Assembly (NCBI GenBank): GCA_016214785.1
Contig: JACRNV010000028.1
Coordinates: 3,445-67,444 of the forward strand
From: Methanobacteriota archaeon
GTDB taxonomy: Archaea > Thermoplasmatota > Thermoplasmata > SG8-5 > JACRNV01
Length of the DNA stretch: 64,000 nt
Direction: 5' to 3'
The position numbers and the translations under genes were made by a program. The notes under the pieces were generated by a model. That model had not been told where the DNA came from. It did no database searches and was given only the letters and a program-made list of their open reading frames with translations. Below, in pieces: positions 1-64,000 of this stretch. How positions within the stretch are numbered: the first letter of the stretch is position 1; the number at the start of each line of letters is the position of its first letter.

Positions 1-159
1 TTCCAGGAAGGGGTCTTCGCGCTCCCCATAGTCTTCCCGATGGTAGCAAAGGACAAGGCGCGCATCCGCACGATAATGAACGCGGGCCTGACCAAGGACG
101 ACCTGAACGAGGCGCTGCGCGCCTTTGAAAAGGTCGGGAAGGAACTGAAGGCCATCTAA
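1..159 (+). CDS. C-terminal fragment of a PLP-dependent class-II aminotransferase-family acyltransferase (2-amino-3-ketobutyrate CoA ligase / 8-amino-7-oxononanoate synthase family). The 5' end lies outside the window.
   Basis: The frame-1 translation is ...[49 protein letters not shown] (TAA at 157-159). This matches the conserved C-terminus of Kbl/BioF-type enzymes (E. coli Kbl: ...FSFPVVPKGQARIRTQMSAAHTPEQITRAVEAFTRIGKQLGVIA). Confidence 0.55.
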
Positions 160-187
160 GGATAATCTTCAATAACACATTGCCTCA

Positions 188-371
188 ATCGATACTCCTT
201 AGCACCTCCCAAAGTTGAACACATCCGCATTCCGTGATGAAATCCTTTTGGGGGTCAAGGGGGTTTGCGGTCAAACCCCTTGATCGATACTCCTTAGCAC
301 CTCCCAAAGTTGAACACATCCGCATTCCGTGATGAAATCCTTTCCGTCGCAGGGGTCCAAGGGGAATTGCG
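188..371. repeat. Imperfect tandem direct repeat of about 95 nt in two copies. A 61-nt core is identical at 188-248 and 283-343, and the variable tails share a GGGGTC(C)AAGGGG motif.
   Basis: By eye, atcgatactccttagcacctcccaaagttgaacacatccgcattccgtgatgaaatccttt occurs twice with a 95-nt period. The tails are gggggtcaagggggtttgcgg versus ggggtccaaggggaattgcg. Confidence 0.8.
252..282 (+). other. Strong GC-rich hairpin (stem caagggggtttg / caaaccccttg, loop cggt) inside the first repeat copy, about 95 nt downstream of the upstream gene's stop codon. It could be a terminator or a structured RNA element.
   Basis: The inverted repeat is seen directly in the sequence: caagggggtttg-cggt-caaaccccttg. 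Confidence 0.4.
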
Positions 372-379
372 TTTATAAG
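372..379 (+). promoter_or_regulatory. Archaeal TATA-box candidate (tttataag) about 77 nt upstream of the NTPase start at 456.
   Basis: An AT-rich octamer matching the TTTAWATA consensus sits in an otherwise GC-rich spacer. Confidence 0.35.
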
Positions 380-455
380 AGATACGCAGCGGAGCAATGC
401 CCCTTGCAGGCCAGCAATTAAATACAGTTAATCCGTTCAGGTATTAGGGTGTGAA

Positions 456-2777
456 ATGGCCGCTGTAAAGTTCGTCGGCAGGTCGGTCGAGCTGGCCGCG
501 CTCAAGGCCCATCTCGACGCCGCGCGCAAGGGGGGGAGCAGGTTCGCGCTCGTCTCGGGGGAGGCGGGCGCGGGGAAGGCCCGGCTCGTCGAGGAGCTCG
601 TGGCCAAGCACGCGAAAGGGCTCATCGTCGCCAAGCACTTCACGCTCGAGAGGGAGCGCCGCGTGCCCTTCTCGGCCTTTGCCGACATCATCGCGCAGCT
701 CTCCAGGGCCGGGCACGCGCCCGGCGACGCGGTCAGGGGGCTGAGCGGGGACGGGCGGCGCTCGTCCGAGTCGCTCTCGAAGGAGCGGGACCGCCTCTTC
801 AGGGGCGTGCAGGAGTTCTTCGAGGGGCTGCCCGCATCCATTATTTTCATGGCTGACATGAACAACCTCGACGACGGCTCCACGGCCATGTTCCAGTACC
901 TCGCATCGAACATGAAGGGCGGGAAGATGCTATTCGCCGGCACGTACGCCCCCGACATGCTCGAGGACCCGACGGGCGCGATGCACCCGCTCGCCGAGGC
1001 CCTGGCCTCCATCATGGTCGAGGGGAAGGTCGCCACGCTGCCGCTGGACAGGATGTCCAGGGACGATGTGTCCAAGCTCACCGCGGCCAGGCTCGACGTG
1101 AAGTCCGTGCCGGCCAGCTTCCTGGAGGTCGTATGGAAGGTCACAGAGGGCAACCCGCTGTACGTCGTCGAGACGCTCGACGCCCTCGTGGAGCAGGGGC
1201 TCGACGTTGCCCTGAAGGACTGGGCGCGGAAGTTCGACCCTTCCAGGACGCCGATCCCGGCGAGCATCAAGGACGCCATCTCGGCGAGGTTCTCCAAGCT
1301 CGACGACAGGGAGCGCGCGGTCCTCCGGACGGCTGCGGTAATGGGGGCGGAGTTCAGGGCCGGACCGCTGCTGGAGGTGTCGGGCCTTCCGAAGGACGAT
1401 TTGCAGCAGGTCATGCAGTCGCTGGTCAGCCACAAGTTCGTCTACGAGGTCACCGAGGCAGCCGAGGAGACGTACCGGTTCGAGCATTCGCAGGTCAGGG
1501 ACATCGTGTGCGAGAGCGTCGGCGCAGACGCCAAGGGTTTGCACGGCAAGATTGCGCCTGTCCTCGAGCGGCTCGCGGGGAGGAGGCCGTTCGACGACGC
1601 GTACAGCCTCGCGTACCACTTCGACCTCGCGGACATCCACGACAAGGCTGCGATGTACGGCCTCATGGCCGGGCAGAAGGCCTTCGGGGTGAGCGCCGCC
1701 AGCGAGGGCCTGCGCTACGCCGAGGCGGGGCTGAGGCACGTGAAGCTCGTCGAGCCTTCGAAGAACAACACCTTCCTGGAGCTCAGCCTGCGCAAGCTCG
1801 CCGGCGACCTCAGGTTCCACCTCGGCGACTGGGACGCCTCGCTGAGGGACCTGGACACCGCCTTCCACCTTGCGGAGAAGGTAGTCTCCCCCGAGATGAT
1901 GTCCGCGGCCTCTTCGAGCATGGGGGACTTGCAGCGGTTCAGGGGCAACTATGAGGATGCCGAGAGAAACTTCGCGCGCGCCCTCGACATCGCGGAGGGC
2001 GCGGAGGATGCCCGTGGCAAGGCCATGGCCCTGAGAGGGCTCGGGTACTGCGCGTGGCGCACCGGCGACTACGGCGGGGCCGAGCGCAGGTTCTCCGAGT
2101 GCGTGCCCGTGGCCGAGAAGCTCGGCGACATGGCGCTGAAGGGCTCGCTCCTCCTCGAGATGGGGAACGTCCACACGTCGCGCGGGGACCTTGACGAGGC
2201 CGAGCGCAGCTACAAGTCGAGCATCGAGTTCACGGAGAAGGCCGGCGCGTTCTACGACATGGCCAGGGCGTACAACAACATCGGCGACATCTACCTCCAG
2301 CGCGAGAGGTGGGAAGAGGCGATAGGATATTTCGAGAAGTGCGCGGGCCTGGCCGATCGCCTGGGCAACAGGGACATGCTGGGGTGGGCGCACTTCAACC
2401 TCGGCGAGGCCTACGCCAAGAAGGGCGAGCTGGACAAGGCCGAGAAGGAGTGCCTCCTCGCGCTCGAGATACTGGCGAGGATGGACGACATGGTCGGCAT
2501 GGCCGGCATCTACAAGAACCTCGGCATCGTCAACAGGTTCAGGAAGGACTGGGACAAGTCCGAGGCGATGTTCAGGAAGAGCGCGGACATGGAGGAGGAG
2601 ATGAAGACCCCGCACCCGCTCGCAGAGACCCTCATAGAGTGGGGCGCCATGCGCATCGAAAGGGGCGACAAGGGCGGCGCCGCCGAGATACTGCGCAAGG
2701 CGGAGGACATCGCAGCCTCTATAAAGGCCGAGAAGCTCCTAGAGAGGGCACGCGCGGCCCTGAAGAAGGTCGGGTGA
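456..2777 (+). CDS. STAND-type P-loop NTPase (AAA_16/MalT-like N-terminus) with a long C-terminal TPR-repeat array, 773 aa. No HTH is evident.
   Basis: Walker A is SGEAGAGKARLV and Walker B is IIFMADMNNLDD. The C-terminal about 300 aa is made of repeated TPR-like units (e.g. ALRGLGYCAWRTGDYGGAERRF, MARAYNNIGDIYLQRERWEEAIGYF, NLGEAYAKKGELDKAEKECLLALEI). An RBS-like gggtg lies upstream of the ATG. Confidence 0.75.
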   Translation: MAAVKFVGRSVELAALKAHLDAARKGGSRFALVSGEAGAGKARLVEELVAKHAKGLIVAKHFTLERERRVPFSAFADIIAQLSRAGHAPGDAVRGLSGDGRRSSESLSKERDRLFRGVQEFFEGLPASIIFMADMNNLDDGSTAMFQYLASNMKGGKMLFAGTYAPDMLEDPTGAMHPLAEALASIMVEGKVATLPLDRMSRDDVSKLTAARLDVKSVPASFLEVVWKVTEGNPLYVVETLDALVEQGLDVALKDWARKFDPSRTPIPASIKDAISARFSKLDDRERAVLRTAAVMGAEFRAGPLLEVSGLPKDDLQQVMQSLVSHKFVYEVTEAAEETYRFEHSQVRDIVCESVGADAKGLHGKIAPVLERLAGRRPFDDAYSLAYHFDLADIHDKAAMYGLMAGQKAFGVSAASEGLRYAEAGLRHVKLVEPSKNNTFLELSLRKLAGDLRFHLGDWDASLRDLDTAFHLAEKVVSPEMMSAASSSMGDLQRFRGNYEDAERNFARALDIAEGAEDARGKAMALRGLGYCAWRTGDYGGAERRFSECVPVAEKLGDMALKGSLLLEMGNVHTSRGDLDEAERSYKSSIEFTEKAGAFYDMARAYNNIGDIYLQRERWEEAIGYFEKCAGLADRLGNRDMLGWAHFNLGEAYAKKGELDKAEKECLLALEILARMDDMVGMAGIYKNLGIVNRFRKDWDKSEAMFRKSADMEEEMKTPHPLAETLIEWGAMRIERGDKGGAAEILRKAEDIAASIKAEKLLERARAALKKVG

Positions 2778-2818
2778 TCTCAACGACGTCCGAGATAAGC
2801 CGGAAGGTGCAGAACATC

Positions 2819-3028
2819 ATGGCGCGCGAGATGGGGCACCTCGGCAAGTTCATAGTCCAGAAGCAGTGCAAGGACATCGGCATGGACCCCGAGGAGATTG
2901 ACGAGAAGCGCGTCCCCGAGCTCGCGAGGGCCCTGGGCAAGGTCATGCTCACCTTCGGGGGCGAGGAGAAGGCGCGCAGGATCGAGCAGGAGATCCGCAG
3001 GCTGGGAAAGAGCGAGCCGGTCCCCTGA
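2819..3028 (+). CDS. Small hypothetical protein of 69 aa, MAREMGHLGKFIVQKQCKDIGMDPEEIDEKRVPELARALGKVMLTFGGEEKARRIEQEIRRLGKSEPVP, lying 41 nt downstream of the NTPase.
   Basis: The ATG at 2819 is preceded by ggaaggtg (RBS) at a 9-nt spacing. The ORF is in the same orientation as the upstream NTPase and is separated from it by 41 nt. I recognise no family. Confidence 0.45.
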   Translation: MAREMGHLGKFIVQKQCKDIGMDPEEIDEKRVPELARALGKVMLTFGGEEKARRIEQEIRRLGKSEPVP

Positions 3029-3161
3029 GTTTGTGGTCCAAAGGCGCGATAGAACGCATCGATGCCATTGAGAACGGACCTCTTTTTGCGTCGAGAATTA
3101 TGCGACAATTATTATTTATCATTTTTATTAAAATGTCATATTTTAATTAGCGCACAAAACG

Positions 3162-3169
3162 TTTATATG
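3162..3169 (+). promoter_or_regulatory. TATA box (tttatatg) in an AT-rich intergenic tract, roughly 25-30 nt upstream of the GGAGGT/ATG of the micro-ORF.
   Basis: There is a BRE-like purine-rich cacaaaac immediately 5' of it, and the spacing fits an archaeal promoter. Confidence 0.4.
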
Positions 3170-3206
3170 CAATCACGTCTATATACCCCGACGGAGGTAT
3201 CACAAA

Positions 3207-3257
3207 ATGCCAAAGAAGAAGGTCGCAAAGAAGAAGGCAGCCAAGAAGAAGAAGTGA
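3207..3257 (+). CDS. Micro-ORF encoding a 16-aa lysine-rich peptide, MPKKKVAKKKAAKKKK.
   Basis: GGAGGT sits 8 nt upstream of the ATG, the TATA box at 3162-3169 lies upstream, and a T-tract (ggttttattttaa) follows about 30 nt downstream. No homolog is recognised; it could be a real micropeptide or a leader. Confidence 0.3.
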   Translation: MPKKKVAKKKAAKKKK

Positions 3258-3360
3258 CGGCTGCCTTTGGCATGCCGGGGGGAGTCTGGTTTTATTTTAA
3301 ACCCATTTTCCAGGATTTGAACGTCGCAACCTTATTATCCACAATGCGATACGCGCGCCG

Positions 3361-5340
3361 ATGGACTACGGCGAGGCTGTCCGCTACCTGTACGATTTGC
3401 AGTACCTGGGAGTCAAGTTCGGGCTCGAGAACACGGCCGAGCTGCTCTTTCGCCTCGGCGGCCCGCACACCAGGTACAAGACCGTGCATGTCGCAGGCAC
3501 GAACGGCAAGGGCTCGGTCTGCGCGCTCGTCTCCTCGGTGCTCACAGCCGCGGGATACCGGACGGGCTTGTACACATCCCCGCATCTGATAGATTTCACA
3601 GAGCGCGTCAAGGTCGACGGCAAGGCCGCTGCCAGGGAGGATATCGCCCGACTCACCGCGGAGATTATCCCGCACCTGGAGGCGATGCGCAAGTCCCCCG
3701 AGGAAAGGCTCTGCACGTTCTTCGAGGCGACGACGGCCCTGGCGTTCAAGCATTTCGAAAATGAGGGCGTGGATGTCGCCGTCATGGAGACGGGGATGGG
3801 CGGGAGGCTCGATTCAACCAACGTCATCGTCCCGGAGGCCTCGGTCATTACCCGCCTCGGCATGGACCACATGAAATACCTCGGGGGTACGCTTGCGAAG
3901 ATAGCGCGCGAGAAGGCAGGCATAATCAAGCCCGGCGTCCCGGTCGTCAGCGCCGCGCAGGAGGGCGACGCCCTGCACGTCATTCGGCAAACCGCCGCGG
4001 AGCGAGGGTCGAAGCTTCGCGTCGAAGGGATTGATTTCCATTGCTCGCGCAAATCCTTTGGCATCGGAGGGCAGCGCCTTTCGTACAGGGGTTCGAGGGG
4101 GAGGCCGTTCGATGTCGATATCTCCCTGCTCGGCAAGTTCCAGGTCGAGAACGCCGGGCTGGCGCTGTGCGCCATCGAAGTTCTAAGAGAGCGGGGATTC
4201 GGCATTCCGGACGGCGCGATCCGCAAGGGCATGAAAGGCGCCAGGTGGCCCGCCCGCCTGCAGGTTGTCAGAAAGAATCCGCTCGTCGTCGTGGATGGCA
4301 TGCACAACCCCAACGCCGCTCAGGCGGTGGCCGACAGCTGGGGCGAGGTCTTCGGGAAGCGGAAAGTGAGACTCGTCCTCGGCATAATGGCAGACAAGGA
4401 CTACCCGAGGACGGCCAGCACAGTCTCGTCGAAGGCGAGCATGACGATAGCCACCGCCCCGGCGTTCCAGCGCGCGCTCCCGGCGGACAGGCTGGCGAGG
4501 GACATAGGCGCCGCAGAATATTACGATATCCCAGCGGATGCGATAGTCTCCGCCATCCGCGGGGCCGGGGATTCAAGCGCCGTCCTCATCGCGGGCTCGC
4601 TCTACCTTGCCGGCGAAGCGCTCATGTTCCTGGGGGATGCACCGCCGGACTCGGTCGACGTCTTCGAGCGCCTGCAGAAAGAATATTCGATCGGCGCGTT
4701 CCCCGGCCACGACGTCGGCGGGAACGAGGCCGTCGAGCCCGGCGGGCGCGAGCCGTTCCATGTTTTGATTTCAACGATACTCTCCCACCGGACCAGGGAC
4801 GAGAACACGCACAGGGCGTCGTCGGCGCTCCTCGCCAGGTACGGGACGCCCGAATCGCTCGCGAAGGCGCCCGTCGCGGAGGTTGAGCGGCTGGTGCGCC
4901 CTTCCGGGTTCTACAGGATGAAGGCCCGCTATGTCAAGGCGGCCGCCAAAGCCGTCGTCGATGACTTTGGCGGCAATGTCCCGCGCGACATCGGGTCGCT
5001 GATGGCCATCCCCGCCGTCGGGCGCAAGACCGCCAACTGCGTGCTTGTCTACGGCTTTGGCATACCGGCGATTCCCGTGGACGTGCATGTGCACAGGGTC
5101 TCGAACAGGCTCGGCCTCGTCAAAACGAAAACGCCCGACGATACAGAAACCATCCTAGCAACCGTCGTGCCAAAGTCCCTCTGGATAGACATCAACAGGC
5201 TCCTCGTGCGCCACGGCCAGGAAGTCTGCCAGCCTCGGAGGCCGCGCTGCCCGAAGTGCGTGCTGAGGGGCGTATGCATGCTTTGGCGGAGGGAATCTCT
5301 CCCCGTTTCGCAGAAGAAGAAGGGAAAGGGAGGCCGGTGA
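3361..5340 (+). CDS. Bifunctional fusion of a FolC-family (Mur-ligase) folylpolyglutamate synthase / dihydrofolate synthase-like N-terminal domain (about aa 1-420) with a C-terminal endonuclease III (Nth, HhH-GPD with [4Fe-4S] cluster loop) domain (about aa 435-659).
   Basis: N-terminal FolC motifs are YLYDLQYLGVKFGLENTAELLFRLGGP, HVAGTNGKGS (P-loop), YTSPHLIDFTERVKVDG and ETGMGGRLDSTN. C-terminal Nth motifs are FHVLISTILSHRTRDE, the HhH-GPD region PAVGRKTANCVLVYGFG...VDVHVHRV, and the cluster loop CQPRRPRCPKCVLRGVC. The frame is continuous with no stop. There is an internal in-frame ATG at 4624 at the domain junction. Confidence 0.7.
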   Translation: MDYGEAVRYLYDLQYLGVKFGLENTAELLFRLGGPHTRYKTVHVAGTNGKGSVCALVSSVLTAAGYRTGLYTSPHLIDFTERVKVDGKAAAREDIARLTAEIIPHLEAMRKSPEERLCTFFEATTALAFKHFENEGVDVAVMETGMGGRLDSTNVIVPEASVITRLGMDHMKYLGGTLAKIAREKAGIIKPGVPVVSAAQEGDALHVIRQTAAERGSKLRVEGIDFHCSRKSFGIGGQRLSYRGSRGRPFDVDISLLGKFQVENAGLALCAIEVLRERGFGIPDGAIRKGMKGARWPARLQVVRKNPLVVVDGMHNPNAAQAVADSWGEVFGKRKVRLVLGIMADKDYPRTASTVSSKASMTIATAPAFQRALPADRLARDIGAAEYYDIPADAIVSAIRGAGDSSAVLIAGSLYLAGEALMFLGDAPPDSVDVFERLQKEYSIGAFPGHDVGGNEAVEPGGREPFHVLISTILSHRTRDENTHRASSALLARYGTPESLAKAPVAEVERLVRPSGFYRMKARYVKAAAKAVVDDFGGNVPRDIGSLMAIPAVGRKTANCVLVYGFGIPAIPVDVHVHRVSNRLGLVKTKTPDDTETILATVVPKSLWIDINRLLVRHGQEVCQPRRPRCPKCVLRGVCMLWRRESLPVSQKKKGKGGR

Positions 5341-5341
5341 T

Positions 5342-6394
5342 GTGAAAATCGAGTCTATCGAATTACGGCTGCTGGAGCTTCCAAGGCGCGAGCGCTTCGT
5401 CATCGCGACCGGCTCTTCCGACGTCGTGCGCAACTGGCTCGTCAAAGTCACAGTCGATGGTTCAACGGGGCACGGGTGCGCCGCTCCCAACAGCGTCACG
5501 CGCGAGACTGCCGAGGGCATCGAGACATCTCTCCTCAGGCTGCGCGACAGACTGCAGGGGCACGAAGTCGATGGCCCAACCGACCTGAGCAGGCGGATGG
5601 ACGAGGCGCTCAGCCGTGCATCCGCCGCGAAAGCCGGACTTGACCTCGCCTTCCATGACGCGCTTGCAAGGGGAAAAGGCCAGCCACTTGCTGAATTCCT
5701 GGGCGGGAAATGCGGGCCAGTGCTTACAGACATGACGATAGGTATAATGCCCCTTAAAGAGACGGTAGAGAAGGCCCGAGCCAACGTGAGCAACGGTTTC
5801 AAGGCGCTGAAGCTCAAGGTCGGCACGTCGATGAAGGACGACGTCGCGCGGGTGCTCGCGGTGAGGGCGACCATCGGAGAAAGCGTGGCCCTGCGCATCG
5901 ACGCCAACCAGGGATATTCGGAGAGGAAGGCGCTACGGTTCATAGAAGCAATCAAGGGCGCGGGCGTCGAGCTTGTCGAACAGCCCGTGAAGGCGGCCTG
6001 GTGGAACCCGATGGCGAGAATCTCTGCCGCGTCTCCGATACCTGTGATGGCCGACGAGACCGTGCGTTCGTTCGAGGACGTTGAGCGCGCGTTCGACCTC
6101 GGCATATCGCACATCAATGTCAAGCTCGCGAAGTGCGGGGGCATCCACCAGGCCCAGCGCATCGCGGAGCTCGCGAGAGAGCGCGGCGGGAAAATCATGG
6201 TCGGCTGCATGGGCGAGTCTGGGATATCGCTGGCGGGTGCGCTGCACTTCGCGTCGGCTTACAGCGACGTCGTGAGATGGGCCGACCTCGACTCCCAGTT
6301 CATGCTCGTCAGGGACGGGTGCAGGCCGCTGGACTTCAGGGACGGCATGCTGTGGCCGAAGGGGCCGGGGAACGGCGCAGAGTTACAAAGTTAG
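5342..6394 (+). CDS. Enolase-superfamily (mandelate racemase / muconate lactonizing enzyme family) protein, probably a dipeptide (L-Ala-D/L-Glu-type) epimerase or o-succinylbenzoate synthase-like enzyme. It has a GTG start overlapping the upstream stop.
   Basis: It has the KxK motif (ALKLKVG), metal-ligand-region motifs (RIDANQGY, VELVEQP, MADE) and the overall MR/MLE barrel pattern. The GTG at 5342 sits in tGAtGTG. Confidence 0.6.
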   Translation: MKIESIELRLLELPRRERFVIATGSSDVVRNWLVKVTVDGSTGHGCAAPNSVTRETAEGIETSLLRLRDRLQGHEVDGPTDLSRRMDEALSRASAAKAGLDLAFHDALARGKGQPLAEFLGGKCGPVLTDMTIGIMPLKETVEKARANVSNGFKALKLKVGTSMKDDVARVLAVRATIGESVALRIDANQGYSERKALRFIEAIKGAGVELVEQPVKAAWWNPMARISAASPIPVMADETVRSFEDVERAFDLGISHINVKLAKCGGIHQAQRIAELARERGGKIMVGCMGESGISLAGALHFASAYSDVVRWADLDSQFMLVRDGCRPLDFRDGMLWPKGPGNGAELQS

Positions 6395-6454
6395 AATGGC
6401 GAAAGGCGCCTCATTGATAATCAATGGGCACACTCGCCTTGTCTCATTCGCATT

Positions 6455-7504
6455 TCACAGCATTTTCCGAATTGCCTCGACGAGCTTCCCGCACCCTTGC
6501 CAGAGCGGGTCGCACGCCGGCAGGCCGTACTTCTTCTCCCATTCCTCGGCAGTTCGCTCGACCTCCCCCCTCGTCATCTGCTCGTGGTTGATCGTCAGCG
6601 CGACGACCTTCGAGCCCGAGAACGCCTCTATCAGCATCCTCTCTCGCTCGATGCCGGCCATCGGCAGCTTCAGCTCCGGGTGGTAATTTCGGGTCGTGCG
6701 CTTCGGCGCATGCTGGAGGACTATGCCCGAGGGCGCGCTCGCCGCCATTATCGCCCTGCTCCCGCACACGTAGGCCGGGTGCGACGCCGCGCCCTGCCCC
6801 TCGACGACTATGACCTGCGGGCTCTCCTGTTCGTAGGCTGCCATTATAGCGTTCTCGAGCTCCCCCACCATGTAGTCCCCGGGGATGGAATCGAGGGGCA
6901 CGCCGTACCATGCGCCCTGCAGGAGCCCTGTCTGGCCCGTCGCCACGAGAACGGCCTTTATCCCCGCCTCGTTCAGTGCGTCCACCAGCTCCCAGGCGCT
7001 CGTGCGCTTGCCTATCGCGCTGTCCGTGCCCAGGATGGGGATGCGCAACGCGCCGATGTGCCTCGCCCTGTCGCCGAAGGGATGCCTCTTATCGAGCGGC
7101 GGAGGCCGCCGGATGTCAGTGAGGGTCGCGCCATGCTTCTTGGCAAGGGCTTTGAACTCCTCGTCGTCCGAAAGGTACTCGTGAAGCCCCGACACGACAT
7201 CGATGCCCCGCACGAGCGCATCGGCAATCACCGGCCTGAACTCGGGCGGCAGCTTGCCGCCGACAGTGGCGACGCCGATGATGAGGCACTTCGGCTTGGT
7301 GTTCGAGAGCGCGTCCGCCACGTCCCTGAAGATGGGGATGCCATTCTTTTCGCCATTGAGGGACATCCCCGCGTCCTGGCCGGTTTTGGAGCTGTCGATG
7401 ACGCCGACGATGCGGTACTTGTGGGACCTGCGCACGAGGCCGTTGGCCGTCTTGCCGGTGGTCGTTCCGAACTTCCCCTCGCAGAGTATGAGGGCGTCGA
7501 TCAT
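6455..7504 (-). CDS. DUF1611 (COG3367) family protein, convergent with the epimerase gene.
   Basis: The translation from M20 of the ORF is MIDALILCEGKFGTTTGKTANGLVRRSHKYRIVGVIDS... This is a Rossmann-like N-terminus followed by a conserved C-terminal domain, typical of DUF1611. The upstream in-frame 19 codons were rejected. Confidence 0.55.
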   Translation of the reverse strand: MIDALILCEGKFGTTTGKTANGLVRRSHKYRIVGVIDSSKTGQDAGMSLNGEKNGIPIFRDVADALSNTKPKCLIIGVATVGGKLPPEFRPVIADALVRGIDVVSGLHEYLSDDEEFKALAKKHGATLTDIRRPPPLDKRHPFGDRARHIGALRIPILGTDSAIGKRTSAWELVDALNEAGIKAVLVATGQTGLLQGAWYGVPLDSIPGDYMVGELENAIMAAYEQESPQVIVVEGQGAASHPAYVCGSRAIMAASAPSGIVLQHAPKRTTRNYHPELKLPMAGIERERMLIEAFSGSKVVALTINHEQMTRGEVERTAEEWEKKYGLPACDPLWQGCGKLVEAIRKML

Positions 7505-7725
7505 CGGGGGGTATATGGAGATGCAAATATGAAAGTTAGCGCTAATCTCACAAGTGGGCACCTAGAACATATCATTTCTAAGTTCAAAATATGAGAAAAT
7601 GGAGATTGGTTTGTGTGGAATTTCAGGACATTTCCATATATCGATGTCTTTATATATAACAAGTCTTATACCTAATACGACAAATATGTTTACCAACACA
7701 AACGTAGGTAAATGAGGTCGTTGAT

Positions 7726-9138
7726 ATGAGACCACGTCCAGGTGGAATCCCTTCAGGAGAAGACTACTTCCCGAGAAGCGAAGAAGCTGAGCTCTGGCGA
7801 CGCATAGAGGAAAATTCCGCAATCCTTATTGCGCCAAGACGTTCTGGAAAGAGTACAATGCTCAACCACATGAAGGAGAAACCTGCGTCGAATTGGCAGG
7901 TTTATAATATCTTTTGTGAGGATATCGATAAAGAAGAGCAGATACGAATGAAGCTTGCATCCGTTCTCGTGAATTCTTCTAAAAAATCCGGAAATGTTCT
8001 AATAATCCTGGACGAGTTCCAAACTATGATTGTGCGTATGGCTAAAGGCAAGAATAGCACGAGGAAGATGAGGGAACTAGTCCGTGCTCTTCCTAAATTG
8101 AAATCACTTTCCGCTCCTGAAAAAAAAATCAGATTCGTGTACGCTGGTTCGAAAAGTTTTGATCTGGTCGCAAGGAAATATAATCTCGATGACTCATTTA
8201 AGGATTTACCGAGAATAATCCTCGCTCCACTATCCCGAGCCGATGCACTACGATACCTGACAAAGGTTCTGGGTGACGCGGGTGTTACTAATAAAAATGA
8301 GATTCCCCAATGGATATATCGTGAAGTGGGGTGTGGGTTTCTTTACTTCCTTGCGATACTCGCGGATAAAGCGATAGGTGCTCATGTGGATGGAACGGAA
8401 TTGACAGATGATGTGCTGGAAGAGCTCTATGAAAAATGTATTACCGGCGCAGTAGGTCGAGCCTATTTTCAGCACAACCATGAAGTATTGAAAATCTATA
8501 AAGAATTGGGTGGCGAGAAATATTTCGAAGCGGCTGAAGCAATCCTAGGGTACACGGCCACGCACTCGAAAATATCTCAGTCCACTGCCAATGAATTATT
8601 TAAGTTGCATTATCCGCACGCGAAGGATTGGCTATTTCAACAGCTCATGCTGGATCTTGAAAGTGATTTCTATCTTCGGTTAAAGGCCAAAGGAAATTAT
8701 GAATTCCAGGTGCACATTTTAGGAGACTGGTGGGGGAGGTATTATCCCTCAATGAGCGCGAAGGTCCTTGATGTGCTTCTCATCTGGCGTCCGAGTGGGA
8801 TTTTAATTTCCCATTTGCCATGTCCAGGTGGGGGGCTAAAGGGTGCTGATCAATCTGCGGCCCAACTCACCGCGACATACCAGGGACTGCGCAGTATAGA
8901 GTTCGAAGCTCCTGCGATCCAAGACCCTATGGGAAGAGGGACGTTCGTATTCCTGGAGAAAATGAAATATCTGCTTGTATGTAGAATAAATGGCAAGCCT
9001 ACTCGAAGGCTTGATTCGAAAATGAGGGACGCACTTAAAGGAATAAGTAAGCGTTATCCAAAGATGGATTGGGATGGAGATCGTGCTGTCTTTGACGGCA
9101 TTGAGGCATTTCTAAAGGAGCTATGTGGTGAGCATTAG
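7726..9138 (+). CDS. P-loop NTPase of the 'archaeal ATPase' (PF01637-like, AAA+/STAND) family, 470 aa, with an uncharacterised C-terminal half.
   Basis: The N-terminus FPRSEEAELWRRIEENSAILIAPRRSGKSTML carries Walker A and VLIILDEFQ is Walker B. The RBS is gaggt, 8 nt upstream of the ATG. Confidence 0.65.
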   Translation: MRPRPGGIPSGEDYFPRSEEAELWRRIEENSAILIAPRRSGKSTMLNHMKEKPASNWQVYNIFCEDIDKEEQIRMKLASVLVNSSKKSGNVLIILDEFQTMIVRMAKGKNSTRKMRELVRALPKLKSLSAPEKKIRFVYAGSKSFDLVARKYNLDDSFKDLPRIILAPLSRADALRYLTKVLGDAGVTNKNEIPQWIYREVGCGFLYFLAILADKAIGAHVDGTELTDDVLEELYEKCITGAVGRAYFQHNHEVLKIYKELGGEKYFEAAEAILGYTATHSKISQSTANELFKLHYPHAKDWLFQQLMLDLESDFYLRLKAKGNYEFQVHILGDWWGRYYPSMSAKVLDVLLIWRPSGILISHLPCPGGGLKGADQSAAQLTATYQGLRSIEFEAPAIQDPMGRGTFVFLEKMKYLLVCRINGKPTRRLDSKMRDALKGISKRYPKMDWDGDRAVFDGIEAFLKELCGEH

Positions 9139-9155
9139 CCGATGGAGGGATTGCA

Positions 9156-11477
9156 ATGGAAAAATCAAGAGAAATCGTAACCGCCATGAAGTGGGGCCCC
9201 GGGCAGGACGCCTTGTCCGCCAAAGCACGAGCAAGTCTCTTTGTGGGAAAAAGTAGAAAAGCACTCCTTGAAAAGTTTTTATTGGAATTAAAAGAATCGG
9301 CAAAGAGCAGAAGCATACAACACTATCTCGTTATAGGAACACGCGGAATGGGGAAATCGTTCTTCCTGTCAATCCTCTACGACAAGGTAAAAGAAGGGCA
9401 TGCTGGCGACGTGTGGGTTCCCATCAAAACCATGGAGAACGAGGATCAAATTACGAGCGCGCAGGCATTCATGGCTTCGATTATGAGATATCTGGGCAAC
9501 ACTCCTTTGAGCGGGGCTGTGGAACTCGCAAATGACATCCACAGAATAAAAGACGAGAATACTGCGGTTCAGCAGGCGACCGAACAGTTAGAGGAACTGT
9601 GCAAGAAAAATAAAAAAAGGATTTTGCTCCTAGTAAACAATTTCGACGAGATATATGAGAATATGTTCAAGGATACATCTAAGGCCGCGCTACGGGGAAT
9701 TCTCCAGCAACATTTCTGGCTCAAACTGATAGGTACAACCCGCAATATTACATTCTTAAAATTACTACAGGAAGAATACGAGGTTGAACTTTTCGGACAA
9801 CTATCTACCGAGGAGCTAGAACAACTCAGCGGGGATGAAGTTATTACGCTTCTCTATAAAATAGCCGAGGTTGAGGGCGATAAGGAAGTTTTAGAGAAAA
9901 TAGGTAGCGCCGAATGGCGCGAACGAAGGGTTAATGCAAAGGCTCTTGCAGAGCTGTGCTGCGGCGCGCCAAGAATGATTTACGTCATGTATCCATTTAT
10001 CGTGGAGAGCCGAACCGAAAGCGGACTGACCGTACTTCACAAGACGCTCGACGATCTAACGACTTACTACGAAGCGCAACGAATGTACCTTTCATCGCAA
10101 GAGCGGGCTGTTTATTCGGTCATCGCAAAATTAAATGGAAGTGCTTCTCCAAGCGAAATCGCGGAGGAGCTCCATATGGACATGAATGTTCTGAGCACTT
10201 ATTTAGCCCGATTGCAGGATAAAGATTACATTGAGAAGGTCCACGCTGACAGCGCAGATGCTCGAATCGTTCGATACCAGATACCAGATAAGATTTATGT
10301 CGTCTGGTATCAGAAGAATTACGGGGCGAAGGACGCGCGGTACAAGTGGCTGGTGGAGTTCTATAAAACAGCGTACAGCGCAGAGGAACTGGAACATGGC
10401 GTGGGCGAGCCGGAGGCTCCAGAGATCGTGAGAGAGAGCAAGCTCCGGGCGCTGTCGGAACTGAAGGCGCAGGTCTCTCAGACGATGATAGTTGAAACCG
10501 TACCAGAAGATAAAGAGTTAAGCGAATGGAACGCTGCCTTAGATAAAGGGATCGAAGCCTACCAGAAAGGAAAATTCAACGATGCTTTGTCAGAATGGAC
10601 AAGAGCCCAGAAAGCATGTGAAATCCTTGTGAAGAAATACCCCGATAATTTAATGTATCAGGAAAAACTGGCAGGATCCTTAAACAATCTAGGCCTCTTG
10701 ATGAATGACATGGGTAGATTTTTAGAATCGCTAAATTATAAAGAACGCGCACTAGCATTGTTCGAAGCATTATTAACCAGAGATCCAACGAACGCACGTT
10801 TTCAATCCTCTGTAGCTATGGCTTTGAACAACCTCGGCAACTTGTTGAGCGACCTCGGGAGACGGGAAGAGTCTTTGAAGCGCTACGAGTCCGCGCTTGA
10901 GATGAGAGAAACTTTATTGAACAGTGATCCAAAAAATATAAACTATCAATCAAGCGTCATAGGAACGACTACGAATCAGGTAGACCTTCTCACTACTATA
11001 GGAAGGCATCGCGATGCCATTAGGACTCTGGACGCGGCCATACGTATAATTCCAGAAAATCACGAATTGCTCCTCCTGCGCTCCTCGGCCAATCTCGCCT
11101 TGCAAAATGATGGGCTCGCAAGGGACGACCTCCGAGCCGCCCTTAATCTTCTCGAAAGCAAAGGCAATGGAGAATTTTTGACCGAGATACACCCTGCGCT
11201 CCTCTCGTACCTGAGGCATGGAACGCCCGGTTTTACCATTGAGGCTATCAAGATTGTCTGCGCGGTATTTGGGACGTCGCTGGAGGATGAGAAGGCAAAG
11301 CCATTGATCCCTTTCAAGATGGCCGCAGAGTTCCTGGCGTCCGACCGCAGTTCAGGCACGCTTTTCAATCTCGACCCGTTGACGCGCGATGCCACATACA
11401 AAGTGCTGCGCGATTCCGGTCATGAAGGGGATATCGAGGCACTGAATTACAAAGGGAAGCGGAAGAAACGGAAATGA
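9156..11477 (+). CDS. STAND-type P-loop NTPase (archaeal-ATPase-like), 773 aa, with a central winged-helix domain and a C-terminal TPR array.
   Basis: Walker A is VIGTRGMGKSFFLS and Walker B is ILLLVNNFDE. The wHTH-like segment is SPSEIAEELHMDMNVLSTYLARLQDKDYIEK. The TPRs include NLGLLMNDMGRFLESLNYKERALALFEALL and NLGNLLSDLGRREESLKRYESALEM. The RBS ggaggg is 6 nt upstream. Confidence 0.65.
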   Translation: MEKSREIVTAMKWGPGQDALSAKARASLFVGKSRKALLEKFLLELKESAKSRSIQHYLVIGTRGMGKSFFLSILYDKVKEGHAGDVWVPIKTMENEDQITSAQAFMASIMRYLGNTPLSGAVELANDIHRIKDENTAVQQATEQLEELCKKNKKRILLLVNNFDEIYENMFKDTSKAALRGILQQHFWLKLIGTTRNITFLKLLQEEYEVELFGQLSTEELEQLSGDEVITLLYKIAEVEGDKEVLEKIGSAEWRERRVNAKALAELCCGAPRMIYVMYPFIVESRTESGLTVLHKTLDDLTTYYEAQRMYLSSQERAVYSVIAKLNGSASPSEIAEELHMDMNVLSTYLARLQDKDYIEKVHADSADARIVRYQIPDKIYVVWYQKNYGAKDARYKWLVEFYKTAYSAEELEHGVGEPEAPEIVRESKLRALSELKAQVSQTMIVETVPEDKELSEWNAALDKGIEAYQKGKFNDALSEWTRAQKACEILVKKYPDNLMYQEKLAGSLNNLGLLMNDMGRFLESLNYKERALALFEALLTRDPTNARFQSSVAMALNNLGNLLSDLGRREESLKRYESALEMRETLLNSDPKNINYQSSVIGTTTNQVDLLTTIGRHRDAIRTLDAAIRIIPENHELLLLRSSANLALQNDGLARDDLRAALNLLESKGNGEFLTEIHPALLSYLRHGTPGFTIEAIKIVCAVFGTSLEDEKAKPLIPFKMAAEFLASDRSSGTLFNLDPLTRDATYKVLRDSGHEGDIEALNYKGKRKKRK

Positions 11478-11493
11478 TCATACTCGACGCTTC

Positions 11494-12054
11494 TCACACC
11501 CACTCTATCGTGTACTCGCAGTATTCCTTCCCCTTCGTATTGCAGGCTGTTTCAGTGACAGTCCCCTTCAGCCTGCAGAGCGCCAGCATCCCCTCGATGC
11601 TCCCCTTGAAGTACATGCACTTGGCGCGCTCCTGCGGGAAGTCGTGGTAGCGCAGGACTACCTTCCTCGTGCCTTCCTTCACGTACTCGAGCTCGCCGAA
11701 GGAGTATACGGAGCGCCAGTTCTTGGCCGCGCCCTCTATGAAGTCGTGGATGTTGGGCGCGCGAGCCAGGTAGCTCAGGTGGCCCAGGTGCTGCACGGTG
11801 TGCGAGCCCATCTCCTCGATGCGCGAGAGGTCGCCCCTGCCGACGACTTTGTCGGCCATCTTCAACAGGTCCAGGTAGGCGTCGTAGGAGTACATCTCCC
11901 TCTCGTCTATCTTGGAGAAGTCGAGCCGCGCGCCCTTGGGTTTCTTGGCGTTGTAGCCTTCCAGCAGCTCCTTTAAGCCGGCAGCGCCGCGCTTCTTGCG
12001 GACGAATTCCGCCACGTTCTTCAGGTGGACGCCCTTTACCAGCCTCTCCGCCAT
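11494..12054 (-). CDS. V4R-domain (COG1719-like) predicted small-molecule / hydrocarbon-binding protein, 186 aa.
   Basis: The C-terminal FKGSIEGMLALCRLKGTVTETACNTKGKEYCEYTIEWV resembles the V4R cysteine pattern. It lies immediately downstream of the glycoprotein gene on the same strand. Confidence 0.4.
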   Translation of the reverse strand: MAERLVKGVHLKNVAEFVRKKRGAAGLKELLEGYNAKKPKGARLDFSKIDEREMYSYDAYLDLLKMADKVVGRGDLSRIEEMGSHTVQHLGHLSYLARAPNIHDFIEGAAKNWRSVYSFGELEYVKEGTRKVVLRYHDFPQERAKCMYFKGSIEGMLALCRLKGTVTETACNTKGKEYCEYTIEWV

Positions 12055-12078
12055 TCCTTCACCCCCGCGCTCGCCTGC

Positions 12079-12834
12079 CTATGCCTTCTTCCTCCTCGCT
12101 ATGAGGATCATCCCGATGAGTATCGCGGCGACTGCGACCGCCAGCACTACGCCGTAGAACCAGTCGAAGCCTTCCTGCTTGAGGTAGAAAGTCTTCGCGG
12201 TGTAGATGTCCCCCGAGCCCGGGGATACTACGCCGTCGCCGTCAACGTCCCCCTTGATGACCAGGGTGTGCGCCCCGGCCGGAGGGTTGGCCACTATCCA
12301 GTCGGCGGTTATGTTCGTGCTCTGGCCGGCGGAAATAGAGATCCTCTGCGTATCCACGAGCACATCATCGATATATATTTGGACGGGGAGGCTGTCTATG
12401 TTAATCTTGGAGGGGTTTTCTACCTGGCACGAGACGCTCAGAGGCTGGACGACCTGGATGGTCTTGACCGCGTCGCGCCATTCCGTGCCTTTCGAGACGT
12501 TCACGTAAAGGTCGACCGCGCCCTTGACGCTCGGCGCGGTGACGTTTATCAGCACGGACGTCTCGGTGACGTTCCCCTTAAGGGGCGTGTTCTTGGTCGG
12601 CGTCGCGTTGGTGGTGTTGCCGTTCGTGAAGTACGCCTCGTACTTCCAGTCCGGCCCCTCGGCGCCCACGACCAGTACCTTGTACTCCCCGGACTTGTTC
12701 AGCCCCAGGGCGTTCGGGCCCTCGATGTAGACCCGGATCGTGGCATTGCCGGCCGCATGGGCCGCGCCTGCCTGGAGGAGCGTCATCGACAGGAGCGCAG
12801 CCAGCGCCACCGACGCCAGGAGCCTCCCGCTCAT
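12079..12834 (-). CDS. Secreted, C-terminally membrane-anchored surface protein of 251 aa, extremely rich in N-glycosylation sequons. It is translationally coupled to the upstream AglB-like gene by an ATGA overlap.
   Basis: It has a signal peptide (MSGRLLASVALAALLSMTLLQAGAAHAAG), at least 12 N-x-S/T sequons, and a C-terminal TM helix plus RRKKA. The start ATG at 12834 overlaps the AglB stop TGA at 12831-12833. Confidence 0.65.
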   Translation of the reverse strand: MSGRLLASVALAALLSMTLLQAGAAHAAGNATIRVYIEGPNALGLNKSGEYKVLVVGAEGPDWKYEAYFTNGNTTNATPTKNTPLKGNVTETSVLINVTAPSVKGAVDLYVNVSKGTEWRDAVKTIQVVQPLSVSCQVENPSKINIDSLPVQIYIDDVLVDTQRISISAGQSTNITADWIVANPPAGAHTLVIKGDVDGDGVVSPGSGDIYTAKTFYLKQEGFDWFYGVVLAVAVAAILIGMILIARRKKA

Positions 12835-15800
12835 CCGACCCACCTCCGGCGCTTGGCGATGTAGTAAAGCACGAGCACAATCGCTACCACAATGGCGGCT
12901 GTGCCGATGCCCTGAAGCTGTGCGTCCCACGGCGTCTGCGCCGTGACGAGGTCGCCCTTGACCTCCACCATCTGGACGTCGGCCGACATGAGCGGTACGG
13001 AGACGTCGAGCAGCGAGCGGGCGCCGTCCGGGTCGTCCAGCGACTTGCCGACAAGTTTTACGACCACTCCGGGCTCCGCATCGGCCCTGGCCTTCTTGAG
13101 GGTGAACCGGACCTCCTTGAACTCGCCGCCCTTCATCTGTGCCACAGTGGCCGTCGTGTTGTTAATCGTCCAGCCGACCGAGGGCTCCCACGAGAAGGTC
13201 CAGCCGAACCTTGCCAGCTCCTCCTCGTTCAGGCACGTTACCGAGCAGTTGTCGGGGCCGTTGCCTCCGTTGGTCATCGAGACGCCGAAGGAGACGTTCG
13301 AGCCCGAAACCGTTGGCGGGCTCGGGGAGAGGAAGGTGCTGACAGTGTAGTTGTGGTAGATGGGAACGTCTAGTGTCTTGGTGATGGACGCCGTCGAGCC
13401 GATGAGCTTGGACCTTGCGAGTACGTTGATCGGTGTGTGGTCGGTCTTCGCGTCAGCCGGGATGGTTATGACGGCGCGGACTGGCATGGACTCGCCGGAT
13501 CCTAGGGAGATCTGGCTCAGGTTGAGCTTGACGTCCCAGGTCGGCTCCTGGGATGTGGAAAGTGTGTATGTATCAGGGACGTTTCCCTTGTTGTTGACGT
13601 CAAAGGTGTAGATGGCCTCGCTGCCCTGCACGAATGTCCGCTTCTGGGCGGTGTCCCACACTATCTCGACCCCGTAGGTCTTCTCCTTGGACAGCTCGCT
13701 GCTCAGCCTCGTCGACCGGCTCATCTCGGCGGTGCTGCTCATCGAGTACGGGACCGTAATGCCGCCTTCGAGAACGTCGAGCGTTGCCGCGACTTCGTAC
13801 GTGGCCTGCGGCAGCCAGGTCTCGAAGTACCCGAGGCTGTCGGCGCTCAGCTTTCGCTCGACGCCCAGGAACTTGATGGATATGGACGCGTTGTCCGCCG
13901 GCGTCCCGGCCCCGTAATACAGGTTGCCGGAGAGCTTGAAGGCCTCCGTTGCCGCGAGGGCCAGTTCCGTGCCCTCCCTCGTCAAATTGAACGCTCGCAG
14001 CAGGCCCGCGCGCTCGTCCGGGGAGGCGAGATATGCCACGTAGCTGCCGGGCGCCAGCTCTGTCTGGAAGCTGCCGTTCGCGCTGAGATTGGCCTGCGAC
14101 GATATTCCGCCACCGCCCGAGGCGAAAAGCTGCAGGGCCGCGCTGGCCGGCGCCGCGAGGCCGCCAACGGCGCCTTTGACGGAAGCGTTGACTATGTCGC
14201 GCTGCGCGCGAACCGGGACGAACTGGCTCCCCACGGAGGCCGTTACGTTGTTTGTGACCCCCTTGTAATGGTATTCGCGCTCGACGCTTCCGTCGGTTGA
14301 GTTCTGCTTGAAGTCGCTCGTGAAGTTGTAAGTCTGGCGGGTAGGCAGGTAGAGCTTGAAGTCACCCGTCTCGTTGTCCGTGACGGCCGAGAAGGTCGCG
14401 CCCGTCTTTGCCTCGATGGCGCTTACCGGGACGTTCTTCATCTTGGCGCCCTGGAAATCGACGCTCCCCGTGACGAGCGAAGATTCGTTCAGGGCCACCG
14501 TTACGTTGCCTGCCGTCGGGACGAAGAAGCGCTCGTACCCGGTGACAACCGTACCGTTGGTGCCCGCGACCGCCGTGGCCGTGTAATTCCCGCCCTTGAG
14601 CGAGATCACAGTTTCGCCGAGGGCCGAGAGAGACAGGCTCTCCTCGCCGGTGAACGTATAGTTTGTGATATGTTGCTGGCCCGCCATCGCCGCGCTGACA
14701 TTTACGAGATACCGCATCTCGGCCAGCAAATCGATCATCACGGGCTCTTCGCTGAGGCCGAGCCGCAGCCCAAGGCTGCGCTCCCTGAGCTCGTACACAA
14801 CGGTGTCGCTGACCTTGAAAGACAAAGTGAGGTTATATTCGGCCGGGGGAAGTTCTCCGGAGTACGCATTGCCGATTATCGGCATCTCGTATACCTCCTT
14901 GCTGAACAGCCTCTCGGCCACAACCTTTCCGCCGTCCAGGGTCGTCCCGTCGTTCGTCCTCACACCGCCCGAAACGGATATGCGCCGGGGCGAGAGGTCG
15001 AAATACCAGTACACCGCATTCTCCGGATTGCGAGACATGGGCCGGGTCTCATCCGTATATGTCATTGATGCGTAGCCCGGGGAGTAGGCGGTCATCGTCG
15101 GGTTCTCGCCCAGGTACTTGACGAGGAACCGGCCACTCAGGTCGGTATATATATCTCTCGTGCCTGCCGCATCGACGACCTGGCCATAGCCTGGCAGCCC
15201 CTCTCCCTCGTCGAAGGCGCCGTTCCGGGTCGTGTCGTTGTAGATGATTCCGCCGTATTCCTGGGCGGCGCCGACGTCGACTTCGATTGTCGTGGTGGCC
15301 GCGCTGACTGACACGCGCTGCTTCATGCCGAGCCATATCGCGCCGAGGTCGTCGTTCATGACCGTGACGTTGTACTGCCCGTACGGGAGCAGGGCCGTGA
15401 AGCGGTCCGCCGGGTTGGTTCTGGTGTAGAAAGTGCCGCTCCCCTCTATCTGGACTTTGGCGTCGGGCGATGGCTCGAATGAGCCGCCTGTCAGCAGTCT
15501 CCCGTTCAGCCTGCCCGCTGGCTGCAGGGCAACGTCGATCGAGACTGCGTCGGTGACTCTCAGGTTGCCCAGGTACGCGAACTCCGAGCCGGACACCTCC
15601 CTCGATGCATATACGGAGTAAAAGCCGAAGGGAATCCTGTCTTCCAGCTTGCCAGCCCCGTCGGCGAAGAGCATGACCGACCGCTTCGGATCGTTGAGGT
15701 TCTGGAATGTCACGGACAGATTGGCCGCGGGCGCGCCCTGTATCGTGGCCTGGACCGTGAGCGGCGCTGCCGGATAGACCGTGATGTTAAGCGTGGAGTT

Positions 15801-18800
15801 GGTCAGCTTGCGCACCTCGATCGGCGCCGGGATGCTCCAGTAGTTGCCCGAGGATGCGCGGTAGGTGTAATTCCCGACCACCAGGGAGACGTTGAAGTTT
15901 CCGCTGCCGTCCGTGATGGCCGATTCGACGTTGTGGCCCTGGCTGTCGGTGATGTTCACCAGCGCCTGCCCGATCCCGAAATTGAGCTCGTCCGCGACGT
16001 GGCCCGAGAGGTTCACCGGCGTCGTCCCGATGTTCTTGACGAACCCGGTGTTGCTGTAGGTCACAGACACGGAGTCCTCCGAGGCTATGTTGACGCCGTT
16101 GTACGTGACAATGAGCCGGTAGTTGCCCTGCGCCATGCCTGGTATGGAGTAGTTGCCCGCGCTGTCGGTCTTTGCGGCGTAGCTCATGTTGAACGCAAGC
16201 GCGCCATAGTCCAGGTCGGCGCCGGGGAGCGTGGTCTCATCGGGGTTCCTGTTTCCGTCCCCGTTGCTGTCGATGTAGACGATTCCAGACACGTTCGCGG
16301 GCTCGAGGACCGGGCTGTGGGTGATGATGTAGTCGGGTATGCCGTTCCCGTCCAGGTCGAGCTGCTCGCGCATGGCCTGGTCGTCCCTGATGAACATCTT
16401 CGTGTTGTTGAGCTCGGTGCCGACCATGGTCATCTTCAGCGGCTCTCCGGACGAGACGATTATCGAAACGTTGCCCATGGGCGCAAGGAGCGAGTACCTG
16501 CCATCCGAGTCCGTCAGGACCGAGTCGTGGGGTATCTGGTACATGTCCTGCACGGTCACTCGCAGGCCCTCCACGGGCGGCCCGCCCCTGAGCCTTATCT
16601 GGCCCTGGACGATGGCTCCGTCGTAATACTTCAGCATGTTCACGCCCTGATAAAGGCTGGACTGCGTAGACAGGTCGACGACGCCCTCGGCCTCGCCAGC
16701 CTGTATCTTGGCCTGGAGGGCGACAGCGTCGTCGTAGTTCATGGCCGTCCATGCGTCCGTGTGGTTGCGCACCTGTTCCATCGGGTAGGGGTTGTAGTAT
16801 GCAGTGCGGTGGAATATCCTGAAATTCTTCATCATGTAGCCCGGCATCGCGGGCTGGTTCTGGAGGCTCCCGGAAAGGCCTGGTATGCCCGAGTCGTTCG
16901 ACTGCCCCACGTCGGGGCCCGAGTATCCGATGAAGCACTTGTAGAGCATGGTCTTGTAGAACATGTCGTGGTACACTAGCTTGTAGTCCGTGATTTGAAC
17001 ATCTTTGGGAACGTCGTTGATGTCGTATTCGCCGCCGTACTCTCCGACCCCCTTGATCTCCCAGAAGTCGTAGGGCATGTTCGGGGTCTTTATCCTGTGG
17101 TCGGATAGCTTGGCCGGGGCGTAGAAGATGCCGGTGTTGTCGGCCGAGAACGGGAAGAGCCTGCTGTCGACTGCGAAGTACCTGATGCTCTTGCCGGTGG
17201 CGTCCCTCAGGTCGTGGTACAGGCCTGTTACCTGCGTCTGGTTCATGCTCATTGAGATTATGGCCATGGCCTTCAGGATCCTCGCGTTCTCGTCCTGCAC
17301 CCTCGAGTCGCGCGGCCCGTATATCTCGGGGTGGGCGAGTATCTCGGCCTTGTAGTTCTGCGGGTTGCGGAAGGCGTCGTCCACGGCAGCGGGGTCAATG
17401 TTGTATTTAACGAGGACATCCCTCACTCCGGGGCTGAATGCCATGTCCTTCTTCTCGGTGTACAGCGGAGCGTACCAGTCTCCCTGCAGTAATCTCATGC
17501 AGAACAGGGATATCGCGTTGGACTCGTTCTGCGCCATCAGGAAATTGCCCGCGACGTTGTGCCCGCCAAGGAAGTTGTCCGCGACCGTGGGATGCTCCCC
17601 CTGGTTGATGACCTCGAACCCGTAGTCCCACCAGCTTATGAACGCAGGTCGCTCAGAGAACGGATATGTGCCGTTGTCCTGCGTGGCGAGCCAGCGGTAG
17701 GCAGAAGGCCAGTATCGATTGTTGAGCGGCATAGAGTAACCGTGCCCTCCGAGGTACCACGTGGACCCGTTAACTTCGTCGTATGTGGCCGATGCCGTGA
17801 ATGAGGGCATGACCTGGTAAAGCCTCTTGTCGTAATCGGTCTTGACCTCGTAAGGCATGCCGCCGTCCAGCCCTGCCCAAACATTGGGGACGACGACCAT
17901 GAACGCAAGGAAGAGGACGCCAGCCACCACCCGCACGCGCGTTTCCCTCATTATGAAGAACAGGACGCCCAGATAGAACGCCGTTATGACCGGCACCCAT
18001 GCGTGGTCCACCGTGCGCTTGAAGCCGGAATAGTAGGCGATGTAGAGGGCCAGCGCCACCAGCAGCGGTATCATCGCCGCCAGGTAGTACCTGTCCTTTG
18101 CCCTGAGTCCGTAGGTGTACAGCATGAAGAGGATCACCAATACCGCGCTGACGCCGAGCGCGACCGGCGCGAGGTTGTTGAGGTAGTAGTACCCGGCGAC
18201 CGCGCCAGCGATGGCTAAGCCCATTGCGAGCAGCGCCACCATTATCCCACTGGTGCCGAAGATGGTCGCGCCCCTGAACCTCGACTGGCGCGATATCTCG
18301 CCCTTCAGGTCGAGCTTGTCCAGGAGCATCGCGATGACCCATCCGGCCATTATTGCGAAACCGGGCGCGGCGTTGAACATGAAGCGGGCGGATATCACGG
18401 CCATGTATATCGAGAATATCATGAGGAGGATGATGAAGATGAAGTCCGGCTTGAGCTTCTTCGGCAGCTGGTAGAGGCCGAGGCCCAATCCCGCGATGGA
18501 GAGCCAGAACGTGATGAGGCCGAACGAGGTGGCGAGGTTGCTGAAGGGCGGAGCCTGCGCCTCGGCGATGGTCTCGTACTGCTTGCTCGTGATGAAGTAG
18601 CCGCTCGCGCTCGCAATCTTGTCGACGAGCGAGCCGTACAATGTCGGGCTGGCCACGAAAATCGCCGCGACGGCGATGACTGCCAGCAGGGCCATGGAAG
18701 CAAGGACCAATGTCCAGGGGTATTTCCGGGTGAGCATCAGGATTGCGGCTATCCCGGTCGTGCCCAGGTAAATGTACCCGGGCAGGTCCCACCACCCGGC

Positions 18801-19835
18801 AACGAGGCCGGCTATATGGTAATACGGGAATGCCAGAAGCAGCGGTAGGGCGAAAATCATCGTATAGATGACCATTAGGCCCAGTATCTCGCGGTTACGC
18901 AACCTGTTCATCAGCACCTGTACCAGCAGATAGGCGGTCAGGATGACATAAGCGTAGATGAAACCGGTCCATGTGAACATGACGGCGAGGAAACAGAAGC
19001 CGCCCATCATGGAATACAGCACGGAACTCCTATTCTCCTTGAAGAAGTCCCTGATGCCGCCAAGAGCCTCGCGCGGCTTGCCCCACGAAGGCACGTAGTC
19101 CCTCTCACCCAGCAGCTTCAGAGCCCTGAGCAGGAAGTAGAACCCCATCATGATCATGAGGAGAGCGAGCGCGTCGTGGTCGGCGTCGCTCAGGACGCTC
19201 CTCTGGAGGTGGCCGGGGCTGAGGGCAAGCAGGAACGCGCCTATGAGGCCCGCCTTCTTGCCGAAGCTCTCCTTCCCGATAAGGTAGGTCGGGAATATCG
19301 TCAGCGCGCCGGCTATGGCAGTGGAGAAGAGGAACGACCACCAGATTGCCACGACATAGTCTCCGCCGAAGAAGGGGGTGAGCATGTAGCCTGCGATTAC
19401 AGTCGTGAAGGGGTACATCGGGGGCCTGGGGTTAACGCCGCTCAGCGGGTAGCTGAGCATCCCGTCCCGGTGCAGGTAATTGCCCGTCTCGTAAGTGTAT
19501 CGGATCGTCCAGTGGTAGTAATAAGAATCGGACCCTCCCGACAGGAGGAACCCGTTCTCGCTCTCTGGCGCTATCCCGAAATACGACCGGATGAAGACGG
19601 CGAGGAGGAAGATGAAGACCAGCGCCACGATGGTGTTCCACTGCTCGGGCCTCAGGCCAATCTTCACCTTGCGGCCCAGCCTCTTGCCCAGGGACTCCCC
19701 TGCGGGGGATGCCCTGGATTGGGCCGGGCGCTCATCGGGCCGGGCGGCTCCTTCTGTGGATGCCTCCGGCTCTTCATCGGTGTCCTTACGCAGGTCAAAG
19801 CTCATCAGGTTCACCGTTTGGGTGCCCGTGCTCAT
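12831..19835 (-). CDS. aglB: Giant AglB/STT3-family oligosaccharyltransferase paralog, 2334 aa if the first ATG is used. It has a polytopic N-terminal membrane domain with the WWDYG catalytic motif, followed by about 1500 aa of beta-sandwich/Ig-like repeats and a C-terminal TM anchor. The likelier start is the second ATG at 19805.
   Basis: FISWWDYGFEVINQGEHP is the STT3 WWDYG motif. Many predicted TM helices lie within about aa 60-700. The C-terminus is ...GIGTAAIVVAIVLVLYYIAKRRRWVG. A TATA-like catatata sits 14 nt upstream of the first ATG, and GGTGA 6 nt upstream of the second ATG (MSFDLRK) favours a start at 19805. Confidence 0.75.
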   Translation of the reverse strand: MSTGTQTVNLMSFDLRKDTDEEPEASTEGAARPDERPAQSRASPAGESLGKRLGRKVKIGLRPEQWNTIVALVFIFLLAVFIRSYFGIAPESENGFLLSGGSDSYYYHWTIRYTYETGNYLHRDGMLSYPLSGVNPRPPMYPFTTVIAGYMLTPFFGGDYVVAIWWSFLFSTAIAGALTIFPTYLIGKESFGKKAGLIGAFLLALSPGHLQRSVLSDADHDALALLMIMMGFYFLLRALKLLGERDYVPSWGKPREALGGIRDFFKENRSSVLYSMMGGFCFLAVMFTWTGFIYAYVILTAYLLVQVLMNRLRNREILGLMVIYTMIFALPLLLAFPYYHIAGLVAGWWDLPGYIYLGTTGIAAILMLTRKYPWTLVLASMALLAVIAVAAIFVASPTLYGSLVDKIASASGYFITSKQYETIAEAQAPPFSNLATSFGLITFWLSIAGLGLGLYQLPKKLKPDFIFIILLMIFSIYMAVISARFMFNAAPGFAIMAGWVIAMLLDKLDLKGEISRQSRFRGATIFGTSGIMVALLAMGLAIAGAVAGYYYLNNLAPVALGVSAVLVILFMLYTYGLRAKDRYYLAAMIPLLVALALYIAYYSGFKRTVDHAWVPVITAFYLGVLFFIMRETRVRVVAGVLFLAFMVVVPNVWAGLDGGMPYEVKTDYDKRLYQVMPSFTASATYDEVNGSTWYLGGHGYSMPLNNRYWPSAYRWLATQDNGTYPFSERPAFISWWDYGFEVINQGEHPTVADNFLGGHNVAGNFLMAQNESNAISLFCMRLLQGDWYAPLYTEKKDMAFSPGVRDVLVKYNIDPAAVDDAFRNPQNYKAEILAHPEIYGPRDSRVQDENARILKAMAIISMSMNQTQVTGLYHDLRDATGKSIRYFAVDSRLFPFSADNTGIFYAPAKLSDHRIKTPNMPYDFWEIKGVGEYGGEYDINDVPKDVQITDYKLVYHDMFYKTMLYKCFIGYSGPDVGQSNDSGIPGLSGSLQNQPAMPGYMMKNFRIFHRTAYYNPYPMEQVRNHTDAWTAMNYDDAVALQAKIQAGEAEGVVDLSTQSSLYQGVNMLKYYDGAIVQGQIRLRGGPPVEGLRVTVQDMYQIPHDSVLTDSDGRYSLLAPMGNVSIIVSSGEPLKMTMVGTELNNTKMFIRDDQAMREQLDLDGNGIPDYIITHSPVLEPANVSGIVYIDSNGDGNRNPDETTLPGADLDYGALAFNMSYAAKTDSAGNYSIPGMAQGNYRLIVTYNGVNIASEDSVSVTYSNTGFVKNIGTTPVNLSGHVADELNFGIGQALVNITDSQGHNVESAITDGSGNFNVSLVVGNYTYRASSGNYWSIPAPIEVRKLTNSTLNITVYPAAPLTVQATIQGAPAANLSVTFQNLNDPKRSVMLFADGAGKLEDRIPFGFYSVYASREVSGSEFAYLGNLRVTDAVSIDVALQPAGRLNGRLLTGGSFEPSPDAKVQIEGSGTFYTRTNPADRFTALLPYGQYNVTVMNDDLGAIWLGMKQRVSVSAATTTIEVDVGAAQEYGGIIYNDTTRNGAFDEGEGLPGYGQVVDAAGTRDIYTDLSGRFLVKYLGENPTMTAYSPGYASMTYTDETRPMSRNPENAVYWYFDLSPRRISVSGGVRTNDGTTLDGGKVVAERLFSKEVYEMPIIGNAYSGELPPAEYNLTLSFKVSDTVVYELRERSLGLRLGLSEEPVMIDLLAEMRYLVNVSAAMAGQQHITNYTFTGEESLSLSALGETVISLKGGNYTATAVAGTNGTVVTGYERFFVPTAGNVTVALNESSLVTGSVDFQGAKMKNVPVSAIEAKTGATFSAVTDNETGDFKLYLPTRQTYNFTSDFKQNSTDGSVEREYHYKGVTNNVTASVGSQFVPVRAQRDIVNASVKGAVGGLAAPASAALQLFASGGGGISSQANLSANGSFQTELAPGSYVAYLASPDERAGLLRAFNLTREGTELALAATEAFKLSGNLYYGAGTPADNASISIKFLGVERKLSADSLGYFETWLPQATYEVAATLDVLEGGITVPYSMSSTAEMSRSTRLSSELSKEKTYGVEIVWDTAQKRTFVQGSEAIYTFDVNNKGNVPDTYTLSTSQEPTWDVKLNLSQISLGSGESMPVRAVITIPADAKTDHTPINVLARSKLIGSTASITKTLDVPIYHNYTVSTFLSPSPPTVSGSNVSFGVSMTNGGNGPDNCSVTCLNEEELARFGWTFSWEPSVGWTINNTTATVAQMKGGEFKEVRFTLKKARADAEPGVVVKLVGKSLDDPDGARSLLDVSVPLMSADVQMVEVKGDLVTAQTPWDAQLQGIGTAAIVVAIVLVLYYIAKRRRWVG

Positions 19836-20100
19836 AATGCTGGTTCTATATATGCCTTGCCTTTAAGTGAGATAATAGCTCACACACCACAACCATCTAA
19901 AAAGCATAGACCCATCCTGCCCTAGACCACCTGTGCAATTAGCGTTGGTCTGGGTATTGGTCAGGCAATAAATAGTATGGTTCTTCCTGACCTTCGGCTC
20001 GCTCGGCTCTTTCAGTTGTTTCTAGAAATCCTTTTGTCCTATGGCGCATTGTTATATGCGCAACACATGGATTGAGGGCGACCGCAATTAGAATAGGTAG

Positions 20101-20925
20101 GTGCAAAAAGTGCCTAACAGTATTAAGTCCTGCTACGGAAAAGAGGCTCGGAAGGAATGGAATAGGCTCGCGAAGGACACATTCCACAGGCTCGAGTTCG
20201 ATACCACCATGCATTTCCTGGAGCGTTATCTCCCAAGGAAGGGGATAATATTGGACGCGGGCTGCGGTCCGGGCAGATATTCGATTGAGCTCACAAAGAG
20301 AGGCTACGATGTCGTATTGCTGGATATTACCCCGGAAATGCTTGATTTCGCTAAGCAGGAAGTTAAAAAGGCTCGCACCAGCCAAAGGGTGAAGGGGGTT
20401 GTTGAGGGCTCTATCCTTGACCTAGCGGATTTCCAGGACGGTGAATTCGAGGCAGTCCTTTGTCTTGGCTCGGTTTTAGGGCATATCAAAGGGGCTGGGA
20501 GGCGTGCGAATGCAATGTGCGAGCTGAGACGGGTCGCGAAGAAAGGCGCGCCCATCTTCGTTTCCGTTGTTGGGAAGGTGGCTGTGCTGAAAGCCATGCA
20601 ACTATACTGGCAGGGGGAAATAATGGCAACGCGCAATTTCAAAAGGATTGTCGAGACCGGCGACGACCATCACTGGCACACCGGTTTCTACTGCCACTTC
20701 TTTATGCTGGACGAATTGCAGAAAATATTCGAAAACGCGGGGATTAAAGTACTGGCATCCGCCGGTCTTGAGGGAATCTCGATAAGGGGGGAGCACGGCA
20801 TAAACAAACATTCTGGAAATGCGAAAATCATGGACAACTGGATGTGGGCGCATGGCAAGCTCTGCACCGATCCCACGGTCGCCGGAGGAAGCGAGCACAT
20901 CCTGATTGTTGGAAGGAAGGTTTAA
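20101..20925 (+). CDS. Class I SAM-dependent methyltransferase, 274 aa, with a GTG start.
   Basis: Motif I is ILDAGCGPGRYS, with acidic post-I DVVLLD. The RBS-like aggtag precedes the GTG. Confidence 0.7.
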   Translation: MQKVPNSIKSCYGKEARKEWNRLAKDTFHRLEFDTTMHFLERYLPRKGIILDAGCGPGRYSIELTKRGYDVVLLDITPEMLDFAKQEVKKARTSQRVKGVVEGSILDLADFQDGEFEAVLCLGSVLGHIKGAGRRANAMCELRRVAKKGAPIFVSVVGKVAVLKAMQLYWQGEIMATRNFKRIVETGDDHHWHTGFYCHFFMLDELQKIFENAGIKVLASAGLEGISIRGEHGINKHSGNAKIMDNWMWAHGKLCTDPTVAGGSEHILIVGRKV

Positions 20926-20928
20926 ACG

Positions 20929-21585
20929 ATGGATGTAGATATCAAGCATGCAATGCGCCCCTACGTCATCATCAACTGCGCCTCCTCCGCGGACGGCAAG
21001 CTCGCGTTAAAGACCAGAAAGCAGACGCGCATCTCCTCCGAACAGGACATAGAGCGCGTCCAGAGGCTGCGCGCGAGCTGCGACGCCATTCTCGTGGGCG
21101 TCGGAACCGTCCTGGCGGACGACCCATCGCTCCTCGTCAACCCCAAGTTCATGACGGGGGGGAAGCAGCCGATTCGCGTCGTCCTCGACTCAAGGCTCAG
21201 AACACCGCCTTCGGCCAAGGTCCTCTCGGGGGGCGCCAAGACGATCATCTTCGTCTCCGAAGGCCACAGAGGCAATCAGAAGGGCGCCGATGTCGTCGAA
21301 GCCGGAAAAGGCCCTGTGGACATCGGCGCCGCGCTCGCCCACCTATCTAGACTGGGGGTACGGCGGCTCATGGTCGAGGGGGGCGGCACGGTCATATGGT
21401 CGTTCCTCCGAAGCGGGTTCTGGGACGAGCTCAAGGTCTTCGTGGGCTGCATCGCGCTCGGCGGCGGCGGGCCGACCGTGGCCGATGGCGAAGGCGCGGC
21501 CAGCCTTGCCGGGGCTGTGCGGATGAGGCTTGCCAAATCCACGCCCATGGAGGGCGGCATACTGCTGGAGTACGCGCCCGCATGA
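20929..21585 (+). CDS. RibD C-terminal-domain reductase (archaeal 2,5-diamino-6-ribosylamino-4(3H)-pyrimidinone 5'-phosphate reductase-type, COG1985).
   Basis: YVIINCASSADGKLA...RVQRLRASCDAILVGVGTVLADDP...RLMVEGGGTV matches the DHFR-like RibD-C fold. A strong RBS ggaaggaagg precedes the ATG. Confidence 0.65.
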   Translation: MDVDIKHAMRPYVIINCASSADGKLALKTRKQTRISSEQDIERVQRLRASCDAILVGVGTVLADDPSLLVNPKFMTGGKQPIRVVLDSRLRTPPSAKVLSGGAKTIIFVSEGHRGNQKGADVVEAGKGPVDIGAALAHLSRLGVRRLMVEGGGTVIWSFLRSGFWDELKVFVGCIALGGGGPTVADGEGAASLAGAVRMRLAKSTPMEGGILLEYAPA

Positions 21586-22046
21586 CGCGCCTTCTCGTCG
21601 ACACCATGCTCGGCACCCTGGCGAAGTGGCTCAGGGCGGCGGGCTTCGACACCGCGTACATGCCCCACGCCAGGGACGACCGGCTCCTTCAAATCGCGGA
21701 GAGCGAGGGTAGAATATTGCTAACGCGAGACAGGGGGCTGGCGACGCGCGCGCCCCCTGGCAAGTCCCTGCACGTCCCGGCGGCGGACCTGGACGGCCAG
21801 CTCCGGTTCGTGATTGAAAAACTGCGGCTGGAAATGGACGCGCCGCTCTCCCGTTGCCTCGTGTGCAATGCGCCGCTCGAAACTCTCCCCAAAGAAAAAG
21901 CGAGGGGCATGGTCCCCGAGGGCGTGCTGGAAAAGCAGTCCGAGTTCTGGCGCTGCCCCCGATGCGACAAGGCGTACTGGCCGGGCAGCCACCACTCCGC
22001 CATGCAGGCGAAGCTTCAGGCCTTCTTCGGGCGCTCCTCCGAGTAA
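21582..22046 (+). CDS. Mut7-C (DUF82) domain protein: a PIN-like nuclease fold with a C-terminal zinc ribbon, 154 aa. Its ATG overlaps the upstream stop (ATGA).
   Basis: MTRLLVDTMLGTLAKWLRAAGFDTAY...RCLVCNAPL...CPRCDKAYW has the Mut7-C architecture. Confidence 0.6.
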   Translation: MTRLLVDTMLGTLAKWLRAAGFDTAYMPHARDDRLLQIAESEGRILLTRDRGLATRAPPGKSLHVPAADLDGQLRFVIEKLRLEMDAPLSRCLVCNAPLETLPKEKARGMVPEGVLEKQSEFWRCPRCDKAYWPGSHHSAMQAKLQAFFGRSSE

Positions 22047-22987
22047 AACTCCTCGCTGACGACCTTGCCGGTTGCAGCATTCAAAATCATCACGCCGCGC
22101 AGCCCCTCTATGCACCACATCGGGACGAAGACCAGCCCCTTGGGCGAGAGGGTGATGTCCCCCCTGTCCGGGCGGACCACAACGCGCTCGACGACGGTGG
22201 AATGTTCCTTCTCGGTCAGCAGCTCGACGTTCTCGGTGTTGAGCTCGGCGGCCCGGACGAGCGCGGCCCTCTCCGCGCCCTGGGCGTCTATCTTGGGCTC
22301 CAGGCGGACATGCGCGTCCTGGACATCGGTGACGACGTCGCCAATCGCTCCCCACGCGCTGGCCTCGCCGGTGAGGCCGTTGACGCCTATCGTGCCCGCG
22401 CGCTTGTCCATGCTCTCGACGCCCTTGATGCGCACGACGCAGAGGTACTCGTAGAAGAAGAAGGGCACGAGCTCCATGTGCTGCCTGAACCCGGAGATGG
22501 TCTTGTCCCCTATCTCCTTGGCGTGCTCGGCCCCGAGTATGGGCCTCATTATCATCTCGCGCTCCGCCCCGCCGCTCTCGACGAGTAGCGGGAGCTTCGC
22601 CCCTCCGTTCGCAGGCTCGGCGGCCGCATTGATGTCGGGGGAGCTCAGCGCCTCGAAGATGCTCCCCTCGCTCCCGTCCACGTGCGAGACGATGGCCCTG
22701 CCCAGCTCCTCCTCTATCGCCGCCTTGTCCCATACAGTGATGGAGCGCTTCTCCAGGCGCTCCCTCGTCTCCTGCGTAACGTCATCCAGAAAGGCGGCGA
22801 TTTTTCCCCCGTCCCTTTCCCGCACGGCCTCGATGAAGCGGCCGACATCCTCCTTGGCCGCGCCCTGGAAAACGCCAACGGTGACGGTCGCGCCGTCCTT
22901 CGTCCCCTCTATCAGCCCGTCCCGTGCGCTGACCTCGAATCCGTACCGCTGGAGGACGCGCACGACCAGGTTGTGGAAGCTTACCAT
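22016..22987 (-). CDS. Hypothetical protein of 323 aa with an N-terminal Mrr-cat-like (restriction-endonuclease-fold) region and an unrecognised C-terminal domain. It is convergent with the Mut7-C gene and overlaps it by 31 nt.
   Basis: The N-terminal FHNLVVRVLQRYGFEVSARDGLIEGTKDGATVTVGVFQGAAKEDVGRFIEAVRERDGGKIAAF resembles the Mrr N-terminal nuclease-fold topology. The remainder has no recognised motifs. Confidence 0.35.
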   Translation of the reverse strand: MVSFHNLVVRVLQRYGFEVSARDGLIEGTKDGATVTVGVFQGAAKEDVGRFIEAVRERDGGKIAAFLDDVTQETRERLEKRSITVWDKAAIEEELGRAIVSHVDGSEGSIFEALSSPDINAAAEPANGGAKLPLLVESGGAEREMIMRPILGAEHAKEIGDKTISGFRQHMELVPFFFYEYLCVVRIKGVESMDKRAGTIGVNGLTGEASAWGAIGDVVTDVQDAHVRLEPKIDAQGAERAALVRAAELNTENVELLTEKEHSTVVERVVVRPDRGDITLSPKGLVFVPMWCIEGLRGVMILNAATGKVVSEEFYSEERPKKA

Positions 22988-23177
22988 GCCAAAGGGCGAA
23001 GGCGATTAAGGTTTTAAATGGTTTGCGCCGTGGCGTGCTGGAAGGCCCTCCAGAGCGTGTAATTCCCTTTCGAAATCTATATATATGAACCGACTATTAC
23101 GATGCTTTCGGAAAGCGCCTCTCTCAAACCGCGCGGGTTTTTTGCCTGTAGGGGCTTGGGAAATGGAGGGAAAAACA

Positions 23178-25994
23178 ATGAGAAAAGACAGTTCGAACTT
23201 GGGGGTTCGATGTATTGCGCTGGCGATCGCGGTTGTACTACTGGCAGGCCCTATCGCTGCATTTTCCATGCAGAGGGCGGCCGGGGACAGCGCCACCCTT
23301 GGCGGCAAGTACGGGGGGGTCCTCAGGGTCGCCTTGCGTGGAGTGCCTGGCCCCATCAGCCCGCTCGCCTCGAACGACGCGGACACGGGCAAGATCGTGG
23401 ACCTCGTCTACGACTCCCTCGCGCGCGTCGATTCCACGTCTCTCGCGGTAATCCCATGGGTCGCAGACTCTTGGAACATCACGAACGAGACGTGGATGAA
23501 CGTCACGGTCTTCGTCAAGAACTACGTCAAGTGGCACGACGGCTCCGCGCTCACTCTCAGGGACATCAAGTGGACGTACAACCTCTCCGGTTACGCCCCG
23601 TCCTATATAACGGAAATGCTGCTCAACGAGACGGCCAACACGATAACGTTCTGCATGCAGAACCCGAACGGCTCGTTCCTCGTCGATGGCCTACAGCTCA
23701 AGCTCGTCCCGTACGGGTTCGGCAACGGCAGCGCGCCAAAGGGGTGCGGCCCGTACAAGTTCAGGGCCAATGCGACAGGCTATGTCGAGCTGGAGACGTT
23801 CGAGGACTATTTCAAGGGACGCGCGTACCTGGACGGCATCAACTTCACCTACTACAACCAGCCGACGAACAGGACCGAGTTCGCGATGGTGGACCTCATG
23901 AACGACACGCTTGACACGATTGGCTGGAACCTCGACCCGCTCGAGGCGAGCCAGAACGTCCTCGTCAACGGCAACGCGACCAACCTCAAGGCGCACAACA
24001 ACACGGCCGAGGTCACGCCGCCGAGCCTCAGGCAGCTCGTGCTCGGGCTGAACTGCGGGCAGGGGATGTACCTGAGCGAGCTCGCAGTGAGGAGGGCCAT
24101 AGCCTACGCAACGGACAAGGACGCGCTCTGGAAGTTCAACCAGGGGGACACCCTTGTCGCGAAAACGGTTATCCCGTCCGAGGACTTCACCTGGTTCAAC
24201 TCGACGACGGCGAGCATCCCCCTCGACACGACCATGGCCAACGACATACTCAACCAGGCCGGCTATTACGACGTTAACTTCGACGGATACAGGGAGCTCC
24301 CCAACGGAACAAAGTTCTTCATGAGGTTCCTTGCCCCGACGTCCGAGGAGAACCTCCAGATATACGGCTTCGCGGACATCATACAGAAAGGGCTCGACAA
24401 GATTGGCCTGAACGTCACGCTCGTATTCGACACGCCCGCCAACAGGACCGCGATGGTAAACGCCGACAACTACGACCTCTTCATTGGCTTCGAGGAGAGA
24501 TTGACAGTGAAGCCGCTGTCGCTCTTCCCGATGTTCTACTCGCCCGACATCGCGGCGGGGTCGAACCTCTACAACTTCAAGGGTGCCGCGAACGTGACCA
24601 ACGTGACGGTCAGGACCGACAGCGCTACCTCCACGGGCATGCTCGCCCACACCAACATAGTCGGGACCAAGCCCATCGTGGCATGGAGGAACGGGGTGCT
24701 GTGGGGCAGCGCCGTAAACCAGACCATCATGGCGTACAACGGGACGGACTACGTCCTCCTGCGGAACGTCAGCATCGCCTCCGCCAGTGTTTCATTCTAC
24801 AAATGGGCCGGGGGCCTCTCCACGCTCGTCCCGACCACGAACTTCACTCTCAACCTGGGCACCGGGAACGTCAGCTTCTCGGCAGGCTATCTCCAGGCCG
24901 GCGACATAGTCACCGCTTTCTACAACTACACGACTTACCAGATGCTCGACCTCATAGCGGGGAAGATACAGATACTCAACAACTTCGACATCCAGAACGA
25001 CACCCTGACCATGAGCTACTCGTACATCGCGTTCGACGACGCCGTCCAGAAGGTCTGGAGGGACAACAGCACGGCGGCCGTGGTCGCGCACTACAAGGAG
25101 GCGCAGGGCGCAGTCGCCGACCTGGTGCCGGTCGTCCCGCTGCTCACTTACAAGTTCGTCAACTCCTATGACAGGCGCGTGTACACCGGCTGGGTCGAGA
25201 TGCTCGACGGCATTCACAACTTCTGGTCCTTCATACGCGTGCACGCGATAATGACCGACGCCGCGCTCATCTTCTCGGCGAGCGCGTTCCCCGGCTACGC
25301 GACGTCCGGCGGCACGCTCAGCGTCAAGATGAGGCTCGACGACGAGAACGGCGCGGCGGTCTCCGGGGCGCACATCAGCTTCACGCCGTCCGACGGCTTC
25401 TCGAACATCACCGACAACGGCGACGGGACATACACGGCGACGTTCACGGCGCCGGAGGTCTCCGAAGCGGAGACGATCACCACGACGGTACATGCGGCGA
25501 AGCGCAGCTACGAGCCGGTTGATGTGTCAATGCCGATAACGGTGCACCCGGTCCAGTGCTACTTCGCAATCGAGGTCAAGTTCGACAACAGCACCGCCGC
25601 CTCAGATACTTTGATGGGCGTGACCGTTACCGTCCGCGACGACACCAACAGGTCGCTTATAACGAACGCCAACGTGACGCTGACGATATCGCCGTCCGGG
25701 GTTGGCGCCACGCTCGACAACATCACAGGCGTCACGAACTCGGCCGGCCAGTTCAAGGCCAAGGTCAACGTCAGCAAGGTCACGGTCGACACCTACTTCA
25801 GGGTGACGGCGAGCGTGTCCAAGGCCGGATACCTCTCGGACAGCGGCACCGCGACGCTCTTCGTCCCCAAGTATGGCGGCGAGCAGCCGAACAACGGCAT
25901 CCTCGGTCTTTCGGGGCCATCCCCGCTGATGGTCATTAGTGTACTTGGTCTGGTCGCGGTCGCGATGGCCCTGGCGCGGAGAAGGCGCAGGTAA
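23178..25994 (+). CDS. Surface-anchored ABC-transporter substrate-binding protein of family 5 (OppA/DppA-like), with a C-terminal Ig-like extension and C-terminal TM anchor. It is heavily sequon-rich and 938 aa long from the RBS-supported ATG.
   Basis: SBP_bac_5 signatures are VYDSLARVDSTSLAVIPWVADSW and VKNYVKWHDGSALTLRDIKWTYN. There are many N-x-T/S sequons. The C-terminus is ...LMVISVLGLVAVAMALARRRRR. GGAGGG lies 6 nt upstream of the ATG at 23178. Confidence 0.7.
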   Translation: MRKDSSNLGVRCIALAIAVVLLAGPIAAFSMQRAAGDSATLGGKYGGVLRVALRGVPGPISPLASNDADTGKIVDLVYDSLARVDSTSLAVIPWVADSWNITNETWMNVTVFVKNYVKWHDGSALTLRDIKWTYNLSGYAPSYITEMLLNETANTITFCMQNPNGSFLVDGLQLKLVPYGFGNGSAPKGCGPYKFRANATGYVELETFEDYFKGRAYLDGINFTYYNQPTNRTEFAMVDLMNDTLDTIGWNLDPLEASQNVLVNGNATNLKAHNNTAEVTPPSLRQLVLGLNCGQGMYLSELAVRRAIAYATDKDALWKFNQGDTLVAKTVIPSEDFTWFNSTTASIPLDTTMANDILNQAGYYDVNFDGYRELPNGTKFFMRFLAPTSEENLQIYGFADIIQKGLDKIGLNVTLVFDTPANRTAMVNADNYDLFIGFEERLTVKPLSLFPMFYSPDIAAGSNLYNFKGAANVTNVTVRTDSATSTGMLAHTNIVGTKPIVAWRNGVLWGSAVNQTIMAYNGTDYVLLRNVSIASASVSFYKWAGGLSTLVPTTNFTLNLGTGNVSFSAGYLQAGDIVTAFYNYTTYQMLDLIAGKIQILNNFDIQNDTLTMSYSYIAFDDAVQKVWRDNSTAAVVAHYKEAQGAVADLVPVVPLLTYKFVNSYDRRVYTGWVEMLDGIHNFWSFIRVHAIMTDAALIFSASAFPGYATSGGTLSVKMRLDDENGAAVSGAHISFTPSDGFSNITDNGDGTYTATFTAPEVSEAETITTTVHAAKRSYEPVDVSMPITVHPVQCYFAIEVKFDNSTAASDTLMGVTVTVRDDTNRSLITNANVTLTISPSGVGATLDNITGVTNSAGQFKAKVNVSKVTVDTYFRVTASVSKAGYLSDSGTATLFVPKYGGEQPNNGILGLSGPSPLMVISVLGLVAVAMALARRRRR

Positions 25995-26028
25995 ATGGTA
26001 TAAACAAGTACGCCTTCCCAGTGCCCTG

Positions 26029-28086
26029 ATGGCGACGCTGGTCATAGCCGAGAAGAACGACGCCGCGAGGCGCATAGCCTCCATCCTTTCCCAGGGCAGC
26101 CTCAAGCGCTCCGCGATATCCAAGGTCCCTGTCTACAGCTTCGAGAGGGGAGGCGAGGAATACTCGGTCGTGGGCCTGCGCGGCCACATACTCAGGCTCG
26201 ATTATCCCAAGCGCTTCGCGCGCTGGCACGCCGACGACATCTCCGCCCTTGTATGGGCCGAGCCGGAGCGCAACGTGGCCGCGCACTCAATTGTCGGCGC
26301 GCTCGAGGTGCTCGGGCAGAAGTGCGGGAAGGCGATCCTGGCCACGGACTACGACCGGGAGGGGGAGCTCATCGGCGTCGAGGCGCTGTGGATCGTCCTG
26401 AAGAAGAACCCGGACATCGCGGTCAAGAGGGCGCGCTTCAGCGCGTTCACGAGGTACGAGGTCGAGACAGCATTTTCCAGCCTGACCGAGGTCGACCACG
26501 CGCTCGCTCGGGCCGCGGAGGCGCGGCAGATAATCGACCTCGCATGGGGGGCGGCCCTCACGCGGTTCATGTCTTTGACGACGGGGCAATATGGCCGCGA
26601 CTTCCTATCGGTCGGGCGGGTGCAGAGCCCCACTCTGGCGCTCATCGCCGACCGGGAGAAGGAGATCGCGGCGTTCGTCCCGAAACCGTACTGGGAGGTC
26701 ATCGCCACACTCAAAAAGGAGCGCGACTTCACAGCCAAGCACGAGAGGGGCTCGATCTGGGAGAAGCCCGAGGTAGACGCGCTGATGGCGCAGTTGGCCG
26801 GCGCTGCGAGCGGCACGGTCGCTGCCCTCCAGGTGCAGGAGAAGAAGGACTATCCCCCGTCGCCGTTCAACACCACCACATTCCTAGCCGAGGCCAGCAG
26901 GCTCGGCCTCTCGGCCACGATGGCGATGTCCATCGCCGAGAAGCTGTACATCGACGGCTACATCAGCTACCCCAGGACCGACAATACGGTCTATCCGCCG
27001 TCTATCAACCTCGACAACGTGCTCAAGGAGCTGCAGGGCTCGGAGTTCAAGGCCGAGGCCGCGCGCCTGTTGAAGGAGCGCAGGCAATATCCCTCGCGGG
27101 GCAAGGTGACGGCGACCGACCACCCGCCGATATATCCGGTCGCGGCAGCCACCAAGAAGAAGCTCAAGGCCGATACATGGCAGATATACGAGCTGGTCGT
27201 TCGGCGCTTCTTCGCCACCGTAGCTCCCGATGCGTTGGCTAGGGAGACTCGCGCAGTCATCGACATCCTCGGAGAGAAGTTCGAGGCGAGCGGCAGGGAA
27301 ATCCTCTTCAAGGGCTGGTACGAGTACTATCCGTACTATTCCCCGCGCGAGGCGTTCATTCCCGCGCTTTCGACCGGCGAGAAGCTTCCCGTCGCCAAGA
27401 TGGAGGCCATCGAGAACAGGACCCGGCCCCCGAACCGCTACTCCCAGGGCAACCTGATACAGGAGATGGAGCGCCTCGGCCTGGGCACGAAGAGCACGAG
27501 GCACGAGATAGTCCAGAAGCTCTTCGAGCGCCGGTACGTGGAGGGGAACCCGCTGCGGGCGACGGAGGGCGGCATCGCCGTCGTGAACGCGCTCGAGACC
27601 AGCGCCGAACACATCACGCAGCACGAGATGACCGCCCTGCTCGAGGAGGAGATGACGCGCATAGCGGAGGGGAAGAAGGAGCTGGACGTCGTCGTCACCG
27701 AGTCTCAGGAGATACTCTCCAAGGCCCTTGTGGCGCTCGAGTCCAACAAGCACCAGATACGCGAGAGCGTCAGGGGCGCGCTGGCGGCGCAGAAGCGCAT
27801 AGGCCGGTGCCAGTCATGCGGCAGCGACCTCGTCGTGCGCTGGTCGAAGAGGAAGAAGCGCTTCGTGGGCTGCTCGGCGTACCCGAAGTGCAAGACCACC
27901 TACCCATTGCCGCAGAACGGCCTCATCGTCCCCATGGACGACACCTGCGACCACTGCAAGGCGCCGATGATAAAGCTCGTCATGAGGGGCAGGAGCCCGC
28001 GCCGCCTGTGCATAAACATGGAGTGCACCGACGAGAGGAAGCAGCAAGCTATCAAAGCAAGTGCCGCCAGAAAAGCTTCCAAGTAA
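26029..28086 (+). CDS. topA: DNA topoisomerase I (type IA) with C-terminal C4 zinc-ribbon motifs, 685 aa.
   Basis: The Toprim N-terminus is MATLVIAEKNDAARRIASIL and ILATDYDREGELIG is present. The active-site region is YISYPRTDN. The C-terminal ribbons are CQSCGSDL...CSAYPKC and CDHCKAPM...C. Confidence 0.85.
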   Translation: MATLVIAEKNDAARRIASILSQGSLKRSAISKVPVYSFERGGEEYSVVGLRGHILRLDYPKRFARWHADDISALVWAEPERNVAAHSIVGALEVLGQKCGKAILATDYDREGELIGVEALWIVLKKNPDIAVKRARFSAFTRYEVETAFSSLTEVDHALARAAEARQIIDLAWGAALTRFMSLTTGQYGRDFLSVGRVQSPTLALIADREKEIAAFVPKPYWEVIATLKKERDFTAKHERGSIWEKPEVDALMAQLAGAASGTVAALQVQEKKDYPPSPFNTTTFLAEASRLGLSATMAMSIAEKLYIDGYISYPRTDNTVYPPSINLDNVLKELQGSEFKAEAARLLKERRQYPSRGKVTATDHPPIYPVAAATKKKLKADTWQIYELVVRRFFATVAPDALARETRAVIDILGEKFEASGREILFKGWYEYYPYYSPREAFIPALSTGEKLPVAKMEAIENRTRPPNRYSQGNLIQEMERLGLGTKSTRHEIVQKLFERRYVEGNPLRATEGGIAVVNALETSAEHITQHEMTALLEEEMTRIAEGKKELDVVVTESQEILSKALVALESNKHQIRESVRGALAAQKRIGRCQSCGSDLVVRWSKRKKRFVGCSAYPKCKTTYPLPQNGLIVPMDDTCDHCKAPMIKLVMRGRSPRRLCINMECTDERKQQAIKASAARKASK

Positions 28087-28239
28087 TATTCGTTTTATGT
28101 GGACATAAATCCTTTATCGGGGTCCTAGGGGAATTCGCTTTTCAGCAAACACTCAGCGAAGAATGCCCCTAGAGAGGAAGAAGGATTCGAAAGCTTAATA
28201 ATCCCTTCCGCGCATGTATATCGCACAGAGGGCATAAAA

Positions 28240-31200
28240 GTGGGCGGCGCAACGGGGAAGGGCATCGCGATTTCCGTCGGGATATTGATGATGTTGAGCG
28301 CCGTTGTTATAGGCAGCCAGCAGACAGGAGAAGGTGCGCAATCCCCGCCAGGAAAGGCGCCCGCATCTCTTTTACCGATATCTTCGAATTATGTGGCGCA
28401 CGCGCCGATAAGGATAAACTCGGACGTAGAGTTCGCGAGCATGGCAGCGAGCGAGGGATGGGCAGGAGATGGAACACAGGGGAACCCGTATATCATCGAG
28501 AATTACGACATATCCGGCTCAGGATATCGAGGTTGCATTTATATCGGCAATACAACGAGTTACTTTGTCTTGAGGAATTGTTACCTACACCATGCTACCG
28601 GAACATTCAGTGAGCCGTACTTTACGGATTCCGGTTTGGCGTTGTGCAATGCTCAAAACGGTTCGATAACCAACAACATAGTTATGTACGATGTCGAAGG
28701 GATTTACGGAAATTTAGCATCACATAACATATTCTCCAACAATACAGTAAAACAGAATAGCGATGGGGGCATTTATTTCCTCTCTTGTTCAAGTAATACC
28801 TTCATGTATAATAACTGTTCAAATAACGCAGCGGGAATAAGTCTAAAGAGCGGTTCAAATTCAAACAATGTAGTTAACAATACGTTCAACTCAACTTCGT
28901 ATTGGGGATTAGATGTGACGAGCTCACTCAATAATTTTATTTCAAATAATACTGCATCCGCGAATAGTAAATACGGGTTTTACCTTAGAACCTCAAGCAA
29001 TAGTAATACTATCGTCAACAATACAATATCAGCTAACATTCAGTATGGCATCGTCCTCGAATTGTCGTCCAGCAACACCATCTACCAGAACAATTTCATC
29101 AACAATACGAACCACGCCTCTGACAATCGCAACGACAATTGGTGGAACGCATCCTATCCTACTGGAGGTAACTACTGGTCTAATTATGCTGGTGTAGACC
29201 TGCTCTCTGGTCCCAGCCAGGACCAACCTGGTTCCGACGGTTTCAGCGATACTCCATACAACATCGACGCCGATTCGAAAGACGCTTATCCTATTGTGAT
29301 CGATGTTATAATTGCCTGCACATATCCCATTGACGGCTCGATTTTACCTAATACTGCTCCCAGTACATATATCATTCAATTCAACAAGGTTATGGACAAA
29401 ATGGTCGGTATAATATCGACCAACCTGCCGGGAGTCACATGGACATGGAGTGCAGATGGGATATGGTACAACGGGACCTATGGAGCATTACAATTATCAA
29501 CGACGTATTACGTAGACCTGATCGGCGGTGGTTTTATGGATTACACAGGGAGTCCATTGACTGGGGACAACTATAAAAATTTCACTACTTGGGATGGAAT
29601 CCACTGTCCCCCTTTCAGGATAAACTCGGATGCAGAGTTCGCGAGCATGGCAACGAGCGAAGGATGGGCGGGGGACGGGACGCAGGGGAACCCGTATATA
29701 ATCGAGAACTACGACATCGACGGGACTGGATTCGGGTATTGTATCTACGTCGGAAACACGACAGATTACTTCGTGGTGAGGAATTGCTACCTGCACCATG
29801 CAAGCGGTAACTCCGGAACTTACTATTGGAATTCCGGAATAGTTTTTTACAATGTCCAGAACGGCATCATCGCCAACAACACCGCTTCCTCGAACAACGA
29901 CCTAGGCATCTATCTCTACTCCTCCAGCAGCAACATCATCGCCAACAACACAGCGTCCTCGAACAACTACTACGGCATCCTCCTCGAATCCTCCACCAGC
30001 AACACCATCGTCAACAACACAGCGTCCTCGAACAACGACCTAGGCATCTATCTCTACTCCTCCAGCAGCAACACCATCACCAACAACACCGCCTCGAACA
30101 ATTTCAATGGCATTCTTCTGTCAACTAGTTCATATAATGTTATTGAAAATAATACTGCATTTTCTAATCTAGGGGGTGCGGGTGTCAACTTATCAACTAG
30201 TGATAACAACCTCATTACAAACAATTCAGCATGTTCAAATGGCCAGGGTATTTTCCTATCTCGTTCTAATTGGAATACAATTATCTTTAATGAACTATCA
30301 GACAATCAATATAGTGATGGGCCATGTGGAATTTGGTTCCGTGATAAATCAGATTATAATGACATTGCATATAACAATATAACAAATAATTTTTTTGGAA
30401 TTTGGATTCAGTATCGTGGGGAGCCTATAGGAAGTAATGGTAATAATATAACTAATAACACTTTTCTATCAAATTACGCTGGAATAAACATTGCGGCAAA
30501 TTTCGCTACAGCAAATCGTATTATTCATAATAATTTTATTAACAATATAAATTATCAGGCATCCACTGTGGCTTCCAATTACTGGTATGCTTCCTATCCC
30601 TATGGGGGTAACTACTGGAGCGATTACAACGGGCTCGATGTAAAGTCCGGTTCCAGCCAAAGTCTTCCAGGCGCAGATGGGATCGGTGACACGCCTTACA
30701 CGAATATCCAGGGAGGAACCGGCGCGGCAGACAAATATCCGCTCATGGTTCCATGTGGCTCGACATCATCGTATTTCAAGATTCCAGTCCACCTAGGCTG
30801 GAACCTGATATCAACGCCACTTTTGCCATCAAGTAAATCTTTGCCCTCAGTATTTATAGATACCGATGGCAATACGTCCTGGGACCGCGTGCAATCTTAC
30901 AGCCCTTCGACTCCGACCAATCTCTGGATGCAGTATTATACCGGTTGGGCCTCGTCGCTAAACGATTTGAAGAGCGCAGATCAAACTATAGGTGTGTGGC
31001 TCAACGTCACAAACCTTGGCGATGGTTATATCAATGTTAGCGGAAATATAACGCCATTCACGACTATTCCTCTTTACGCCGGTTGGAACCTCATCGGGTA
31101 TCCCGCGAAGAACGATTCAGCGTACACAATTGCAAACCTGATGTCAGCAACGGGCGCGACCATCGTTGAGGGCTATGATGGGCTCGCCACTTACCGAACA

Positions 31201-31290
31201 TCGCCACTTTCAGACACTTACGTCCTGAAGCGCGGGGAAGGCTACTGGGTCTATATGTCATCCCCAACGACGTGGGTCGTGGACTGGTAG
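28240..31290 (+). CDS. Secreted right-handed parallel beta-helix repeat protein (NosD/pectate-lyase-like), 1016 aa. It contains two tandem beta-helix modules from an internal duplication. It has a GTG start and a signal peptide.
   Basis: IRINSDVEFASMAASEGWAGDGTQGNPYIIENYDISGSG and FRINSDAEFASMATSEGWAGDGTQGNPYIIENYDIDGTG recur about 400 aa apart. About 20-aa rungs (NNTASSNNDLGIYLYSSSSN...) repeat. The gene is visibly AT-richer than its neighbours. Confidence 0.7.
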   Translation: MGGATGKGIAISVGILMMLSAVVIGSQQTGEGAQSPPGKAPASLLPISSNYVAHAPIRINSDVEFASMAASEGWAGDGTQGNPYIIENYDISGSGYRGCIYIGNTTSYFVLRNCYLHHATGTFSEPYFTDSGLALCNAQNGSITNNIVMYDVEGIYGNLASHNIFSNNTVKQNSDGGIYFLSCSSNTFMYNNCSNNAAGISLKSGSNSNNVVNNTFNSTSYWGLDVTSSLNNFISNNTASANSKYGFYLRTSSNSNTIVNNTISANIQYGIVLELSSSNTIYQNNFINNTNHASDNRNDNWWNASYPTGGNYWSNYAGVDLLSGPSQDQPGSDGFSDTPYNIDADSKDAYPIVIDVIIACTYPIDGSILPNTAPSTYIIQFNKVMDKMVGIISTNLPGVTWTWSADGIWYNGTYGALQLSTTYYVDLIGGGFMDYTGSPLTGDNYKNFTTWDGIHCPPFRINSDAEFASMATSEGWAGDGTQGNPYIIENYDIDGTGFGYCIYVGNTTDYFVVRNCYLHHASGNSGTYYWNSGIVFYNVQNGIIANNTASSNNDLGIYLYSSSSNIIANNTASSNNYYGILLESSTSNTIVNNTASSNNDLGIYLYSSSSNTITNNTASNNFNGILLSTSSYNVIENNTAFSNLGGAGVNLSTSDNNLITNNSACSNGQGIFLSRSNWNTIIFNELSDNQYSDGPCGIWFRDKSDYNDIAYNNITNNFFGIWIQYRGEPIGSNGNNITNNTFLSNYAGINIAANFATANRIIHNNFINNINYQASTVASNYWYASYPYGGNYWSDYNGLDVKSGSSQSLPGADGIGDTPYTNIQGGTGAADKYPLMVPCGSTSSYFKIPVHLGWNLISTPLLPSSKSLPSVFIDTDGNTSWDRVQSYSPSTPTNLWMQYYTGWASSLNDLKSADQTIGVWLNVTNLGDGYINVSGNITPFTTIPLYAGWNLIGYPAKNDSAYTIANLMSATGATIVEGYDGLATYRTSPLSDTYVLKRGEGYWVYMSSPTTWVVDW
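29860..30100 (+). repeat. Intragenic tandem nucleotide repeats, in about 60-nt units encoding 20-aa beta-helix rungs. A 49-nt exact duplicate occurs at 29889-29937 and 30029-30077.
   Basis: tcctcgaacaacgacctaggcatctatctctactcctccagcagcaaca occurs twice, 140 nt apart. Confidence 0.7.
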
Positions 31291-31359
31291 CAACTGTGAG
31301 TCATGCATATTAGGTTGATTTAAGAGAATAAACTTCTAGCGCATTTGGAATGGCCTGGC

Positions 31360-31509
31360 TTACTTCTTTCTAGATTCCTTCGCCTTCGGTCTCAGTCCGT
31401 CGTAGCCGCACTTCCTGCAGCGCGTGGCCCTCTGCGCGTTGCGGGCGTAGCAGCTCATGCATATCTTCTTGTTGAACATGCGCGCGTCGGCTTCCGGGAA
31501 TCTGGTCAT
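31360..31509 (-). CDS. rpl40e: Ribosomal protein L40e, 49 aa. It was missed by the ORF track.
   Basis: The minus-strand translation is [49 protein letters not shown]. This closely matches archaeal L40e (MARFPEAEARIF.K.ICMRC.A.N......CRKCG...LRPKA). It lies 25 nt downstream of rfcS. Confidence 0.85.
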
Positions 31510-31534
31510 CGCCGCCCGATGCAGGAGCCCGTAT

Positions 31535-32503
31535 TTAAGCTGTGCGCTTGACCCTGGCAGACGCTATCCAGGCAAGAAGGGATTCTAGCTGTATGCGGTC
31601 GCTGCCGCCCTGTATCAGGCGGTACTCGACCTCCCCCAGGCGCTCGATTATCCTTATCCTGTCCTCCTCGGAGATGTTTATATCCCCCTCCAGGACCTCG
31701 CGGTGGAGCTGCTTGAGGATGTCCTCCCCGGAGAGCCCCAGGTCGATGAGGAGTTTGTCGAGCTTGCCGCGCGCCCCCGAGAAGTTCCCGGCCACGGCCT
31801 CCTTGACCATCGCGGCAATCTCCTCGGGCCGCGCCAGCGCGGACGTCTTGTGCACGACGTCGTCATCGATGCTCTTCGCCATCGCCGCTGCGGCTTGAAG
31901 CGAGTTAGTCGCCCTGCGCAGGTCGCCCATCGCGTGGTAGGCGATGATATCGTAAGCGCTCTCCGATACCTTGAGCTTCTCCGCCTCGGCGATCTTCTTC
32001 AGGTAGGAGATGACCTCCGCGTCCTCGAGCGGCCTGAACCTGAAGACGGCGCAGCGCGACTGTATCGGCTCGATGATCTTGGACGAATAGTTGCAGGACA
32101 GCACGAACCTGCACGTCGCGGTGTAGCGCTCCATAGTCCTGCGGAGCGCGGCCTGGGCGTCCGACGTCAGCGCGTCGGCCTCATCGAGGAATATGACCTT
32201 GAACGGCACCTTGCCGAAGGGCGCAGTGCGGGCGAAGTCCTTTATCTTGCCCCGGACGATGTCTATGCCCCTCTCGTCCGAGGCGTTCAGCTCGTGGAAG
32301 TTGTTGCGCCAGTTCTCGCCGAAGAGCTGGCGGGCGAGCGCGATCGCGCACGTGGTCTTCCCGGTCCCCGCAGGACCGGCGAACATGAGGTGGGGAAGGC
32401 TGCCGCCCTGCGCATAGGCCTTCAGGCGCTTGACGGCCTCGGCCTGCCCCACGACCTCGTCAAGGTTCTTGGGGCGGTATTTCTCGACCCAGATGTCGTT
32501 CAT
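31535..32503 (-). CDS. rfcS: Replication factor C small subunit, 322 aa.
   Basis: PWVEKYRPK-type N-terminus is [16 protein letters not shown]. Walker A is GPAGTGKTT. Also present are [10 protein letters not shown] (sensor-1 region) and [20 protein letters not shown]. Confidence 0.9.
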
Positions 32504-32512
32504 TATCTCCCC

Positions 32513-34291
32513 CTAGCCGACCAGGGCGGCGAACTCGGGCGTACCCTTCGCCGCCGCGAAGGCCTCCTCCTCCTTGGCCGTCTCCTTGTAGCTGGCGTCT
32601 ATCTCGACGGCCCTCTTGAGGAACGGGATGACGAGCTTGGCGTTGCCCTTCTTGGCCTCTGAGCAGGCCTTGTAGTACCAGGCGGCGGCCTCGTTCATGT
32701 CCCTCTTGACCACGTTGTTGAGGGCGGCGATGGCGTCGTCCCAGCGCCCGAGCTTGTAGAGCGAGACGCCCTTCGTGAGCCACGCGACGGTGTCGTCCTG
32801 GCTGAAGGACAGCAGCCTGTCGAAGCATGCGACGGCGTCCTCGAACCTCTTCAGCTGGTAGAGGGTCGCGCCCTTGTTGTGCCAGACGTTCTCGTCGCTG
32901 GGCGTCAGGGCGGAGAGCTTCTCGAAGGCCTCCAGGGCCTTTGCCAGGTTCCCCTGCTCGTAGGCGGCGTCCCCCTTGGACGTTAAAAGCGCGATGTCGT
33001 CGGGCAGGAACTTGAGGAGCGCGTCGATGTACTCGAGCTTCGCCGGCGCCTTGGCGTAGAGAGTGCGCCAGAGCTTGATGGCGCCGGCCTTCTCCCCCTT
33101 GGCCTCTAGGAGGCCGGCCTTCTTCGCCAGGAGCCCCTCGTCGTTGGGGCGCTTGGCCAGCTCCGCGTCGATCACGGCCATCTCGTCCGGCTGCAGCTCC
33201 CGCAGCTTCGCGGCATGCTCCTGGTTTGCCGGGTCGAGCTTCGCCAGCTCCTGGTACTCGGCCAGCGCCTCCTCCTTGCGGCCGTAGACGACCAGCTCGG
33301 ACGCCCGGCGCGCCCTTATCGCGAGGTTGTGCGGCTGGATCTGGAGGATGCGGTCCATGGCCGTTAAATTGCGCGGGTTGAGCGCGAGGATCCTCTCGAA
33401 ATGCGCGGGGTTCTGCGGCTCGACCTCGCCCATCCTGAAATATATATCAATGGCGTCGGAAATGCGCCCCTTGCCCTTCAGGACCTCGGCCTTGCGGGAC
33501 AGGTAGTCCATGTTCTTCGGCGATTGCTCCAGCAGGGCGTTCAGGGCGTCGACGTTGGACGGCTGCAGGGAAAGGGCCTTCTCGTACCAGGAGGCGTCCT
33601 TCTTCAGCCTGCCGACCTTGACGTACAGCTCGGCCGCCCCGGAGGAATCGCCCTTCCTGGAAAGGAGGTCGGCTTTCTTTGTCAGCGCGTCTAGGTTGTT
33701 CGGGTTCTTCGCCAGCGCGGCCGTCAGTGCCTCGACGGACGCTGGCGCAAGCTCGTCGACCTTCGCCGCGTACTTCTTGTTGTCGGGGAAGAGCTCGGAG
33801 AGCTTCCTGTAGCACTCGACGGCCTCGTCCTTCTTGCCGTCGAGCGTGAGGGCCTCGGCCTTGTACTCCAGGGCCTCGCTGTTGTCCGGCTTGAGCTTCA
33901 ATACCTCGTTGAAGCAGAGGACCGCGAAGTTGAGCAGCTGCTTGGTCTTGAGGTGCGCGATGCCCTTCGACAGCCATGCGTCCACGTTCGCCTTGTCGAA
34001 CTGCGTGGCCTTGTCGAAGCACTCTATCGAGCGGTCGATCTCGTCGACCTCGAAGTATCCCTGGCCGACGGCCGCATACAGCCTGGAGGAGTCCTGGGGG
34101 GTCTCGGAGAGCTTCTCCTCGGAGGCGAGGTACCTGTAGGCGCGGTTGTACTCCTTCGCTGCGTTGTCAATGTCGCCGTTCTTGAGAAACTTGTCCGCCT
34201 CGGAGATGATTTCATCGATCTGGGCGACGGCCTTGGTCTTCTTCTTGCCCGTGTCCTTGCCGGTTTCCTTTTTACCCCCAAAAAGAGGCAT
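32513..34291 (-). CDS. TPR-repeat protein of 593 aa (start at MPLFGGKKETGK...), divergent from the arcTGT gene.
   Basis: Tandem TPR-like units run throughout (e.g. AWLSKGIAHLKTKQLLNFAVLCFNEVLKLKP). The upstream in-frame extension to 34630 was rejected. Confidence 0.6.
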   Translation of the reverse strand: MPLFGGKKETGKDTGKKKTKAVAQIDEIISEADKFLKNGDIDNAAKEYNRAYRYLASEEKLSETPQDSSRLYAAVGQGYFEVDEIDRSIECFDKATQFDKANVDAWLSKGIAHLKTKQLLNFAVLCFNEVLKLKPDNSEALEYKAEALTLDGKKDEAVECYRKLSELFPDNKKYAAKVDELAPASVEALTAALAKNPNNLDALTKKADLLSRKGDSSGAAELYVKVGRLKKDASWYEKALSLQPSNVDALNALLEQSPKNMDYLSRKAEVLKGKGRISDAIDIYFRMGEVEPQNPAHFERILALNPRNLTAMDRILQIQPHNLAIRARRASELVVYGRKEEALAEYQELAKLDPANQEHAAKLRELQPDEMAVIDAELAKRPNDEGLLAKKAGLLEAKGEKAGAIKLWRTLYAKAPAKLEYIDALLKFLPDDIALLTSKGDAAYEQGNLAKALEAFEKLSALTPSDENVWHNKGATLYQLKRFEDAVACFDRLLSFSQDDTVAWLTKGVSLYKLGRWDDAIAALNNVVKRDMNEAAAWYYKACSEAKKGNAKLVIPFLKRAVEIDASYKETAKEEEAFAAAKGTPEFAALVG

Positions 34292-34402
34292 GGCCCTTAT
34301 CTCCGATATGCGCGGAACTATGTGGATTGGAATAGAAATTGGGTTAATAAAGCCTTCGAAATCGTGGCGCGACCTTTTTATCACCCAGGCCGATTCGGAG
34401 GC

Positions 34403-36337
34403 GTGTTCGAGATAAGGCAAAGGGACGGGCTCGCGCGGGTCTGCCGCATGGTGACTGCCCACGGCACGGTCGATACCCCGGCGCTGCTGCCGGTCATCAA
34501 CCCCAACAGGCCTCTCATTTCCCCGCGCGAGATGAAATCGACGTTCGGCGCCCAGGCCATAATCACGAACTCGTACATCATCTGGCGCACGCCCGGGCTG
34601 AGGGAGGCCGCGCTGTCGAAGGGCGTGCACTCGCTCGCGGATTTCGACGGGACGGTCATGACCGATTCGGGGACCTTCCAGTCGTACATGTACGGCAGGG
34701 TCGAGGTCGGCGCGAAGGAGATCGTGGAATTCCAGAGGTCCGTCCGCACGGACATCGGGACGATACTCGATATATTCACAGAGCCTGCGGCGACGAGGGA
34801 CGACGTCGCCTCAGCCATAGAAGAAACCATCAAGCGCGGCGCGGAAGCAATCCCTGGCAAGGGGGAGATGCTCCTCGCGGGAACGGTTCAGGGCGGTGTC
34901 TATGCGGACTTGAGGGAGGATTGCGCGCGCAGGATGTCCGACATGGCCTTCGACATACATCCGATAGGCGGCGTTGTACCACTTATGGAGGGCTACAGGT
35001 ACGCGGACCTCGTGGACGTCGTCATCGCGAGCAAGAAGGGGCTCAGGCCCTCCAGGCCCGTGCATTTGTTCGGCGCCGGCCACCCGATGCTCTTCCCACT
35101 GGCCGCGCTCATGGGCTGCGACCTCTTCGATTCGTCGTCCTACGCCAAGTACGCCGCCGACGGGCGCATCCTCACGCCGGCCGGCACTCTACGGGTCAAC
35201 GAGTTGGCCGAAATGCCATGCGCTTGCCCTGTATGCTCGAGGCACAGCGCGAAGGAGATGGCGGAGTCTCAGCGCCTGATGGCCGAGCACAATCTGCACA
35301 TCAGCTTCACTGAATTGCGCAGGGTCCGCGAGGCGATACGCGGCGGCCACCTCTGGGAGCTAGTGGAGGAGAGGGCGCGGGCGCACCCGTCGCTCATAGA
35401 GGCGCTGCGAAGGCTGGCCACGCACTCGGAATATCTGGAGCGGTTCGAGCCGCTGAGCAGGGCGTCGGCATTGTTTTACACCGGGCCGGAGACGATCCAG
35501 CGCCCTACGGTCAAGCGCGTCAGGGCGCGTCTGAGGGAGCGCGCCCTTCCGTTCGTGAATAAACCCCTCGTCGTCCTCCCCGAAGTCGAGAAGCCCTATT
35601 CGCGGCACCACATTGAAACAATAGAGAAGATATGGAAGGCTGCGGACGCGCGCATCGCCGTCGCCGGCTATTTCGGCCTCGTGCCGATAGAGCTGGACGA
35701 GGTTTATCCGATCTCTCAGTCCATCATCCCGCAACAGACCGACCTTGAGACGCAGGCCGACGCGGAGCGGGAAATCAGGGGCGAGGCCAGTGCAATCGAC
35801 CCGGCTATGCCAGTGTTTTGGGACTGGCAGGAAGAGATGACGGGCCTGCGTGAGGGCTACCCCGCCAAGGGCGCGCCGGACCGCGACGTCGGGCGCGTGC
35901 GCGCCGTCGCGGACTACCAGTTCGGTGCCGGGGCGGGGGGCGCTTTGACGCGCGGGGCAGTTGCAATCGTTAAGTCGAAGCGCACCGGAAGAATAAGGAA
36001 CGCGATGCTCGACGGCAAGCACGTCCTGTCGATGCGCGCCCACGACGGATTCTTCACCTTGAAACCGGCCGGCGCAACAGTCCTGCATGCGGCGCTGAAG
36101 GCCCCGAGGATGAGGGTCGTCGTCGCCGAGGACGCTGTCCCCTTTGTCAAAGCCGGCAAGAACCTCTTCGCCAAGTTCGCTTTGTCGTGCGACCCGGAGC
36201 TGAGGCCCGGCGACGAGGCGCTGCTCGTCGATTCCAGCGATAAATTGCTGGGGCTGGGGCAGGTCTTGCTGGTCTCGGGCGAGATAGGCGCATTCGAGCG
36301 CGGCGTGGCGGTCAGCGCGCGCGACGGGATTCCTTGA
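34403..36337 (+). CDS. tgtA: Archaeosine tRNA-guanine transglycosylase (arcTGT) with C-terminal PUA-type domains, 645 aa. It has a GTG start.
   Basis: The N-terminus (V)FEIRQRDGLARVCRMVTAHGTVDTPALLPV matches the arcTGT consensus MFEIRDRDGLARIGRL.TPHG.VETP. It has the zinc motif CxCxxC (CACPVCS) plus H. Confidence 0.8.
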   Translation: MFEIRQRDGLARVCRMVTAHGTVDTPALLPVINPNRPLISPREMKSTFGAQAIITNSYIIWRTPGLREAALSKGVHSLADFDGTVMTDSGTFQSYMYGRVEVGAKEIVEFQRSVRTDIGTILDIFTEPAATRDDVASAIEETIKRGAEAIPGKGEMLLAGTVQGGVYADLREDCARRMSDMAFDIHPIGGVVPLMEGYRYADLVDVVIASKKGLRPSRPVHLFGAGHPMLFPLAALMGCDLFDSSSYAKYAADGRILTPAGTLRVNELAEMPCACPVCSRHSAKEMAESQRLMAEHNLHISFTELRRVREAIRGGHLWELVEERARAHPSLIEALRRLATHSEYLERFEPLSRASALFYTGPETIQRPTVKRVRARLRERALPFVNKPLVVLPEVEKPYSRHHIETIEKIWKAADARIAVAGYFGLVPIELDEVYPISQSIIPQQTDLETQADAEREIRGEASAIDPAMPVFWDWQEEMTGLREGYPAKGAPDRDVGRVRAVADYQFGAGAGGALTRGAVAIVKSKRTGRIRNAMLDGKHVLSMRAHDGFFTLKPAGATVLHAALKAPRMRVVVAEDAVPFVKAGKNLFAKFALSCDPELRPGDEALLVDSSDKLLGLGQVLLVSGEIGAFERGVAVSARDGIP

Positions 36338-36548
36338 CGGCCTTCTCCGCAGTCGTCGCGCAGGCCAGCCAGTCGTCCAGGGTGTGGAGGAGCGCCATCG
36401 GGTCCTTCGCCTCCGCGGAAGCGACGACCTCTTTCCCTTTAAGCTCCGTTTCGATGAATCCGCCGTCGTCTATCTTGAGCGCGGAGGCCACGGCAGACGC
36501 TTCCGCGTCGTCCTTGAACTGGAGTGATAGTGTGGCGCGGGATTTCAA
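36312..36548 (-). CDS. Pcc1-like small protein (KEOPS subunit family), 78 aa. It has a TTG start inside a ccTTGAaa stop-start overlap, and overlaps the arcTGT 3' end convergently.
   Basis: (L)KSRATLSLQFKDDAEASAVASALKIDDGG...DPMALLHTLDDWLACATTAEKAV has Pcc1-like size and hydrophobic pattern. The start codon is non-ATG, so confidence is limited. Confidence 0.35.
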   Translation of the reverse strand: MKSRATLSLQFKDDAEASAVASALKIDDGGFIETELKGKEVVASAEAKDPMALLHTLDDWLACATTAEKAVKESRRAR

Positions 36549-36682
36549 GGGGCGCCTCCCTTTCCGAGATGCTCGGCCGCGCGGTGTTTGATTAGCGCGT
36601 TGGCGAACGCCGCCACGGCCCAGACCTCCAGCAGTGCGTCCGGCGGCTCCCCGTGTGCGGCGATTGCCCGGACGACCTTCAC
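36545..36682 (-). CDS. Possible 45-aa ORF, (V)KVVRAIAAHGEPPDALLEVWAVAAFANALIKHRAAEHLGKGGAP. Its GTG start overlaps the flotillin stop (aaGTGAag) and its stop overlaps the Pcc1-like TTG start.
   Basis: It is the only frame open across the 134-nt gap between the flotillin and Pcc1-like genes. No homology is recognised. Confidence 0.2.
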   Translation of the reverse strand: MKVVRAIAAHGEPPDALLEVWAVAAFANALIKHRAAEHLGKGGAP

Positions 36683-38133
36683 TTCATCATCTCTTTTATC
36701 TTGAGCGCGAGCTCCTCGACGCTCAACCCTGTCAGGGCCTTCACCAGCGCAGGGCCCTGGGCCGCGATGTCCACGACGTTCCCTACCAGCTGGTTCGGGC
36801 CGTCCTTGCCCATGATTATTATCTTCTGCGTGTTCTGGAGCGGGGACGCCGCCTCCCTGACTATTTCTGGCAGCTTCTCGACGATGAGCTGGGTGACCGC
36901 GGCCTTTCCGTACTTCTCCCAAGCCTCGGCCTTCTTCTGCATCGCCTCTGCTTCCGCAAGCCCCTTGGCCAGGATGGCCGCGCCCTCCGCCTCTCCCTTC
37001 AGCTTGATGATGTCCGCCTCGGCCGTTCCCTCCTGCCTGATTTTCTCCGCCTGGCCCTTGGCGACGAGCATCAGCCTCTCCTGCTCGCCCTCCGCTACGA
37101 GTATGAGCCGCTGCCTCTCGGCTTCCGCCAGCGTGATTTCCTTGCGCTTGTTCCCTTCCGCCTCGGCAGCCACGGCCTGCGCCCTGGCCTTGGCGGGTAT
37201 GATCTGCTCCGCAGCCTGCTCCTGCTCCCTGCGGAGGACCTCCTTTTGCTGTATCTCGATCTGCTTCTCCTTCTCGCGTATCTCGATGGTCCTCTGCTCG
37301 ACGATCAGCTCCTGCTTCCTCTTGGCGTCCTGGAGCGAGAAGGATATCTCCTTGTTCGCGCGCTCGAGCTCCACCTCGGTCTCGGCCTTCTGGCGCGTGA
37401 TGTCCCTGTCCCTGTGGAAAACCGCCACCTGGGCCTCGGCGCTGGCGTTGGCCTGCTCCCCGTCCTGGGCGGCCTTCGCCTCGGCTATTGTCGCCTCCCT
37501 GTTCGCGGCGGCCTTGCCGATCCTGGCGTCCCTCTTGACCTCCTCGGTCCTCTTGATCCCCAGTGCGTCCAGGTATCCGTAGGCGTCCTCTATCTCCTTG
37601 ATGACGAAGGACCTGATCTCTATTCCCATGTTCTTGAGGTCGTTGCCCGCCATGTTCTGGATCTTAGTCGCTATCGAGTCCCGGTCGCTGTTGATCTCCT
37701 CTATGGTCAGCACGGCGCAGACGCCACGGACGTGCCCCTCCAGGGTCTTGAGGGCTATCTCGTTGATGGCGATGTCGGTCTTGTGCAGCAGGTTCTCCGC
37801 GGCGGTCCTGAGGATGGCGACGTCGTTCGCGATCTTGACCTGGGCGACCGACTTGATGTTGACCTTCGCCCCGCTCCTCTTGACGTCGGTGACGATGTCC
37901 TGGACGTGCATCTCAAGAGTGCGCACGTCGAGCGGGAGGAACTCGTACGACTGGACGACGGGCCAGATGAACTTGGCGCCCCCGGTTATAAGCTGGAACC
38001 CCCCCCTCCCGTACACGACCATCGCCTTGTCCGGCGGCACTTTCTTCAGGCGGCTGGCGTATATCACGAAAATCGACATTATCGCGGCCGCTATCACTAC
38101 CCCCATCAGCACTATCACTGGGTCCATTATCAT
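36679..38133 (-). CDS. Flotillin (SPFH / band-7 family, FloT/YuaG-like), 484 aa.
   Basis: An N-terminal TM helix is followed by an SPFH domain and a long EA-rich coiled-coil (AEAEGNKRKEITLAEAERQRL...). The ATG overlaps the NfeD stop (ATGA). Confidence 0.85.
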   Translation of the reverse strand: MIMDPVIVLMGVVIAAAIMSIFVIYASRLKKVPPDKAMVVYGRGGFQLITGGAKFIWPVVQSYEFLPLDVRTLEMHVQDIVTDVKRSGAKVNIKSVAQVKIANDVAILRTAAENLLHKTDIAINEIALKTLEGHVRGVCAVLTIEEINSDRDSIATKIQNMAGNDLKNMGIEIRSFVIKEIEDAYGYLDALGIKRTEEVKRDARIGKAAANREATIAEAKAAQDGEQANASAEAQVAVFHRDRDITRQKAETEVELERANKEISFSLQDAKRKQELIVEQRTIEIREKEKQIEIQQKEVLRREQEQAAEQIIPAKARAQAVAAEAEGNKRKEITLAEAERQRLILVAEGEQERLMLVAKGQAEKIRQEGTAEADIIKLKGEAEGAAILAKGLAEAEAMQKKAEAWEKYGKAAVTQLIVEKLPEIVREAASPLQNTQKIIIMGKDGPNQLVGNVVDIAAQGPALVKALTGLSVEELALKIKEMMK

Positions 38134-38705
38134 CCCTCCTTTTTCTTCTCTACCATCACGGCATCCCCGGCGATGCCTATGACCTTCACGGGCGTGTTGG
38201 ATTCGATGTCCTCGTTGGCGGTCGCGGGGATCGGCACGCGTCCGCGCTTCTCGGTGTTGACTACGACCTGCCCGGGCTCCTTGTTCCTTATGGCCACCGT
38301 GAGCAGGCCCTCGAGACCGACGAACTCATTGACGGAGATGTGGGTGCTCGCCTGGCTCTTGACCAGGAACACATACACCAGACCGTACATCCCTCCAGCG
38401 ACGATGATGCCGATGATTACCGCGGCAACGACGGTCCATATCTCGTCGAACAGTACCTCCGTCAGTATCGCACCGACAGCGCCGAAAGTCGCCCCGAACG
38501 CCAGCAGGATCGGCAGGCTCAGCGGGCTGAGATGCGAACCCGTATAGTCTCCGTGCCCGGCGTCGTAGTGCCCCATGTCCATATCGTGCCCTCCGACACC
38601 CGCGTCGTGGTCCAGGCCGAATCCCCCGAGCGAGGCCATGACGACGAGCAGGATGACGCACACGATAGCTATTACCAGGTATACGCTGATCATCATTTCG
38701 TTCAA
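38130..38705 (-). CDS. NfeD-like membrane protein (flotillin-associated), with TM helices and a C-terminal OB-fold domain. The start is either a TTG at 38705 (GAGGTGA 5 nt upstream) or the ATG at 38696.
   Basis: It has a His/Asp/Gly-rich loop and TM segments, with a C-terminal VVNTEKRGRVPIPATANEDIESNTPVKVIGIAGDAVMV beta-rich domain. It is in the conserved NfeD-flotillin order. Confidence 0.7.
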   Translation of the reverse strand: MNEMMISVYLVIAIVCVILLVVMASLGGFGLDHDAGVGGHDMDMGHYDAGHGDYTGSHLSPLSLPILLAFGATFGAVGAILTEVLFDEIWTVVAAVIIGIIVAGGMYGLVYVFLVKSQASTHISVNEFVGLEGLLTVAIRNKEPGQVVVNTEKRGRVPIPATANEDIESNTPVKVIGIAGDAVMVEKKKEG

Positions 38706-38710
38706 CTATC

Positions 38711-39382
38711 TCACCTCTTGCTCCAGTAGTCTCTCTCTTCCTCCACTATCTTTAGTGGCGGCTCCTTCTTTTTCTCCGGCGTGCCGATTGTACGGTACCC
38801 GACCCCCTCGCCTCTGTAACTGACGGGGGGCTGGGCGTGTTTCCAGGCGTTCCCGCGAGCATGCGCCGAAATGGGGCTGCCGCATTGAGGACAGTAATCG
38901 CTATCGCTGGCCACCTTGAGGTCGCAGCCGGGACAGAAAACAACGCCCATTGCCGGTGGTGGCGGCGGGGGCGGCGCGCTGGAGCTGAAAAGGGTCCCGC
39001 ACTTGCCGCATTGGCGAGCGCCGACTGGGAGAGACGCGTTGCAGCGCACGCAAGCGAAATACCTCGCCTTTTGCGCGGATTTTACCACATTGGGCGATCG
39101 AGGCGGAGGCACCCGGGCGGCATCTTCGATCACGAATAGCGTTCCACACTGGTCGCAGCTTTTTGCATCTGGAAGCACGGCCACGCTGCAAACCGGGCAT
39201 ACGTAACCGCGGAATGTAACGCCGCGCTTCCCGAAAGGCACGCCTCTCCTGAAATCAAAGTTGAGGGGGCGATTCGTGCTGAAGGCGAGTTCCCTTCTGA
39301 AATCGAAATCCAATGGCCTCGAGGTTTGGAAAGTAAGGCTGCGCCGTGTCTTGAAGCTTAGGTAAATCGCGCTGTCGTCCAT
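38711..39382 (-). CDS. Triple zinc-ribbon protein of 223 aa with two N-terminal 16-aa tandem repeats. It is the first gene of the NfeD-flotillin chain.
   Basis: There are three CPxC...CxxCG ribbons (CPVCS...CDQCG; CVRCN...CGKCG; CPGCD...CPQCG), a PPPPPPP linker, and repeats SLTFQTSRPLDFDFRR / ELAFSTNRPLNFDFRR. Confidence 0.55.
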   Translation of the reverse strand: MDDSAIYLSFKTRRSLTFQTSRPLDFDFRRELAFSTNRPLNFDFRRGVPFGKRGVTFRGYVCPVCSVAVLPDAKSCDQCGTLFVIEDAARVPPPRSPNVVKSAQKARYFACVRCNASLPVGARQCGKCGTLFSSSAPPPPPPPAMGVVFCPGCDLKVASDSDYCPQCGSPISAHARGNAWKHAQPPVSYRGEGVGYRTIGTPEKKKEPPLKIVEEERDYWSKR

Positions 39383-39691
39383 TTGGAACCCCCTGCGGTG
39401 TGTGATTTACGTTCATGATTTTAATAGTATCTATGGAGTACCATGGGAATACCCAATCATCACCAACCCGACTCCCCGGACACGGACCGCCTACGCACGT
39501 TTGTGACAGGCCTATCCGGGATGTATTGCTGAATGATTATCGACTCCCGGACATCGATGCAAGAGATGGGAATCGTTTGCTAGAAATATATATTGAGGGA
39601 GACGCAAACGAGGACACGGACCCCTTGGTTAGTTATCCAGTTGGCTAGCGGTGGATGGTCCTATCCGGGAGTCTCGTAAATAATGGGAATA

Positions 39692-39804
39692 TGGTCCCGA
39701 CTCCCGGATTTGAACCGGGGGCCTGCTGATTTCAGCGACCGAGCCGGCCTGCGCCGGTTCTCATACTACAGTCAGCCGCTCCAGCCAGTCTGAGCTAAGT
39801 CGGG
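39692..39804 (-). tRNA. tRNA-Tyr (anticodon GTA) with a 35-nt intron at the canonical 37/38 position and a genomically encoded CCA end.
   Basis: Hand-folded, the acceptor stem is cccgact/agtcggg (7 bp), the D-stem gctc/gagc, the anticodon stem gctga/tcagc with loop ctGTAgt, the T-arm cccgg-ttcaaat-ccggg, the discriminator a, then cca. The intron is tatgagaaccggcgcaggccggctcggtcgctgaa. Confidence 0.7.
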
Positions 39805-39846
39805 GCTATGACCAAAAACAGGCTCCCTGTATTAAATGTTTGCCGA

Positions 39847-40419
39847 CTAAAGCGCCCTTTCGTTCTTCTTCCCCCTGGCTTTCAAATGGTATGCCAGCTC
39901 CAGCCTGACCTCGCACCTACCGACGTCGTCGTTGCGGTAGTTCGTCGCGTCCATGCCGGCTAGCTCGAAGCCCTGGCTGAGGTAGAAAGCGATGGCGCCG
40001 GCGTTCGAGGTCTGGGTCTCGAGCACGATCCTCCGCGCACCCTTTCCCATCGCCAATTCCTTGCACTTGTCCATGAGGGCCGCTCCCACGCCCTTCCTTT
40101 GGAATTTAGGCCAGACCGCGAAGTCCCAGACGCGCAGGCTGTTGTTCCACTCCTGCAGCTCCACTTGCATCAAACCAGCTTCCTTCACTCCGAAGAATGC
40201 CGCGAAAATTTGAGAACGCCCCTTGTAATCGCTCAGAAGAGGCTCCGCATCGCGCTTCCTGAAAGGCCTTGCGAACGGCGTTTTCACGAGGGAAATGGCC
40301 CATCCGTTCGCTCTTTTCTTTACGCTCGCCTTGTAATGACTGTCGGAAACGTACTCAAAGGGAATCTTCCTCCTCCTTAAGCGTCGTTTGGAAAGCTGCC
40401 TTATCTCTATCTCTTGCAT
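39847..40419 (-). CDS. GNAT-family N-acetyltransferase, 190 aa.
   Basis: The acetyl-CoA binding motif is VWPKFQRKGVGAALMDKCKELA (Q/RxxGxG/A) and the GNAT core is present. Confidence 0.7.
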   Translation of the reverse strand: MQEIEIRQLSKRRLRRRKIPFEYVSDSHYKASVKKRANGWAISLVKTPFARPFRKRDAEPLLSDYKGRSQIFAAFFGVKEAGLMQVELQEWNNSLRVWDFAVWPKFQRKGVGAALMDKCKELAMGKGARRIVLETQTSNAGAIAFYLSQGFELAGMDATNYRNDDVGRCEVRLELAYHLKARGKKNERAL

Positions 40420-40467
40420 TGCGGGGAGAATGCGATGGATGACATATCTGCCTTTTGGTCTCGGTAT

Positions 40468-40938
40468 TCAAAGCTCCTTTGCCTGGACATGCGTCCCGTT
40501 GGAGCCGCTGATGCATTCCATCTGTACCTGGTGCTTCCCCGCGCTCAGGTAGAGGGCAGTTCCTGTTGGTGTCGTAATCTGCACGAAGGTATTGCCCGAC
40601 GTCATGCGCTGCTCGGCGCCGCCGACCATCCTGTACCTGACCGAAGAGGCATCGAGCGTGCCCAACGCCCCGCCAATGGCGAAATATTCGACGTGGCCGA
40701 GGACGCCGTTCGGGATGTCAATGGTCAGCGTGTCGGAGTTGCCAGGCCCGCCGGCGTAGAGGAGCGCGGCCAGGCTCATCGCGCGGCTTGCCTCGGTCCT
40801 GGCCGCGGAATCGACGCGGCTCTTGTCGTAGTTGTCGAATCCTGCGTAGGCAATTGGCAGAGAGATGCCCAGGATGACGGCGACAATCAGCAGTTGGAGC
40901 GGCAGGCCCTCGAGCCCTCTCCCGTCCCAGCGCCTCAT
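40468..40938 (-). CDS. Archaeal type-IV-pilin-like / FlaF-FlaG-like protein with an N-terminal class-III signal-peptide-like hydrophobic segment, 156 aa.
   Basis: The N-terminus is MRRWDGRGLEGLPLQLLIVAVILGISLPIAYAGF and the remainder is beta-rich. It is a tandem paralog of the next gene. Confidence 0.45.
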   Translation of the reverse strand: MRRWDGRGLEGLPLQLLIVAVILGISLPIAYAGFDNYDKSRVDSAARTEASRAMSLAALLYAGGPGNSDTLTIDIPNGVLGHVEYFAIGGALGTLDASSVRYRMVGGAEQRMTSGNTFVQITTPTGTALYLSAGKHQVQMECISGSNGTHVQAKEL

Positions 40939-40940
40939 GA

Positions 40941-41360
40941 CTACGGCGTGACCGTCACCTGGGCGGTCTTCTGGATGAGTATCGTGCCGGTGTAGGACGC
41001 GGTCACGTATATCGTAGCCGAAGATTGCCCCGATGGAATGGACGGACTTACCGTGAACGTGGCAGTGCCGGTGCTATCCGTCGTCTTGGCTTGAGTCACG
41101 ATGCCGGCGCCTTCTATCGTCACGCTCACGCCGGAGAGCAGGTTGCTCTTCGAGTCCCATGCCTTGATGGTTATCTGCCGGTTCGAGCCCGCCTGCACCG
41201 AGGCAGGCGCTTCGATCGAGTTCAGGTCCACCTTGGCCTTCCAAGGCTGCATCCAGGCAACCAGGATTGTGATGGCTATGCCCGCTATCACTATCATGAT
41301 GATCAGCTGCAGAGGCAATCCCTCAATCGCACCTTTCGCGTCCCATTTTCTCTTTATCAT
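40941..41360 (-). CDS. Archaeal type-IV-pilin-like / FlaF-FlaG-like protein, 139 aa, paralogous to the gene above.
   Basis: The N-terminus is MIKRKWDAKGAIEGLPLQLIIMIVIAGIAITILVAW, followed by a T/S-rich beta domain. Confidence 0.45.
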   Translation of the reverse strand: MIKRKWDAKGAIEGLPLQLIIMIVIAGIAITILVAWMQPWKAKVDLNSIEAPASVQAGSNRQITIKAWDSKSNLLSGVSVTIEGAGIVTQAKTTDSTGTATFTVSPSIPSGQSSATIYVTASYTGTILIQKTAQVTVTP

Positions 41361-41490
41361 GGTATGTTCCCCCTGGTCATTATCGCAGGGAAAATAAATT
41401 CAGGGTATAAATAACATTATGTTCAGGCCTGTACACCGCGCCCCTGTCGGCATATTTTAATAGCCCGCCAATCTATGACGCGCAGAGTCT

Positions 41491-43245
41491 ATGCCGATAC
41501 GTCAGCCGATAGTGAGCGTCCTCGGTCATGTCGACCACGGGAAGACCACCCTCCTGGACACCATCAGGGGCACTACCGTCGCTTCCAGGGAGGCAGGGGC
41601 AATCACGCAGCACATCGGCGCGACCGAGGTCCCTTTGAAGGTCATCAACTCCATCTGCGGCGAGATGACTGGCGGAAAGAAGTTCTCCGTGCCCGGGCTC
41701 CTGTTCATCGACACGCCGGGCCACCAGTCGTTCAGGGAGATGCGCAGGCGCGGCGGCACCCTCGCGGACATCGCCGTCCTGGTCATAGACATCAACGAGG
41801 GGCTCAAGCCGCAGACGCAGGAGTCGATATCGATCCTCAGGCGCTGCGGCACGCCGTTCATCGTCGCGCTAAACAAGATTGACCTCATCCCTGGCTGGAG
41901 GCGCGGGGAGGGGGTCGGGCCGCTGTCGAAGTCGTTGGAACGGCAGACCGAGGCCATGCGCGGGCAGCTCGACGAGAGGATATACAAGATAATCGGGAAG
42001 CTCCACGACCTCGGCGTACAGGCTGACAAGTACACGCAGATAACCGACTTCAAGGCGATGAACGCCATGGTGCCGGTCGTCGCGCGCACGGGCGAGGGCA
42101 TACCGGACCTTCTTCTGGTGCTGATTGGAATCGCCCAGCGCTTCATGGAGGAGTCGCTGACCATCGAGGAGGAAGGCCCCGGCGAGGGCACCATCCTCGA
42201 AGTCAAGGAGGAGAAGGGGCTCGGCCCCACGCTCGACGTCATCCTCTACAAGGGCGTCCTGAGGCTCGGCGACACCATAGCCGTGGGCACGGCCAGCGAG
42301 CCGAAGATAACCAAGGTCCGCGCCATCCTGAAGCCCAAGCCGCTCGACGAGATTCGCGACCCGAAGGAGAGGTTCGACCCCCGCAGCGAGATAAGCGCCG
42401 CCGCGGGGATAAAGGTCGTCGGCCAGGACGTCACGGGAGCGATAGCGGGCGGCCCCATCAGGGTCATGTCCGGCGACCTCGCGAAGATTATGAAGGAGAT
42501 GGAGAACGAGGCGAAGGTCTCCATCAAGACCACCGAGGGCGGCATAATCATCAAGGCCGACGCGCTCGGCTCGCTGGAGGCGATTTGCTTCGAGGCCGAG
42601 AACGCTGGCATCAAGATATCCAAGGCCGAGGTCGGCGACGTCTCCAGGCGCGACATCGTGGGCGCGGGGACGTGCGGCGACGCGATGAACCACGTCATCC
42701 TGGGGTTCAACGTCCAGGTCCTGCCGGACGCGAAGGAGGAGATGCTGAGCTGCGACGTCCAGATAATCACCGGGGACATCATCTACAGGCTCATCCAGGA
42801 CTACCAGGCGTGGCTGGGGAAGGCGAAGAGGGTCAAGGACGCCGACCTGCGCGAGGAGATAGTCCACCCCGGGAAGGTGCTGCTCCTGCCTGATTGCGTC
42901 TTCCGCGTCAGCAAGCCAGCCATAGTCGGCGTGCGCGTCCTCGCCGGGAGGGTGAGGCCCGGCCAGAAGCTAATCAAGAGCGATGGCAAGGAAGGGGGGA
43001 AGATAAAGTCCATCCGCAGCGGCGAGAACACCATCAAGGAGGCGCTACAGGGGGCGGAGGTCGCGCTCGCGCTCGAGGGGCCGACGGTCGGGCGCCAGAT
43101 AAACGTCGGCGACGTCATGTACGTGGACATGCCCGAGGAGCACGCCAGGCGCCTGCAGACCGCGGCGCTGAACGTCGACGAGAAGGACGCGCTCGCATCG
43201 CTGTACAAAATCAAGGAGAAGGAGAAGAGGTACTGGGGCAGGTAG
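41491..43245 (+). CDS. infB: Translation initiation factor aIF5B (archaeal IF2), 584 aa.
   Basis: The GTPase motifs are [17 protein letters not shown] and NKID, with domain II-IV conservation. A TATA-like atattttaata lies about 33 nt upstream. Confidence 0.9.
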   Translation: MPIRQPIVSVLGHVDHGKTTLLDTIRGTTVASREAGAITQHIGATEVPLKVINSICGEMTGGKKFSVPGLLFIDTPGHQSFREMRRRGGTLADIAVLVIDINEGLKPQTQESISILRRCGTPFIVALNKIDLIPGWRRGEGVGPLSKSLERQTEAMRGQLDERIYKIIGKLHDLGVQADKYTQITDFKAMNAMVPVVARTGEGIPDLLLVLIGIAQRFMEESLTIEEEGPGEGTILEVKEEKGLGPTLDVILYKGVLRLGDTIAVGTASEPKITKVRAILKPKPLDEIRDPKERFDPRSEISAAAGIKVVGQDVTGAIAGGPIRVMSGDLAKIMKEMENEAKVSIKTTEGGIIIKADALGSLEAICFEAENAGIKISKAEVGDVSRRDIVGAGTCGDAMNHVILGFNVQVLPDAKEEMLSCDVQIITGDIIYRLIQDYQAWLGKAKRVKDADLREEIVHPGKVLLLPDCVFRVSKPAIVGVRVLAGRVRPGQKLIKSDGKEGGKIKSIRSGENTIKEALQGAEVALALEGPTVGRQINVGDVMYVDMPEEHARRLQTAALNVDEKDALASLYKIKEKEKRYWGR

Positions 43246-43249
43246 GCGT

Positions 43250-46174
43250 TCAATAATTGTACGCGAGCCAGGTCGTCTTCGAACTAACATATAACCAATA
43301 CGCCTGGCCGGGCTGCATGATGTCCGTTCCGGAGAGGACGATGGTCCTGTATGTTTGCGACGGGTCGAACCCTTCGATGAGAGAGCAGGCTGGGCCGATG
43401 AGTCCCATCACGTCCGAGGCGAGCATACCGGTCGCATAGGGCATCGCTACGAGGTTCCAGCCCGACTCCAGCTCGGTCGTGCTGTTCGCTATCCTCCCCA
43501 CTGCCACGTAAATTTCCCCGATGGCAGAGCGCACCCACAGCCCCTGCCGCGCCTCGACGAAGGTCAAGTCGTCCAGGAAGTCTTCGCGACCCGTGTAGTT
43601 AGTCTTCCAGTAGTTGGCAGGTTCGTGCGCGTCGTATGCCATCACATATTCCCAATAGACGGTAGCCAGATGCTCGGTAATCAGCGCGCCCGAGCCGAAC
43701 GGGCTCCCCAGCAATGCCCAGTCGGAAACGAAGCCGTAACCGACCTTCCCAAGGATATCCCAGCTCTCGGACACGTGCCCGACTCTGTCCACAGAGGATA
43801 CCCGTGCATAAAATGAGGACGAGTTCCCATCCCCCGAATTCGGCAGGGCGAAAGCATTGCCGCTGGCAAAGACCAGCTCTCCAGAGGCTCCCTTTATAGC
43901 TTGGAGAGACTGGCTGAAACGCACTCTATACTGAGGGACATCGGTGGATGTGGAATCGTCAAACTCTAATATCAATGCCGTCTTGGGCGACGTGGCATTC
44001 TGGGTAGCGAGGAAAATCCTTCTTTTTTGGGGCTCGAGATAGTCTTGCCCTGAGTAATATACATATGTTGTGCCATTCACGATAATCGCACCAGGCGACT
44101 CTATTCTGCCAGAATCTAGCTCTCCAATGGGTGCAGAGTTCACGCACAGCCCTTTTTTAATCCAATCAATACCGTTGGAGGATGACGCGTATAATACGTA
44201 GTCGGTGCTTCCATTGTGCCCCGTGTACCACATTCGGTATTGTGCGCCGGAGTGAAGCACCACTGGAGCAGAAGCTCCAAGGCGATCGAAATCGTTGAAG
44301 GCGCCAACGTCCAAAGCGACTCGGTTTTTAACCCACGTAAGGCCATCAGAAGACTCTGCATACAGGATGCGCTGCGCAATGCCGTCCCATCCAGTATACC
44401 ACATCTTGTATGTTGTTCCATCTAGGATGACAGAAGGAGAGTATGCCCTCATGGAATCGCAATCGCTGCTATTCCCGATGTCGAGCACGACCCCGTGCTT
44501 GTTCCAGCTCAGGCCATCTGAGGAATTGGCATACATGATTCGCCAGGTCGTTTCGTTCGAGCCCGAGTACCACATCTGATATTCCGCGTTCCACAATACC
44601 GAACACCAGGCGACATGCACCCCATCCGGTGTGTCCGGTTCGCCGATGTCCAAAACGACGCCATATTTTGTCCAGGTAAGGCCATCAGTGGAATTGGCAT
44701 AATGGATCCGGTATTGGTATGAGCCGTCCGCCCCCGAGTACCACATCTTGAACTCGCTGTCCTGATTGAGGACGGAAGGTCGCTCTGCGTGTAAAAGGTC
44801 CGAGTTGTCAGGGCCCCTATCTACAACCATCCCGAGCTTGTCTGCAAGGACTGCTTCGAGGCGTATCGTTAGGTTTTCCGGCGGTGCCGGCGGCACTCCA
44901 TCGACCGCGAACGTCCAGTTATAGATCCAAGCTCGGCGAAAGATGGCGTCAGCCAGATCAGTAACCCAAACACTGCACCTGACGCTGGCGCCGTTCATGA
45001 ACGCTCCTTGGTGCCAATATGAAACATTGTAACCGAGGGGTATTCTGGTCAAGTTAGGAATGACCCTGTATCCCTTCACATAAAGCCGGATGGACGAGGC
45101 ATCGATGTCCGAGGCGTCGGAGACACAGACCGAAATTACCGGGGTCTGGTTCCCCCAACCACCCGGTTCCGGGAACATAGAATAATGAGAAGGGCGGGAA
45201 TCATCTATACGGGCCATTCCCGCCATCTCGCAGAGGGTCGCCACGGCCATCTGCGTATTGTTCGCTGCGTAAGTCATGTTGAGTTTGTCGATGGTATCTT
45301 GTGGCGTGTGGTAGTCGTCGTTGAAATTCTGGTTGAATACTTCAATCAACATCACTCCGTCGTATCCAACGGCCCAGAACGAGGCGTGGTCGCTGTATGG
45401 AAATCCTACTATTTCCTGACCTTGAATCCCGATGATGTCCGAATATTTCTTGCAGATGTTTGAAGTGTTGTTCGCCAACCAAACAGATTCACTATTGGTA
45501 CAGATAGACGTTGTATTGAATGTGGGGTCAGGATTGTGGCCGATCATGTCGAGATTGAAAACCCCGGCGATATCTGCCCCCTCGTTCAGCATCTTTTCAG
45601 CATATGGCTGGCTCCCCCTCATCATCAGCTCCTCTCCCCCCCAGGCAATGAATCGGATGGTATCGTTGAACCTGTAATCGCTCAATATCTCGGCCGCGGC
45701 AAGGACTCCGGCAACTCCGCTGGCATCGTCGTCTGCCCCGGGAGCCGCCCAGTACCTTGATGATGAGGAATAAGAGTCATAATGCGCGCATATAATCCAT
45801 ATTTGCGTCGAATTGGGGTCTGTTCCAGGCAATTCGCCTATCACGTTCCGGATGATGTGGTCGTTGTACAAGTTGTCGTCATAGGTTACATTGAGTTCGA
45901 AGCGTTCCATCACGCTTCCGATCCATCCAGCCGCTTCAATCGAATAATGCGTATATGCATATCTTGTGTCAAAGTCCTGCAAAGGCTGGATGAAACTGGC
46001 CATCAACCCCTCGTCAATCTGCCGGAGTATCGAACGGATTTCGGAATCCTGATCTATTGACGTGGCCAATGAAATGTCGTCACTTCCACCATCCTTGGAA
46101 TGTCCTTGAGTGAACCCCAATGTGACGGTCGAGGTAATGAGTGCGAAGGTCAGCAACATGACCAATGTCTTCAT
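43250..46174 (-). CDS. Secreted multidomain protein of 974 aa: an M28-family zinc aminopeptidase domain followed by repeated beta-propeller blades (GH43/GH32-like 'MWYSG...DG..W.K.G' repeats) and a C-terminal domain. Its GC content is lower than that of neighbouring genes.
   Basis: M28 motifs are ICAHYDS, GADDDASGVA and WGGEEL. The repeats are KMWYSGADGSYQYRIHYANSTDGLTWTKYGVVLD, YQMWYSGSNETTWRIMYANSSDGLSWNKHGVVLD and YKMWYTGWDGIAQRILYAESSDGLTWVKNRVALD. Confidence 0.6.
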   Translation of the reverse strand: MKTLVMLLTFALITSTVTLGFTQGHSKDGGSDDISLATSIDQDSEIRSILRQIDEGLMASFIQPLQDFDTRYAYTHYSIEAAGWIGSVMERFELNVTYDDNLYNDHIIRNVIGELPGTDPNSTQIWIICAHYDSYSSSSRYWAAPGADDDASGVAGVLAAAEILSDYRFNDTIRFIAWGGEELMMRGSQPYAEKMLNEGADIAGVFNLDMIGHNPDPTFNTTSICTNSESVWLANNTSNICKKYSDIIGIQGQEIVGFPYSDHASFWAVGYDGVMLIEVFNQNFNDDYHTPQDTIDKLNMTYAANNTQMAVATLCEMAGMARIDDSRPSHYSMFPEPGGWGNQTPVISVCVSDASDIDASSIRLYVKGYRVIPNLTRIPLGYNVSYWHQGAFMNGASVRCSVWVTDLADAIFRRAWIYNWTFAVDGVPPAPPENLTIRLEAVLADKLGMVVDRGPDNSDLLHAERPSVLNQDSEFKMWYSGADGSYQYRIHYANSTDGLTWTKYGVVLDIGEPDTPDGVHVAWCSVLWNAEYQMWYSGSNETTWRIMYANSSDGLSWNKHGVVLDIGNSSDCDSMRAYSPSVILDGTTYKMWYTGWDGIAQRILYAESSDGLTWVKNRVALDVGAFNDFDRLGASAPVVLHSGAQYRMWYTGHNGSTDYVLYASSSNGIDWIKKGLCVNSAPIGELDSGRIESPGAIIVNGTTYVYYSGQDYLEPQKRRIFLATQNATSPKTALILEFDDSTSTDVPQYRVRFSQSLQAIKGASGELVFASGNAFALPNSGDGNSSSFYARVSSVDRVGHVSESWDILGKVGYGFVSDWALLGSPFGSGALITEHLATVYWEYVMAYDAHEPANYWKTNYTGREDFLDDLTFVEARQGLWVRSAIGEIYVAVGRIANSTTELESGWNLVAMPYATGMLASDVMGLIGPACSLIEGFDPSQTYRTIVLSGTDIMQPGQAYWLYVSSKTTWLAYNY

Positions 46175-46279
46175 GGATGCACATATGAAACCGACCCGTT
46201 ATAAATCTTCCCCACAATCATCGAAGGCCATCCCCAGCAAAGCTCAACCTTTATATGGCCAATGATTTATGGGTTGGCC

Positions 46280-46681
46280 ATGGTAGAATACAGGGCCATC
46301 ATCGCGGACCCCAAATCGGGGAAATGCTACAACAAGGAGATAACCAGCAAGAACGCGAGCTCGCTCATCGGTAAGAAGATATCTGACAAGATCGACGGGA
46401 TTTTCGTCGAGATGCCGGGCTACAAGCTCGAGATAACCGGGGGCTCGGACAAGGAGGGCTTCCCGATGCGCCCGGAGCTGCCGGGCCCGCGCAGGCGCCC
46501 GGTGCTCGTGGCAGGAGGCGTCGGGTTCAACCCGCGCAGGAAGGGCGAGAGGCGCAAGAAGGCCTTCAGGGGGAACACGATATCCGGCGACATCGTCCAG
46601 CTCAACCTCAGGATAGTGCAGTACGGGCCGCGGCCGCCCGAGGACTTGCTGAGACCCAAGGAGGCCGAGGCCAAGAAATGA
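46280..46681 (+). CDS. rps6e: Ribosomal protein S6e.
   Basis: [21 protein letters not shown]...[44 protein letters not shown] matches S6e. The upstream in-frame ATG at 46262 was rejected in favour of the canonical N-terminus. TATA ctttatatgg lies about 33 nt upstream. Confidence 0.8.
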
Positions 46682-47910
46682 AGGTCCCCAGGCAGCCTGA
46701 GGTCAATATCGGGATGATAGGCCACGTGGACCATGGCAAGACCACTCTGACAAAGACAATCACTGGCGAATGGACCGACCGGCACTCCGAGGAGATCAAG
46801 CGCGGGATATCGATAAGGCTCGGCTACGCGGACGTGGCTTTCTACAAGTGCCCGGCATGCAACGTGCCCGAGGCCTATTCAACCAAGGACAAATGCCCGC
46901 ACTGCGGCGCAAAGACCGAGATACAGAGGGCCGTCTCTTTCGTGGACGCGCCCGGCCACGAGACCCTGATGGCGACGATGCTGTCTGGCGCGGCCATAAT
47001 GAACGGCGCGCTCCTGCTAATAGCGGCCAACGAGAAGTGCCCGCAGCCGCAGACGAAGGAGCATCTGATGGCCCTCACCATCAGCGACGTGAAGAACATC
47101 ATCATCGTTCAGAACAAGATCGACATCCTCACCGACGCGCAGGTCGAGGACAACCACAACCAGATCATCGAGTTCACGAAGGGCACCATCGCGGAGAACG
47201 CGCCGATAATACCTGTCTGCGCGCACCACGAGGCCAACATCGACGTCGTCCTAGAGATGATACAGGAAAGGATTCCGACCCCGCCGAGGGACCCGGCCAA
47301 GAGGACGAGGCTGTTCGTTGCGAGGTCGTTCGACGTGAACCCCCCAGGCACGGCTCCGGACAAGCTGCTCGGCGGCGTCATCGGCGGCACGCTCATCTCG
47401 GGCTCGATATCCGTCGGCGACGACATCGAGATCGCCCCCGGCAGGAAGGTCGAGGAGAAGGGGAAGACGATGTGGAAGCCAATAACGACCAAGGTGCGCT
47501 CCCTGTTCGCCGGAACGATGCCCCTCGAAAACGCCCACCCCGGCGGCCTCATCGCCATCGGGACGGGGCTCGACCCGTTCCTCACGAAGTCCGATTCGCT
47601 GATAGGGAACGTCGTGGGGAAGCCCGGCACGCTCCCTCCGGTGCTCTCGAAGTTCACCATGGAGACCCACCTGCTCGAACGGGTCGTGGGGCACACGAAG
47701 GAGATGGCCGTCGACAACCTGAAGAGCAACGAGCCGCTGATGCTCAGCGTCGGGACCGCGAAGACAGTGGGGCTCGTGACAAGCGCAAGGACCGGCTCCG
47801 CGGAAGTAGCCCTTAAAATGCCCGTCTGCGCGGAGAAGGGGCAGCGCGTGGCGGTGAGCAGGAAGATTTCCGGCATTTGGCGGCTCATCGGCTTCGGCGT
47901 GGTGAAGTAG
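46678..47910 (+). CDS. eif2g: Translation initiation factor aIF2 gamma subunit, 410 aa. Its ATG overlaps the rps6e stop.
   Basis: [10 protein letters not shown] is present. The zinc knuckle is [26 protein letters not shown] and NKID are present, followed by the C-terminal beta-barrel domains. Confidence 0.9.
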
Positions 47911-47919
47911 GGGGATGCG

Positions 47920-48312
47920 ATGCGCGCCATCGTGGCTGACGCGAACGGCCTCCTGATGCCATTCCAGTTCAATTTCAACCTGCAGGCCGAGCTCCAGCGC
48001 GTCATGGGGGAGTGCGAGCTTCTCGTCCCGTCGTCGGTCATGTGGGAGATGCGCAAGCTCGCGGAGAGGATGCCCGAGGCCCGCACCGCGCTCTCGCTCG
48101 TCGAATCCCTGAAAGCCTCGAGGGGCGGCATACGCGCCAGGGTCGTGGAGACCACCCTCCCTGGCGACGAGGCCGTCCTCCACTTCTCGGTGCTTTACAG
48201 GGCGCCGGCGCTGACTTCGGACAAGGGGCTGATAGGCAAGCTGCAGGCGCACGGCATGCCGGTCATCAGGCTGAAGGCCGGGCGATACCTTGAGATATCG
48301 GGGGCGCTCTGA
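47920..48312 (+). CDS. Small PIN-domain protein (COG1412/Fcf1-like) in the conserved archaeal position downstream of eif2g.
   Basis: MRAIVADANGLLMPFQFNFNL has an N-terminal Asp in a PIN-like context. The protein is 130 aa. Gene order S6e-eIF2gamma-PIN is conserved in archaea. Confidence 0.5.
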   Translation: MRAIVADANGLLMPFQFNFNLQAELQRVMGECELLVPSSVMWEMRKLAERMPEARTALSLVESLKASRGGIRARVVETTLPGDEAVLHFSVLYRAPALTSDKGLIGKLQAHGMPVIRLKAGRYLEISGAL

Positions 48313-48998
48313 TGCCGCGGCTTGAGCCCAGGCTGCTCGCGGTGCTGAAGGAGCTGGCGCTCATGGGCGCGCTCGACGGCTGCGTCTCAATCCGCTCGGA
48401 AGAGCTGGGGAGGCGGATGGGAGTGAGCCAGCAGAGCGCCTCGTCGTACCTGTTAAAACTAGCGGAAGGCGGATATATATCGCGCCAGATGCGCGCCCGC
48501 GGCCAGTCCGTGAGGCTCGCGCCGAAGGGGAAGGGCGCTCTCGGCGCGGAGCACGAGGCGTACCGGCGCATATTCTCGGGGGCGGGTTCCCTGGAGATAG
48601 CCGGGCGCGTCGTCAGCGGCATGGGGGAGGGGCAGTACTACCTCTCCCGCGCACCATACAAGCGCCGGATGAGGGAGATCCTGGGGGCAGAGCCGTTCAA
48701 GGGGACGCTCAACCTCCGTATCTCGGGGCGGGACGGGGCCAAGGTGGAGATGCTGCGCTCGTCGGAAGGGGAGGCCGTCGCGGGGTTCGAGGAGGACGGC
48801 AGGACCTTCGGCGCCGTGAGATGCTTTCGCGCCGAGATTGGGGGCATCGCGGCGCTCGTGGTGATGCCCGTGCGCTCCCATTATTCCGACGTGCTCGAGG
48901 TCGTGGCTGCTGTGCACCTCAGGGCCGCGCTGGGGCTCAGGGACGATGACGAAGTCTCCCTCAAGGTGATTCTGCCAGGGCTGTCGGATAAAGAATAA
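48312..48998 (+). CDS. ribK: Winged-helix DNA-binding domain fused to CTP-dependent riboflavin kinase (archaeal RibK, COG1339). Its start overlaps the upstream stop (TGATG).
   Basis: The N-terminal wHTH is LLAVLKELALMGALDGCVSIRSEELGRRMGVSQQSASSYLLKLAEGGYI. The RibK core is GRVVSGMGEGQYYLSRAPYKRRMREILGAEPFKGTLNLRI. Confidence 0.7.
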   Translation: MPRLEPRLLAVLKELALMGALDGCVSIRSEELGRRMGVSQQSASSYLLKLAEGGYISRQMRARGQSVRLAPKGKGALGAEHEAYRRIFSGAGSLEIAGRVVSGMGEGQYYLSRAPYKRRMREILGAEPFKGTLNLRISGRDGAKVEMLRSSEGEAVAGFEEDGRTFGAVRCFRAEIGGIAALVVMPVRSHYSDVLEVVAAVHLRAALGLRDDDEVSLKVILPGLSDKE

Positions 48999-49050
48999 TA
49001 ACGGACAAAGGATAAATAGAGGCCTGGCGATAGAGTATCAGGTGTGTCAA

Positions 49051-51300
49051 ATGGCGCATTGCCAATTCTGCGGGACGTGGAGCGAGACCGGATACTGCCC
49101 GAACTGCGGGGCGCCTATGCCTGCCGCGCAGCAGCCAGCCTACCAGCCATCGCCGACGTACCAGCAGCCGTCCCAGCCGCCGCCGGTTTACCTGCAGCAG
49201 CCTTACTATCCGCCGCAAGGACCGGCCCAGGCGCTGCATACGCCGCCCCCTCAGAAACCGGGGCCGAGCATGAAGCTCTTCGCCATCATCATCGTCGCCG
49301 TGGTCGTCATAGCCGCGGTCGGCGGGGCCATCCTCTTCTTCATAATCCTAAAGTCGCCGATCTTCAACCCGTTCGGGAACGCGCAGGAGATTTCCAAGGG
49401 CTCCGTGATCGAGAAGAGCTTCGACCAGAGCGGCGCCGACCACTTCTACAAGATCAAGCTCCAGCCCGGCGACCTGCTGTCCGCCACGCTGACCGGCGCG
49501 GCCGGCACAGATTACGACCTTTACGTTTACAGGTACACGCTCTTCACAGATAGCGACATCATCGGCAGCAGCCAGAACCAGAGCAGCACGGAGAGCGTGA
49601 ACGTCGTCGCGTGGGAGAGCGCATACTACGTCGTCGACGTGTATTCTTACAGCGGCACGGGCGGCTACAGGCTCTCCGTGGACGTGCCAAAAACCGTATC
49701 TATCGATGATGGGAACAATGACAGGGACAGCGCCGCTCCCGTCTCCAGCGGCCAGACAATCAGCCAGGAGGCCAACGAATACTACGACCAGGACGACTAC
49801 TTCAAGGTGCAGGCGGGCGCGAACGGCGTCGTCAGCGCGCTCCTGAAGGTCCCGCAGGGCTCGGACTTCGACCTCTACCTTTATGACAGCGGCGGCTCGA
49901 AGCTCGCAGCCTCTGAGAATTACTACGGCAACGACGAGGTCAAGACGCAGGTTTCCTCGGCGGGATCCTATTACTTGAAGGTGCACGCGTACAAGGGCAT
50001 CGGCTCGTACATGCTCACTGTGACAGTGGGCGATTCGACGCCGACCGACAGCGACAACAGCCTCTCCGCGGCCACTTCGCTGGCGCCGCCGAAGACGGTC
50101 ACGAGCACGCTCGACGAGTTCTCCGACCCGGACGATTATTACTCGCTCCCGCTACAGTCGGGGCAGACGCTCAGCGCGTCCCTCTCTGGGCCGGCCAGCG
50201 CGGACTTCGACCTCTGGCTCTACGATAGCGGTGGCAACGCCCTGAAGGATTATTCCTCCGCCGGCTACAGTTCGACGGAGCAGATAACCTTCCCAGTGAC
50301 CACGGCAGGCACCTATTACGTCAACCCTTACGCATACTCCGGCTCCGGGACGTACTCGCTCTCCGTCTCGACCTCCGGCTCCTCCGGCGGCCCTGTGGCC
50401 AACGCAGGCGGCGACAAGGAGGGGGAGGCGGGCGCGACCATCTCATTTGACGGCTCGCGGTCCGTGGGCACGGGCCTCACGTACTCCTGGGAATTCGGGG
50501 ACAGCCAGAGCGGGACGGGAGCGACCGCGACGCACTCGTACACTGCGGCGGGCACATATGCTGTGAAGCTTACAGTAACGGACTCGCAATCGAGGACGGA
50601 CGTGGACTCGGCGACGGTCAAGGTCTTCGCCGCAGGGGCGAGGCCGAACAAGTACGCCGTCGTCGTGGGGATATCCGACTACCAGACCATCAACGACCTC
50701 AGCTACTGCCACCTCGACGCGCAGTCGTGGAAGGGCTACCTCGAGAACAAGGGCTACACGGTCCACCTGCTCATCGACTCGCAAGGCACGGAAGCGGGCA
50801 TCATGTCAGAGATAGAATGGATGAAGGGCCAGGAGACCCCGACGAGCTACTGCGCCTTCGTCTTCTCGGGGCATGGCGGGCTCGACACGCACAAGAGAGA
50901 GTCCTACCTTGACACCTACGAGATAAGCAGTGGCGGGAGCGGCTTCCTCTACGACAGCGAGCTGGCCGCGGCCTTCCAGGGCTTCGAGAGCAAGCACATC
51001 TTCATCTTCTTCGACAGCTGCCACAGCGGCGGCATGGACTCGTCGGCGGGCGAGGGCAGGTACCTCTCGGAGACGTGCAGCAAGGAGACGTTCGGGCTGG
51101 ACATATCGAGATATAGCCACGGCCTCTGGACGTACTGGTTCCTGGAATGGGGCCTGAAGAGCCAGGGATACGAGGACCTGAGGACATGCTTCAGCGAGGC
51201 CTCCAAGAAGGTCGCAGCGGATCCGAGCGCCCAATACACCGAGGGCGGGCGCATGACCCCCGAGCAGGAGTACGGCGGCTCGGTGCCGTTCTACCTCTGA
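49051..51300 (+). CDS. Membrane-anchored orthocaspase / metacaspase-like protein (peptidase C14). It has an N-terminal zinc ribbon, a P/Q-rich linker, one TM helix, three pre-peptidase C-terminal (PPC) domains, one PKD domain and a C-terminal caspase-like catalytic domain with the His-Cys dyad.
   Basis: The zinc ribbon is CQFCGTW...CPNCG and the TM helix is LFAIIIVAVVVIAAVGGAILFFIIL. The three PPC domains share the D.YKI/YKV...DLYVY/DLYLY/DLWLYD...GSY.L.V pattern. The PKD domain is ISFDGSRSVGTGLTYSWEFGDSQSGTGATATHSYTAAGTYAVKLTVTD. The caspase region is YAVVVGISDYQ...FVFSGHGG...IFFDSCHSGG. The RBS aggtg is 7 nt upstream of the ATG at 49051, and the ORF track's GTG at 49042 is the alternative start. 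Confidence 0.7.
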   Translation: MAHCQFCGTWSETGYCPNCGAPMPAAQQPAYQPSPTYQQPSQPPPVYLQQPYYPPQGPAQALHTPPPQKPGPSMKLFAIIIVAVVVIAAVGGAILFFIILKSPIFNPFGNAQEISKGSVIEKSFDQSGADHFYKIKLQPGDLLSATLTGAAGTDYDLYVYRYTLFTDSDIIGSSQNQSSTESVNVVAWESAYYVVDVYSYSGTGGYRLSVDVPKTVSIDDGNNDRDSAAPVSSGQTISQEANEYYDQDDYFKVQAGANGVVSALLKVPQGSDFDLYLYDSGGSKLAASENYYGNDEVKTQVSSAGSYYLKVHAYKGIGSYMLTVTVGDSTPTDSDNSLSAATSLAPPKTVTSTLDEFSDPDDYYSLPLQSGQTLSASLSGPASADFDLWLYDSGGNALKDYSSAGYSSTEQITFPVTTAGTYYVNPYAYSGSGTYSLSVSTSGSSGGPVANAGGDKEGEAGATISFDGSRSVGTGLTYSWEFGDSQSGTGATATHSYTAAGTYAVKLTVTDSQSRTDVDSATVKVFAAGARPNKYAVVVGISDYQTINDLSYCHLDAQSWKGYLENKGYTVHLLIDSQGTEAGIMSEIEWMKGQETPTSYCAFVFSGHGGLDTHKRESYLDTYEISSGGSGFLYDSELAAAFQGFESKHIFIFFDSCHSGGMDSSAGEGRYLSETCSKETFGLDISRYSHGLWTYWFLEWGLKSQGYEDLRTCFSEASKKVAADPSAQYTEGGRMTPEQEYGGSVPFYL

Positions 51301-51319
51301 GCACGCGGTGGAAATCCAC

Positions 51320-52114
51320 ATGGCAGTTCGCGGCAAGACAGAGAAGGCCAACCGCCTCTACGACGACCTCTCGTGGCTGTGGCCATTATGGGGGACGGTC
51401 GATGAATACAAACGGGAGAGCGAACTGTTCGCCAGGCTTGTCAAGAGACATTCGGGGATCCCAGTAAGGACACTGCTGGACATCACCTGCGGCGGAGGCA
51501 AGAACGATTTCCACTTCAAGAGATGGTTCGAAGTGACTGGGCTCGACATCAGCAAGAAGATGCTGGCGCTGGCCCGAAAGCTGAATCCTGAGTGCGCGTA
51601 CGTCCTGGGAGACATGAGGGGCTTCGACCTGGGAAAGCAGTTCGATTCCGTCCTCATGAACGACGGCATCGTATACATGGCGAGCGAGGAGGACCTGATT
51701 GCAGCGTTCCGGAGCGCTTTCAGGCACTTGCGAACCGGAGGCGTCCTGCTCGCCTACGTCGAGGCTTGGAAGGAAACTTTCCACCGCGACCAGAAGGGGC
51801 GGAAGCGCGGACGCGCGCCCGCGCCGTACAGCTGGCACAACGCGACGCGCGTCTCGGCGGGCGAATCGGGGAGCACTATAATCACGTTCGTGGAGCACGA
51901 CTACGATCCCGACAGGTCGGACGACAGCTACGAATCGGCGCACGTTTACCTAATCAGGAAGGGCGGAGAGCTGAGGATTGAAGCCGATGTCCATACGCTA
52001 GGCCTCTTCTCCATCCGTTTCTGGAGAAGGGCATTGAAGATGGCGGGGTTCGAGATTGTAGAGGAAGATACATTCGAGGACGGGCTCCCCATCTTCGTGT
52101 GCAGGAAGCCCTGA
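51320..52114 (+). CDS. Class I SAM-dependent methyltransferase, 264 aa, lying 19 nt downstream of the orthocaspase gene.
   Basis: Motif I is LLDITCGGGKND, with an acidic residue after beta-2 (GLDISKKM) and VLMNDGIVYMA. Confidence 0.65.
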   Translation: MAVRGKTEKANRLYDDLSWLWPLWGTVDEYKRESELFARLVKRHSGIPVRTLLDITCGGGKNDFHFKRWFEVTGLDISKKMLALARKLNPECAYVLGDMRGFDLGKQFDSVLMNDGIVYMASEEDLIAAFRSAFRHLRTGGVLLAYVEAWKETFHRDQKGRKRGRAPAPYSWHNATRVSAGESGSTIITFVEHDYDPDRSDDSYESAHVYLIRKGGELRIEADVHTLGLFSIRFWRRALKMAGFEIVEEDTFEDGLPIFVCRKP

Positions 52115-52355
52115 GTGGATTGCTGTCCACCTATAGCCGTTGATGTTGGACGCATCCTTCTAATTTTACTGAAAAATAAAATCATCGGTGCAGTACGAGA
52201 TATGGACAGTCAGCCATTCTATGTCCCTGCAATCGAGGGCGCAGCAGTACGCGCGCATCGGAGCGGTTTGATAACAATTGTGGTGGAATAATTGGTAGGA
52301 ATTCTTGGGTTGTGCAGGAAGGCGAGCGTGATGTCCTTGGTTGGGATGTGCGGTG

Positions 52356-52943
52356 CTACGTTTTATCCTTCTCAACCATGTGATCGACTAGGCGCGTTAT
52401 CTGCTTGGTGAGTTCCTTAATGTCGCTTTCCATCGTGTTTACTTTTTGCCCGATTGCGTCATAGCGGGTCAGCGCACCGCCCAGTTGATTGCTTATGTTG
52501 TCCAGCTTGGCGTTCATTCCGTCTTGTTTTTCGGTCATGATCCCGATGCCGGACTTAGTGCCACCAAGCAATAAGATTCCGACCTCCGAGCGGGTGAGGG
52601 TCGCTTTCTGAAATGGGTCTATTTCCATTCCGTAATCTATCTTAAAGACCTTGAAGTCGGTCTTGGGGTCGCCATACTCCTTCGAGCCTTCCTCGTAGAT
52701 TTTTATGGATTCCACATTCAGTATGAACATGTCCTCGGTGGATGATTTCTTCTCGATGTTTTTGCAGAACTTCGTCACTATTTCCTTGTTCGCGCACTCG
52801 CAATAGACCTCGACGTTGCCGTCCTCCAGATTTCTGACAATCCCGTTCACCTTCATCTTGTTGGCTACTTTTCGTATTAGCGTTCTGTAGCCAACGTCCT
52901 GAACGTTGCCGGATATTACGAGGCGGGCGCGTACTGCCATCAA
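52356..52943 (-). CDS. Acylphosphatase-like domain protein with a C-terminal coiled-coil extension, 195 aa. It sits in an AT-rich islet.
   Basis: The N-terminus VRARLVISGNVQDVGYRTLIRKVANKMKVNGIVRNLEDGNVEVYCE matches the acylphosphatase fold signature (V.G.VQGV.FR...A...G..G.V.N..DG.VE). The C-terminal 90 aa are heptad-rich. Confidence 0.5.
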   Translation of the reverse strand: MMAVRARLVISGNVQDVGYRTLIRKVANKMKVNGIVRNLEDGNVEVYCECANKEIVTKFCKNIEKKSSTEDMFILNVESIKIYEEGSKEYGDPKTDFKVFKIDYGMEIDPFQKATLTRSEVGILLLGGTKSGIGIMTEKQDGMNAKLDNISNQLGGALTRYDAIGQKVNTMESDIKELTKQITRLVDHMVEKDKT

Positions 52944-53162
52944 TGCACCATATCCTCATTCTCACAGAGATATATAAACATGCCGCCAACGGATATGCTC
53001 GTAACCAGCCTCCTGAAAACCGTAAAAAGCGGCTTCGTGAATTACAACCTCAGCCTTCTTTTTAGGGTTTTTGGCCTTCGGCCCTGTTTCTATCCCGTTC
53101 TCAATTTCAACAATTCCGCTACCGGGACTCGCCATTTCCTCCCGACATACATCGGTGAGTAA

Positions 53163-53363
53163 ATGGCTACGCCCAACTCATGCAGCCGCCCAGAGGTTGC
53201 ACAGGAGGATTCTGGGGAGTTCGAACGCATCATAGGCCAGATGATACTGAGCCTGTCAGATGAAGTATGCCCAATAACGGGGTTCATAATCTGCGTCGAT
53301 CCCGACGAGTGCCCGGGCTGCAAGCCTATCATGGAAGAGATGCTCAGGAGCGCGCTCGAATGA
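53163..53363 (+). CDS. Small Cys-rich protein of 66 aa (C..C......CPGC cluster). It is the first gene of an overlapping two-gene pair in the AT-rich islet.
   Basis: GGTGAG RBS sits about 5 nt upstream of the ATG. The C-terminus is VCPITGFIICVDPDECPGCKP. Its stop overlaps the next ATG (gaATGAag). Confidence 0.35.
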   Translation: MATPNSCSRPEVAQEDSGEFERIIGQMILSLSDEVCPITGFIICVDPDECPGCKPIMEEMLRSALE

Positions 53364-53599
53364 AGCGAATCATCGACCACAGGGGATACAGGCAGCGCGG
53401 ACTGATATATCTTCCGCAGCACGTCAACACGCTCAAGGCGCACCCGCACGAGACTTTGGATCACTGGCTCGCGAAGGCGCTCGTATTCAGAATCCTGCGC
53501 GAGATGAACCACGAAGTCGTTACAGAGTTCGAGATAACGGGCATGGGCGTAGGCGACATCTTCGACCTTACGACATCAGTCCAATATCAACAAATATGA
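53360..53599 (+). CDS. Small hypothetical protein of 79 aa (MKRIIDHRGYRQRGLIYLPQHVNTLKAHPHETLDHWLAKALVFRILREMNHEVVTEFEITGMGVGDIFDL...). It is translationally coupled to the preceding small ORF.
   Basis: ATGA overlap. There is no recognised family. The longer in-frame version from 53267 was rejected as a read-through. Confidence 0.3.
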   Translation: MKRIIDHRGYRQRGLIYLPQHVNTLKAHPHETLDHWLAKALVFRILREMNHEVVTEFEITGMGVGDIFDLTTSVQYQQI

Positions 53600-53641
53600 G
53601 AATATACAGTTTAAATATAGGAATATGAAGCCCTGAGAGCC

Positions 53642-55021
53642 TTATTTTATGATGTATGTCTTCGGCGCCGAGTACTCCATCAGCCCCGCCATCCCCAGCT
53701 CCCTTCCCAACCCGCTACCCTTGAAGCCGCCGAAGGGCGCGGCGTTGTCGAGGGCCATGTGCGCGTTCACCCACGCGACGCCCGCGTCGAGCCGCTCGGC
53801 GATGCCAAGCGCCCTCTTCCTGTCCTCCGACCAGACCGACGCGCCGAGCGCAAGGCCGCAGTCGTTTGCCATCTCTACCGCGTCGTCGGCCTTGCCGAAC
53901 GGGATTATCGGAAGCGCCGGCCCGAACTGCTCCTCCTGGACAAGCGAGGCGTCGTTGCCGAGCCCTGTGACTATGGCCGGGTCGTAGAAGAGGCCGTGCG
54001 CGAGCGCGCCTCCGGGCCTCCTGCCGCCTCGCACGGTTTTTCCGCCATCCTTCTGCGCCATCGAGACGAGCCGCGAGACCTTCCGCAGCTGCGCCCCGTT
54101 GTTGACCGGCCCCATGTCCGTGGCCTCGTCCATGCCGTTCCCGAGCCGCAGGGCGTCCGCGCGCCCTGCGAACCTCCTGACGACTTCGTCGTAAATTTTC
54201 TCGTGGACGTAGAGGCGTTTCACCGCAATGCAGACCTGCCCGGCGTTCCTGAAGGCCGACCAGAAGAGGCTCTCGAACCTCTTGCTTAGGTCGGCATCGG
54301 GCATTACGATGGCCGGGTCGTTGCCGCCGAGCTCGAGTGTGACGCGCGCCATCCTGCCGGCGGCCTGGCGCAGGAGCTTCGGCCCCGTGGCCGCCGAGCC
54401 TGTGAGCGAGACCATGGCGACCTTGCGATGGGAGGACAGTGCCTCTCCCACCGAATCTCCCCCGCAAATTATCTGAACGGCTCCGTTCGGCAAATGGTTG
54501 GCAACAATCTTCGTCGCGAGCAAATTCGTCAGCGGAGTGTATTCCGAGGGTTTGACGATGGCTGCGTTGCCCGCGAGGAGCGCGGGCGCGAGCTTCCAGC
54601 TCATCACGAGCAGCGGGTAGTTCCACGGAAGTATGAGCGCGGCAACGCCAAGTGGTTGATGGGTGTAGAACGTGACGTTCTCTCCCTCCTCGCGCGCCAC
54701 CGTGCGCCCGTCGAACTCGATTGCAGAATAATATCTCAGCACTCCAATCGAGCCAGCGACCTCGCCGCGCGCCTCCTTCAACGGTTTTCCCACTTCGTCG
54801 ACGAGCGAGCGCGCGAGCGCGTCCCCCTCCGCCTCGAAGGCGTCGGCGATTTTGGACAGCGCCTTGCCGCGCTCGCGCATCGGGACGGACGACCAGCATT
54901 CGAAGCCGCCCCCCGCGGCGTCGACGGCGCGCTTGACGTCCTCCGGGGACGCGATCGGCGCCTCGCCGACCTTCCGCCTCCGGTCGGCGGGGTTGAGGAT
55001 TACGAGCCTACCCTGTGGCAT
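53642..55021 (-). CDS. NAD(P)-dependent aldehyde dehydrogenase, 459 aa.
   Basis: ALDH motifs are LELGGNDP (catalytic Glu region), the Cys region GQVCIAVKRLYV, the NAD-binding GSAATG and EEQFGP. Confidence 0.85.
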   Translation of the reverse strand: MPQGRLVILNPADRRRKVGEAPIASPEDVKRAVDAAGGGFECWSSVPMRERGKALSKIADAFEAEGDALARSLVDEVGKPLKEARGEVAGSIGVLRYYSAIEFDGRTVAREEGENVTFYTHQPLGVAALILPWNYPLLVMSWKLAPALLAGNAAIVKPSEYTPLTNLLATKIVANHLPNGAVQIICGGDSVGEALSSHRKVAMVSLTGSAATGPKLLRQAAGRMARVTLELGGNDPAIVMPDADLSKRFESLFWSAFRNAGQVCIAVKRLYVHEKIYDEVVRRFAGRADALRLGNGMDEATDMGPVNNGAQLRKVSRLVSMAQKDGGKTVRGGRRPGGALAHGLFYDPAIVTGLGNDASLVQEEQFGPALPIIPFGKADDAVEMANDCGLALGASVWSEDRKRALGIAERLDAGVAWVNAHMALDNAAPFGGFKGSGLGRELGMAGLMEYSAPKTYIIK

Positions 55022-55134
55022 CGAGCGATGATGATTGCCGGGGATTAAAAGGTATCAGGAGGTGGGACGTAAGCTAGGGCGCGAGCCCACCAAAGATTTT
55101 TAGTCTATGCGGCAATATACGCTTCCCGATAGAC

Positions 55135-56064
55135 ATGAACTTCAGGGGCCGGGACGTGGTGTCCATCCGGGAATTCTCGAGGCAGGAGATCGAGCGCGTC
55201 CTTCACGTGGCGAGGGACATGCTGCCCGTCGCCGAGCGCAGGAAGCGGAGCAATATGCTCGACGGCTACGTCCTGTCGACCTTCTTCTACGAGCCGAGCA
55301 CGCGCACGCGCCTGTCCTTCCAGAGCGCCATCTGCAGGCTCGGCGGCAGGTACATCGGCTTTGCCGACCCGGCCGTGACTTCGATGAAGAAGGGCGAGAC
55401 GCTGGCCGACACCGTGAAGATGGCCGAGGCATACTCCGACGCGATGGTCCTCAGGCACCCGCACGAGGGCGCGGCCAGGCTCGCGGCCGAGTTCTGCTCC
55501 AAGCCGGTGATCAACGCCGGCGACGGAGCGGGCCAGCACCCGACGCAGACGATGCTCGACCTCTTCACCATCAAAGAGGAGCTAGGCTCCATCGACGGCA
55601 AGACCGTGGCCATGGTCGGCGACCTCAAGTACGGCAGGACGGTACACTCGCTCTCGTACGCGCTTGCAATGTTCGGCGCGGAGCTCATCTTCGTATCCCC
55701 GAGGGAGCTGCAGATGCCCAAGGACATAGTCGAGTCGCTGTCCGAGCAGGGGGCGAAGCTCAAGAGCACGACGAGGCTCGACGAGGCCGTCAAGGAAGCG
55801 GACGCCGTCTACGTCACGCGCATCCAGAAGGAGCGGTTCCCGGACCCGAACGAGTACCAGAAGGTCGCCGGCATCTACCAGATAAACGCCGCGCTTCTCA
55901 AGGACGCTCCGGAGGATCTCATAGTCATGCACCCCCTGCCGAGGGTGACTGAGATATCCCCCGAGGTCGATCCCACGAAGCACGCGCTATACTTCAAGCA
56001 GGCTTTCTACGGGGTCCCGGTGAGAATGGCGCTGCTGGCCTTGGTCCTGGGGGAGGTGGAATAG
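55135..56064 (+). CDS. pyrB: Aspartate carbamoyltransferase catalytic subunit.
   Basis: STRTR, HPTQ and HPLP motifs are present (YEPSTRTRLSF; GQHPTQTMLD; MHPLPRV). Confidence 0.9.
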   Translation: MNFRGRDVVSIREFSRQEIERVLHVARDMLPVAERRKRSNMLDGYVLSTFFYEPSTRTRLSFQSAICRLGGRYIGFADPAVTSMKKGETLADTVKMAEAYSDAMVLRHPHEGAARLAAEFCSKPVINAGDGAGQHPTQTMLDLFTIKEELGSIDGKTVAMVGDLKYGRTVHSLSYALAMFGAELIFVSPRELQMPKDIVESLSEQGAKLKSTTRLDEAVKEADAVYVTRIQKERFPDPNEYQKVAGIYQINAALLKDAPEDLIVMHPLPRVTEISPEVDPTKHALYFKQAFYGVPVRMALLALVLGEVE

Positions 56065-56529
56065 ATGGACAAGGACATGAAGCTCCCGCTCATCGAGAAC
56101 GGCAGCGTGATCGATCATATCGATTGCGGCATGGCCATCAAGGTGCTGAGGATCCTCGGGCTCACGTCCGGCGAGCCCGAGCAGACGGTCACAGTGCTCA
56201 TCAAAGCTGCCAGCCGAAAGCGCAAGTGGAAGGACATCGTGAAGGTCGAGGGGAAGGAGCTCAAGCCGCGCGAGGTGAACCAGATCGCGCTCGTGGCGCC
56301 GCACGCCACTATAAACATCATTAGAAACCACACGGTTGTGAAAAAGATAACGCCCGCGCTCCCCGACGACGTGAAGGGCATCGTGAAGTGCACCAACCTG
56401 TCATGCATATCGAACCTCAACGAGCCGATAGAGCCCTCGTTCAAGGTCGAGTGCCGCGAGCCCGTCAAGCTGCGCTGCCACTACTGCGACAGGGTCGTGG
56501 AGGACCCGGGTTCGCATCTGATAGAGTGA
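56065..56529 (+). CDS. pyrI: Aspartate carbamoyltransferase regulatory subunit.
   Basis: It is immediately downstream of pyrB, preceded by the strong RBS GGGAGGTGGA. The C-terminal zinc domain is CTNLSCIS...CHYCD. Confidence 0.85.
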   Translation: MDKDMKLPLIENGSVIDHIDCGMAIKVLRILGLTSGEPEQTVTVLIKAASRKRKWKDIVKVEGKELKPREVNQIALVAPHATINIIRNHTVVKKITPALPDDVKGIVKCTNLSCISNLNEPIEPSFKVECREPVKLRCHYCDRVVEDPGSHLIE

Positions 56530-56606
56530 GCCGCCGCACGACCTGCCTTGAGATTGGACGAGTCTCGCGCGTATTTTTGTAGCTGAAGCTCCATCCTGGC
56601 AGGACC

Positions 56607-57722
56607 ATGACCGAAGGCCCTCAAGCGTGCACTGACAATCCGCGAAGGAAGGGCCTCTCCTTCCTAGACCGGTACCTGACGCTCTGGATATTCATCGCGA
56701 TGGCGCTCGGCATCGGGCTTGGCTATGCTTTGCCGGACATATCGGACGGTCTCAACGCACTGAAGATTGACACGGTTTCCCTGCCGATAGCCATCGGCCT
56801 CCTCGTCATGATGTACCCGCCGCTGGCCAAGGTCCATTACGAGGACCTGAAAAAGCTCAGGGGGGCGAAGAGGATGTTCTCGGCGTCGCTCTTCCTCAAC
56901 TGGGTCGTCGGGCCGCTGCTGATGGTCGCGCTCGCCTGGCTTTTCCTGCCGGAGCCGTCGATGGCGCCCTACCGCTGGGGGCTCGTCCTGGTCGGGCTGG
57001 CGCGGTGCATAGCCATGGTTCTGGTATGGAACATGCTCGCGGACGGAGACTGCGACTACTGCGCCGTCCTTGTGGCGCTAAATTCCATCTTCCAGATTGC
57101 GATGTATTCAATTTTAGCTTACGCATACATCACGCTCCTCACGCCCGTCATATCGCCTGGCTCGCAGGCCATCGTGGTAAGCATCAGCATCGTGGGCATC
57201 GCAAAGAGCGTGGCGATATTCCTCGGCATCCCGTTTCTCGCCGGCTTCCTTACATGGTACCTGCTCGCCAGGCGCAAGGGGCTCGAGTGGTACGACAGGG
57301 TATTCGCCCCGAAGATAAGCCCGCTGGCGCTCATCGGCCTGCTTTTCACCATCGTGGTCATGTTCGCCATCCAGGGGGAGAAGATAATCGGCAACCCGCT
57401 CGACCTCGTGCGCGTGGCAATACCGCTGGTTGTATATTTCCTCCTGATGTTCTTCGCAAGCTTTGCGCTATCGCACAGGCTGGGGTTCAGCTACGCGCAG
57501 GGCGCGACCCAGTCCTTCACGGCGGCTAGCAACAACTTCGAGCTGGCGATAGCCGTGGCCATAGGCACCTTCGGGATAACGTCGGGCGAGGCATTCGCAA
57601 CAGTCATCGGGCCGCTGATGGAGGTGCCGGTGCTCATCGGACTGGTGAATGTCGCGCTGTGGATAAGGAAGCGGTACTACGGGGCGGACGGGATGCCGAA
57701 GAAAGGATTGAATGCCCGCTAA
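56607..57722 (+). CDS. arsB: Arsenite efflux transporter of the ACR3 family.
   Basis: The N-terminal LSFLDRYLTLWIFIAMALGIGLGY is the characteristic ACR3 signature. About 10 TM helices are predicted. Confidence 0.8.
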   Translation: MTEGPQACTDNPRRKGLSFLDRYLTLWIFIAMALGIGLGYALPDISDGLNALKIDTVSLPIAIGLLVMMYPPLAKVHYEDLKKLRGAKRMFSASLFLNWVVGPLLMVALAWLFLPEPSMAPYRWGLVLVGLARCIAMVLVWNMLADGDCDYCAVLVALNSIFQIAMYSILAYAYITLLTPVISPGSQAIVVSISIVGIAKSVAIFLGIPFLAGFLTWYLLARRKGLEWYDRVFAPKISPLALIGLLFTIVVMFAIQGEKIIGNPLDLVRVAIPLVVYFLLMFFASFALSHRLGFSYAQGATQSFTAASNNFELAIAVAIGTFGITSGEAFATVIGPLMEVPVLIGLVNVALWIRKRYYGADGMPKKGLNAR

Positions 57723-57728
57723 GGGATC

Positions 57729-58712
57729 CTATATCCACTCCTTTATCTTCTCCAGGTCTTCCTCGGTGTAGCAGGTCTCTATGCCGCACTTCCTCGCGCA
57801 CTCCGCGCACTTCTTCGGGTCGAACAGCGATGTGCTGATGTACCTTTCCCCGCCGTCGGGGAGGAGGACGACTATGACGCCACGCTCCATCTCCCACGCC
57901 TTCTCCACCGCGACGTGCATGGCCGCGCCCGAGCTGATTCCCGCGAATATGCCCTCCTCCAGCGCGAGCCTCCGGGCCATCTCGAAGGCGTCGTCGTCCT
58001 TTACCTTTACCTTCTCGTCGAGGCGCTTCGGGTCGAATATCCCCGGGACGTACTGAGTGTCCAGGTTCTTGAGCCCCTGTATCTTCGAGCCGGGGTAGGG
58101 TTCGACGGCGACTATCCTGACCGAGGGGTTGATATCCTTGAGCCTCCGGGAGACGCCCATGAGCGTGCCTGTCGTTCCGAGGCCGGCGACGAACATGGCG
58201 ACTTCCCCTTCGGTGTCCTCCCATATCTCCTTCCCTGTCGTCTCGTAGTGTGCCTGCGCGTTGCTGGCGTTGTCGAACTGGTTCGGCCTGAAGTATTTCC
58301 CGGGGCCCTTCGCGACAATCTCCTTCACCAGGTCCTCGGCCCCGTCCATGCCCTTCGTCCCGTCGCTGAGAACTATCTTCGCCCCGTACGACAGCAGTAT
58401 CCTGCGCCGCTCCATGGTCATCGTGGAGGGCATGACGAGCTCGAGCCTGTAGCCCTTTATCGCGCACACGATGGCTAGGCCAATCCCCGTATTCCCGCTC
58501 GTCGGCTCGATGACGACTTTATCCTTCGTTAGCCTACCGTCCCTCTCGGCGCCCTCTATCATGTACTTGGCGATGCGGTCCTTCACGCTGCCGCCGGGGT
58601 TGAAGCGCTCGAGCTTTGCGTATAGCTCGACGTTGGGATTCTTGTTCAGGCGGTTGATGCGCACCATCGGCGTGCGGCCGACCAGATCGAGGATGTTCAG
58701 CGATGCATTCAT
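57729..58712 (-). CDS. cysK: Cysteine synthase / O-acetylserine sulfhydrylase-family PLP enzyme (CysK/CBS-like) with a short Cys-rich C-terminal tail.
   Basis: The PLP-lysine region is GRTPMVRINRL...KLERFNPGGSVKDR, the glycine loop is TSGNTGIGLA, and GTTGT is present. The C-terminal tail is KKCAECARKCGIETC. Confidence 0.8.
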   Translation of the reverse strand: MNASLNILDLVGRTPMVRINRLNKNPNVELYAKLERFNPGGSVKDRIAKYMIEGAERDGRLTKDKVVIEPTSGNTGIGLAIVCAIKGYRLELVMPSTMTMERRRILLSYGAKIVLSDGTKGMDGAEDLVKEIVAKGPGKYFRPNQFDNASNAQAHYETTGKEIWEDTEGEVAMFVAGLGTTGTLMGVSRRLKDINPSVRIVAVEPYPGSKIQGLKNLDTQYVPGIFDPKRLDEKVKVKDDDAFEMARRLALEEGIFAGISSGAAMHVAVEKAWEMERGVIVVLLPDGGERYISTSLFDPKKCAECARKCGIETCYTEEDLEKIKEWI

Positions 58713-58805
58713 GGAAGCTCACAGGCCCAGATGATGGCGAGGTGGTGCAAATAGAATGCCCCGATATGTACATTATAGTGGGGATTTCGACATTCGCTGC
58801 GCTAA

Positions 58806-58814
58806 TTATATATA
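58806..58814 (+). promoter_or_regulatory. TATA box (ttatatata) about 28 nt upstream of the ATG of the TPR gene, implying a leaderless transcript.
   Basis: The spacing TATA-centre-to-ATG is about 27 nt, the archaeal leaderless geometry. Confidence 0.45.
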
Positions 58815-58837
58815 CGCAGTTCCGATAGCGGCGTTCG

Positions 58838-59974
58838 ATGCCATCCGCGAGGGCCGAGGAGACGTTCAGGAAGGCAAAGGCGGCGTTCGACGAGCGCGCA
58901 TACGACGACTCCGAGAAGCTGTGCAAGGAGGCGCTCGCCCTAGCGGACAAGGAGATGACAAAGCCCGACGCTGCGCGGATGAGGGCCGATATTTTCTGGC
59001 TGCTGGCCGACGTCAAGAACATGAAGGGATCGTGGGTCGACGCCGTCATTTACCTAGATTCCGTGACGCAAGCCTCTTTCGACAGCAACAACACCAAGCG
59101 GGGGACAGAGTCGCTCATCAAGACAGCGACCATACTCAGCAGGAAGGGTAAGCAGAACGAGGCCCTGGCCAAGTTCCAGAAGGCATCGGAGATAGCGCGC
59201 AAGCACAACAACCAGAGGTTCATGGGCAGGGCGGCGTACGGCATCGGCACCGTCTTCTGGAGGCAGGGCAAGTACTCGGAGGCGCTCCTGCAGGCCGAAG
59301 GGGCCGTCACTGTCGGCAAGAAGGAGTCGGACTTCGACCTCCTGGGCCTCGCGTACGGGCTAGTGGCGATGATAAAGAACGACCAGGGGGACTACGACGT
59401 CTGCATCGAGAACTACAACAGGGCGATCGAGGCGCTCGAGCGGACCGACAACTACTACGACCTCGCCAGGCTGCTCAGCAACCTGGGCGAGACATACATG
59501 ACGGAGGGCGATTACGGGAAAGCCGTGAAGATGCTCGCGCGAGGATACGAGGTCGCCGACAAGAGCAGCAACCGCAGGACGATGGGCTACGCGCTCATCA
59601 ACATGGCCGAGTGCTACGTCCGGAGCGGCGACCTGAACATGGCGCGGAGCAAGATAGAGTCCGCGGGTGCGGTCCTGGAGAAGGTTGAGGACAAGTACGC
59701 CAAGACCACGCTCCAGAAGGTCTGGGGCATGATATACGCCAGCCAGGGGGACAGGGAGAAGGCCAACTCGAGCTTCGAGAAGGCAATCGCGTCGATGAAG
59801 GAGCTCGCCATCCCGTACGACACCGGCATGCTCCTGCTCGAGTACGGCAAGGCGCTGAAGAATCAGAGGGATGAACGCGCGAAGGAGATGGTCCAGGCCG
59901 CGATAGAGATATTCGAAGAGGCGGGGGCCAAGACGATGCTTGAGAAGGCTAAGAAGGAATTAACGGGATTATAG
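58838..59974 (+). CDS. TPR-repeat protein, 378 aa.
   Basis: There are about 8 consecutive TPR units (AAYGIGTVFWRQGKYSEALLQAEGA; LARLLSNLGETYMTEGDYGKAVKMLARG; GYALINMAECYVRSGDLNMARSKIE). Confidence 0.65.
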   Translation: MPSARAEETFRKAKAAFDERAYDDSEKLCKEALALADKEMTKPDAARMRADIFWLLADVKNMKGSWVDAVIYLDSVTQASFDSNNTKRGTESLIKTATILSRKGKQNEALAKFQKASEIARKHNNQRFMGRAAYGIGTVFWRQGKYSEALLQAEGAVTVGKKESDFDLLGLAYGLVAMIKNDQGDYDVCIENYNRAIEALERTDNYYDLARLLSNLGETYMTEGDYGKAVKMLARGYEVADKSSNRRTMGYALINMAECYVRSGDLNMARSKIESAGAVLEKVEDKYAKTTLQKVWGMIYASQGDREKANSSFEKAIASMKELAIPYDTGMLLLEYGKALKNQRDERAKEMVQAAIEIFEEAGAKTMLEKAKKELTGL

Positions 59975-60093
59975 ATGTCTTCTCGTGCCTCCATCCAACC
60001 GTCTCTATAACCTCATCACGCAAGTGTATGATTAACAAACTTTTCGTGATTAGGAGTGTAAGGGGTCTGAATGGTCTGCTCGTGATGAAGGGA

Positions 60094-61362
60094 TTACTTC
60101 CTCCTCATCTCGTCGAGCAATTCCTTCGCCCTGTCGATTCTAACCTTCTTCTCCTTCACCATTATCTCAACTATCCTGTCCACTTCCTCGGGCATCGCCC
60201 CCGCCATGACCGCGACGTTCTTCGCGTGCAGGGACATGTGGCCACGCTGTATGCCCTCCGTGCTCAGAGCCCTCAGCGCGGCGAAGTTCTGCGCCAGCCC
60301 GACAGACGCTATCACTTCCGCGAGCTCGTGCGCCTTCGTTATGCCGAGTATCCTGATGTTCAGCTTCGCGACCGGGTGGACGGCGGACGCGCCGCCGATG
60401 ATGCCGACCGCCATCGGCATCTCTAACGTGCCCACGAGGTCGCCGCCATCGCTCTTCTCGTAGCGCGTCAGGGGCTGGTATTTACCGGTGATGGCCGCGT
60501 AGGCGTGCGCGCCGGCCTCGATGGCCCGGTAGTCGTTGCCGGTCGCGAGGACGACGGCGTCGATGCCGTTCATGATGCCCTTGTTGTGGGTCGCGCACCT
60601 GTACGGGTCGGCGGCGGCGAAGGCCCATGCCTTGATTATGCCGTCCACGATTTCCTCGCCGCCGAGCTCCTCCTTCTTCCAGACGGCGGTCGCGCGCGCG
60701 AGCCTGTGCACGGCGAGGTTGGAGATAATCCTGAGGTAGACCTTGCCCCTCGTCAGCTCCTCGAGGTACGGTGCAACGGCCTCGGCCATCGTGTTGACGG
60801 CGTTGGCGCCCATGGCGTCCCGCGTGTCGACGAGCAGATGGACGACTACAAGCTGGCCGGTATGGGATTCCAGTATTCGCGCCTCGACGTCCCTGGCCCC
60901 CCCGCCGAACTTTACCAGCATCGGGTCCATGGCGTTGGCCCTCTCGATTATCTCCTGCTTGTGCGCGAGGACCTCGAACCTGGCGGCGTGGGGGTTCCTG
61001 ACGCCGGTTATCTGTATCTGGCCTATCATCACGGGCTGCGTGGTGCTCGCCCTGAAGCCGCCGCCCGCCCTGGCGAGCTTGGCGGCGTTCGAGGCGGCCG
61101 CGATGACCGACGGCTCCTCAGTGGCCATCGGGACGAAGAGCTCCCTGCCGTTCACGAGGAAATTGGTGGCGTAGCCCATCGGGACGGGGAGAGTGCCGAC
61201 GACGTTCTCCACCATCCGGTTCGCCAGCGCGGGGTCGAGCGCCCCGTAGTTCCCCAGCAGCCTCGCCTCGTCGTCGTTCAGACCGGCGAAGTCCCTGATT
61301 ATTCCCAAACGCTCGATGGCGGTCTTCTTGTAGAACCCGTCGACAGCGGAGGTCTTGCTCAT
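60094..61362 (-). CDS. hmgA: Class-I-type HMG-CoA reductase, 422 aa from MSKTSAVDG...
   Basis: ENVVGTLPVPMG, DAMGANAVN and ATGNDYRAIEAG HMGR motifs are present. The upstream 101-codon in-frame extension of the ORF track was rejected. Confidence 0.85.
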   Translation of the reverse strand: MSKTSAVDGFYKKTAIERLGIIRDFAGLNDDEARLLGNYGALDPALANRMVENVVGTLPVPMGYATNFLVNGRELFVPMATEEPSVIAAASNAAKLARAGGGFRASTTQPVMIGQIQITGVRNPHAARFEVLAHKQEIIERANAMDPMLVKFGGGARDVEARILESHTGQLVVVHLLVDTRDAMGANAVNTMAEAVAPYLEELTRGKVYLRIISNLAVHRLARATAVWKKEELGGEEIVDGIIKAWAFAAADPYRCATHNKGIMNGIDAVVLATGNDYRAIEAGAHAYAAITGKYQPLTRYEKSDGGDLVGTLEMPMAVGIIGGASAVHPVAKLNIRILGITKAHELAEVIASVGLAQNFAALRALSTEGIQRGHMSLHAKNVAVMAGAMPEEVDRIVEIMVKEKKVRIDRAKELLDEMRRK

Positions 61363-61485
61363 GATATCACGCCTCTCGCAATCGCGCCGTGGCATAAATC
61401 CTTTGCCCAACGTGAGCTGCGCAATCGACCGAAAAGCATTTATCGACCCACCAGGTTTGCAGCACGCACATGCCGGAGGGCTAAG

Positions 61486-62682
61486 ATGAAAAGGAACATA
61501 ATCGTCGAGACGCTCAACAGGACACCCATCGAGGAACAGACGACCGAGATCGTGGAGCGCAAGGGCATAGGGCACCCGGACAGCATCGCGGACGGCATAT
61601 CCGAGGCCGTGTCGGTCGGGCTGTGCAAGCTCTACCACGACTGCTACGGCAGGATACTCCACCACAACACCGACGAGACGATGGTCGTCGGCGGGCAGTC
61701 CGCGCCGAAGTTCGGCGGCGGCCAGATGCTCGACCCGATATATATCTTACTCGTCGGGAGGGCGACGACCGAAGTGAACGGCGAGCGCCTCCCGTACAGG
61801 TCCGTCGCCGTGAAGGCGGCTTTCGACTACGTCAAAAGGTACTGCAAGAACCTGAACGCGGACTGGGACGTCATGTTCGACTGCAGGATAGGCCAGGGGT
61901 CGGTCGACCTCCGCGGCGTCTACGAGACGCAGCGCCTCCTCGCCAACGACACGTCGTTCGGCGTGGGCTTCGCTCCGTTCTCCGAGACCGAACTGCTGAC
62001 GCTGAAGACAGAGCAGCTAATCAACGGGAAGCTCAAGAGCTCGCTCCCGGAGGTGGGCGAGGACGTGAAGGTCATGGCGGCTAGGATACACGACGACATC
62101 AGGCTTACAGTCGCCGCGGCAATGGTCGACTCCAAGATCCCCGACAAGGACCACTACATCAGCGTCGTCGAGGAGCTGGGCGAGAAGGTCAAGGAGAACG
62201 CCCACAAGTACACCGACAGGAGCGTGCGCGTGGACGTCAACACCGCCGACGACTACAAGCGCGGCATCTTCTACCTCACGGTCACGGGCCTCTCGATGGA
62301 GAACGGCGACGACGGCTCGGTCGGCAGGGGCAACAGGGCGAACGGCCTCATCACCCCCTACAGGCCCATGAGCCTGGAAGCCACGTCCGGAAAGAACCCC
62401 GTCACCCATGTCGGTAAGATTTACAACCTCCTGTCCATCCGCATCGCCGAGGACATCGCGAAGAAGCTCGACGGCTCGGTCAAGGAGGCGCACGTGCGCA
62501 TCCTGTCGCAGATCGGCAAGCCCATAGACGAGCCGCTCACGGCCAATGTCCAGATCATACCGGAGAAGGGCGCCAACTGGAACAAGGTCAGGACCGAGGC
62601 AGAGTCCATCACCGACGGCTGGCTGGCCGACATAAAGAAGATCACCAAGATGGTCGTCAGCTGCGAGCTGAGGACATTCTGA
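61486..62682 (+). CDS. mat: Archaeal-type S-adenosylmethionine synthetase, 398 aa.
   Basis: MKRNIIVETLNRTPIEEQTTEIVERKGIGHPDSIADGISE is the archaeal MAT N-terminus. GGAGGG lies 6 nt upstream. The long upstream in-frame extension was rejected. Confidence 0.9.
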   Translation: MKRNIIVETLNRTPIEEQTTEIVERKGIGHPDSIADGISEAVSVGLCKLYHDCYGRILHHNTDETMVVGGQSAPKFGGGQMLDPIYILLVGRATTEVNGERLPYRSVAVKAAFDYVKRYCKNLNADWDVMFDCRIGQGSVDLRGVYETQRLLANDTSFGVGFAPFSETELLTLKTEQLINGKLKSSLPEVGEDVKVMAARIHDDIRLTVAAAMVDSKIPDKDHYISVVEELGEKVKENAHKYTDRSVRVDVNTADDYKRGIFYLTVTGLSMENGDDGSVGRGNRANGLITPYRPMSLEATSGKNPVTHVGKIYNLLSIRIAEDIAKKLDGSVKEAHVRILSQIGKPIDEPLTANVQIIPEKGANWNKVRTEAESITDGWLADIKKITKMVVSCELRTF

Positions 62683-62683
62683 C

Positions 62684-63292
62684 ATGGCAAGGCGCGGAGC
62701 GCCTCCCGCTTACGAGACGCACCACGTGCTCGCCGCGTTGTATGCCGTCCAGGACGAGAGCCGCATCGGCAGGAAGGAGCTGGCGCGGCGATTGCTAATC
62801 GGCGAGGGGACATGCCGCGGGGTCGTCGAGGTTCTCAGGGGGCGCGGGCTCGTATCGGTCAGCAAGAGCGGGATAACGCTGTCCCGCAAGGGCAAGTACC
62901 TCATCGACAGCCTGCCTTTCGCGCAGGCGCAGGTCGAGCTCATCGCGCTCGGCCTCTCTGATTACGCCTACGCCATCGCCATGCGCGACCACGCGCGCTT
63001 CGTCCGCACGGGCATCGAGCAGCGGGACGACGCCGTGAAGGCAGGCGCGGTCGGCGCCACTTCGCTGGTATGCGAGAAGGGCCGGCTGCACTTCCCAGAC
63101 CACACGCCCCTGGCAGGGCAGTTCGAGGAGGACGAGGCCCTGCTGATCGCAGGCTTCAGGCCCATGGAAGGGGACCTGATAATCATCGGCTACGGCCGCA
63201 CGGAAGAGTCCGCTAGGCTAGGAGCCTTCGCCGCTGCGGTCGGAGTGATATATACTCCAATACTCTCTGAGGAAACCTGCGCGAAGGATTAA
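62684..63292 (+). CDS. Winged-helix-containing protein of unknown function, 202 aa, starting 1 nt after the MAT stop codon.
   Basis: The wHTH-like segment is ESRIGRKELARRLLIGEGTCRGVVEVLRGRGLV. The C-terminal domain is unrecognised. Confidence 0.4.
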   Translation: MARRGAPPAYETHHVLAALYAVQDESRIGRKELARRLLIGEGTCRGVVEVLRGRGLVSVSKSGITLSRKGKYLIDSLPFAQAQVELIALGLSDYAYAIAMRDHARFVRTGIEQRDDAVKAGAVGATSLVCEKGRLHFPDHTPLAGQFEEDEALLIAGFRPMEGDLIIIGYGRTEESARLGAFAAAVGVIYTPILSEETCAKD

Positions 63293-63341
63293 ATATCGCC
63301 GCGCGCTTCTGGTTGGATAATATATCCAACAGGTGGTGTAA

Positions 63342-63776
63342 ATGCTCTCGAAACCGCAAAAGGCGGCCCTGGCAGTCATCGTCGTGGCATTGCTGGCCAT
63401 GGCGTCGCTATTGCTGGCGCTTCCGATGCTTGAGAAGAAGCCAGCGACCTACTCGGCTGTAGTGGACGTGAAAATCTTCGGGCCTGGCTGGGTGATCGTG
63501 GCCGAGGACGTCGGCATCGACAACGCGACTGTTCTCGTCGCCCTTCAAACCGCAGGGCGGAACTATGGGTTTAACGTAAGCACTACCCACTACACTGGCA
63601 TGGGCGATTTGGTCACTGGGATCAATGGGACATCCGGCAACATGACGCATTTCTGGCTTTACGGAGTGAATGGCGTGTCCGGAGACGTGGGGGCAGACCA
63701 GAAGGTTGTTTATACGGGCGACGTGGTTGTCTGGTGGTACACCGACGACTTCTCCTCCCAGCCTCCGGGGGACTGA
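63342..63776 (+). CDS. DUF4430-domain (transcobalamin-like fold) secreted/lipoprotein-like protein, 144 aa.
   Basis: A signal/TM segment is followed by the DUF4430 signature HFWLYGVNGVSGDVGADQKVVYTGDVVVWWY. Confidence 0.55.
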   Translation: MLSKPQKAALAVIVVALLAMASLLLALPMLEKKPATYSAVVDVKIFGPGWVIVAEDVGIDNATVLVALQTAGRNYGFNVSTTHYTGMGDLVTGINGTSGNMTHFWLYGVNGVSGDVGADQKVVYTGDVVVWWYTDDFSSQPPGD

Positions 63777-63777
63777 G

Positions 63778-64000
63778 TTGGGAGTTCCAAACTGGCTCAG
63801 GTTCAAGCGGAGAGACCTGTCAACGGCCATCGTATTCGTCATCGCGGGAGTATGCGTTCGCCTGGCGCTCCTCGACTTCAACGTGCCGAACTTCGAACCG
63901 GTGATGGCGCTGACGATAATCGCGAGCATGGTGATGCCACTGGCGCTGGCAGTCATAGTCCCGATAGGGATAATGGCGGTCACGGACACGCTGATATACG
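63778..64000 (+). CDS. Polytopic membrane protein, N-terminal fragment with a TTG start. It is possibly an ECF-transporter-like S component partnered with the DUF4430 protein. It is truncated by the window end.
   Basis: (L)GVPNWLRFKRRDLSTAIVFVIAGVCVRLALLDFNVPNFEPVMALTIIASMVMPLALAVIVPIGIMAVTDTLIY consists of hydrophobic helices. Confidence 0.35.
   Translation, partial: MGVPNWLRFKRRDLSTAIVFVIAGVCVRLALLDFNVPNFEPVMALTIIASMVMPLALAVIVPIGIMAVTDTLIY

Follow-up and report, generated by a model that had tools for sequence, protein, structure and literature searches.

A recurrent intergenic motif in an uncultured Thermoplasmatota archaeon probably marks the head of a family of small palindromic repeat elements

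Small palindromic repeats in bacterial genomes affect mRNA stability, termination, supercoiling and recombination. To our knowledge, such repeats are well catalogued in bacteria and barely in archaea. REP, BIME and REPIN sequences are imperfect palindromes of 20–40 nt with a loop of 4–5 nt and a GTAG or CGTC tag, and REP elements have been reported solely in bacterial phyla among those surveyed (PMC3733652).

Here we describe a family of small repeats from 64 kb of DNA of an uncultured Thermoplasmatota archaeon (the whole stretch analysed is hereafter called the window), from other contigs of the source sample and from a related population in the JGI metagenome Ga0315268. About 16 copies at 12 loci, all of them intergenic, were counted across the window, the Logan contigs of run SRR12113407 and the Ga0315268 contigs; loci outside the window are given L numbers. 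The motif AAATCCTTT probably forms the head of a palindromic repeat that is non-coding and lineage-specific, similar to REP/BIME sequences and to MITEs, and found in this archaeon and its close relatives. The family is a new one of the general kind known as small palindromic repeat elements. Its minimal unit would span about 75–80 nt and consist of AAATCCTTT, a spacer of 1–8 nt, the tag GGGG(G)TC and a hairpin; such units would stand singly, in inverted or head-to-head pairs, or joined to the modules M1 and M2 described below.

Like REP and BIME sequences, the element is a short GC-rich imperfect palindrome with a conserved tag at one end (the 'head') and with many intergenic copies, which occur as singletons, as head-to-head or inverted dimers and as mosaics with other short motifs. 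Its stems are kept while its loops vary, its presence differs between related genomes, and it is likely transcribed as an RNA hairpin. In contrast to REP and BIME sequences, the host is an archaeon, the tag GGGG(G)TC is preceded by AAATCCTTT, with CGTC present in three spacers only (those of A2, L064r and L075r), and no RAYT or IS200-type transposase is encoded in the window or adjoins any copy. The hairpin comes in two forms, a short one of 27–35 nt, which fits the REP size of 20–40 nt, and a long one of 49–53 nt, whose loop has about 23 nt.

The family also shares features with MITEs, being small, non-coding, multi-copy and intergenic, and polymorphic for insertion or absence between relatives. 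In addition, two composites of about 300 nt (L064 and L075) carry at their ends inverted hairpin units that resemble long terminal inverted repeats. However, the commonest unit is one hairpin of about 80 nt, single units carry no terminal inverted repeats other than this hairpin, no fixed-length, locus-specific target-site duplication was found, and no related autonomous insertion sequence was found in the DNA examined. Because the tag and the long-form size do not agree with REP sequences, nor the lack of a target duplication with MITEs, we file the family under neither.

Recurrence of the motif and its G-rich box in the window

The preliminary description of this DNA had reported a recurring motif in five intergenic places on the plus strand, followed at three of them by a near-identical G-rich box. 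Both observations hold. AAATCCTTT occurs seven times in the window against an expectation of 0.17, and none of 100 dinucleotide shuffles contained seven or more copies. The five intergenic copies (240, 335, 20026, 28107 and 61396) are all on the plus strand; the two further copies, which had been missed, are both in coding sequence, at 4051 on the plus strand and 9616 on the minus strand. The G+C content of the window is 59%, and of the 1761 different 9-mers in it that have seven A/T bases, AAATCCTTT is the sole word present in at least five copies. The G-rich box GGGGTCCWAGGGGAATT is exact at 352–368 and 28119–28135, with the variant GGGGGTCAAGGGGG at 250–263. The composite AAATCCTTT-N(1-8)-GGGGTC-N-AGGGG is found three times (none expected), and the related pattern AAATCCTTTN{0,10}GGGGTCN{1,2}AGGGG matches at 240, 335 and 28107 against an expectation of 0.00. 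The TATA-like elements claimed earlier are likewise present, as TTTATAA at 372, TTATATG at 20052 and ATTTATC at 61438.

Not all of the intergenic copies are independent of one another. Those at 240 and 335 lie within a 66-nt duplicated block (183–248 and 278–343, 97% identical), and those at 335 and 28107 each open about 80 nt of homologous sequence, so that three of the five belong to one family and two are solo. The homology of about 80 nt between the second element of locus A (A2) and that of locus B is supported by nhmmer E-values of 1e-23 to 1e-25, with no further match in the window, and the two sequences are about 70% identical. Coordinates of the individual features are collected in Table 1.

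Table 1. Features of loci A and B, solo copies of the motif, and promoters or promoter-like sequences of the lineage
Feature	Position	Strand	Remarks
ATCTAAGGATAATCT	154–168	+	Left-most block of the locus A composite; overlaps the stop codon of the upstream gene
Module M1, copy 1	183–248	+	66 nt; ends in box AAATCCTTT (240–248); direct-repeat family D8
Short hairpin A1	250–283	+	Tag GGGGGTC; stem TCAAGGGG/CCCCTTGA (255–262 with 276–283); loop GTTTGCGGTCAAA
Module M1, copy 2	278–343	+	66 nt; ends in box AAATCCTTT (335–343)
Spacer CCGTCGCA	344–351	+	Between box and G-tag; homologous CCGTC spacers before L064r and L075r
Long hairpin A2	352–406	+	Tag GGGGTC (352–357); covariance model 76 bits
AAATCCTTT	4051–4059	+	Inside Mur-ligase/HhH-GPD gene (3361–5340); outside repeat element
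AAATCCTTT	9616–9624	-	Inside low-GC AAA_16/TPR gene (9156–11477); outside repeat element
Solo AAATCCTTT	20026–20034	+	Divergent region between aglB and methyltransferase genes; without family hairpin
Box AAATCCTTT of element B	28107–28115	+	21 nt after the topA stop codon
Long hairpin B	28119–28172	+	Tag GGGGTC; covariance model 70.5 bits
AAGGATT	28181–28187	+	Complementary to box; possible outer stem by fold, copy B only
Putative hmgA BRE/TATA	61393–61404	-	61404 to 61393 reads AAAGGATTTATG; matches local type AAARNNTTTAT
MAT promoter ACCGAAAAGCATTTATC	61429–61445	+	BRE/TATA; the 'TATA-like element at 61440' of the preliminary description
Promoter-like sequence AAAACGTTTATAT	3156		
Promoter-like sequence AAAGCATTTATC			MAT
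Promoter-like sequence AAAGGATAAATAG			Before 49042
Promoter-like sequence GAAGGATTAAATATC			Before 63342
Promoter-like sequence AAAGGATTATAAAC			L082
Promoter-like sequence AAAGGCTTTATAA			L075

It could be supposed that an AT-rich 9-mer has merely recurred in AT-rich intergenic DNA, next to two G-rich boxes that are alike by accident. Two of the seven copies do lie inside genes, two intergenic copies have no hairpin, and in pairwise alignments the regions around 20026 (z 1–4) and 61396 resemble family members only marginally outside the box. However, the excess of copies, the standing of the word as the one outlier among words of like composition, the long homology between A2 and B, and the existence of homologues on other contigs and in another metagenome make a chance origin exceedingly improbable. 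Chance is refuted for the composite element, and may account only for the solo AAATCCTTT words at 20026, 4051 and 9616. The copy at 20026, which gives no covariance-model match to the family hairpin, may be a degenerate relic or a chance occurrence; the neighbouring aglB gene has its own BRE/TATA at about 19855–19875, close to the start codon.

Hairpin structure and covariation

Alignment of A2 (334–410) with B (28104–28180) gives the order AAATCCTTT, spacer, GGGGTCC-W-AGGGGAATT, a divergent AT-rich stretch, and (C)AATGCCCCT-W-G. The two W positions switch together, from CAAGGGG/CCCCTTG in A2 to CTAGGGG/CCCCTAG in B, which identifies the G-rich box as the 5' arm of a hairpin. The structure consists of a 7-bp stem (P1, CAAGGGG/CCCCTTG), a conserved A.G internal loop, a second stem of 4–5 bp (P2, ATTGC/GCAAT) and an AT-rich loop, about 23 nt long, that ends in CGAAG. 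In all copies the stem adjoins a tag of the form GGGG(G)TC. Every long copy keeps the A.G (or GA/G) internal loop between P1 and P2, with CGAAG kept on the 3' side of the loop, and P2 is represented among the copies by ATTGC/GCAAT, ATTAC/GTAAT and ATTGT/ACAAT. The short form, seen in A1, L050, L079 and L082, keeps the stems only.

In A2, P1 pairs 358–364 with 400–406, the mismatch is A365.G399, and P2 pairs 366–370 with 394–398; the predicted minimum-energy fold contains both stems. The loop (371–393) includes TTTATAA at 372–378 and lies 78 nt before the start codon of an ATPase gene. P1 of hairpin B (28125–28131 with 28166–28172) differs from that of A2 by a compensatory change of A-T to T-A, and its P2 is ATTC/GAAT. 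Folding of copy B also brings the box into a possible outer stem with AAGGATT, a pairing that is not conserved in the other copies of the family. A1 is a short version of the hairpin, TCAAGGGG-N13-CCCCTTGA, which scores 36.2 bits (E = 4e-8) and has a near-identical copy in L050.

A covariance model (R1) built on 11 long copies recovers those 11 together with three short copies at E <= 1e-7, and finds no other match in the window. Standard pairs fill 99.3% of cells in the model-based alignment, compared with 92% in column shuffles and at most 64% in controls in which the partner was slid. Changes on both sides of a pair occur in four of the 11 pairs (nine cells), and the covariation score was reached by none of 500 shuffles. 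An independent MAFFT alignment reproduces the covariation result. Single-sequence folding energies are only weakly better than those of shuffled sequences (z -0.8 to -2.6). Compensatory substitutions in the stems imply that it is the pairing that is constrained, rather than a sequence read by a protein, and the substitution pattern indicates that the hairpin is maintained by selection for pairing, in RNA or in single-stranded DNA.

Several known classes of element were considered and rejected. The loci do not form a CRISPR array, with 1.3–1.7 tandem units per locus and 'spacers' that are themselves conserved between loci. GTGATGA beside the box of locus A suggests a C/D-box sRNA, but a D box (CTGA) is missing, and GTGATGA itself is absent in B and in most other copies. 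The internal loop has no 3-nt bulge followed by tandem G.A pairs as in a K-turn or L7Ae site. No T-run follows the hairpin on either strand, as would be seen in an intrinsic or oligo-T terminator, and the RYYYAAC/GTTRRRY boundaries of an integron attC site are missing. A tRNA fragment or integration att site was dismissed on the grounds that the element has no similarity to tRNA and that A2 and B differ as much as they do. For a replication-origin ORB pair (a G-string and dyad flanking AT-rich DNA) the loci are too many and no orc1/cdc6 gene adjoins them. Rfam gives no match to a riboswitch or other known RNA. Finally, the loops are not hypervariable in the manner of guides; they fall into related subfamilies (ACTC..CAATAAT, DTTTA...), so we regard their differences as ordinary divergence.

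Distribution, context and turnover of the family

DNA identical to the window is present in Logan contigs of run SRR12113407. The window encodes an intron-bearing tRNA, the oligosaccharyl transferase AglB/STT3, an archaeal MAT and HMG-CoA reductase. Its topoisomerase I matches at 100% identity a protein of an NCBI MAG labelled 'Euryarchaeota archaeon', and the next relative, only 66% identical, is in a Thermoplasmatota MAG. The Ga0315268 population is a close relative: the CCA-adding enzymes of L050 and of L082 (source run) are 90% identical, and a Ga0315268 MAT is 83% identical to that of the window.

A metagenome scan with the composite pattern returned 62 contigs, of which about 50 are chance matches and nine, from Ga0315268, are true homologues with the full downstream arm. 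Since this pattern required AAATCCTTT, the association of box and hairpin is ascertained and inflated in the resulting set; two copies found without that requirement (L064r and L075r) carry the degenerate boxes GATTTCCGTC and CATCTTCCGTC. Overall, 12 of 14 family copies retain the box without change. Among 185,579 species genomes (GTDB, one per species), the exact G-box gave 14 scattered and unrelated single matches, and three scans of viral contigs gave none. Searches against Rfam 15 returned tRNAs only, both for the window at the gathering threshold and for nine related loci at E <= 1.

Open reading frames and Pfam matches on each contig place copies between tandem genes (A, B, L070 and L075), between convergent genes (L066 and L076) and between divergent genes (L031); the copy at L045 is antisense to both of its neighbours. 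Both full copies in the window lie upstream of plus-strand genes. The genes that adjoin copies are functionally unrelated. No transposase or integrase is present in the 64-kb window or beside any copy, and no clean target-site duplication was found among the copies. Direct repeats of 8 to 35 nt that flank some copies consist of family sequence (GGGGTTAGAATGG...), and are absent at A2, B, L045 and L070.

Some copies are parts of mosaics. The 66-nt module M1 occurs twice in the window, twice in L050 (92–93% identical) and once in L031 (90%). A second module, M2 (GGGGTTAGAATGG...TCAACCGTYTCTAC...), is found in L064, L066, L075 and L076. Inverted hairpin pairs stand about 190 nt apart in L064 and L075, and a head-to-head hairpin dimer occupies positions 1–65 of L082. 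L050 has an M1-hairpin-M1 arrangement like that of locus A, 88–93% identical and at a different locus, which is opened by the same 15-mer ATCTAAGGATAATCT amid unrelated flanking DNA. The 'tandem repeat' at 183–343 is therefore itself a repeated composite.

Turnover of the elements can be followed in a three-gene syntenic block common to L050 (Ga0315268) and L082 (source sample). Upstream of a 236-aa gene, the composite in L050 starts exactly at ATCTAAGGATAATCT, and L082 has instead 112 nt of ordinary promoter region without a composite. At the other end of the block the hairpin dimer of L082 lies 8 nt before a 365-aa gene, where L050 has unrelated sequence. Copies have been gained or lost at single intergenic sites since these relatives diverged.

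The elements also leave a mark on assembly. Three Logan (k=31) contigs of the source run break within an element: L016 stops at window position 28136, in the 5' arm of hairpin B; L086 begins at position 356, inside the 5' arm of A2; and L082 begins with the reverse complement of the terminal 30-mer of L016, followed by a different flank. The shared terminal 30-mer bears the signature of a repeat-induced branch in the k=31 assembly graph and proves that a third, B-like copy exists outside the window, in L082.

The opposite strand, regulatory readings and interpretation

The reverse complement of the box, AAAGGATTT, resembles the local BRE/TATA promoter type. In this lineage, the promoter-like sequences ahead of start codons follow AAA-R-N-N-TTTAT (AAARNNTTTAT) or AAAGGAT with W-rich sequence (Table 1), and several other promoters begin with AAAGGAT. 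At the hmgA/MAT locus the minus strand reads AAAGGATTTATG, a purine-rich BRE followed directly by a T/A-rich box; in archaeal BRE/TATA promoters such a box precedes the transcription start, or a leaderless start codon, by about 25–35 nt. We read the solo copy at 61396 as most likely the hmgA promoter on the minus strand because the TATA centre of AAAGGATTTATG lies 33 nt before the hmgA ATG (61362), a start that agrees with the Logan gene call. The strand of this box was probably misread in the preliminary description. L085 and L084, whose MAT proteins are 83–84% identical to that of the window, keep the MAT BRE/TATA ACCGAAAAGCATWTAWC but lack the AAATCCTTT box of hmgA/MAT, and a different TATATA box occupies the equivalent place.

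In the family, conservation is limited to AAAGGATTT, and the remainder of the would-be TATA element varies (TTTCAT, TTTCTC, TTTGAC, TTTCAG). Since the TATA half is often poor, most family copies would be at best cryptic outward-facing promoters, and since many copies are turned towards a gene's 3' end, most boxes are unlikely to be working promoters.

Two interpretations had been offered initially, a small repeated element and a shared cis-regulatory site (operator or UAS). In the latter a transcription factor binds AAATCCTTT and the G-box upstream of promoters and co-regulates the downstream plus-strand genes, an idea that draws on the strict conservation of the box in the family and on the uniform orientation of the five intergenic boxes, which lie 75–135 nt before plus-strand start codons with a TATA-like element 26–41 nt downstream. 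However, the distance from box to TATA is variable within that range, and the downstream genes, which encode a STAND ATPase, a NosD-like surface protein, a methyltransferase and MAT, are unrelated. The convergent placements at L066 and L076 and the antisense one at L045 also speak against an operator, as do the arms of the G-box, which covary and keep their pairing, and the presence or absence of copies at orthologous sites of L050 and L082. Loss of conservation at orthologous promoters of related strains had been named at the outset as grounds for abandoning the motif as an operator, and L085 and L084 indeed lack the hmgA/MAT box but keep the MAT BRE/TATA. We consider an operator highly improbable. 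The small repeated element is the interpretation that stands: the box and the G-rich sequence head an element of about 75–80 nt with a covarying hairpin core, present at 12 loci.

A function in RNA is another possibility. The hairpin might act as a stabiliser or processing signal in 3' UTRs, or the elements might be parts of sRNA genes in which AAAGGATTT, acting as a BRE/TATA on the opposite strand, drives transcription of M1 or M2, with the hairpins as bounds of the units. Covariation supports pairing, and in seven of 10 copies the left neighbour is co-directional and ends 20–250 nt upstream. AAAGGATTT resembles the local promoters AAAGGATTATAAAC, AAAGGATAAATAG, AAAGGCTTTATAA and AAAGGATTTATG, and the minus strand of locus A shows box, 57 nt of M1 and hairpin in tandem; M1 carries GGGAGGTG and AAGGAG. 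Set against these points are the missing Rfam match, the variable remainder of the would-be TATA box next to a conserved AAAGGATTT, an oligo-T terminator that is not consistently present, and inverted copies inside one element. M1 and M2 vary too little for a structure test. On balance, we think a function as structured RNA unlikely.

We return to the palindromic repeat as the preferred reading. Such elements might have spread by recombination or duplication, or with the help of an enzyme that acts in trans and recognises the tagged, folded hairpin. Effects on neighbouring genes would be incidental, arising from a stable stem-loop in readthrough transcripts, from the outward-facing AAAGGATTT or from the TATA-like loop of A2. 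A local regulatory side effect is possible, for example from the TATA-bearing loop of A2 before the ATPase gene. A bolder proposal, which we hold to be distinctly unlikely, is that the family, with its A.G internal loop and GGGGTC tag, is an archaeal counterpart of REP/REPIN sequences that a dedicated enzyme recognises and spreads in folded single-stranded form, or else that the hairpin and the outward-facing AAAGGATTT make up a portable promoter/terminator cassette that drives sRNAs. M1, which would be the candidate sRNA of such a cassette, contains a perfect mimic of a Shine-Dalgarno sequence, GGGAGGUG.

The family provides a concrete, structure-supported example of small palindromic repeats in uncultured Thermoplasmatota, with a covariance model ready for use. 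Its elements break short-read assemblies of this lineage, and they can be taken for regulatory motifs, since one end resembles the local BRE/TATA promoter.

The MAT promoter and the probable hmgA promoter

The MAT promoter, ACCGAAAAGCAT(T/A)TA(T/A)C at positions 61429-61445 of the window, is kept in L085 and L084, two contigs of relatives with MAT proteins 83-84% identical to the one encoded in the window. In the same comparison, the adjoining divergent element, probably the hmgA promoter, is replaced.

Repeat modules and the region beyond the solo box

M1, the 66-nt repeat module joined to the hairpin unit (a small palindromic intergenic repeat), is multi-copy and non-coding, and is present at window positions 183-248 and 278-343 as well as in metagenome contigs L050 and L031. 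It carries CACCTCC on the + strand, corresponding to GGGAGGTG plus AAGGAG on the - strand, a perfect Shine-Dalgarno/anti-Shine-Dalgarno-like string. The second module, M2, follows the pattern TCAACCGTYTCTAC..CATCAYGC...GAGGGGTTAGAATGG, and four loci carry conserved copies of it. The hairpin unit of L066 is flanked by a 35-nt direct repeat of the M2 end.

The solo box at 20026 is a copy of the box without the family hairpin. Positions 20040-20100, on its 3' side, contain the M2-like sequence TTAGAATAGG and a short palindrome, GGCGCAT-TGTTAT-ATGCGC, whose loop is TATA-like. With an alignment z of only about 3, this stretch may be a degenerate remnant of the composite element.

Coordinates of repeat modules, genes and 9-mer matches
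Feature	Sequence	Positions
M2 copy	L064	290-530
M2 copy	L066	1770-2010 (-)
M2 copy	L075	2430-2680
M2 copy	L076	1390-1640
STAND-type AAA_16 and/or TPR genes	window	456-2777, 9156-11477, 32513-34630, 58838-59974
STAND-type AAA_16 and/or TPR gene	L066	533-1744
STAND-type AAA_16 and/or TPR gene	L070	926-2275
9-mer ATATATATC	window	12370, 15147, 33440, 48472, 61737

Genes beside the hairpins and elsewhere in the window

Three hairpin copies adjoin STAND-type AAA_16 and/or TPR genes. The lineage is unusually rich in STAND-type AAA_16 and/or TPR (MalT-like) proteins, and because such genes are abundant the adjacency may be due to chance.

The 9-mer ATATATATC is also over-represented, with seven strand-counted matches at five places (two of them palindromic), all inside long, putatively coding reading frames; it is unconnected with the box and hairpin. 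At 39695-39804 (-) lies a tRNA gene interrupted by an intron of about 38 nt; it matches Rfam at 50.3 bits and was missed by ARAGORN in bacterial mode. The very large AglB/STT3 protein (2334 aa; 12831-19835, -) combines the oligosaccharyl transferase with additional CarboxypepD_reg and Ig-like domains. In the NosD/beta-helix gene, a 69-nt repeat occurs three times in tandem at 29865-30095 (85-91% identical), corresponding to repeated beta-helix turns.

Third-position G+C is 0.44-0.63 in the genes at 7726-11477, 20101-20925 and 28240-31290, against about 0.85 in the remaining genes. These low-G+C genes, which include those for an AAA_14 ATPase, an AAA_16/MarR-HTH/TPR protein and the NosD-like beta-helix protein, may represent horizontally acquired islands.

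Follow-up and report, generated by a model that had tools for sequence, protein, structure and literature searches.

A conserved fusion of FolC-type folylpolyglutamate synthase and endonuclease III in Thermoplasmatota with an origin in overlapping neighboring genes

Introduction

The stretch of DNA analyzed here (64,000 nt, referred to as the window) carries an open reading frame (ORF) in which a FolC-type folylpolyglutamate synthase is followed by an endonuclease III (Nth)-type DNA glycosylase. Both enzymes are textbook proteins and, to our knowledge, folate polyglutamylation has not been connected with base-excision repair (BER) before. The locus therefore raises the question of whether the two genes are truly joined and, if so, how the fusion arose and what it does. 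A first-pass annotation, made from the sequence, remarked that folate metabolism and BER make no obvious pair. That remark stands, yet the combination occurs repeatedly, with an independent case in bacteria. The comparison with relatives described below indicates that FolC::Nth is a conserved fusion of overlapping neighbor genes and not an assembly error.

Results

Translation of the ORF revealed a 659-aa product with an ATG start, a TGA stop and zero internal stops (Table 1). The product is identical in sequence to MBI5000732.1, which carries the GenBank label "hypothetical protein HZB92_04295 [Euryarchaeota archaeon]". The earlier claim of one in-frame FolC plus Nth ORF was confirmed by translation, Pfam and NCBIfam, and the five motifs quoted with it were all found, at residues 43 to 52, 71 to 79, 143 to 154, 551 to 567, and 623 to 639. 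GC3 stays between 0.74 and 0.90 in the frame of the ORF on passing the junction, which argues that there is no frame switch. The AF2 model of the fused protein reached a pLDDT of 87.5 and a pTM of 0.77, a value that a defined interdomain orientation may underlie. An alignment of 29 fused proteins, 42 to 61% identical, shows no variation at any catalytic or [4Fe-4S] ligand residue of either module.

Table 1. Features of the folC::nth locus, with positions in the window
Feature	Residues	Position	Strand	Basis
A/T-rich TTTTATTTTAAA, candidate archaeal TATA box, ~60 nt before the start codon		3290..3301	+	Read from sequence
Whole folC::nth fusion ORF	1-659	3361..5340	+	ORF translation, Pfam, NCBIfam
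FolC module (folylpolyglutamate/dihydrofolate synthase), complete	1-425	3361..4635	+	TIGR01499, 1o5z/1fgs alignment, AF2 model
ATP-binding P-loop HVAGTNGKGS	43-52	3487..3516	+	G46, G49, K50, G51 invariant in 29 fused proteins
Omega-loop YTSPHLIDF with S73-P74 motif	71-79	3571..3597	+	T72, S73, P74, H75, L76 invariant
Mur-ligase Mg/ATP site motif ETGMGGRLDSTN	143-154	3787..3822	+	Motif residues invariant
Lys185 in EKAGIIK	185	3913..3915	+	E184 to I188 invariant; ungapped with 1fgs over 105-208
In-frame ATG (Met422) within the final helix of FolC	422	4624..4626	+	Column unconserved
True junction DAPPD, five-residue break after the last helix of FolC and before the first of Nth	426-430	4636..4650	+	AF2 helices 414-425, 431-441
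Native Nth N-terminal segment	431-462	4651..4746	+	Helix 431-441; Y-S-I-G-A-F-P-G motif; low-confidence loop 445-456
Endonuclease III core: HhH-GPD domain and [4Fe-4S] cluster loop	463-640	4747..5280	+	Pfam, TIGR01083, 9nzc, Foldseek
Helix-hairpin-helix PAVGRKTANCVLVYGFG with catalytic Lys556	551-567	5011..5061	+	K556, T557, A558 invariant
Catalytic Asp574 (VDVH)	574	5080..5082	+	V573, D574, H576 invariant
[4Fe-4S] ligand motif CQPRRPRCPKCVLRGVC, C623-x6-C630-x2-C633-x5-C639	623-639	5227..5277	+	Four Cys invariant in 29 fused proteins
Basic, poorly conserved C-terminal tail	641-659	5281..5337	+	Variable in alignment; pLDDT <50 at 648-659
Enolase-superfamily gene, like L-Ala-D/L-Glu epimerase and DgcA		5342..6394	+	Homology; GTG start 1 nt after fusion stop

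The FolC module matched the NCBIfam model folC (TIGR01499) with 373.5 bits (cut-off, 162.65) over residues 22 to 421, corresponding to profile positions 1 to 397 of 400. Pfam assigned Mur_ligase_M to residues 44 to 271 and Mur_ligase_C to residues 299 to 413, both above the gathering scores. In comparisons with solved FolC/FPGS structures, the alignment extends to residue ~420 to 424. Residues 1 to 424 align end to end with TM0166 from Thermotoga maritima (1o5z; 7e-77) and with L. casei FPGS (1fgs/1jbw; 3.5e-73), with 1fgs being matched over 1 to 419 of its 428 positions. The AF2 fold of the module gave TMt values of 0.88 to 0.92 against 1o5z, 1jbv, 2gca, and 1w78. The P-loop, S73-P74, E143, K185, and the motifs of the C-terminal domain are shared with the bacterial enzymes (1o5z; 1fgs/1jbw; E. 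coli FolC, 1w78). Up to ~208, residue numbers coincide with those of L. casei FPGS; the omega-loop, for which PDB entry 2gc6 represents the S73A mutant, falls within this ungapped alignment. Invariant positions in ETGMGGRLDSTN are E143, G145, G147, G148, R149, L150, D151, T153, and N154, and His170 is present and invariant across the 29 fused homologs. The roles of the P-loop, Ser-Pro, Glu143, Asp151, His170, and Lys185 follow what is established for FPGS; in L. casei FPGS, the equivalent lysine, also Lys185, is carbamylated, and its catalytic role is presumably the same here. The bacterial enzymes are stand-alone proteins of ~420 to 440 aa, whereas the C-terminal helix of FolC in the fusion leads into the Nth module after 5 residues. 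In the relatives L082, L086, and L175, purH is located immediately upstream of folC, and a pterin-binding gene lies near the L086 locus. Given this position of purH, the module looks like a genuine folate enzyme, and it is predicted to be an ATP-dependent glutamate ligase acting on dihydropteroate and/or tetrahydrofolates.

The Nth module (residues ~431 to 640) is also complete. The Pfam domain HhH-GPD (PF00730) was detected at residues 470 to 604 with 90.3 bits (threshold, 26.2). The NCBIfam model nth (TIGR01083) gave 185.1 bits over residues 463 to 630, which is below the equivalog cut-off of 211.7. Since the stand-alone Nth of the split relative L084 reached 184.5 bits on the same model, the low score is a trait of the archaeal subfamily and not an effect of the fusion. 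The module is therefore called endonuclease III-type and not a proven equivalog of E. coli Nth, from which its substrate range may differ. Further marks of the archaeal subfamily are LISTILSQRTRDENT, KTANCVLVY, and an N-terminal GAFPG. Comparison with the Nth structures 9nzc (209 aa), 1orn/1orp from Geobacillus, and 2abk from E. coli revealed the same HhH-GPD fold, with E values from 6e-48 (9nzc) to 2e-32, and a Foldseek search with the AF2 Nth fold gave a TMt of 0.82 against 1orp. The Lys of GRKTAN, the Asp of VD.H, the C-x6-C-x2-C-x5-C motif, and the N-terminal helix are shared with these structures, and Lys556 aligns with the Lys that is changed to Ala in PDB entry 9nzd. The stand-alone proteins are free at the N terminus, which is where the module described here is tethered to FolC. 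The module is predicted to be a glycosylase/AP lyase acting on oxidized pyrimidines. The earlier description of two complete modules was thus borne out, as FolC is full length on solved structures and the Nth core contains every catalytic and ligand residue.

The 40-aa linker that had been proposed between the modules turned out to be the native N terminus of Nth. A Y.(I/V)GA(F/Y)PG motif is conserved after the junction, with G445 invariant in the 29 fused proteins, and the stand-alone Nth proteins of L090, L113, and L114 begin with the same motif. In addition, 28 residues precede the aligned core in stand-alone Nth 9nzc, and the helix at residues 431 to 441 was confidently predicted by AF2. 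The real junction comprises at most 5 residues, and its sequence is clade specific among the fused proteins. The ATG at position 4624 is indeed in frame, as had been pointed out, but the proposal that it serves as an independent start of Nth is not supported: Met422 is unique among the 29 fused proteins, the other 28 having F, R, A, S, V, or other residues in this column, and the junction has no conserved Met at any position.

Upstream of the fusion gene, TTTTATTTTAAA is a candidate promoter element, read from the sequence; a terminator-like hairpin is located at 3274 to 3290, and its T-run overlaps TTTTATTTTAAA. At the 3' end of the fusion gene, an SD-like GGGAGG (5328 to 5333) within the codons of the tail is placed for the enolase-superfamily (MR_MLE) gene. 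The order folC-nth-MR_MLE was also found in L084/L085, L089, L090, L130, and L166. A second apparent fusion in the window, a 725-aa AdoMet synthase ORF at 60505 to 62682, was rejected as a wrong-frame N-terminal extension from mechanical ORF calling.

The search for the same fusion in relatives revealed the FolC plus HhH-GPD architecture in 49 of the best 120 database clusters, at 42 to 61% identity and 97 to 99% coverage. These ~49 fused clusters, defined at 90% identity, come from Thermoplasmata/Thermoplasmatota metagenome-assembled genomes (MAGs) in independent NCBI, JGI, ENA, and Logan assemblies; an exhaustive search gave 7 to 9 fused clusters at 50% identity. The clade of the window (P0001 to P0005; NCBI, JGI, and Logan sources) is fused in all five members, which are 55 to 61% identical. 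Four of its five junctions measure 61 aa, that of P0002 has an internal deletion (50 aa), and P-P-(D/E) is present in all. These data support the first of the two options left by the first-pass annotation, a truly bifunctional protein, and effectively exclude the second, an error of assembly. Orthologs are not uniformly two separate genes: fused relatives exist, and many others are split. The FolC and Nth trees gave the same groups (pairwise-distance correlation, r = 0.82), and fused clades A to D are interleaved with split clades, which indicates that the fused/split state changed several times. A search of the literature outside subscription journals found no description of the FolC-Nth architecture.

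The split relatives account for the origin of the fusion. In split Thermoplasmata operons (L084, L087, L090, and L093, among others), the orthologous genes lie in the same order, often with the same MR_MLE gene downstream, but yield two polypeptides, the "linker" of the fusion being the N terminus of Nth. In L084/L085, the order folC, nth, MR_MLE is that of the window, and folC and nth overlap in an ATGA; in L087, they overlap by 23 nt. All 18 split pairs analyzed have a stop/start overlap of 4 to 32 nt or a gap of at most 16 nt. In fused proteins, 58 to 63 aa separate the FolC motif GS[IL][YF] from the Nth motif ..LIST, a distance equal to the summed FolC end and Nth start of split pairs, so the fused product is a plain concatenation with no novel linker. 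The N-terminal Nth motifs GAFPG or RYLPxGD..TALAKI occur in fused and split forms alike. Because the split relatives keep the same gene order with overlapping stop and start codons, the fusion is explained as originating in overlapping neighbor genes. The divergent split group L093 was assigned to Thermoplasmata by homology search; the flanking genes for methylmalonyl-CoA mutase and AlaRS are not diagnostic.

The linkage of folC to nth is kept across very divergent Thermoplasmata (FolC identity, 31 to 48%). Among the Nth-anchored metagenome matches listed, a sample unsuited to estimating a fused-to-split ratio, 61 loci were evaluable; 20 of them have folC immediately upstream in a different frame, the remaining 41 have no FolC upstream, and no locus listed is fused. 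In L086, folC is present without nth directly after it. Control FolC loci were taken from a scan of GTDB species representatives with the fused alignment, a pattern that matched generic FolC; nth adjoined folC in none of the 80 unrelated, mostly bacterial and unfused loci among the matches listed. The Nth of L087 has the second cluster Cys replaced by His. A frameshifted fusion was considered for the 505-aa FolC of this locus (P0050) and rejected, as folC ends in a stop of its own, 23 nt after a separate ATG for Nth; the extra length is an N-terminal duplication.

The same two enzyme families are also paired in a Bacillota-like bacterial lineage, in the order valS-nth-folC, with the genes lying 1 nt apart or overlapping in an ATGA. 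One subclade (P0134, P0273, and P0274; loci L168 to L173) encodes a reverse-order Nth::FolC fusion from these tightly abutting genes, in which the catalytic Lys, Asp, and Cys motif is intact as in the archaeal protein. The bacterial fusion differs in its opposite domain order, in a DR2438-like glycosylase subtype that is 37% identical to the archaeal Nth module, and in a 25- to 45-aa low-complexity linker, compared to at most 5 junction residues in archaea. Its members form a narrow and young clade (identity, at least 79%). The pairing and fusion in bacteria arose independently of those in archaea. Other FolC fusions found were FolC-FolC tandems and FolC joined to a CbiA/ParA-like domain. Haloarchaea have FolC-FolP fusions, whose partners belong to the same pathway, and MutY combines an Nth-family core with a NUDIX-like domain that recognizes the same substrate. 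FolC and Nth-family cores thus readily join fusions; FolC-FolP and MutY unite related partners, whereas FolC plus Nth spans two pathways without a described link.

Discussion

The folC::nth gene of the window is a real, conserved, and recurrent fusion with both active sites intact. The reading that we consider probable is that it derives from an older operon and gives one ~72-kDa chain with two autonomous enzymes. In an ancestral Thermoplasmatota operon, folC would have been followed by nth, whose start overlapped or abutted the folC stop, and this arrangement would have coupled the translation of the two genes. A small indel could then have removed the folC stop and joined the two frames end to end; the state changed more than once. 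Loss of a stop codon in this manner at overlapping genes would explain why the two proteins are directly concatenated, with 5 junction residues at most and without an inserted linker. The FolC module would keep its usual job of glutamylating the folates that purine and thymidylate synthesis depend on, and the Nth module that of excising damaged pyrimidines; the fusion would merely make the 1:1 coexpression of a repair enzyme and a housekeeping gene obligatory. We infer from the sequences that the protein is expressed as one chain and has both activities, with no cross talk between the modules. The last point is challenged by the deep folC-nth linkage, the repeated fusion, and the independent reversed pairing in bacteria.

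A sequencing or assembly artifact deserves consideration because the source is a groundwater MAG and the split relatives differ by a mere frame shift at an ATGA-type overlap, so that one indel error, e.g., of 1 nt, merging two overlapping genes could mimic a fusion. This explanation is effectively excluded by the all-fused clade P0001 to P0005 from three sources, the ~49 fused clusters overall, the coding signal that continues over the junction, and junction residues that are conserved as protein. It is also very unlikely that a separate Nth is additionally, or mainly, made by internal initiation at Met422 or nearby. The ATG at 4624 precedes the stand-alone Nth start position of split relatives by 4 to 10 codons, and the internal product would therefore be a full-length Nth. 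However, Met422 is not conserved even in its own clade (F in P0002, R in P0003, and A in P0004 and P0005), the junction is without any Met in five of six clade D proteins and in several of clades A and B, and no SD-like motif is located upstream of 4624. That one module is nonenzymatic, with Nth acting as a DNA-binding or Fe-S sensing appendage or FolC as an inactive scaffold, appears highly improbable. The Nth score under the TIGR01083 cut-off and the His in the cluster motif of L087 would fit such a role, but neither module shows any change at catalytic or ligand positions among the 29 fused proteins, divergent as these are, and both modules are full length and confidently folded in the AF2 model.

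Real functional coupling between folate-cofactor supply and BER is an alternative to autonomous modules that we regard as possible, though on the unlikely side. The two activities might act jointly at DNA, with a folate cofactor for thymidylate synthesis being provided where pyrimidine lesions or uracil are repaired, or regulation might run between the modules, from the redox-active [4Fe-4S] glycosylase or its DNA binding to FolC or in the opposite direction. Retention of the overlapping genes across Thermoplasmata with such divergent FolC proteins, the several changes between fused and split states, the independent Bacillota-like valS-nth-folC order and reversed fusion with a different Nth subtype, the 80 unrelated FolC loci listed without an adjoining nth, and the tight archaeal junction together with the pTM of the model all point in this direction. 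On the other hand, the literature search found no biochemical link between the functions of FolC and Nth, and repair genes often reside in housekeeping operons without a common function. The 41 of 61 evaluable Nth loci listed that have no FolC upstream, as well as L086, also speak against such coupling, and the long low-complexity linker of the bacterial fusion fits independent modules. A stronger form of coupling, which we consider rather doubtful, sets functional linkage against mere operon inertia: folC and nth would constitute a selected module, in Thermoplasmatota and in mirror image in Bacillota-like bacteria, that couples folate polyglutamylation (thymidylate and purine supply) to BER of pyrimidine damage, physically or regulatorily. 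A loose analog may be found in eukaryotes, where de novo thymidylate synthesis is recruited to sites of replication and repair. In a variant of the selected module, the redox-active Fe-S glycosylase would signal DNA or oxidative status to FolC.

Members of the FolC::Nth family are mis-annotated in public databases ("hypothetical protein", "Mur ligase family protein", or simply "FolC"), so that metabolic reconstructions of Thermoplasmatota MAGs miss the repair function. The family also offers a clear instance in nature of ATGA-type overlapping genes becoming fusion proteins, possibly in both directions. Linkage across an archaeal phylum, repeated welding, and an independent reversed case in bacteria suggest that the two activities may be needed together, a concrete hypothesis that is testable with one recombinant protein.

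Domain architecture and conservation of the fusion

Analysis of folC::nth, the ORF encoding FolC and endonuclease III (Nth) on one chain, located all five motifs quoted in the first-pass annotation where it had placed them. Pfam predicted Mur_ligase_M (residues 44-271), Mur_ligase_C (299-413) and HhH-GPD (470-604) domains, all above the gathering score. The NCBIfam folC model TIGR01499 matched residues 22-421 with 373.5 bits (cutoff, 162.65), and the nth model TIGR01083 matched residues 463-630 with 185.1 bits, below its equivalog cutoff of 211.7. The product is identical to GenBank entry MBI5000732.1, "hypothetical protein HZB92_04295 [Euryarchaeota archaeon]." GC3 in the ORF frame was 0.74-0.90 over the full length of the fusion, junction included, and thus gave no sign of a frame switch.

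The FolC plus HhH-GPD architecture was found in 49 of the best 120 database clusters (560-694 aa, 42-61% identity to the window protein, coverage mostly 97-99%). These derived from NCBI, JGI, ENA and Logan assemblies, with named sources given as Thermoplasmata, Candidatus Thermoplasmatota or Euryarchaeota archaeon. An exhaustive HMMER search, run against 1.84 billion representatives of clusters formed at 50% identity, revealed seven full-length and two partial fused representatives, with identity down to 37%. In the window protein's own clade, five of five proteins were fused, four with equal junction length. The assembly error considered in the first-pass annotation is highly improbable given this recurrence; the fusion is real and conserved, and no artifact.

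The FolC module matched Thermotoga maritima FolC (1o5z) end to end (7e-77) and aligned with Lactobacillus casei FPGS (1fgs) over residues 1-419 of 428. The first ~208 residues align without gaps, so that residue numbers over this stretch equal those of 1fgs. The closest match to the Nth module was a stand-alone 209-aa endonuclease III (9nzc; 6e-48). Alignment of 29 fused proteins revealed invariant FolC residues G46, G49, K50 and G51 (P-loop), S73-P74-H75, E143, G147-D151, H170 and E184-K185, and invariant Nth residues K556 (in GRKTAN), D574 (in VD.H), C623, C630, C633 and C639. K556 aligned with the lysine mutated in 9nzd, the companion entry of 9nzc. The alignment also served to build an AlphaFold2 model (mean pLDDT, 87.5; pTM, 0.77). 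When this model was compared with known structures by Foldseek, its FolC half fitted FolC structures at TMt 0.88-0.92 and its Nth half fitted 1orp at TMt 0.82, and no match was a solved structure covering both halves. The catalytic residues are intact, and it is very unlikely that either module has lost its function. The 64-kb window holds no second nth gene. purH, which encodes AICAR transformylase, a folate-dependent enzyme, lies directly 5' of folC at other fused or related loci (L082, L086 and L175), which supports a normal folate role of the FolC module.

The junction between the two modules

In the model, the last FolC helix (414-425) is followed by a break of five residues (DAPPD, 426-430), a confident helix (431-441) and a low-confidence loop (445-456); the Nth core starts near 463. 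The junction segment carries a conserved Y.(I/V)GA(F/Y)PG motif, in which G445 is invariant among the aligned fused proteins. In the same subfamily, Nth proteins that stand alone open with this very segment (e.g., at locus L090, MDYGEMIKRLKEEFDVGAFPGKN...), and in 9nzc 28 residues precede the aligned core. The stretch previously taken for a 40-aa linker is thus the native N terminus of Nth. In the fusion, a complete FolC is therefore joined directly to a complete Nth.

Separate expression of Nth from the ATG at 4624 had also been proposed. The corresponding Met422 sits within the last FolC helix and is unique to the window protein among the aligned fused proteins. Several fused homologues have no Met at the junction, and the window sequence has no SD-like motif 5' of this ATG. 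A start at 4624 is therefore not a conserved feature, and internal initiation yielding a separate Nth is very unlikely.

Split relatives and evolution of the pairing

Unfused FolC P0052, 48% identical to the window FolC module, is encoded at L084/L085 and followed by a gene for a separate 241-aa Nth; the start ATG of nth and the stop of folC overlap (GGGAATGAGG). The gene order there, folC-nth-MR_MLE (MR_MLE, an enolase-superfamily gene), is that of the window and recurs in L089, L090, L130 and L166. At L087 (2158-4321 for both genes), folC and nth overlap by 23 nt. The L087 FolC (P0050) reaches 505 aa through a duplication of its first ~100 residues (tblastn matches 2158-2466 and 2416-3639); in the L087 Nth, the second [4Fe-4S] cysteine is replaced by histidine (C-x6-H-x2-C-x5-C).

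Metagenomes scanned with the Nth module as anchor yielded at least 80 loci, 61 with enough upstream sequence. Among the matches listed, folC lay directly upstream, on the same strand and in another frame, in 20 of these 61. Stop and start overlapped by 4-32 nt (ATGA in five cases) or were separated by at most 16 nt in 18 of 18 split pairs. In fused proteins, 58-63 aa separate the C-terminal motif of FolC and the core motif of Nth, which equals the sum of both ends in split pairs. The split group that diverges most (L093 type) also belongs to Thermoplasmata, judged from the names of its relatives. Unrelated FolC loci, mostly bacterial, served as a control: among the 80 matches listed, nth adjoined folC in none, and two have nth ~5.5 kb away on the opposite strand. 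The fusion derives from coupled neighboring genes.

Neighbor-joining trees of the two modules revealed the same major groups, with a pairwise-distance correlation of r = 0.82; folC and nth have therefore been inherited together. Fused proteins fell into four or more groups (A-D) that alternate with split groups in the trees, and each fused group has its own junction sequence. The fused or split state has therefore changed several times; the number of events is approximate, since the trees are distance-based and carry no support values. Repeated fusion is the simplest reading, as a single indel suffices where stop and start overlap; fission is a possible alternative.

The exhaustive search also revealed the opposite domain order. 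P0134 (694 aa) carries HhH-GPD, then Mur_ligase_M and Mur_ligase_C, and is encoded identically by six contigs, which stem from three or more sequencing runs; P0273 and P0274 share its architecture (79-81% identity). Its neighborhood is bacterial (valS, CbiA-like, SPOR-domain, RseC, Rex-like and multihaem cytochrome genes), and its nearest unfused FolCs carry the names Bacillota, Clostridia or Limnochordales. Unfused relatives (FolC 66% and 57% identical) have the order valS-HhH-GPD-folC, with a 1-nt gap or ATGA overlap between glycosylase gene and folC. The model that best fits the bacterial glycosylase is the DR2438 type, identity to the archaeal Nth module is just 37%, and the linker of the bacterial fusion is a low-complexity stretch of 25-45 aa. 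On at least two independent occasions, the same two families have thus become neighbors and later a single protein. The bacterial and archaeal cases differ in gene order, in Nth subtype and in the domain of life to which they belong.

Among loci L168-L174 of these Bacillota-like bacteria, the order valS-nth-folC-cbiA-like-SPOR occurs. The representative library also contained tandem FolC-FolC proteins and FolC with a CbiA/ParA-like P-loop domain (P0127, P0128, P0132 and P0138, 796-893 aa; P0152 and P0223, 667-681 aa), and a CbiA-like gene of the same kind lies directly 3' of folC in L168, L171 and L173.

Neighborhood of the fusion

Features of the window
Feature	Position	Strand	Remarks
AAA_16 + TPR (STAND-like) or TPR-only proteins	456-2777; 9156-11477; 58838-59974	+	comparable genes near the fusion in L081, L082
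67-codon ORF	2825-3028		no Pfam match
Tiny lysine-rich ORF	3207-3257	+	MPKKKVAKKKAAKKKK*; just 5' of the fusion's A/T-rich promoter-like element
Hairpin + T-run	3274-3299		3' of the tiny ORF
folC::nth	3361-5340	+	659 codons, ATG start, TGA stop
SD-like GGGAGG	5328-5333		inside the fusion's tail codons
MR_MLE, enolase-superfamily gene	5342-6394	+	GTG start 1 nt past fusion stop; resembles L-Ala-D/L-Glu epimerase, DgcA
DgcN-like DUF1611 gene	6455-7561	-	convergent with MR_MLE gene
2333-aa ORF	12831-19835	-	STT3/AglB-like oligosaccharyltransferase N-terminal region, CarboxypepD_reg, Ig-like domains
RibD_C-family reductase	20929-21585	+	218 aa; ~15 kb from folC::nth
tRNA	39695-39804	-	50.3 bits (Rfam), 110 nt
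AdoMet synthase	60505-62682	+	725-aa ORF; "fusion" rejected

All NCBIfam matches of the MR_MLE and DUF1611 genes were below curated cutoffs, the best for MR_MLE being L-Ala-D/L-Glu epimerase and N-acetyl-D-Glu racemase DgcA. This DgcN/DgcA-like pair beside the glutamate-adding ligase FolC possibly serves D-Glu to L-Glu salvage. Other genes of the window have a typical archaeal character (RFC small subunit, aIF2-gamma, aIF5B, archaeosine TGT and STT3-like protein). Besides folC::nth, the RibD_C reductase is the sole gene noted in the window with a possible relation to pterins or folate; the RibD_C family also includes dihydrofolate-reductase-like proteins. The tRNA matched by Rfam probably contains an intron, since the match spans 110 nt; ARAGORN reported no tRNA in the window. 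Long ORFs at ~7.6-11.5, 28.1-31.5 and 43.3-46.2 kb had a GC3 of 0.44-0.64, versus 0.8-0.9 elsewhere in the window; these stretches, whose long ORFs include an AAA_14 protein, a NosD/beta-helix protein (1016 aa) and an M28 peptidase (973 aa), may have been acquired horizontally. A candidate AdoMet synthase fusion was rejected: in the mechanically called 725-aa ORF, the archaeal AdoMet synthase domain covers residues 330-719 only and the first ~329 codons look wrong-frame. This is an ordinary gene that really begins with the Met of MKRNIIVETLN.

Interpretation of the FolC::Nth architecture

Public records of the fused family are annotated solely as hypothetical protein, Mur ligase family protein or FolC. 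Full-text searches of literature outside subscription journals, and the main comparative-genomics study of fusions among folate genes, yielded no description of the architecture. Both constituent enzymes are well known; the domain architecture and the gene linkage are new.

The deep and recurrent linkage of folC and nth, together with the independent bacterial pairing, could mean that folate supply and base-excision repair are genuinely coupled in function. We consider this rather unlikely, as there is no known biochemical connection between the two processes, 41 of the 61 evaluable Nth loci of this subfamily lack FolC among the matches listed, and the bacterial fusion linker is floppy. The fusion is probably better explained as one polypeptide carrying two autonomous enzymes, with loss of the folC stop at its overlap with the nth start placing both genes in one reading frame. 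The protein would be expressed as a single chain with both activities and independent modules. Fusion would then make co-expression of a repair glycosylase and a housekeeping folate enzyme obligatory and equimolar.

Follow-up and report, generated by a model that had tools for sequence, protein, structure and literature searches.

The low-GC island at 7520-11477 holds two adjacent genes for P-loop NTPases, raising the question of what such a pair does in a Thermoplasmatota archaeon and where it came from. Both lie on the + strand of the 64,000-nucleotide stretch of DNA analysed here (the window), and we call the upstream one g1 (7726-9138, 470 aa) and the downstream one g2 (9156-11477, 773 aa). 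Public records list one protein as 'AAA family ATPase' and the other as 'tetratricopeptide repeat protein', and no paper describing the pair was found in the literature.

Composition and layout of the island

An earlier note made from the sequence had described an AT-rich, compositionally foreign tract, and had proposed comparing GC and codon usage with the flanks. Composition does set the island apart: its GC content is 0.459 against 0.601 for the rest of the window, of which it is the lowest-GC 4-kb stretch, and GC at third codon positions (GC3) is 0.43 in g1 and 0.53 in g2 against 0.78-0.93 (about 0.85) in a set of eleven GC-rich genes from the window, a composition that is not ameliorated. 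The edges are sharp, with the drop in GC beginning at ~7510-7520, at the start of a divergent DUF1611 gene, and the other edge coinciding with the stop of g2, 16 nt from the stop of a convergent 186-aa gene. The remaining neighbours in the window encode a FolC-like protein, an epimerase, a CARDB protein and an STT3 glycosyltransferase; no tRNA was found in the window and no repeats flank the island. At 90% identity each of the two proteins forms a cluster of its own, and their closest relatives are 30% identical or less. This distance, the GC3 contrast and the broad host span described below argue for horizontal transfer of the pair, and we regard the island, judged from its sequence, as a horizontally acquired two-gene cassette. 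Its features are as follows:

7505..7725, + strand: AT-rich tract upstream of the cassette (GC about 0.35, from the sequence and GC profile)
7726..8220, + strand: g1 residues 1-165, AAA+ P-loop NTPase domain (Pfam AAA_14, AF2 model, structural matches)
8221..8754, + strand: g1 residues 166-343, helical lid and winged helix (AF2 secondary structure, Foldseek alignment)
8755..9135, + strand: g1 residues 344-470, longin-fold domain (two strands, a helix, three strands, two or three helices)
9139..9155, + strand: intergenic spacer of 17 nt (GGAGG at 9144-9148, 7 nt ahead of the g2 ATG)
9156..10355, + strand: g2 residues 1-400, STAND-type NOD (family profile matches, alignment)
9636..9638, + strand: g2 N161, codon AAC, at the position of the Walker B acid (alignment columns, codon)
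10518..11165, + strand: g2 TPR array of roughly 5-6 repeats, residues about 455-670 (Pfam TPR_12 2.3e-13, TPR_10 3.4e-13)
11166..11477, + strand: g2 residues about 671-773, the conserved C-terminal helical domain in shortened form and then a basic tail (alignment of C-termini)

The island contains these two co-oriented genes only, lying close together as had been noted, with the previously given gap of 18 nt corrected to 17 nt (9139-9155); among relatives the genes overlap by 4-11 nt or are separated by a gap of at most 63 nt. This layout suggests co-transcription. The 164 nt directly upstream of g1 (7562-7725) have a GC content of about 0.35, and two elements could be read there directly from the sequence, an archaeal TATA-like TTTATATA at 7649-7656, which may act as a promoter element, and a Shine-Dalgarno-like GAGGT at 7714-7718, which may function in translation of g1. 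A sigma-70 scan of the same tract was uninformative, the host being an archaeon.

Domain architecture of the two proteins

The motifs quoted in the earlier note are all present, namely APRRSGKST and ILDEFQ in g1 and GTRGMGKS and LLLVNNFDE in g2. In g1 they correspond to Walker A (A36-T44, 7831-7857) and Walker B (D96/E97, 8011-8016). The protein matches Pfam AAA_14 above the curated cut-off (7.4e-9, 36.1 bits; cut-off 27) and ATPase_2 (PF01637) with 16.4 bits, under the cut-off of 33.2, which relatives pass with 37.7 and 37.3. Across 61 relatives, P37, R38, R39, G41, K42, D96, S142, Y316 and W336 are invariant, and a family motif DWWxR (W335, W336) closes the lid/winged-helix part. The AF2 model of g1 (pLDDT 89.4) has as its best PDB matches in Foldseek 2fna (SSO1545, 1.3e-12) and 2qen (PABY2304), which are also the top matches by profile, followed by a tier of ORC/Cdc6 structures, with alignments of about 370 columns. 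SSO1545 and PABY2304 are archaeal ATPase_2 proteins that share with g1 the AAA+ domain, lid and winged helix; they are stand-alone proteins of unknown function, whereas g1 has in addition the DWWxR motif at the C-terminal end of this module, a longin domain and a sub-cut-off ATPase_2 score. The C-terminal region has both the topology of a longin domain and structural similarity to known ones, and the Pfam longin and Robl_LC7 models gave no sequence-level match in g1. Longin/Roadblock platforms such as Sec22b, the AP sigma/mu subunits, Mon1-Ccz1 and MglB partner a small GTPase; in g1 the longin domain is instead fused to an AAA+ ATPase. Overall, g1 is an ATPase_2/ORC-Cdc6-like AAA+ module with a C-terminal longin-fold domain, which is a lineage-specific add-on and not an enzyme.

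The earlier description of g2 as an NTPase, winged helix and TPR array in a STAND-type layout agrees with its motifs and Pfam matches: 1) After 28 residues the NTPase part begins, in the order FVGK motif, which is of the hhGRExE-like type, Walker A (G61-S68, GTRGMGKS), Walker B region (L157-N162), helical domain, winged helix and W..Q.R motif; R34, G64, G66 and K67, from the STAND N-terminal motif and Walker A, are invariant in the family. 2) The helical domain, with a conserved TGGNPRLV-type motif, is followed by a winged helix of the MarR/HTH_24 type (about residues 312-371; Pfam match at 315-370) and then by the repeats, for which the Pfam match spans about 460-665, the succession of helical domain, winged helix and repeat sensor found in STAND proteins. 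3) Among 30 family members all match AAA_16, 22 match winged-helix models (MarR_2, HTH_24, TrmB, IclR) and 16 match nSTAND1; the nSTAND1, nSTAND5 and NACHT models match more weakly than AAA_16. 4) The Walker B region reads hhhh[D/E]N in 29 of the 29 aligned relatives, and two additional ones (LLLENFD, LLIDNID) likewise have the acid; the window copy alone departs from it (LLLVNN), with N161 in its place. 5) The TPR array is highly variable in length or missing across relatives of 526-1200 aa, and the C-terminal helical domain is retained even in the TPR-less 552-aa forms of Methanoculleus. In the window g2 this domain lacks about the first 50 alignment columns. None of the top Pfam families listed for the 30 members is an effector domain, and none was recognised in the two-gene form as a whole. 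Overall, g2 is a STAND module of the AAA_16 kind to which a winged helix, TPRs and the conserved helical domain at the C-terminus belong, and it has no effector.

No solved STAND structure is detectably close to g2 by sequence. The FVGR-type N-terminal motif, P-loop, helical domain, winged helix and TPR array are shared with the TPR-sensor STANDs, such as the MalT family and Pyrococcus PH0952. STAND proteins of this kind are reported to be closed monomers when they bind ADP and to become multimers when they bind ATP, with a double autoinhibition (PMC6468293), and by analogy g2 may be expected to switch between ADP and ATP states and to be autoinhibited by its sensor arm. Unlike them, g2 has neither a DNA-binding domain nor any other effector at its two ends, and it differs further in an additional conserved C-terminal helical domain, TPRs that are dispensable in some members and a paralogous partner gene that is always present.

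Conserved pairing and genomic neighbourhood

That the two genes form a module, and that such pairs might recur elsewhere, had been raised in the earlier note, and both hold. The NOD modules of the g1 and g2 families align over 323 columns (hhalign probability 97.8%, E 9.6e-13) and are paralogues. At 70 of 72 loci from many bacterial and archaeal phyla the gene immediately after a g1-like gene, on the same strand, is a g2-like one: 35 of 36 loci in species-representative genomes, all 30 metagenome loci, both longin-bearing relatives and the Moraxella plasmids. A g1-like gene also lies upstream of both distant g2 homologues examined. In the species-representative loci the g2-like start lies -104 to +17 nt from the g1-like stop, a range in which overlaps are overestimated by the start-codon heuristic. 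The two families co-evolve: mirror-tree comparison of their distance matrices over 58 complete pairs gave r = 0.975, reached by none of 2000 permutations. Since some 70 unrelated loci of bacteria and archaea have the two genes next to each other, the pair is a real module. Its distribution is patchy and crosses the boundary between bacteria (Acidobacteriota, Armatimonadota, Desulfobacterota, Bipolaricaulota, Thermotogota, Nitrospirota, Brocadiaceae and gammaproteobacterial plasmids) and archaea (Methanomicrobiales, Methanosarcinales/ANME-2 and Thermoplasmatota); IMG/VR and the GenBank phages yielded no relatives.

We surveyed two genes on either side of the pair at 37 loci outside the window. 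A RelA/SpoT-like gene (product 236-274 aa) lies directly upstream in five of them, exactly those in which the g1-like protein has an extension of about 100-130 aa, and one of these genes matches the PADLOC candidate PDC-S33. In having a RelA_SpoT-domain gene, these five three-gene variants recall the toxic small alarmone synthetases (toxSAS) of the CapRel type; the RelA_SpoT gene is absent from the window and from most pair loci. Beyond this subclade no gene recurrently adjoins the pair, and at most loci the genes nearby are metabolic or housekeeping ones. A setting in defence islands, for which the earlier note had proposed a test, seems not to be typical: among 100 flanking proteins, type I methyltransferases occur in two loci and BrxC in one, so that restriction-modification or BREX genes mark about 3 of the 37. 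The exception is provided by the Moraxella plasmids, where the pair has QatC/QatD on one side and a block of dUTPase, PRTase-CE, ORC-CDC6-like and methylase genes on the other. In PADLOC v2 none of the system models matched, with weak partial or generic matches only (PDC-S01 1.6e-5, PDC-M28C 1.5e-6, mad8 and the Csa3 winged helix). Members of the g1 family carry N-terminal AbiEi_4, Schlafen/AlbA_2, ParA-like or XRE HTH fusions. The upstream RelA_SpoT gene, these fusions, the variable TPR length and the Moraxella plasmid context suggest a role in biological conflict.

Possible functions of the pair

Not far short of an even chance, in our estimate, attaches to the pair being a mobile heteromeric STAND-type sensor switch for biological conflict. 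g2, with its STAND-type module, TPR array and conserved C-terminal helical domain, would be the sensor subunit, and g1, translated off the same transcript, would be a 'bare' paralogue of its NTPase-lid-winged-helix module. Ligand binding at the TPR/C-terminal part of g2 would lift autoinhibition, and nucleotide exchange would then allow g2 and g1 to co-assemble as a hetero-oligomer. The output would pass through the variable end of g1, which in this archaeon is the C-terminal longin domain, a potential protein- or NTPase-binding platform, and in another subclade may be an N-terminal adaptor domain coupled to the adjacent RelA/SpoT-like nucleotide pyrophosphokinase. The likeliest biological role would be conflict, as defence or abortive infection against mobile elements. 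The mechanism is modelled on known STAND proteins, and we infer the physical interaction, ligand sensing, output step and defence role. Several observations weigh against this reading: the two-gene form has no recognisable effector, no PADLOC v2 system model matches, the genes around most loci are metabolic or housekeeping ones, IMG/VR and the GenBank phages contain no relatives that could be detected, and the g2 of the window has neither the Walker B acid nor a full-length C-terminal domain.

The earlier comparison with Avs proteins is not upheld. In Avs a single polypeptide carries its effector, a nuclease, protease or SIR2-type domain, at the N-terminus; they share with the pair the STAND NTPase and TPR-like sensor, patchy distribution and horizontal transfer, but the pair has no effector, N-terminal or otherwise, an obligatory second NTPase gene and no match to an Avs or other PADLOC system model. 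Plant sensor/helper paired NLRs are linked head-to-head and have integrated decoys and CC or TIR effectors; they may offer an analogy in being two linked, co-evolving NODs of which one has a repeat sensor, with homology limited to the STAND class.

A transcription-regulatory switch of the MalT or AfsR/SARP type, or like some other STAND regulator, in which the g2 TPRs sense a metabolite or protein and the MarR-like winged helices of g1 and g2 bind DNA and control target genes, is an unlikely alternative reading. The g2 winged helix matches the regulator models listed above and resembles MarR/ArsR/TrmB-like structures by sequence, there is no enzymatic effector, the g1 family includes XRE and AbiEi HTH fusions, and neighbourhoods are mostly metabolic. 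However, a winged helix is integral to every STAND/ORC module and does not imply DNA binding, the lack of any recurrent neighbour outside the RelA_SpoT subclade leaves no conserved target, and the cassette travels across phyla and domains as a bare two-gene unit, which a regulator bound to a particular regulon would seldom do. The ORC/Cdc6 likeness raises the prospect of a DNA-transaction module, either an ORC/Cdc6-like initiator/loader or a TniB/TnsC-like helper, that remained from a plasmid or an integrated element. Paralogous AAA+/winged-helix proteins acting as a hetero-oligomer are also seen in Orc1/Cdc6 heterodimers and in ORC, from which the pair differs in the TPRs of g2, in occurring in Bacteria too and in having no link to replication origins or replication genes. 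In favour of such an origin, the g1 structural matches next after ATPase_2 are archaeal ORC2/Cdc6 and eukaryotic ORC, including an Orc1/Cdc6 heterodimer on origin DNA, 15 of 30 g2 relatives have ORC-CDC6-like Pfam matches, and plasmids of Moraxella carry the pair. We nevertheless hold this origin to be quite improbable: the pair has no consistent linkage to integrase, replication, partition or transposase genes, the window has neither a tRNA target nor flanking repeats, no viral contig (IMG/VR, GenBank phages) carries the pair, and TPR arrays and a RelA/SpoT partner are foreign to initiators.

Whatever the family does elsewhere, the copy in this genome may be impaired, because g2 lacks the Walker B acid (N161 replaces the D/E of all 31 relatives compared) and has a shortened C-terminal domain. 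These changes, together with the singleton status of both proteins, their low identity to any relative and their unameliorated composition, would fit a decaying, non-functional transfer remnant, to which we accord a small probability. Against this, both open reading frames, of 470 and 773 codons, are intact, g1 retains all invariant family residues and g2 all nine invariant positions, the P-loop included, and ribosome-binding motifs and a TATA-like element are present.

STAND/NLR-type proteins are central to the innate immunity of animals, plants, fungi and bacteria, and to our knowledge the bacterial examples are all single polypeptides with a fused effector. It is possible, if on balance doubtful, that the sensor switch proposed here is the first example of an undescribed and widespread prokaryotic immune or conflict sensor built of two co-evolving paralogous NODs, a heteromeric 'sensor plus helper' STAND complex comparable in function to plant paired NLRs, with output via swappable helper adaptors (longin, or an adaptor plus RelA/SpoT alarmone synthetase). 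A strictly conserved, co-evolving pair of paralogous NODs with no fused effector would then show that prokaryotes have heteromeric sensor/helper-like NLR logic, and one would have to ask how a STAND complex signals when it has no effector. If the pair is instead a regulator, it would still be an unannotated family that is widely transferred. A direct test of the idea is open in the cultivable Moraxella osloensis, which carries the module on plasmids (WP_100271209.1 / WP_100271210.1). For longin-fold domains in prokaryotes, the one fused here to an AAA+ ATPase, in a member of the Thermoplasmatota, is a further data point.

The AT-rich island and its gene pair

The island carries two open reading frames:

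7726-9138, + strand: g1, ORF of 470 aa, an ATPase_2/ORC-Cdc6-like AAA+ protein
9156-11477, + strand: g2, ORF of 773 aa, an AAA_16 STAND-type protein

These ORFs, together with their compositional contrast to the flanks, confirm the earlier note's description of two co-oriented genes in an AT-rich tract: the GC content of 7520-11477 is 0.459 versus 0.601 in the rest of the window, of which it is the lowest-GC 4-kb segment, and GC3 is 0.43 in g1 and 0.53 in g2 versus 0.78-0.93 in the eleven GC-rich window genes compared. The two genes are indeed closely spaced, though the gap measures 17 nt rather than the 18 nt given previously; by inspection of the sequence, a GGAGG lies seven bases 5' of the g2 start. 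The edges of the island are sharp: the left one is at the start of a divergent DUF1611 gene, and the stop of a convergent 186-aa gene falls 16 nt beyond the right one. Orthologues of DUF1611 and the name under which the proteins are public point to a Thermoplasmatota archaeon as host. The 164-nt upstream tract (~35% GC) contains, again as read directly, TTTATATA at 7649-7656 and GAGGT at 7714-7718, and is a putative promoter. A scan for bacterial-type promoters and terminators gave no more matches than expected from shuffled sequence, and we found no tRNA within the window, no flanking direct or inverted repeats of note around the island and no convincing operator-like palindromes. In an empty-site comparison the nearest DUF1611 orthologues whose contigs could be used (L121-L123) were only ~70% identical and lacked shared synteny.

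Paralogous NTPase modules

In Pfam searches g1 matched AAA_14 (residues 32-148) only, with ATPase_2 and AAA-ATPase_like below threshold. From 61 sequences AlphaFold2 gave a confident model (pLDDT 89.4), which divides the protein into four domains:

residues 1-165: AAA+ domain
residues 166-281: helical lid
residues 282-343: winged helix
residues 344-470: C-terminal alpha/beta (longin) domain

The top Foldseek matches of this model in the PDB are the archaeal AAA+ ATPases SSO1545 (2fna, E 1.3e-12) and PABY2304 (2qen), followed by a tier of archaeal ORC2/Cdc6 proteins and eukaryotic ORC subunits, and the sequence profile of g1 recovers the same two archaeal proteins. On the strength of this layout and these matches, the C-terminal half of g1 is predicted to comprise the lid, the winged helix and a non-catalytic, longin-type platform domain, with no hidden effector, in place of the novel effector that the earlier note had thought possible. 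The longin domain is rare, being carried by only P0010, P0012 and P0013 among the best 150 relatives of g1.

In g2 the Pfam matches bear out the proposed architecture of an NTPase followed by a winged helix and TPRs:

residues 34-180: AAA_16
residues 315-370: MarR/HTH_24-type winged helix
residues ~455-670: TPR repeats

An alignment of 30 members of the g2 family revealed the strongly conserved motifs FVGR, GPRGxGKS, LLLV[D/E]N, TGGNPRLV, LLDExTPYY and LPxQQR. Domain models detected AAA_16 in all 30 members, the winged helix in 22, TPRs in ~22 and nSTAND1 in 16; there was no effector domain among the top families listed, in agreement with its apparent absence from the window protein. Beyond the TPR array lies a conserved helical C-terminal domain, which is retained even in the TPR-less ~552-aa forms from Methanoculleus. 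A profile built from the N-terminal module of g2 aligned with the g1 family over 323 columns (hhalign probability 97.8%, E 9.6e-13), which take in the winged helix and, after it, a tryptophan-arginine motif. From this profile alignment we infer that g1 and g2 encode paralogous modules of NTPase, helical lid and winged helix (NOD), one bare and the other extended. When the entire g2 family was profiled against the PDB, TPR proteins dominated the matches, and with a profile of the NOD alone no solved structure proved to be closely related.

Pairing, co-evolution and genomic context

A word-indexed homology search returned only self-hits for g1, and for g2 relatives of 22-27% identity; an exhaustive HMMER search yielded 611 representative relatives of g1 at E<=1e-3 and 179 at E<=1e-10. 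Comparison loci were retrieved with a 12-sequence alignment, taking one genome per species, and scanned with the g1-family HMM and with g2 residues 1-450, the TPR array being left out. Close g1 relatives (E<=1e-50) defined 37 loci, and in 35 of the 36 with downstream sequence a g2-like gene follows on the same strand. It starts -104 to +17 nt from the stop of the g1-like gene, the overlaps being exaggerated by the start-codon heuristic; annotated pairs overlap by 4-11 nt. Pairing was likewise seen in 30/30 loci of an independent metagenome set, in both retrievable longin-bearing relatives of g1 and in both distant g2 homologues examined, each of which is preceded by a g1-like gene. Over 58 complete pairs, the pairwise distances within one family correlate with those within the other at r = 0.975, a value reached by 0/2000 permutations. 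Thus, these are clearly not scattered single genes, and the expectation that homologous pairs co-occur in other genomes holds. The exceptions are an unpaired g1-like gene on a Methylomonas plasmid (L118 7965-9188) and a 497-aa g1-like gene whose downstream neighbour encodes an HpaB monooxygenase (L034 9641-11134). A set of ~370-385-aa ATPases (L041-L083), for which the g1 profile gives E-values of 1e-16 to 1e-39, had 0 g2-like neighbours and was treated as a different family. In one locus the module occurs a second time (L031 15254-17454), in degraded form and 1.3 kb downstream of the complete pair: two g1-like fragments in different frames precede a g2-like gene of 554 aa that lacks TPRs but is intact.

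The pair is also present on three plasmids of Moraxella osloensis. On pNP7-2, where the two genes are NP7_RS12395 and NP7_RS12400 (WP_100271209.1 and WP_100271210.1), the partner aligns with the NOD profile of g2 at 100% hhalign probability (E 2.4e-55); that on KSH p4, named NACHT domain-containing protein in RefSeq, agrees with it in length and in the block of genes downstream; and that on pSKB0120-2 was assigned from position and length only. The pair is flanked on these plasmids by QatC/QatD, a kinase and IS elements on one side and by dUTPase, PRTase-CE, ORC-CDC6-like and N6-methylase genes on the other. On KSH p4 (L119 7139-8852) an IS5 transposase insertion truncates the 5' end of the g1-like gene and leaves the g2-like gene intact.

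The sole recurrent third gene immediately precedes the pair in 5/37 loci and encodes a RelA_SpoT-domain protein (236-274 aa); these loci are precisely those whose g1-like protein bears a ~100-130-aa N-terminal extension. This extension has no Pfam match, and its identity as a second longin domain was ruled out (hhalign probability 0.8%). One linked RelA_SpoT protein matches the PADLOC single-gene candidate PDC-S33. Other representatives of the g1 family carry N-terminal AbiEi_4, Schlafen/AlbA_2 plus HATPase_c_4, ParA/MinD-like or XRE-HTH modules. The defence-island setting that the earlier note proposed to look for is not typical of these loci: the 100 proteins encoded no more than two genes away from the pair mostly have metabolic or housekeeping roles, with type I methyltransferases at two loci and BrxC at one. 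PADLOC v2 systems gave only weak generic matches to both proteins and both families, and a viral origin was rejected, there being no relatives in IMG/VR or GenBank phages. Directly downstream of one pair (L003 9227-14931) is a gene for a >2000-aa protein with Pkinase, nSTAND1 and FGE-sulfatase domains, an architecture described for bacterial conflict systems (PMC8195603).

Functional implications and the window copy

The components belong to known superfamilies, namely STAND, AAA+ ATPase_2/ORC-like, TPR and longin. The observed basis for interpretation is the foreign composition, paralogous NODs, strict operonic pairing and co-evolution, along with a patchy spread over Bacteria and Archaea, variability of the TPR array and terminal domains that are swappable on g1. 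STAND proteins pass from an ADP-closed to an ATP-open multimerising state gated by a repeat sensor (PMC6468293). By this precedent, g1 and g2 are proposed to form a heteromeric switch, with g2 as the sensor and g1 as the partner that would co-assemble with it and bear the output adaptor. A role in defence or conflict, which we rate at somewhat below an even chance, is tentatively favoured by the subclade linked to RelA/SpoT, by the conflict-type fusions and by the setting of the pair on Moraxella plasmids.

Because there is no effector, the neighbourhoods are ordinary and the pair is absent from defence databases, other explanations remain. A regulatory role is unlikely but deserves consideration, and a mobile-element module for DNA transactions is improbable. 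Local decay of the cassette in the window genome, which we consider rather unlikely, draws on two features of g2. The Walker B position is D or E, followed by N, in 31/31 relatives (29 aligned and two extra); the window copy has N161 (codon AAC, 9636-9638), where GAC would restore D, so that a single G-to-A change would explain it, and its C-terminal helical domain is shortened relative to the family. Taken together, these features may mean that the sensor is decaying or that it is altered, being locked or non-hydrolysing. Against decay, the P-loop of g2 and all nine invariant positions are retained, as is every family-invariant residue of g1. We found no description of the obligate paralogous pair in PADLOC or the searchable literature; one paper mentions a STAND 'MNS clade (Npun2340/2341 family)', a name that suggests adjacent paralogues. 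Confirmation of a heteromeric immune sensor would make the finding clearly more interesting.

The window also holds a native STAND gene 5 kb upstream of the island, whose 773-aa length equals that of g2 by coincidence; descent of g2 from it by duplication was rejected, as BLASTP found no significant similarity. This gene and further features are:

456-2777: native GC-rich (GC3 0.93) 773-aa AAA_16 and MalT-like TPR STAND protein
~2774-3028: small ORF, called as an 84-aa gene directly after the preceding one in a Logan contig
3361-5340: 659-aa fusion of a FolC/Mur-ligase module (Mur_ligase_M, Mur_ligase_C) and a C-terminal HhH-GPD base-excision glycosylase domain, a combination that looks unusual
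12079-12930: CARDB surface protein gene, adjoining the next
12831-19835, - strand: 2334-aa protein with an N-terminal STT3 oligosaccharyltransferase domain, then many CarboxypepD_reg/Ig-like repeats
20101-20925: class I methyltransferase
28240-31290: second AT-rich island (GC 0.45, GC3 0.52), one 1016-aa ORF with NosD/right-handed beta-helix repeats
43250-46174: 974-aa M28 peptidase with a GH130-like region

The second island probably represents a further surface protein gene gained by horizontal transfer, and the methyltransferase and peptidase genes, of intermediate composition (GC 0.52-0.53, GC3 0.63-0.64), may be older acquisitions.
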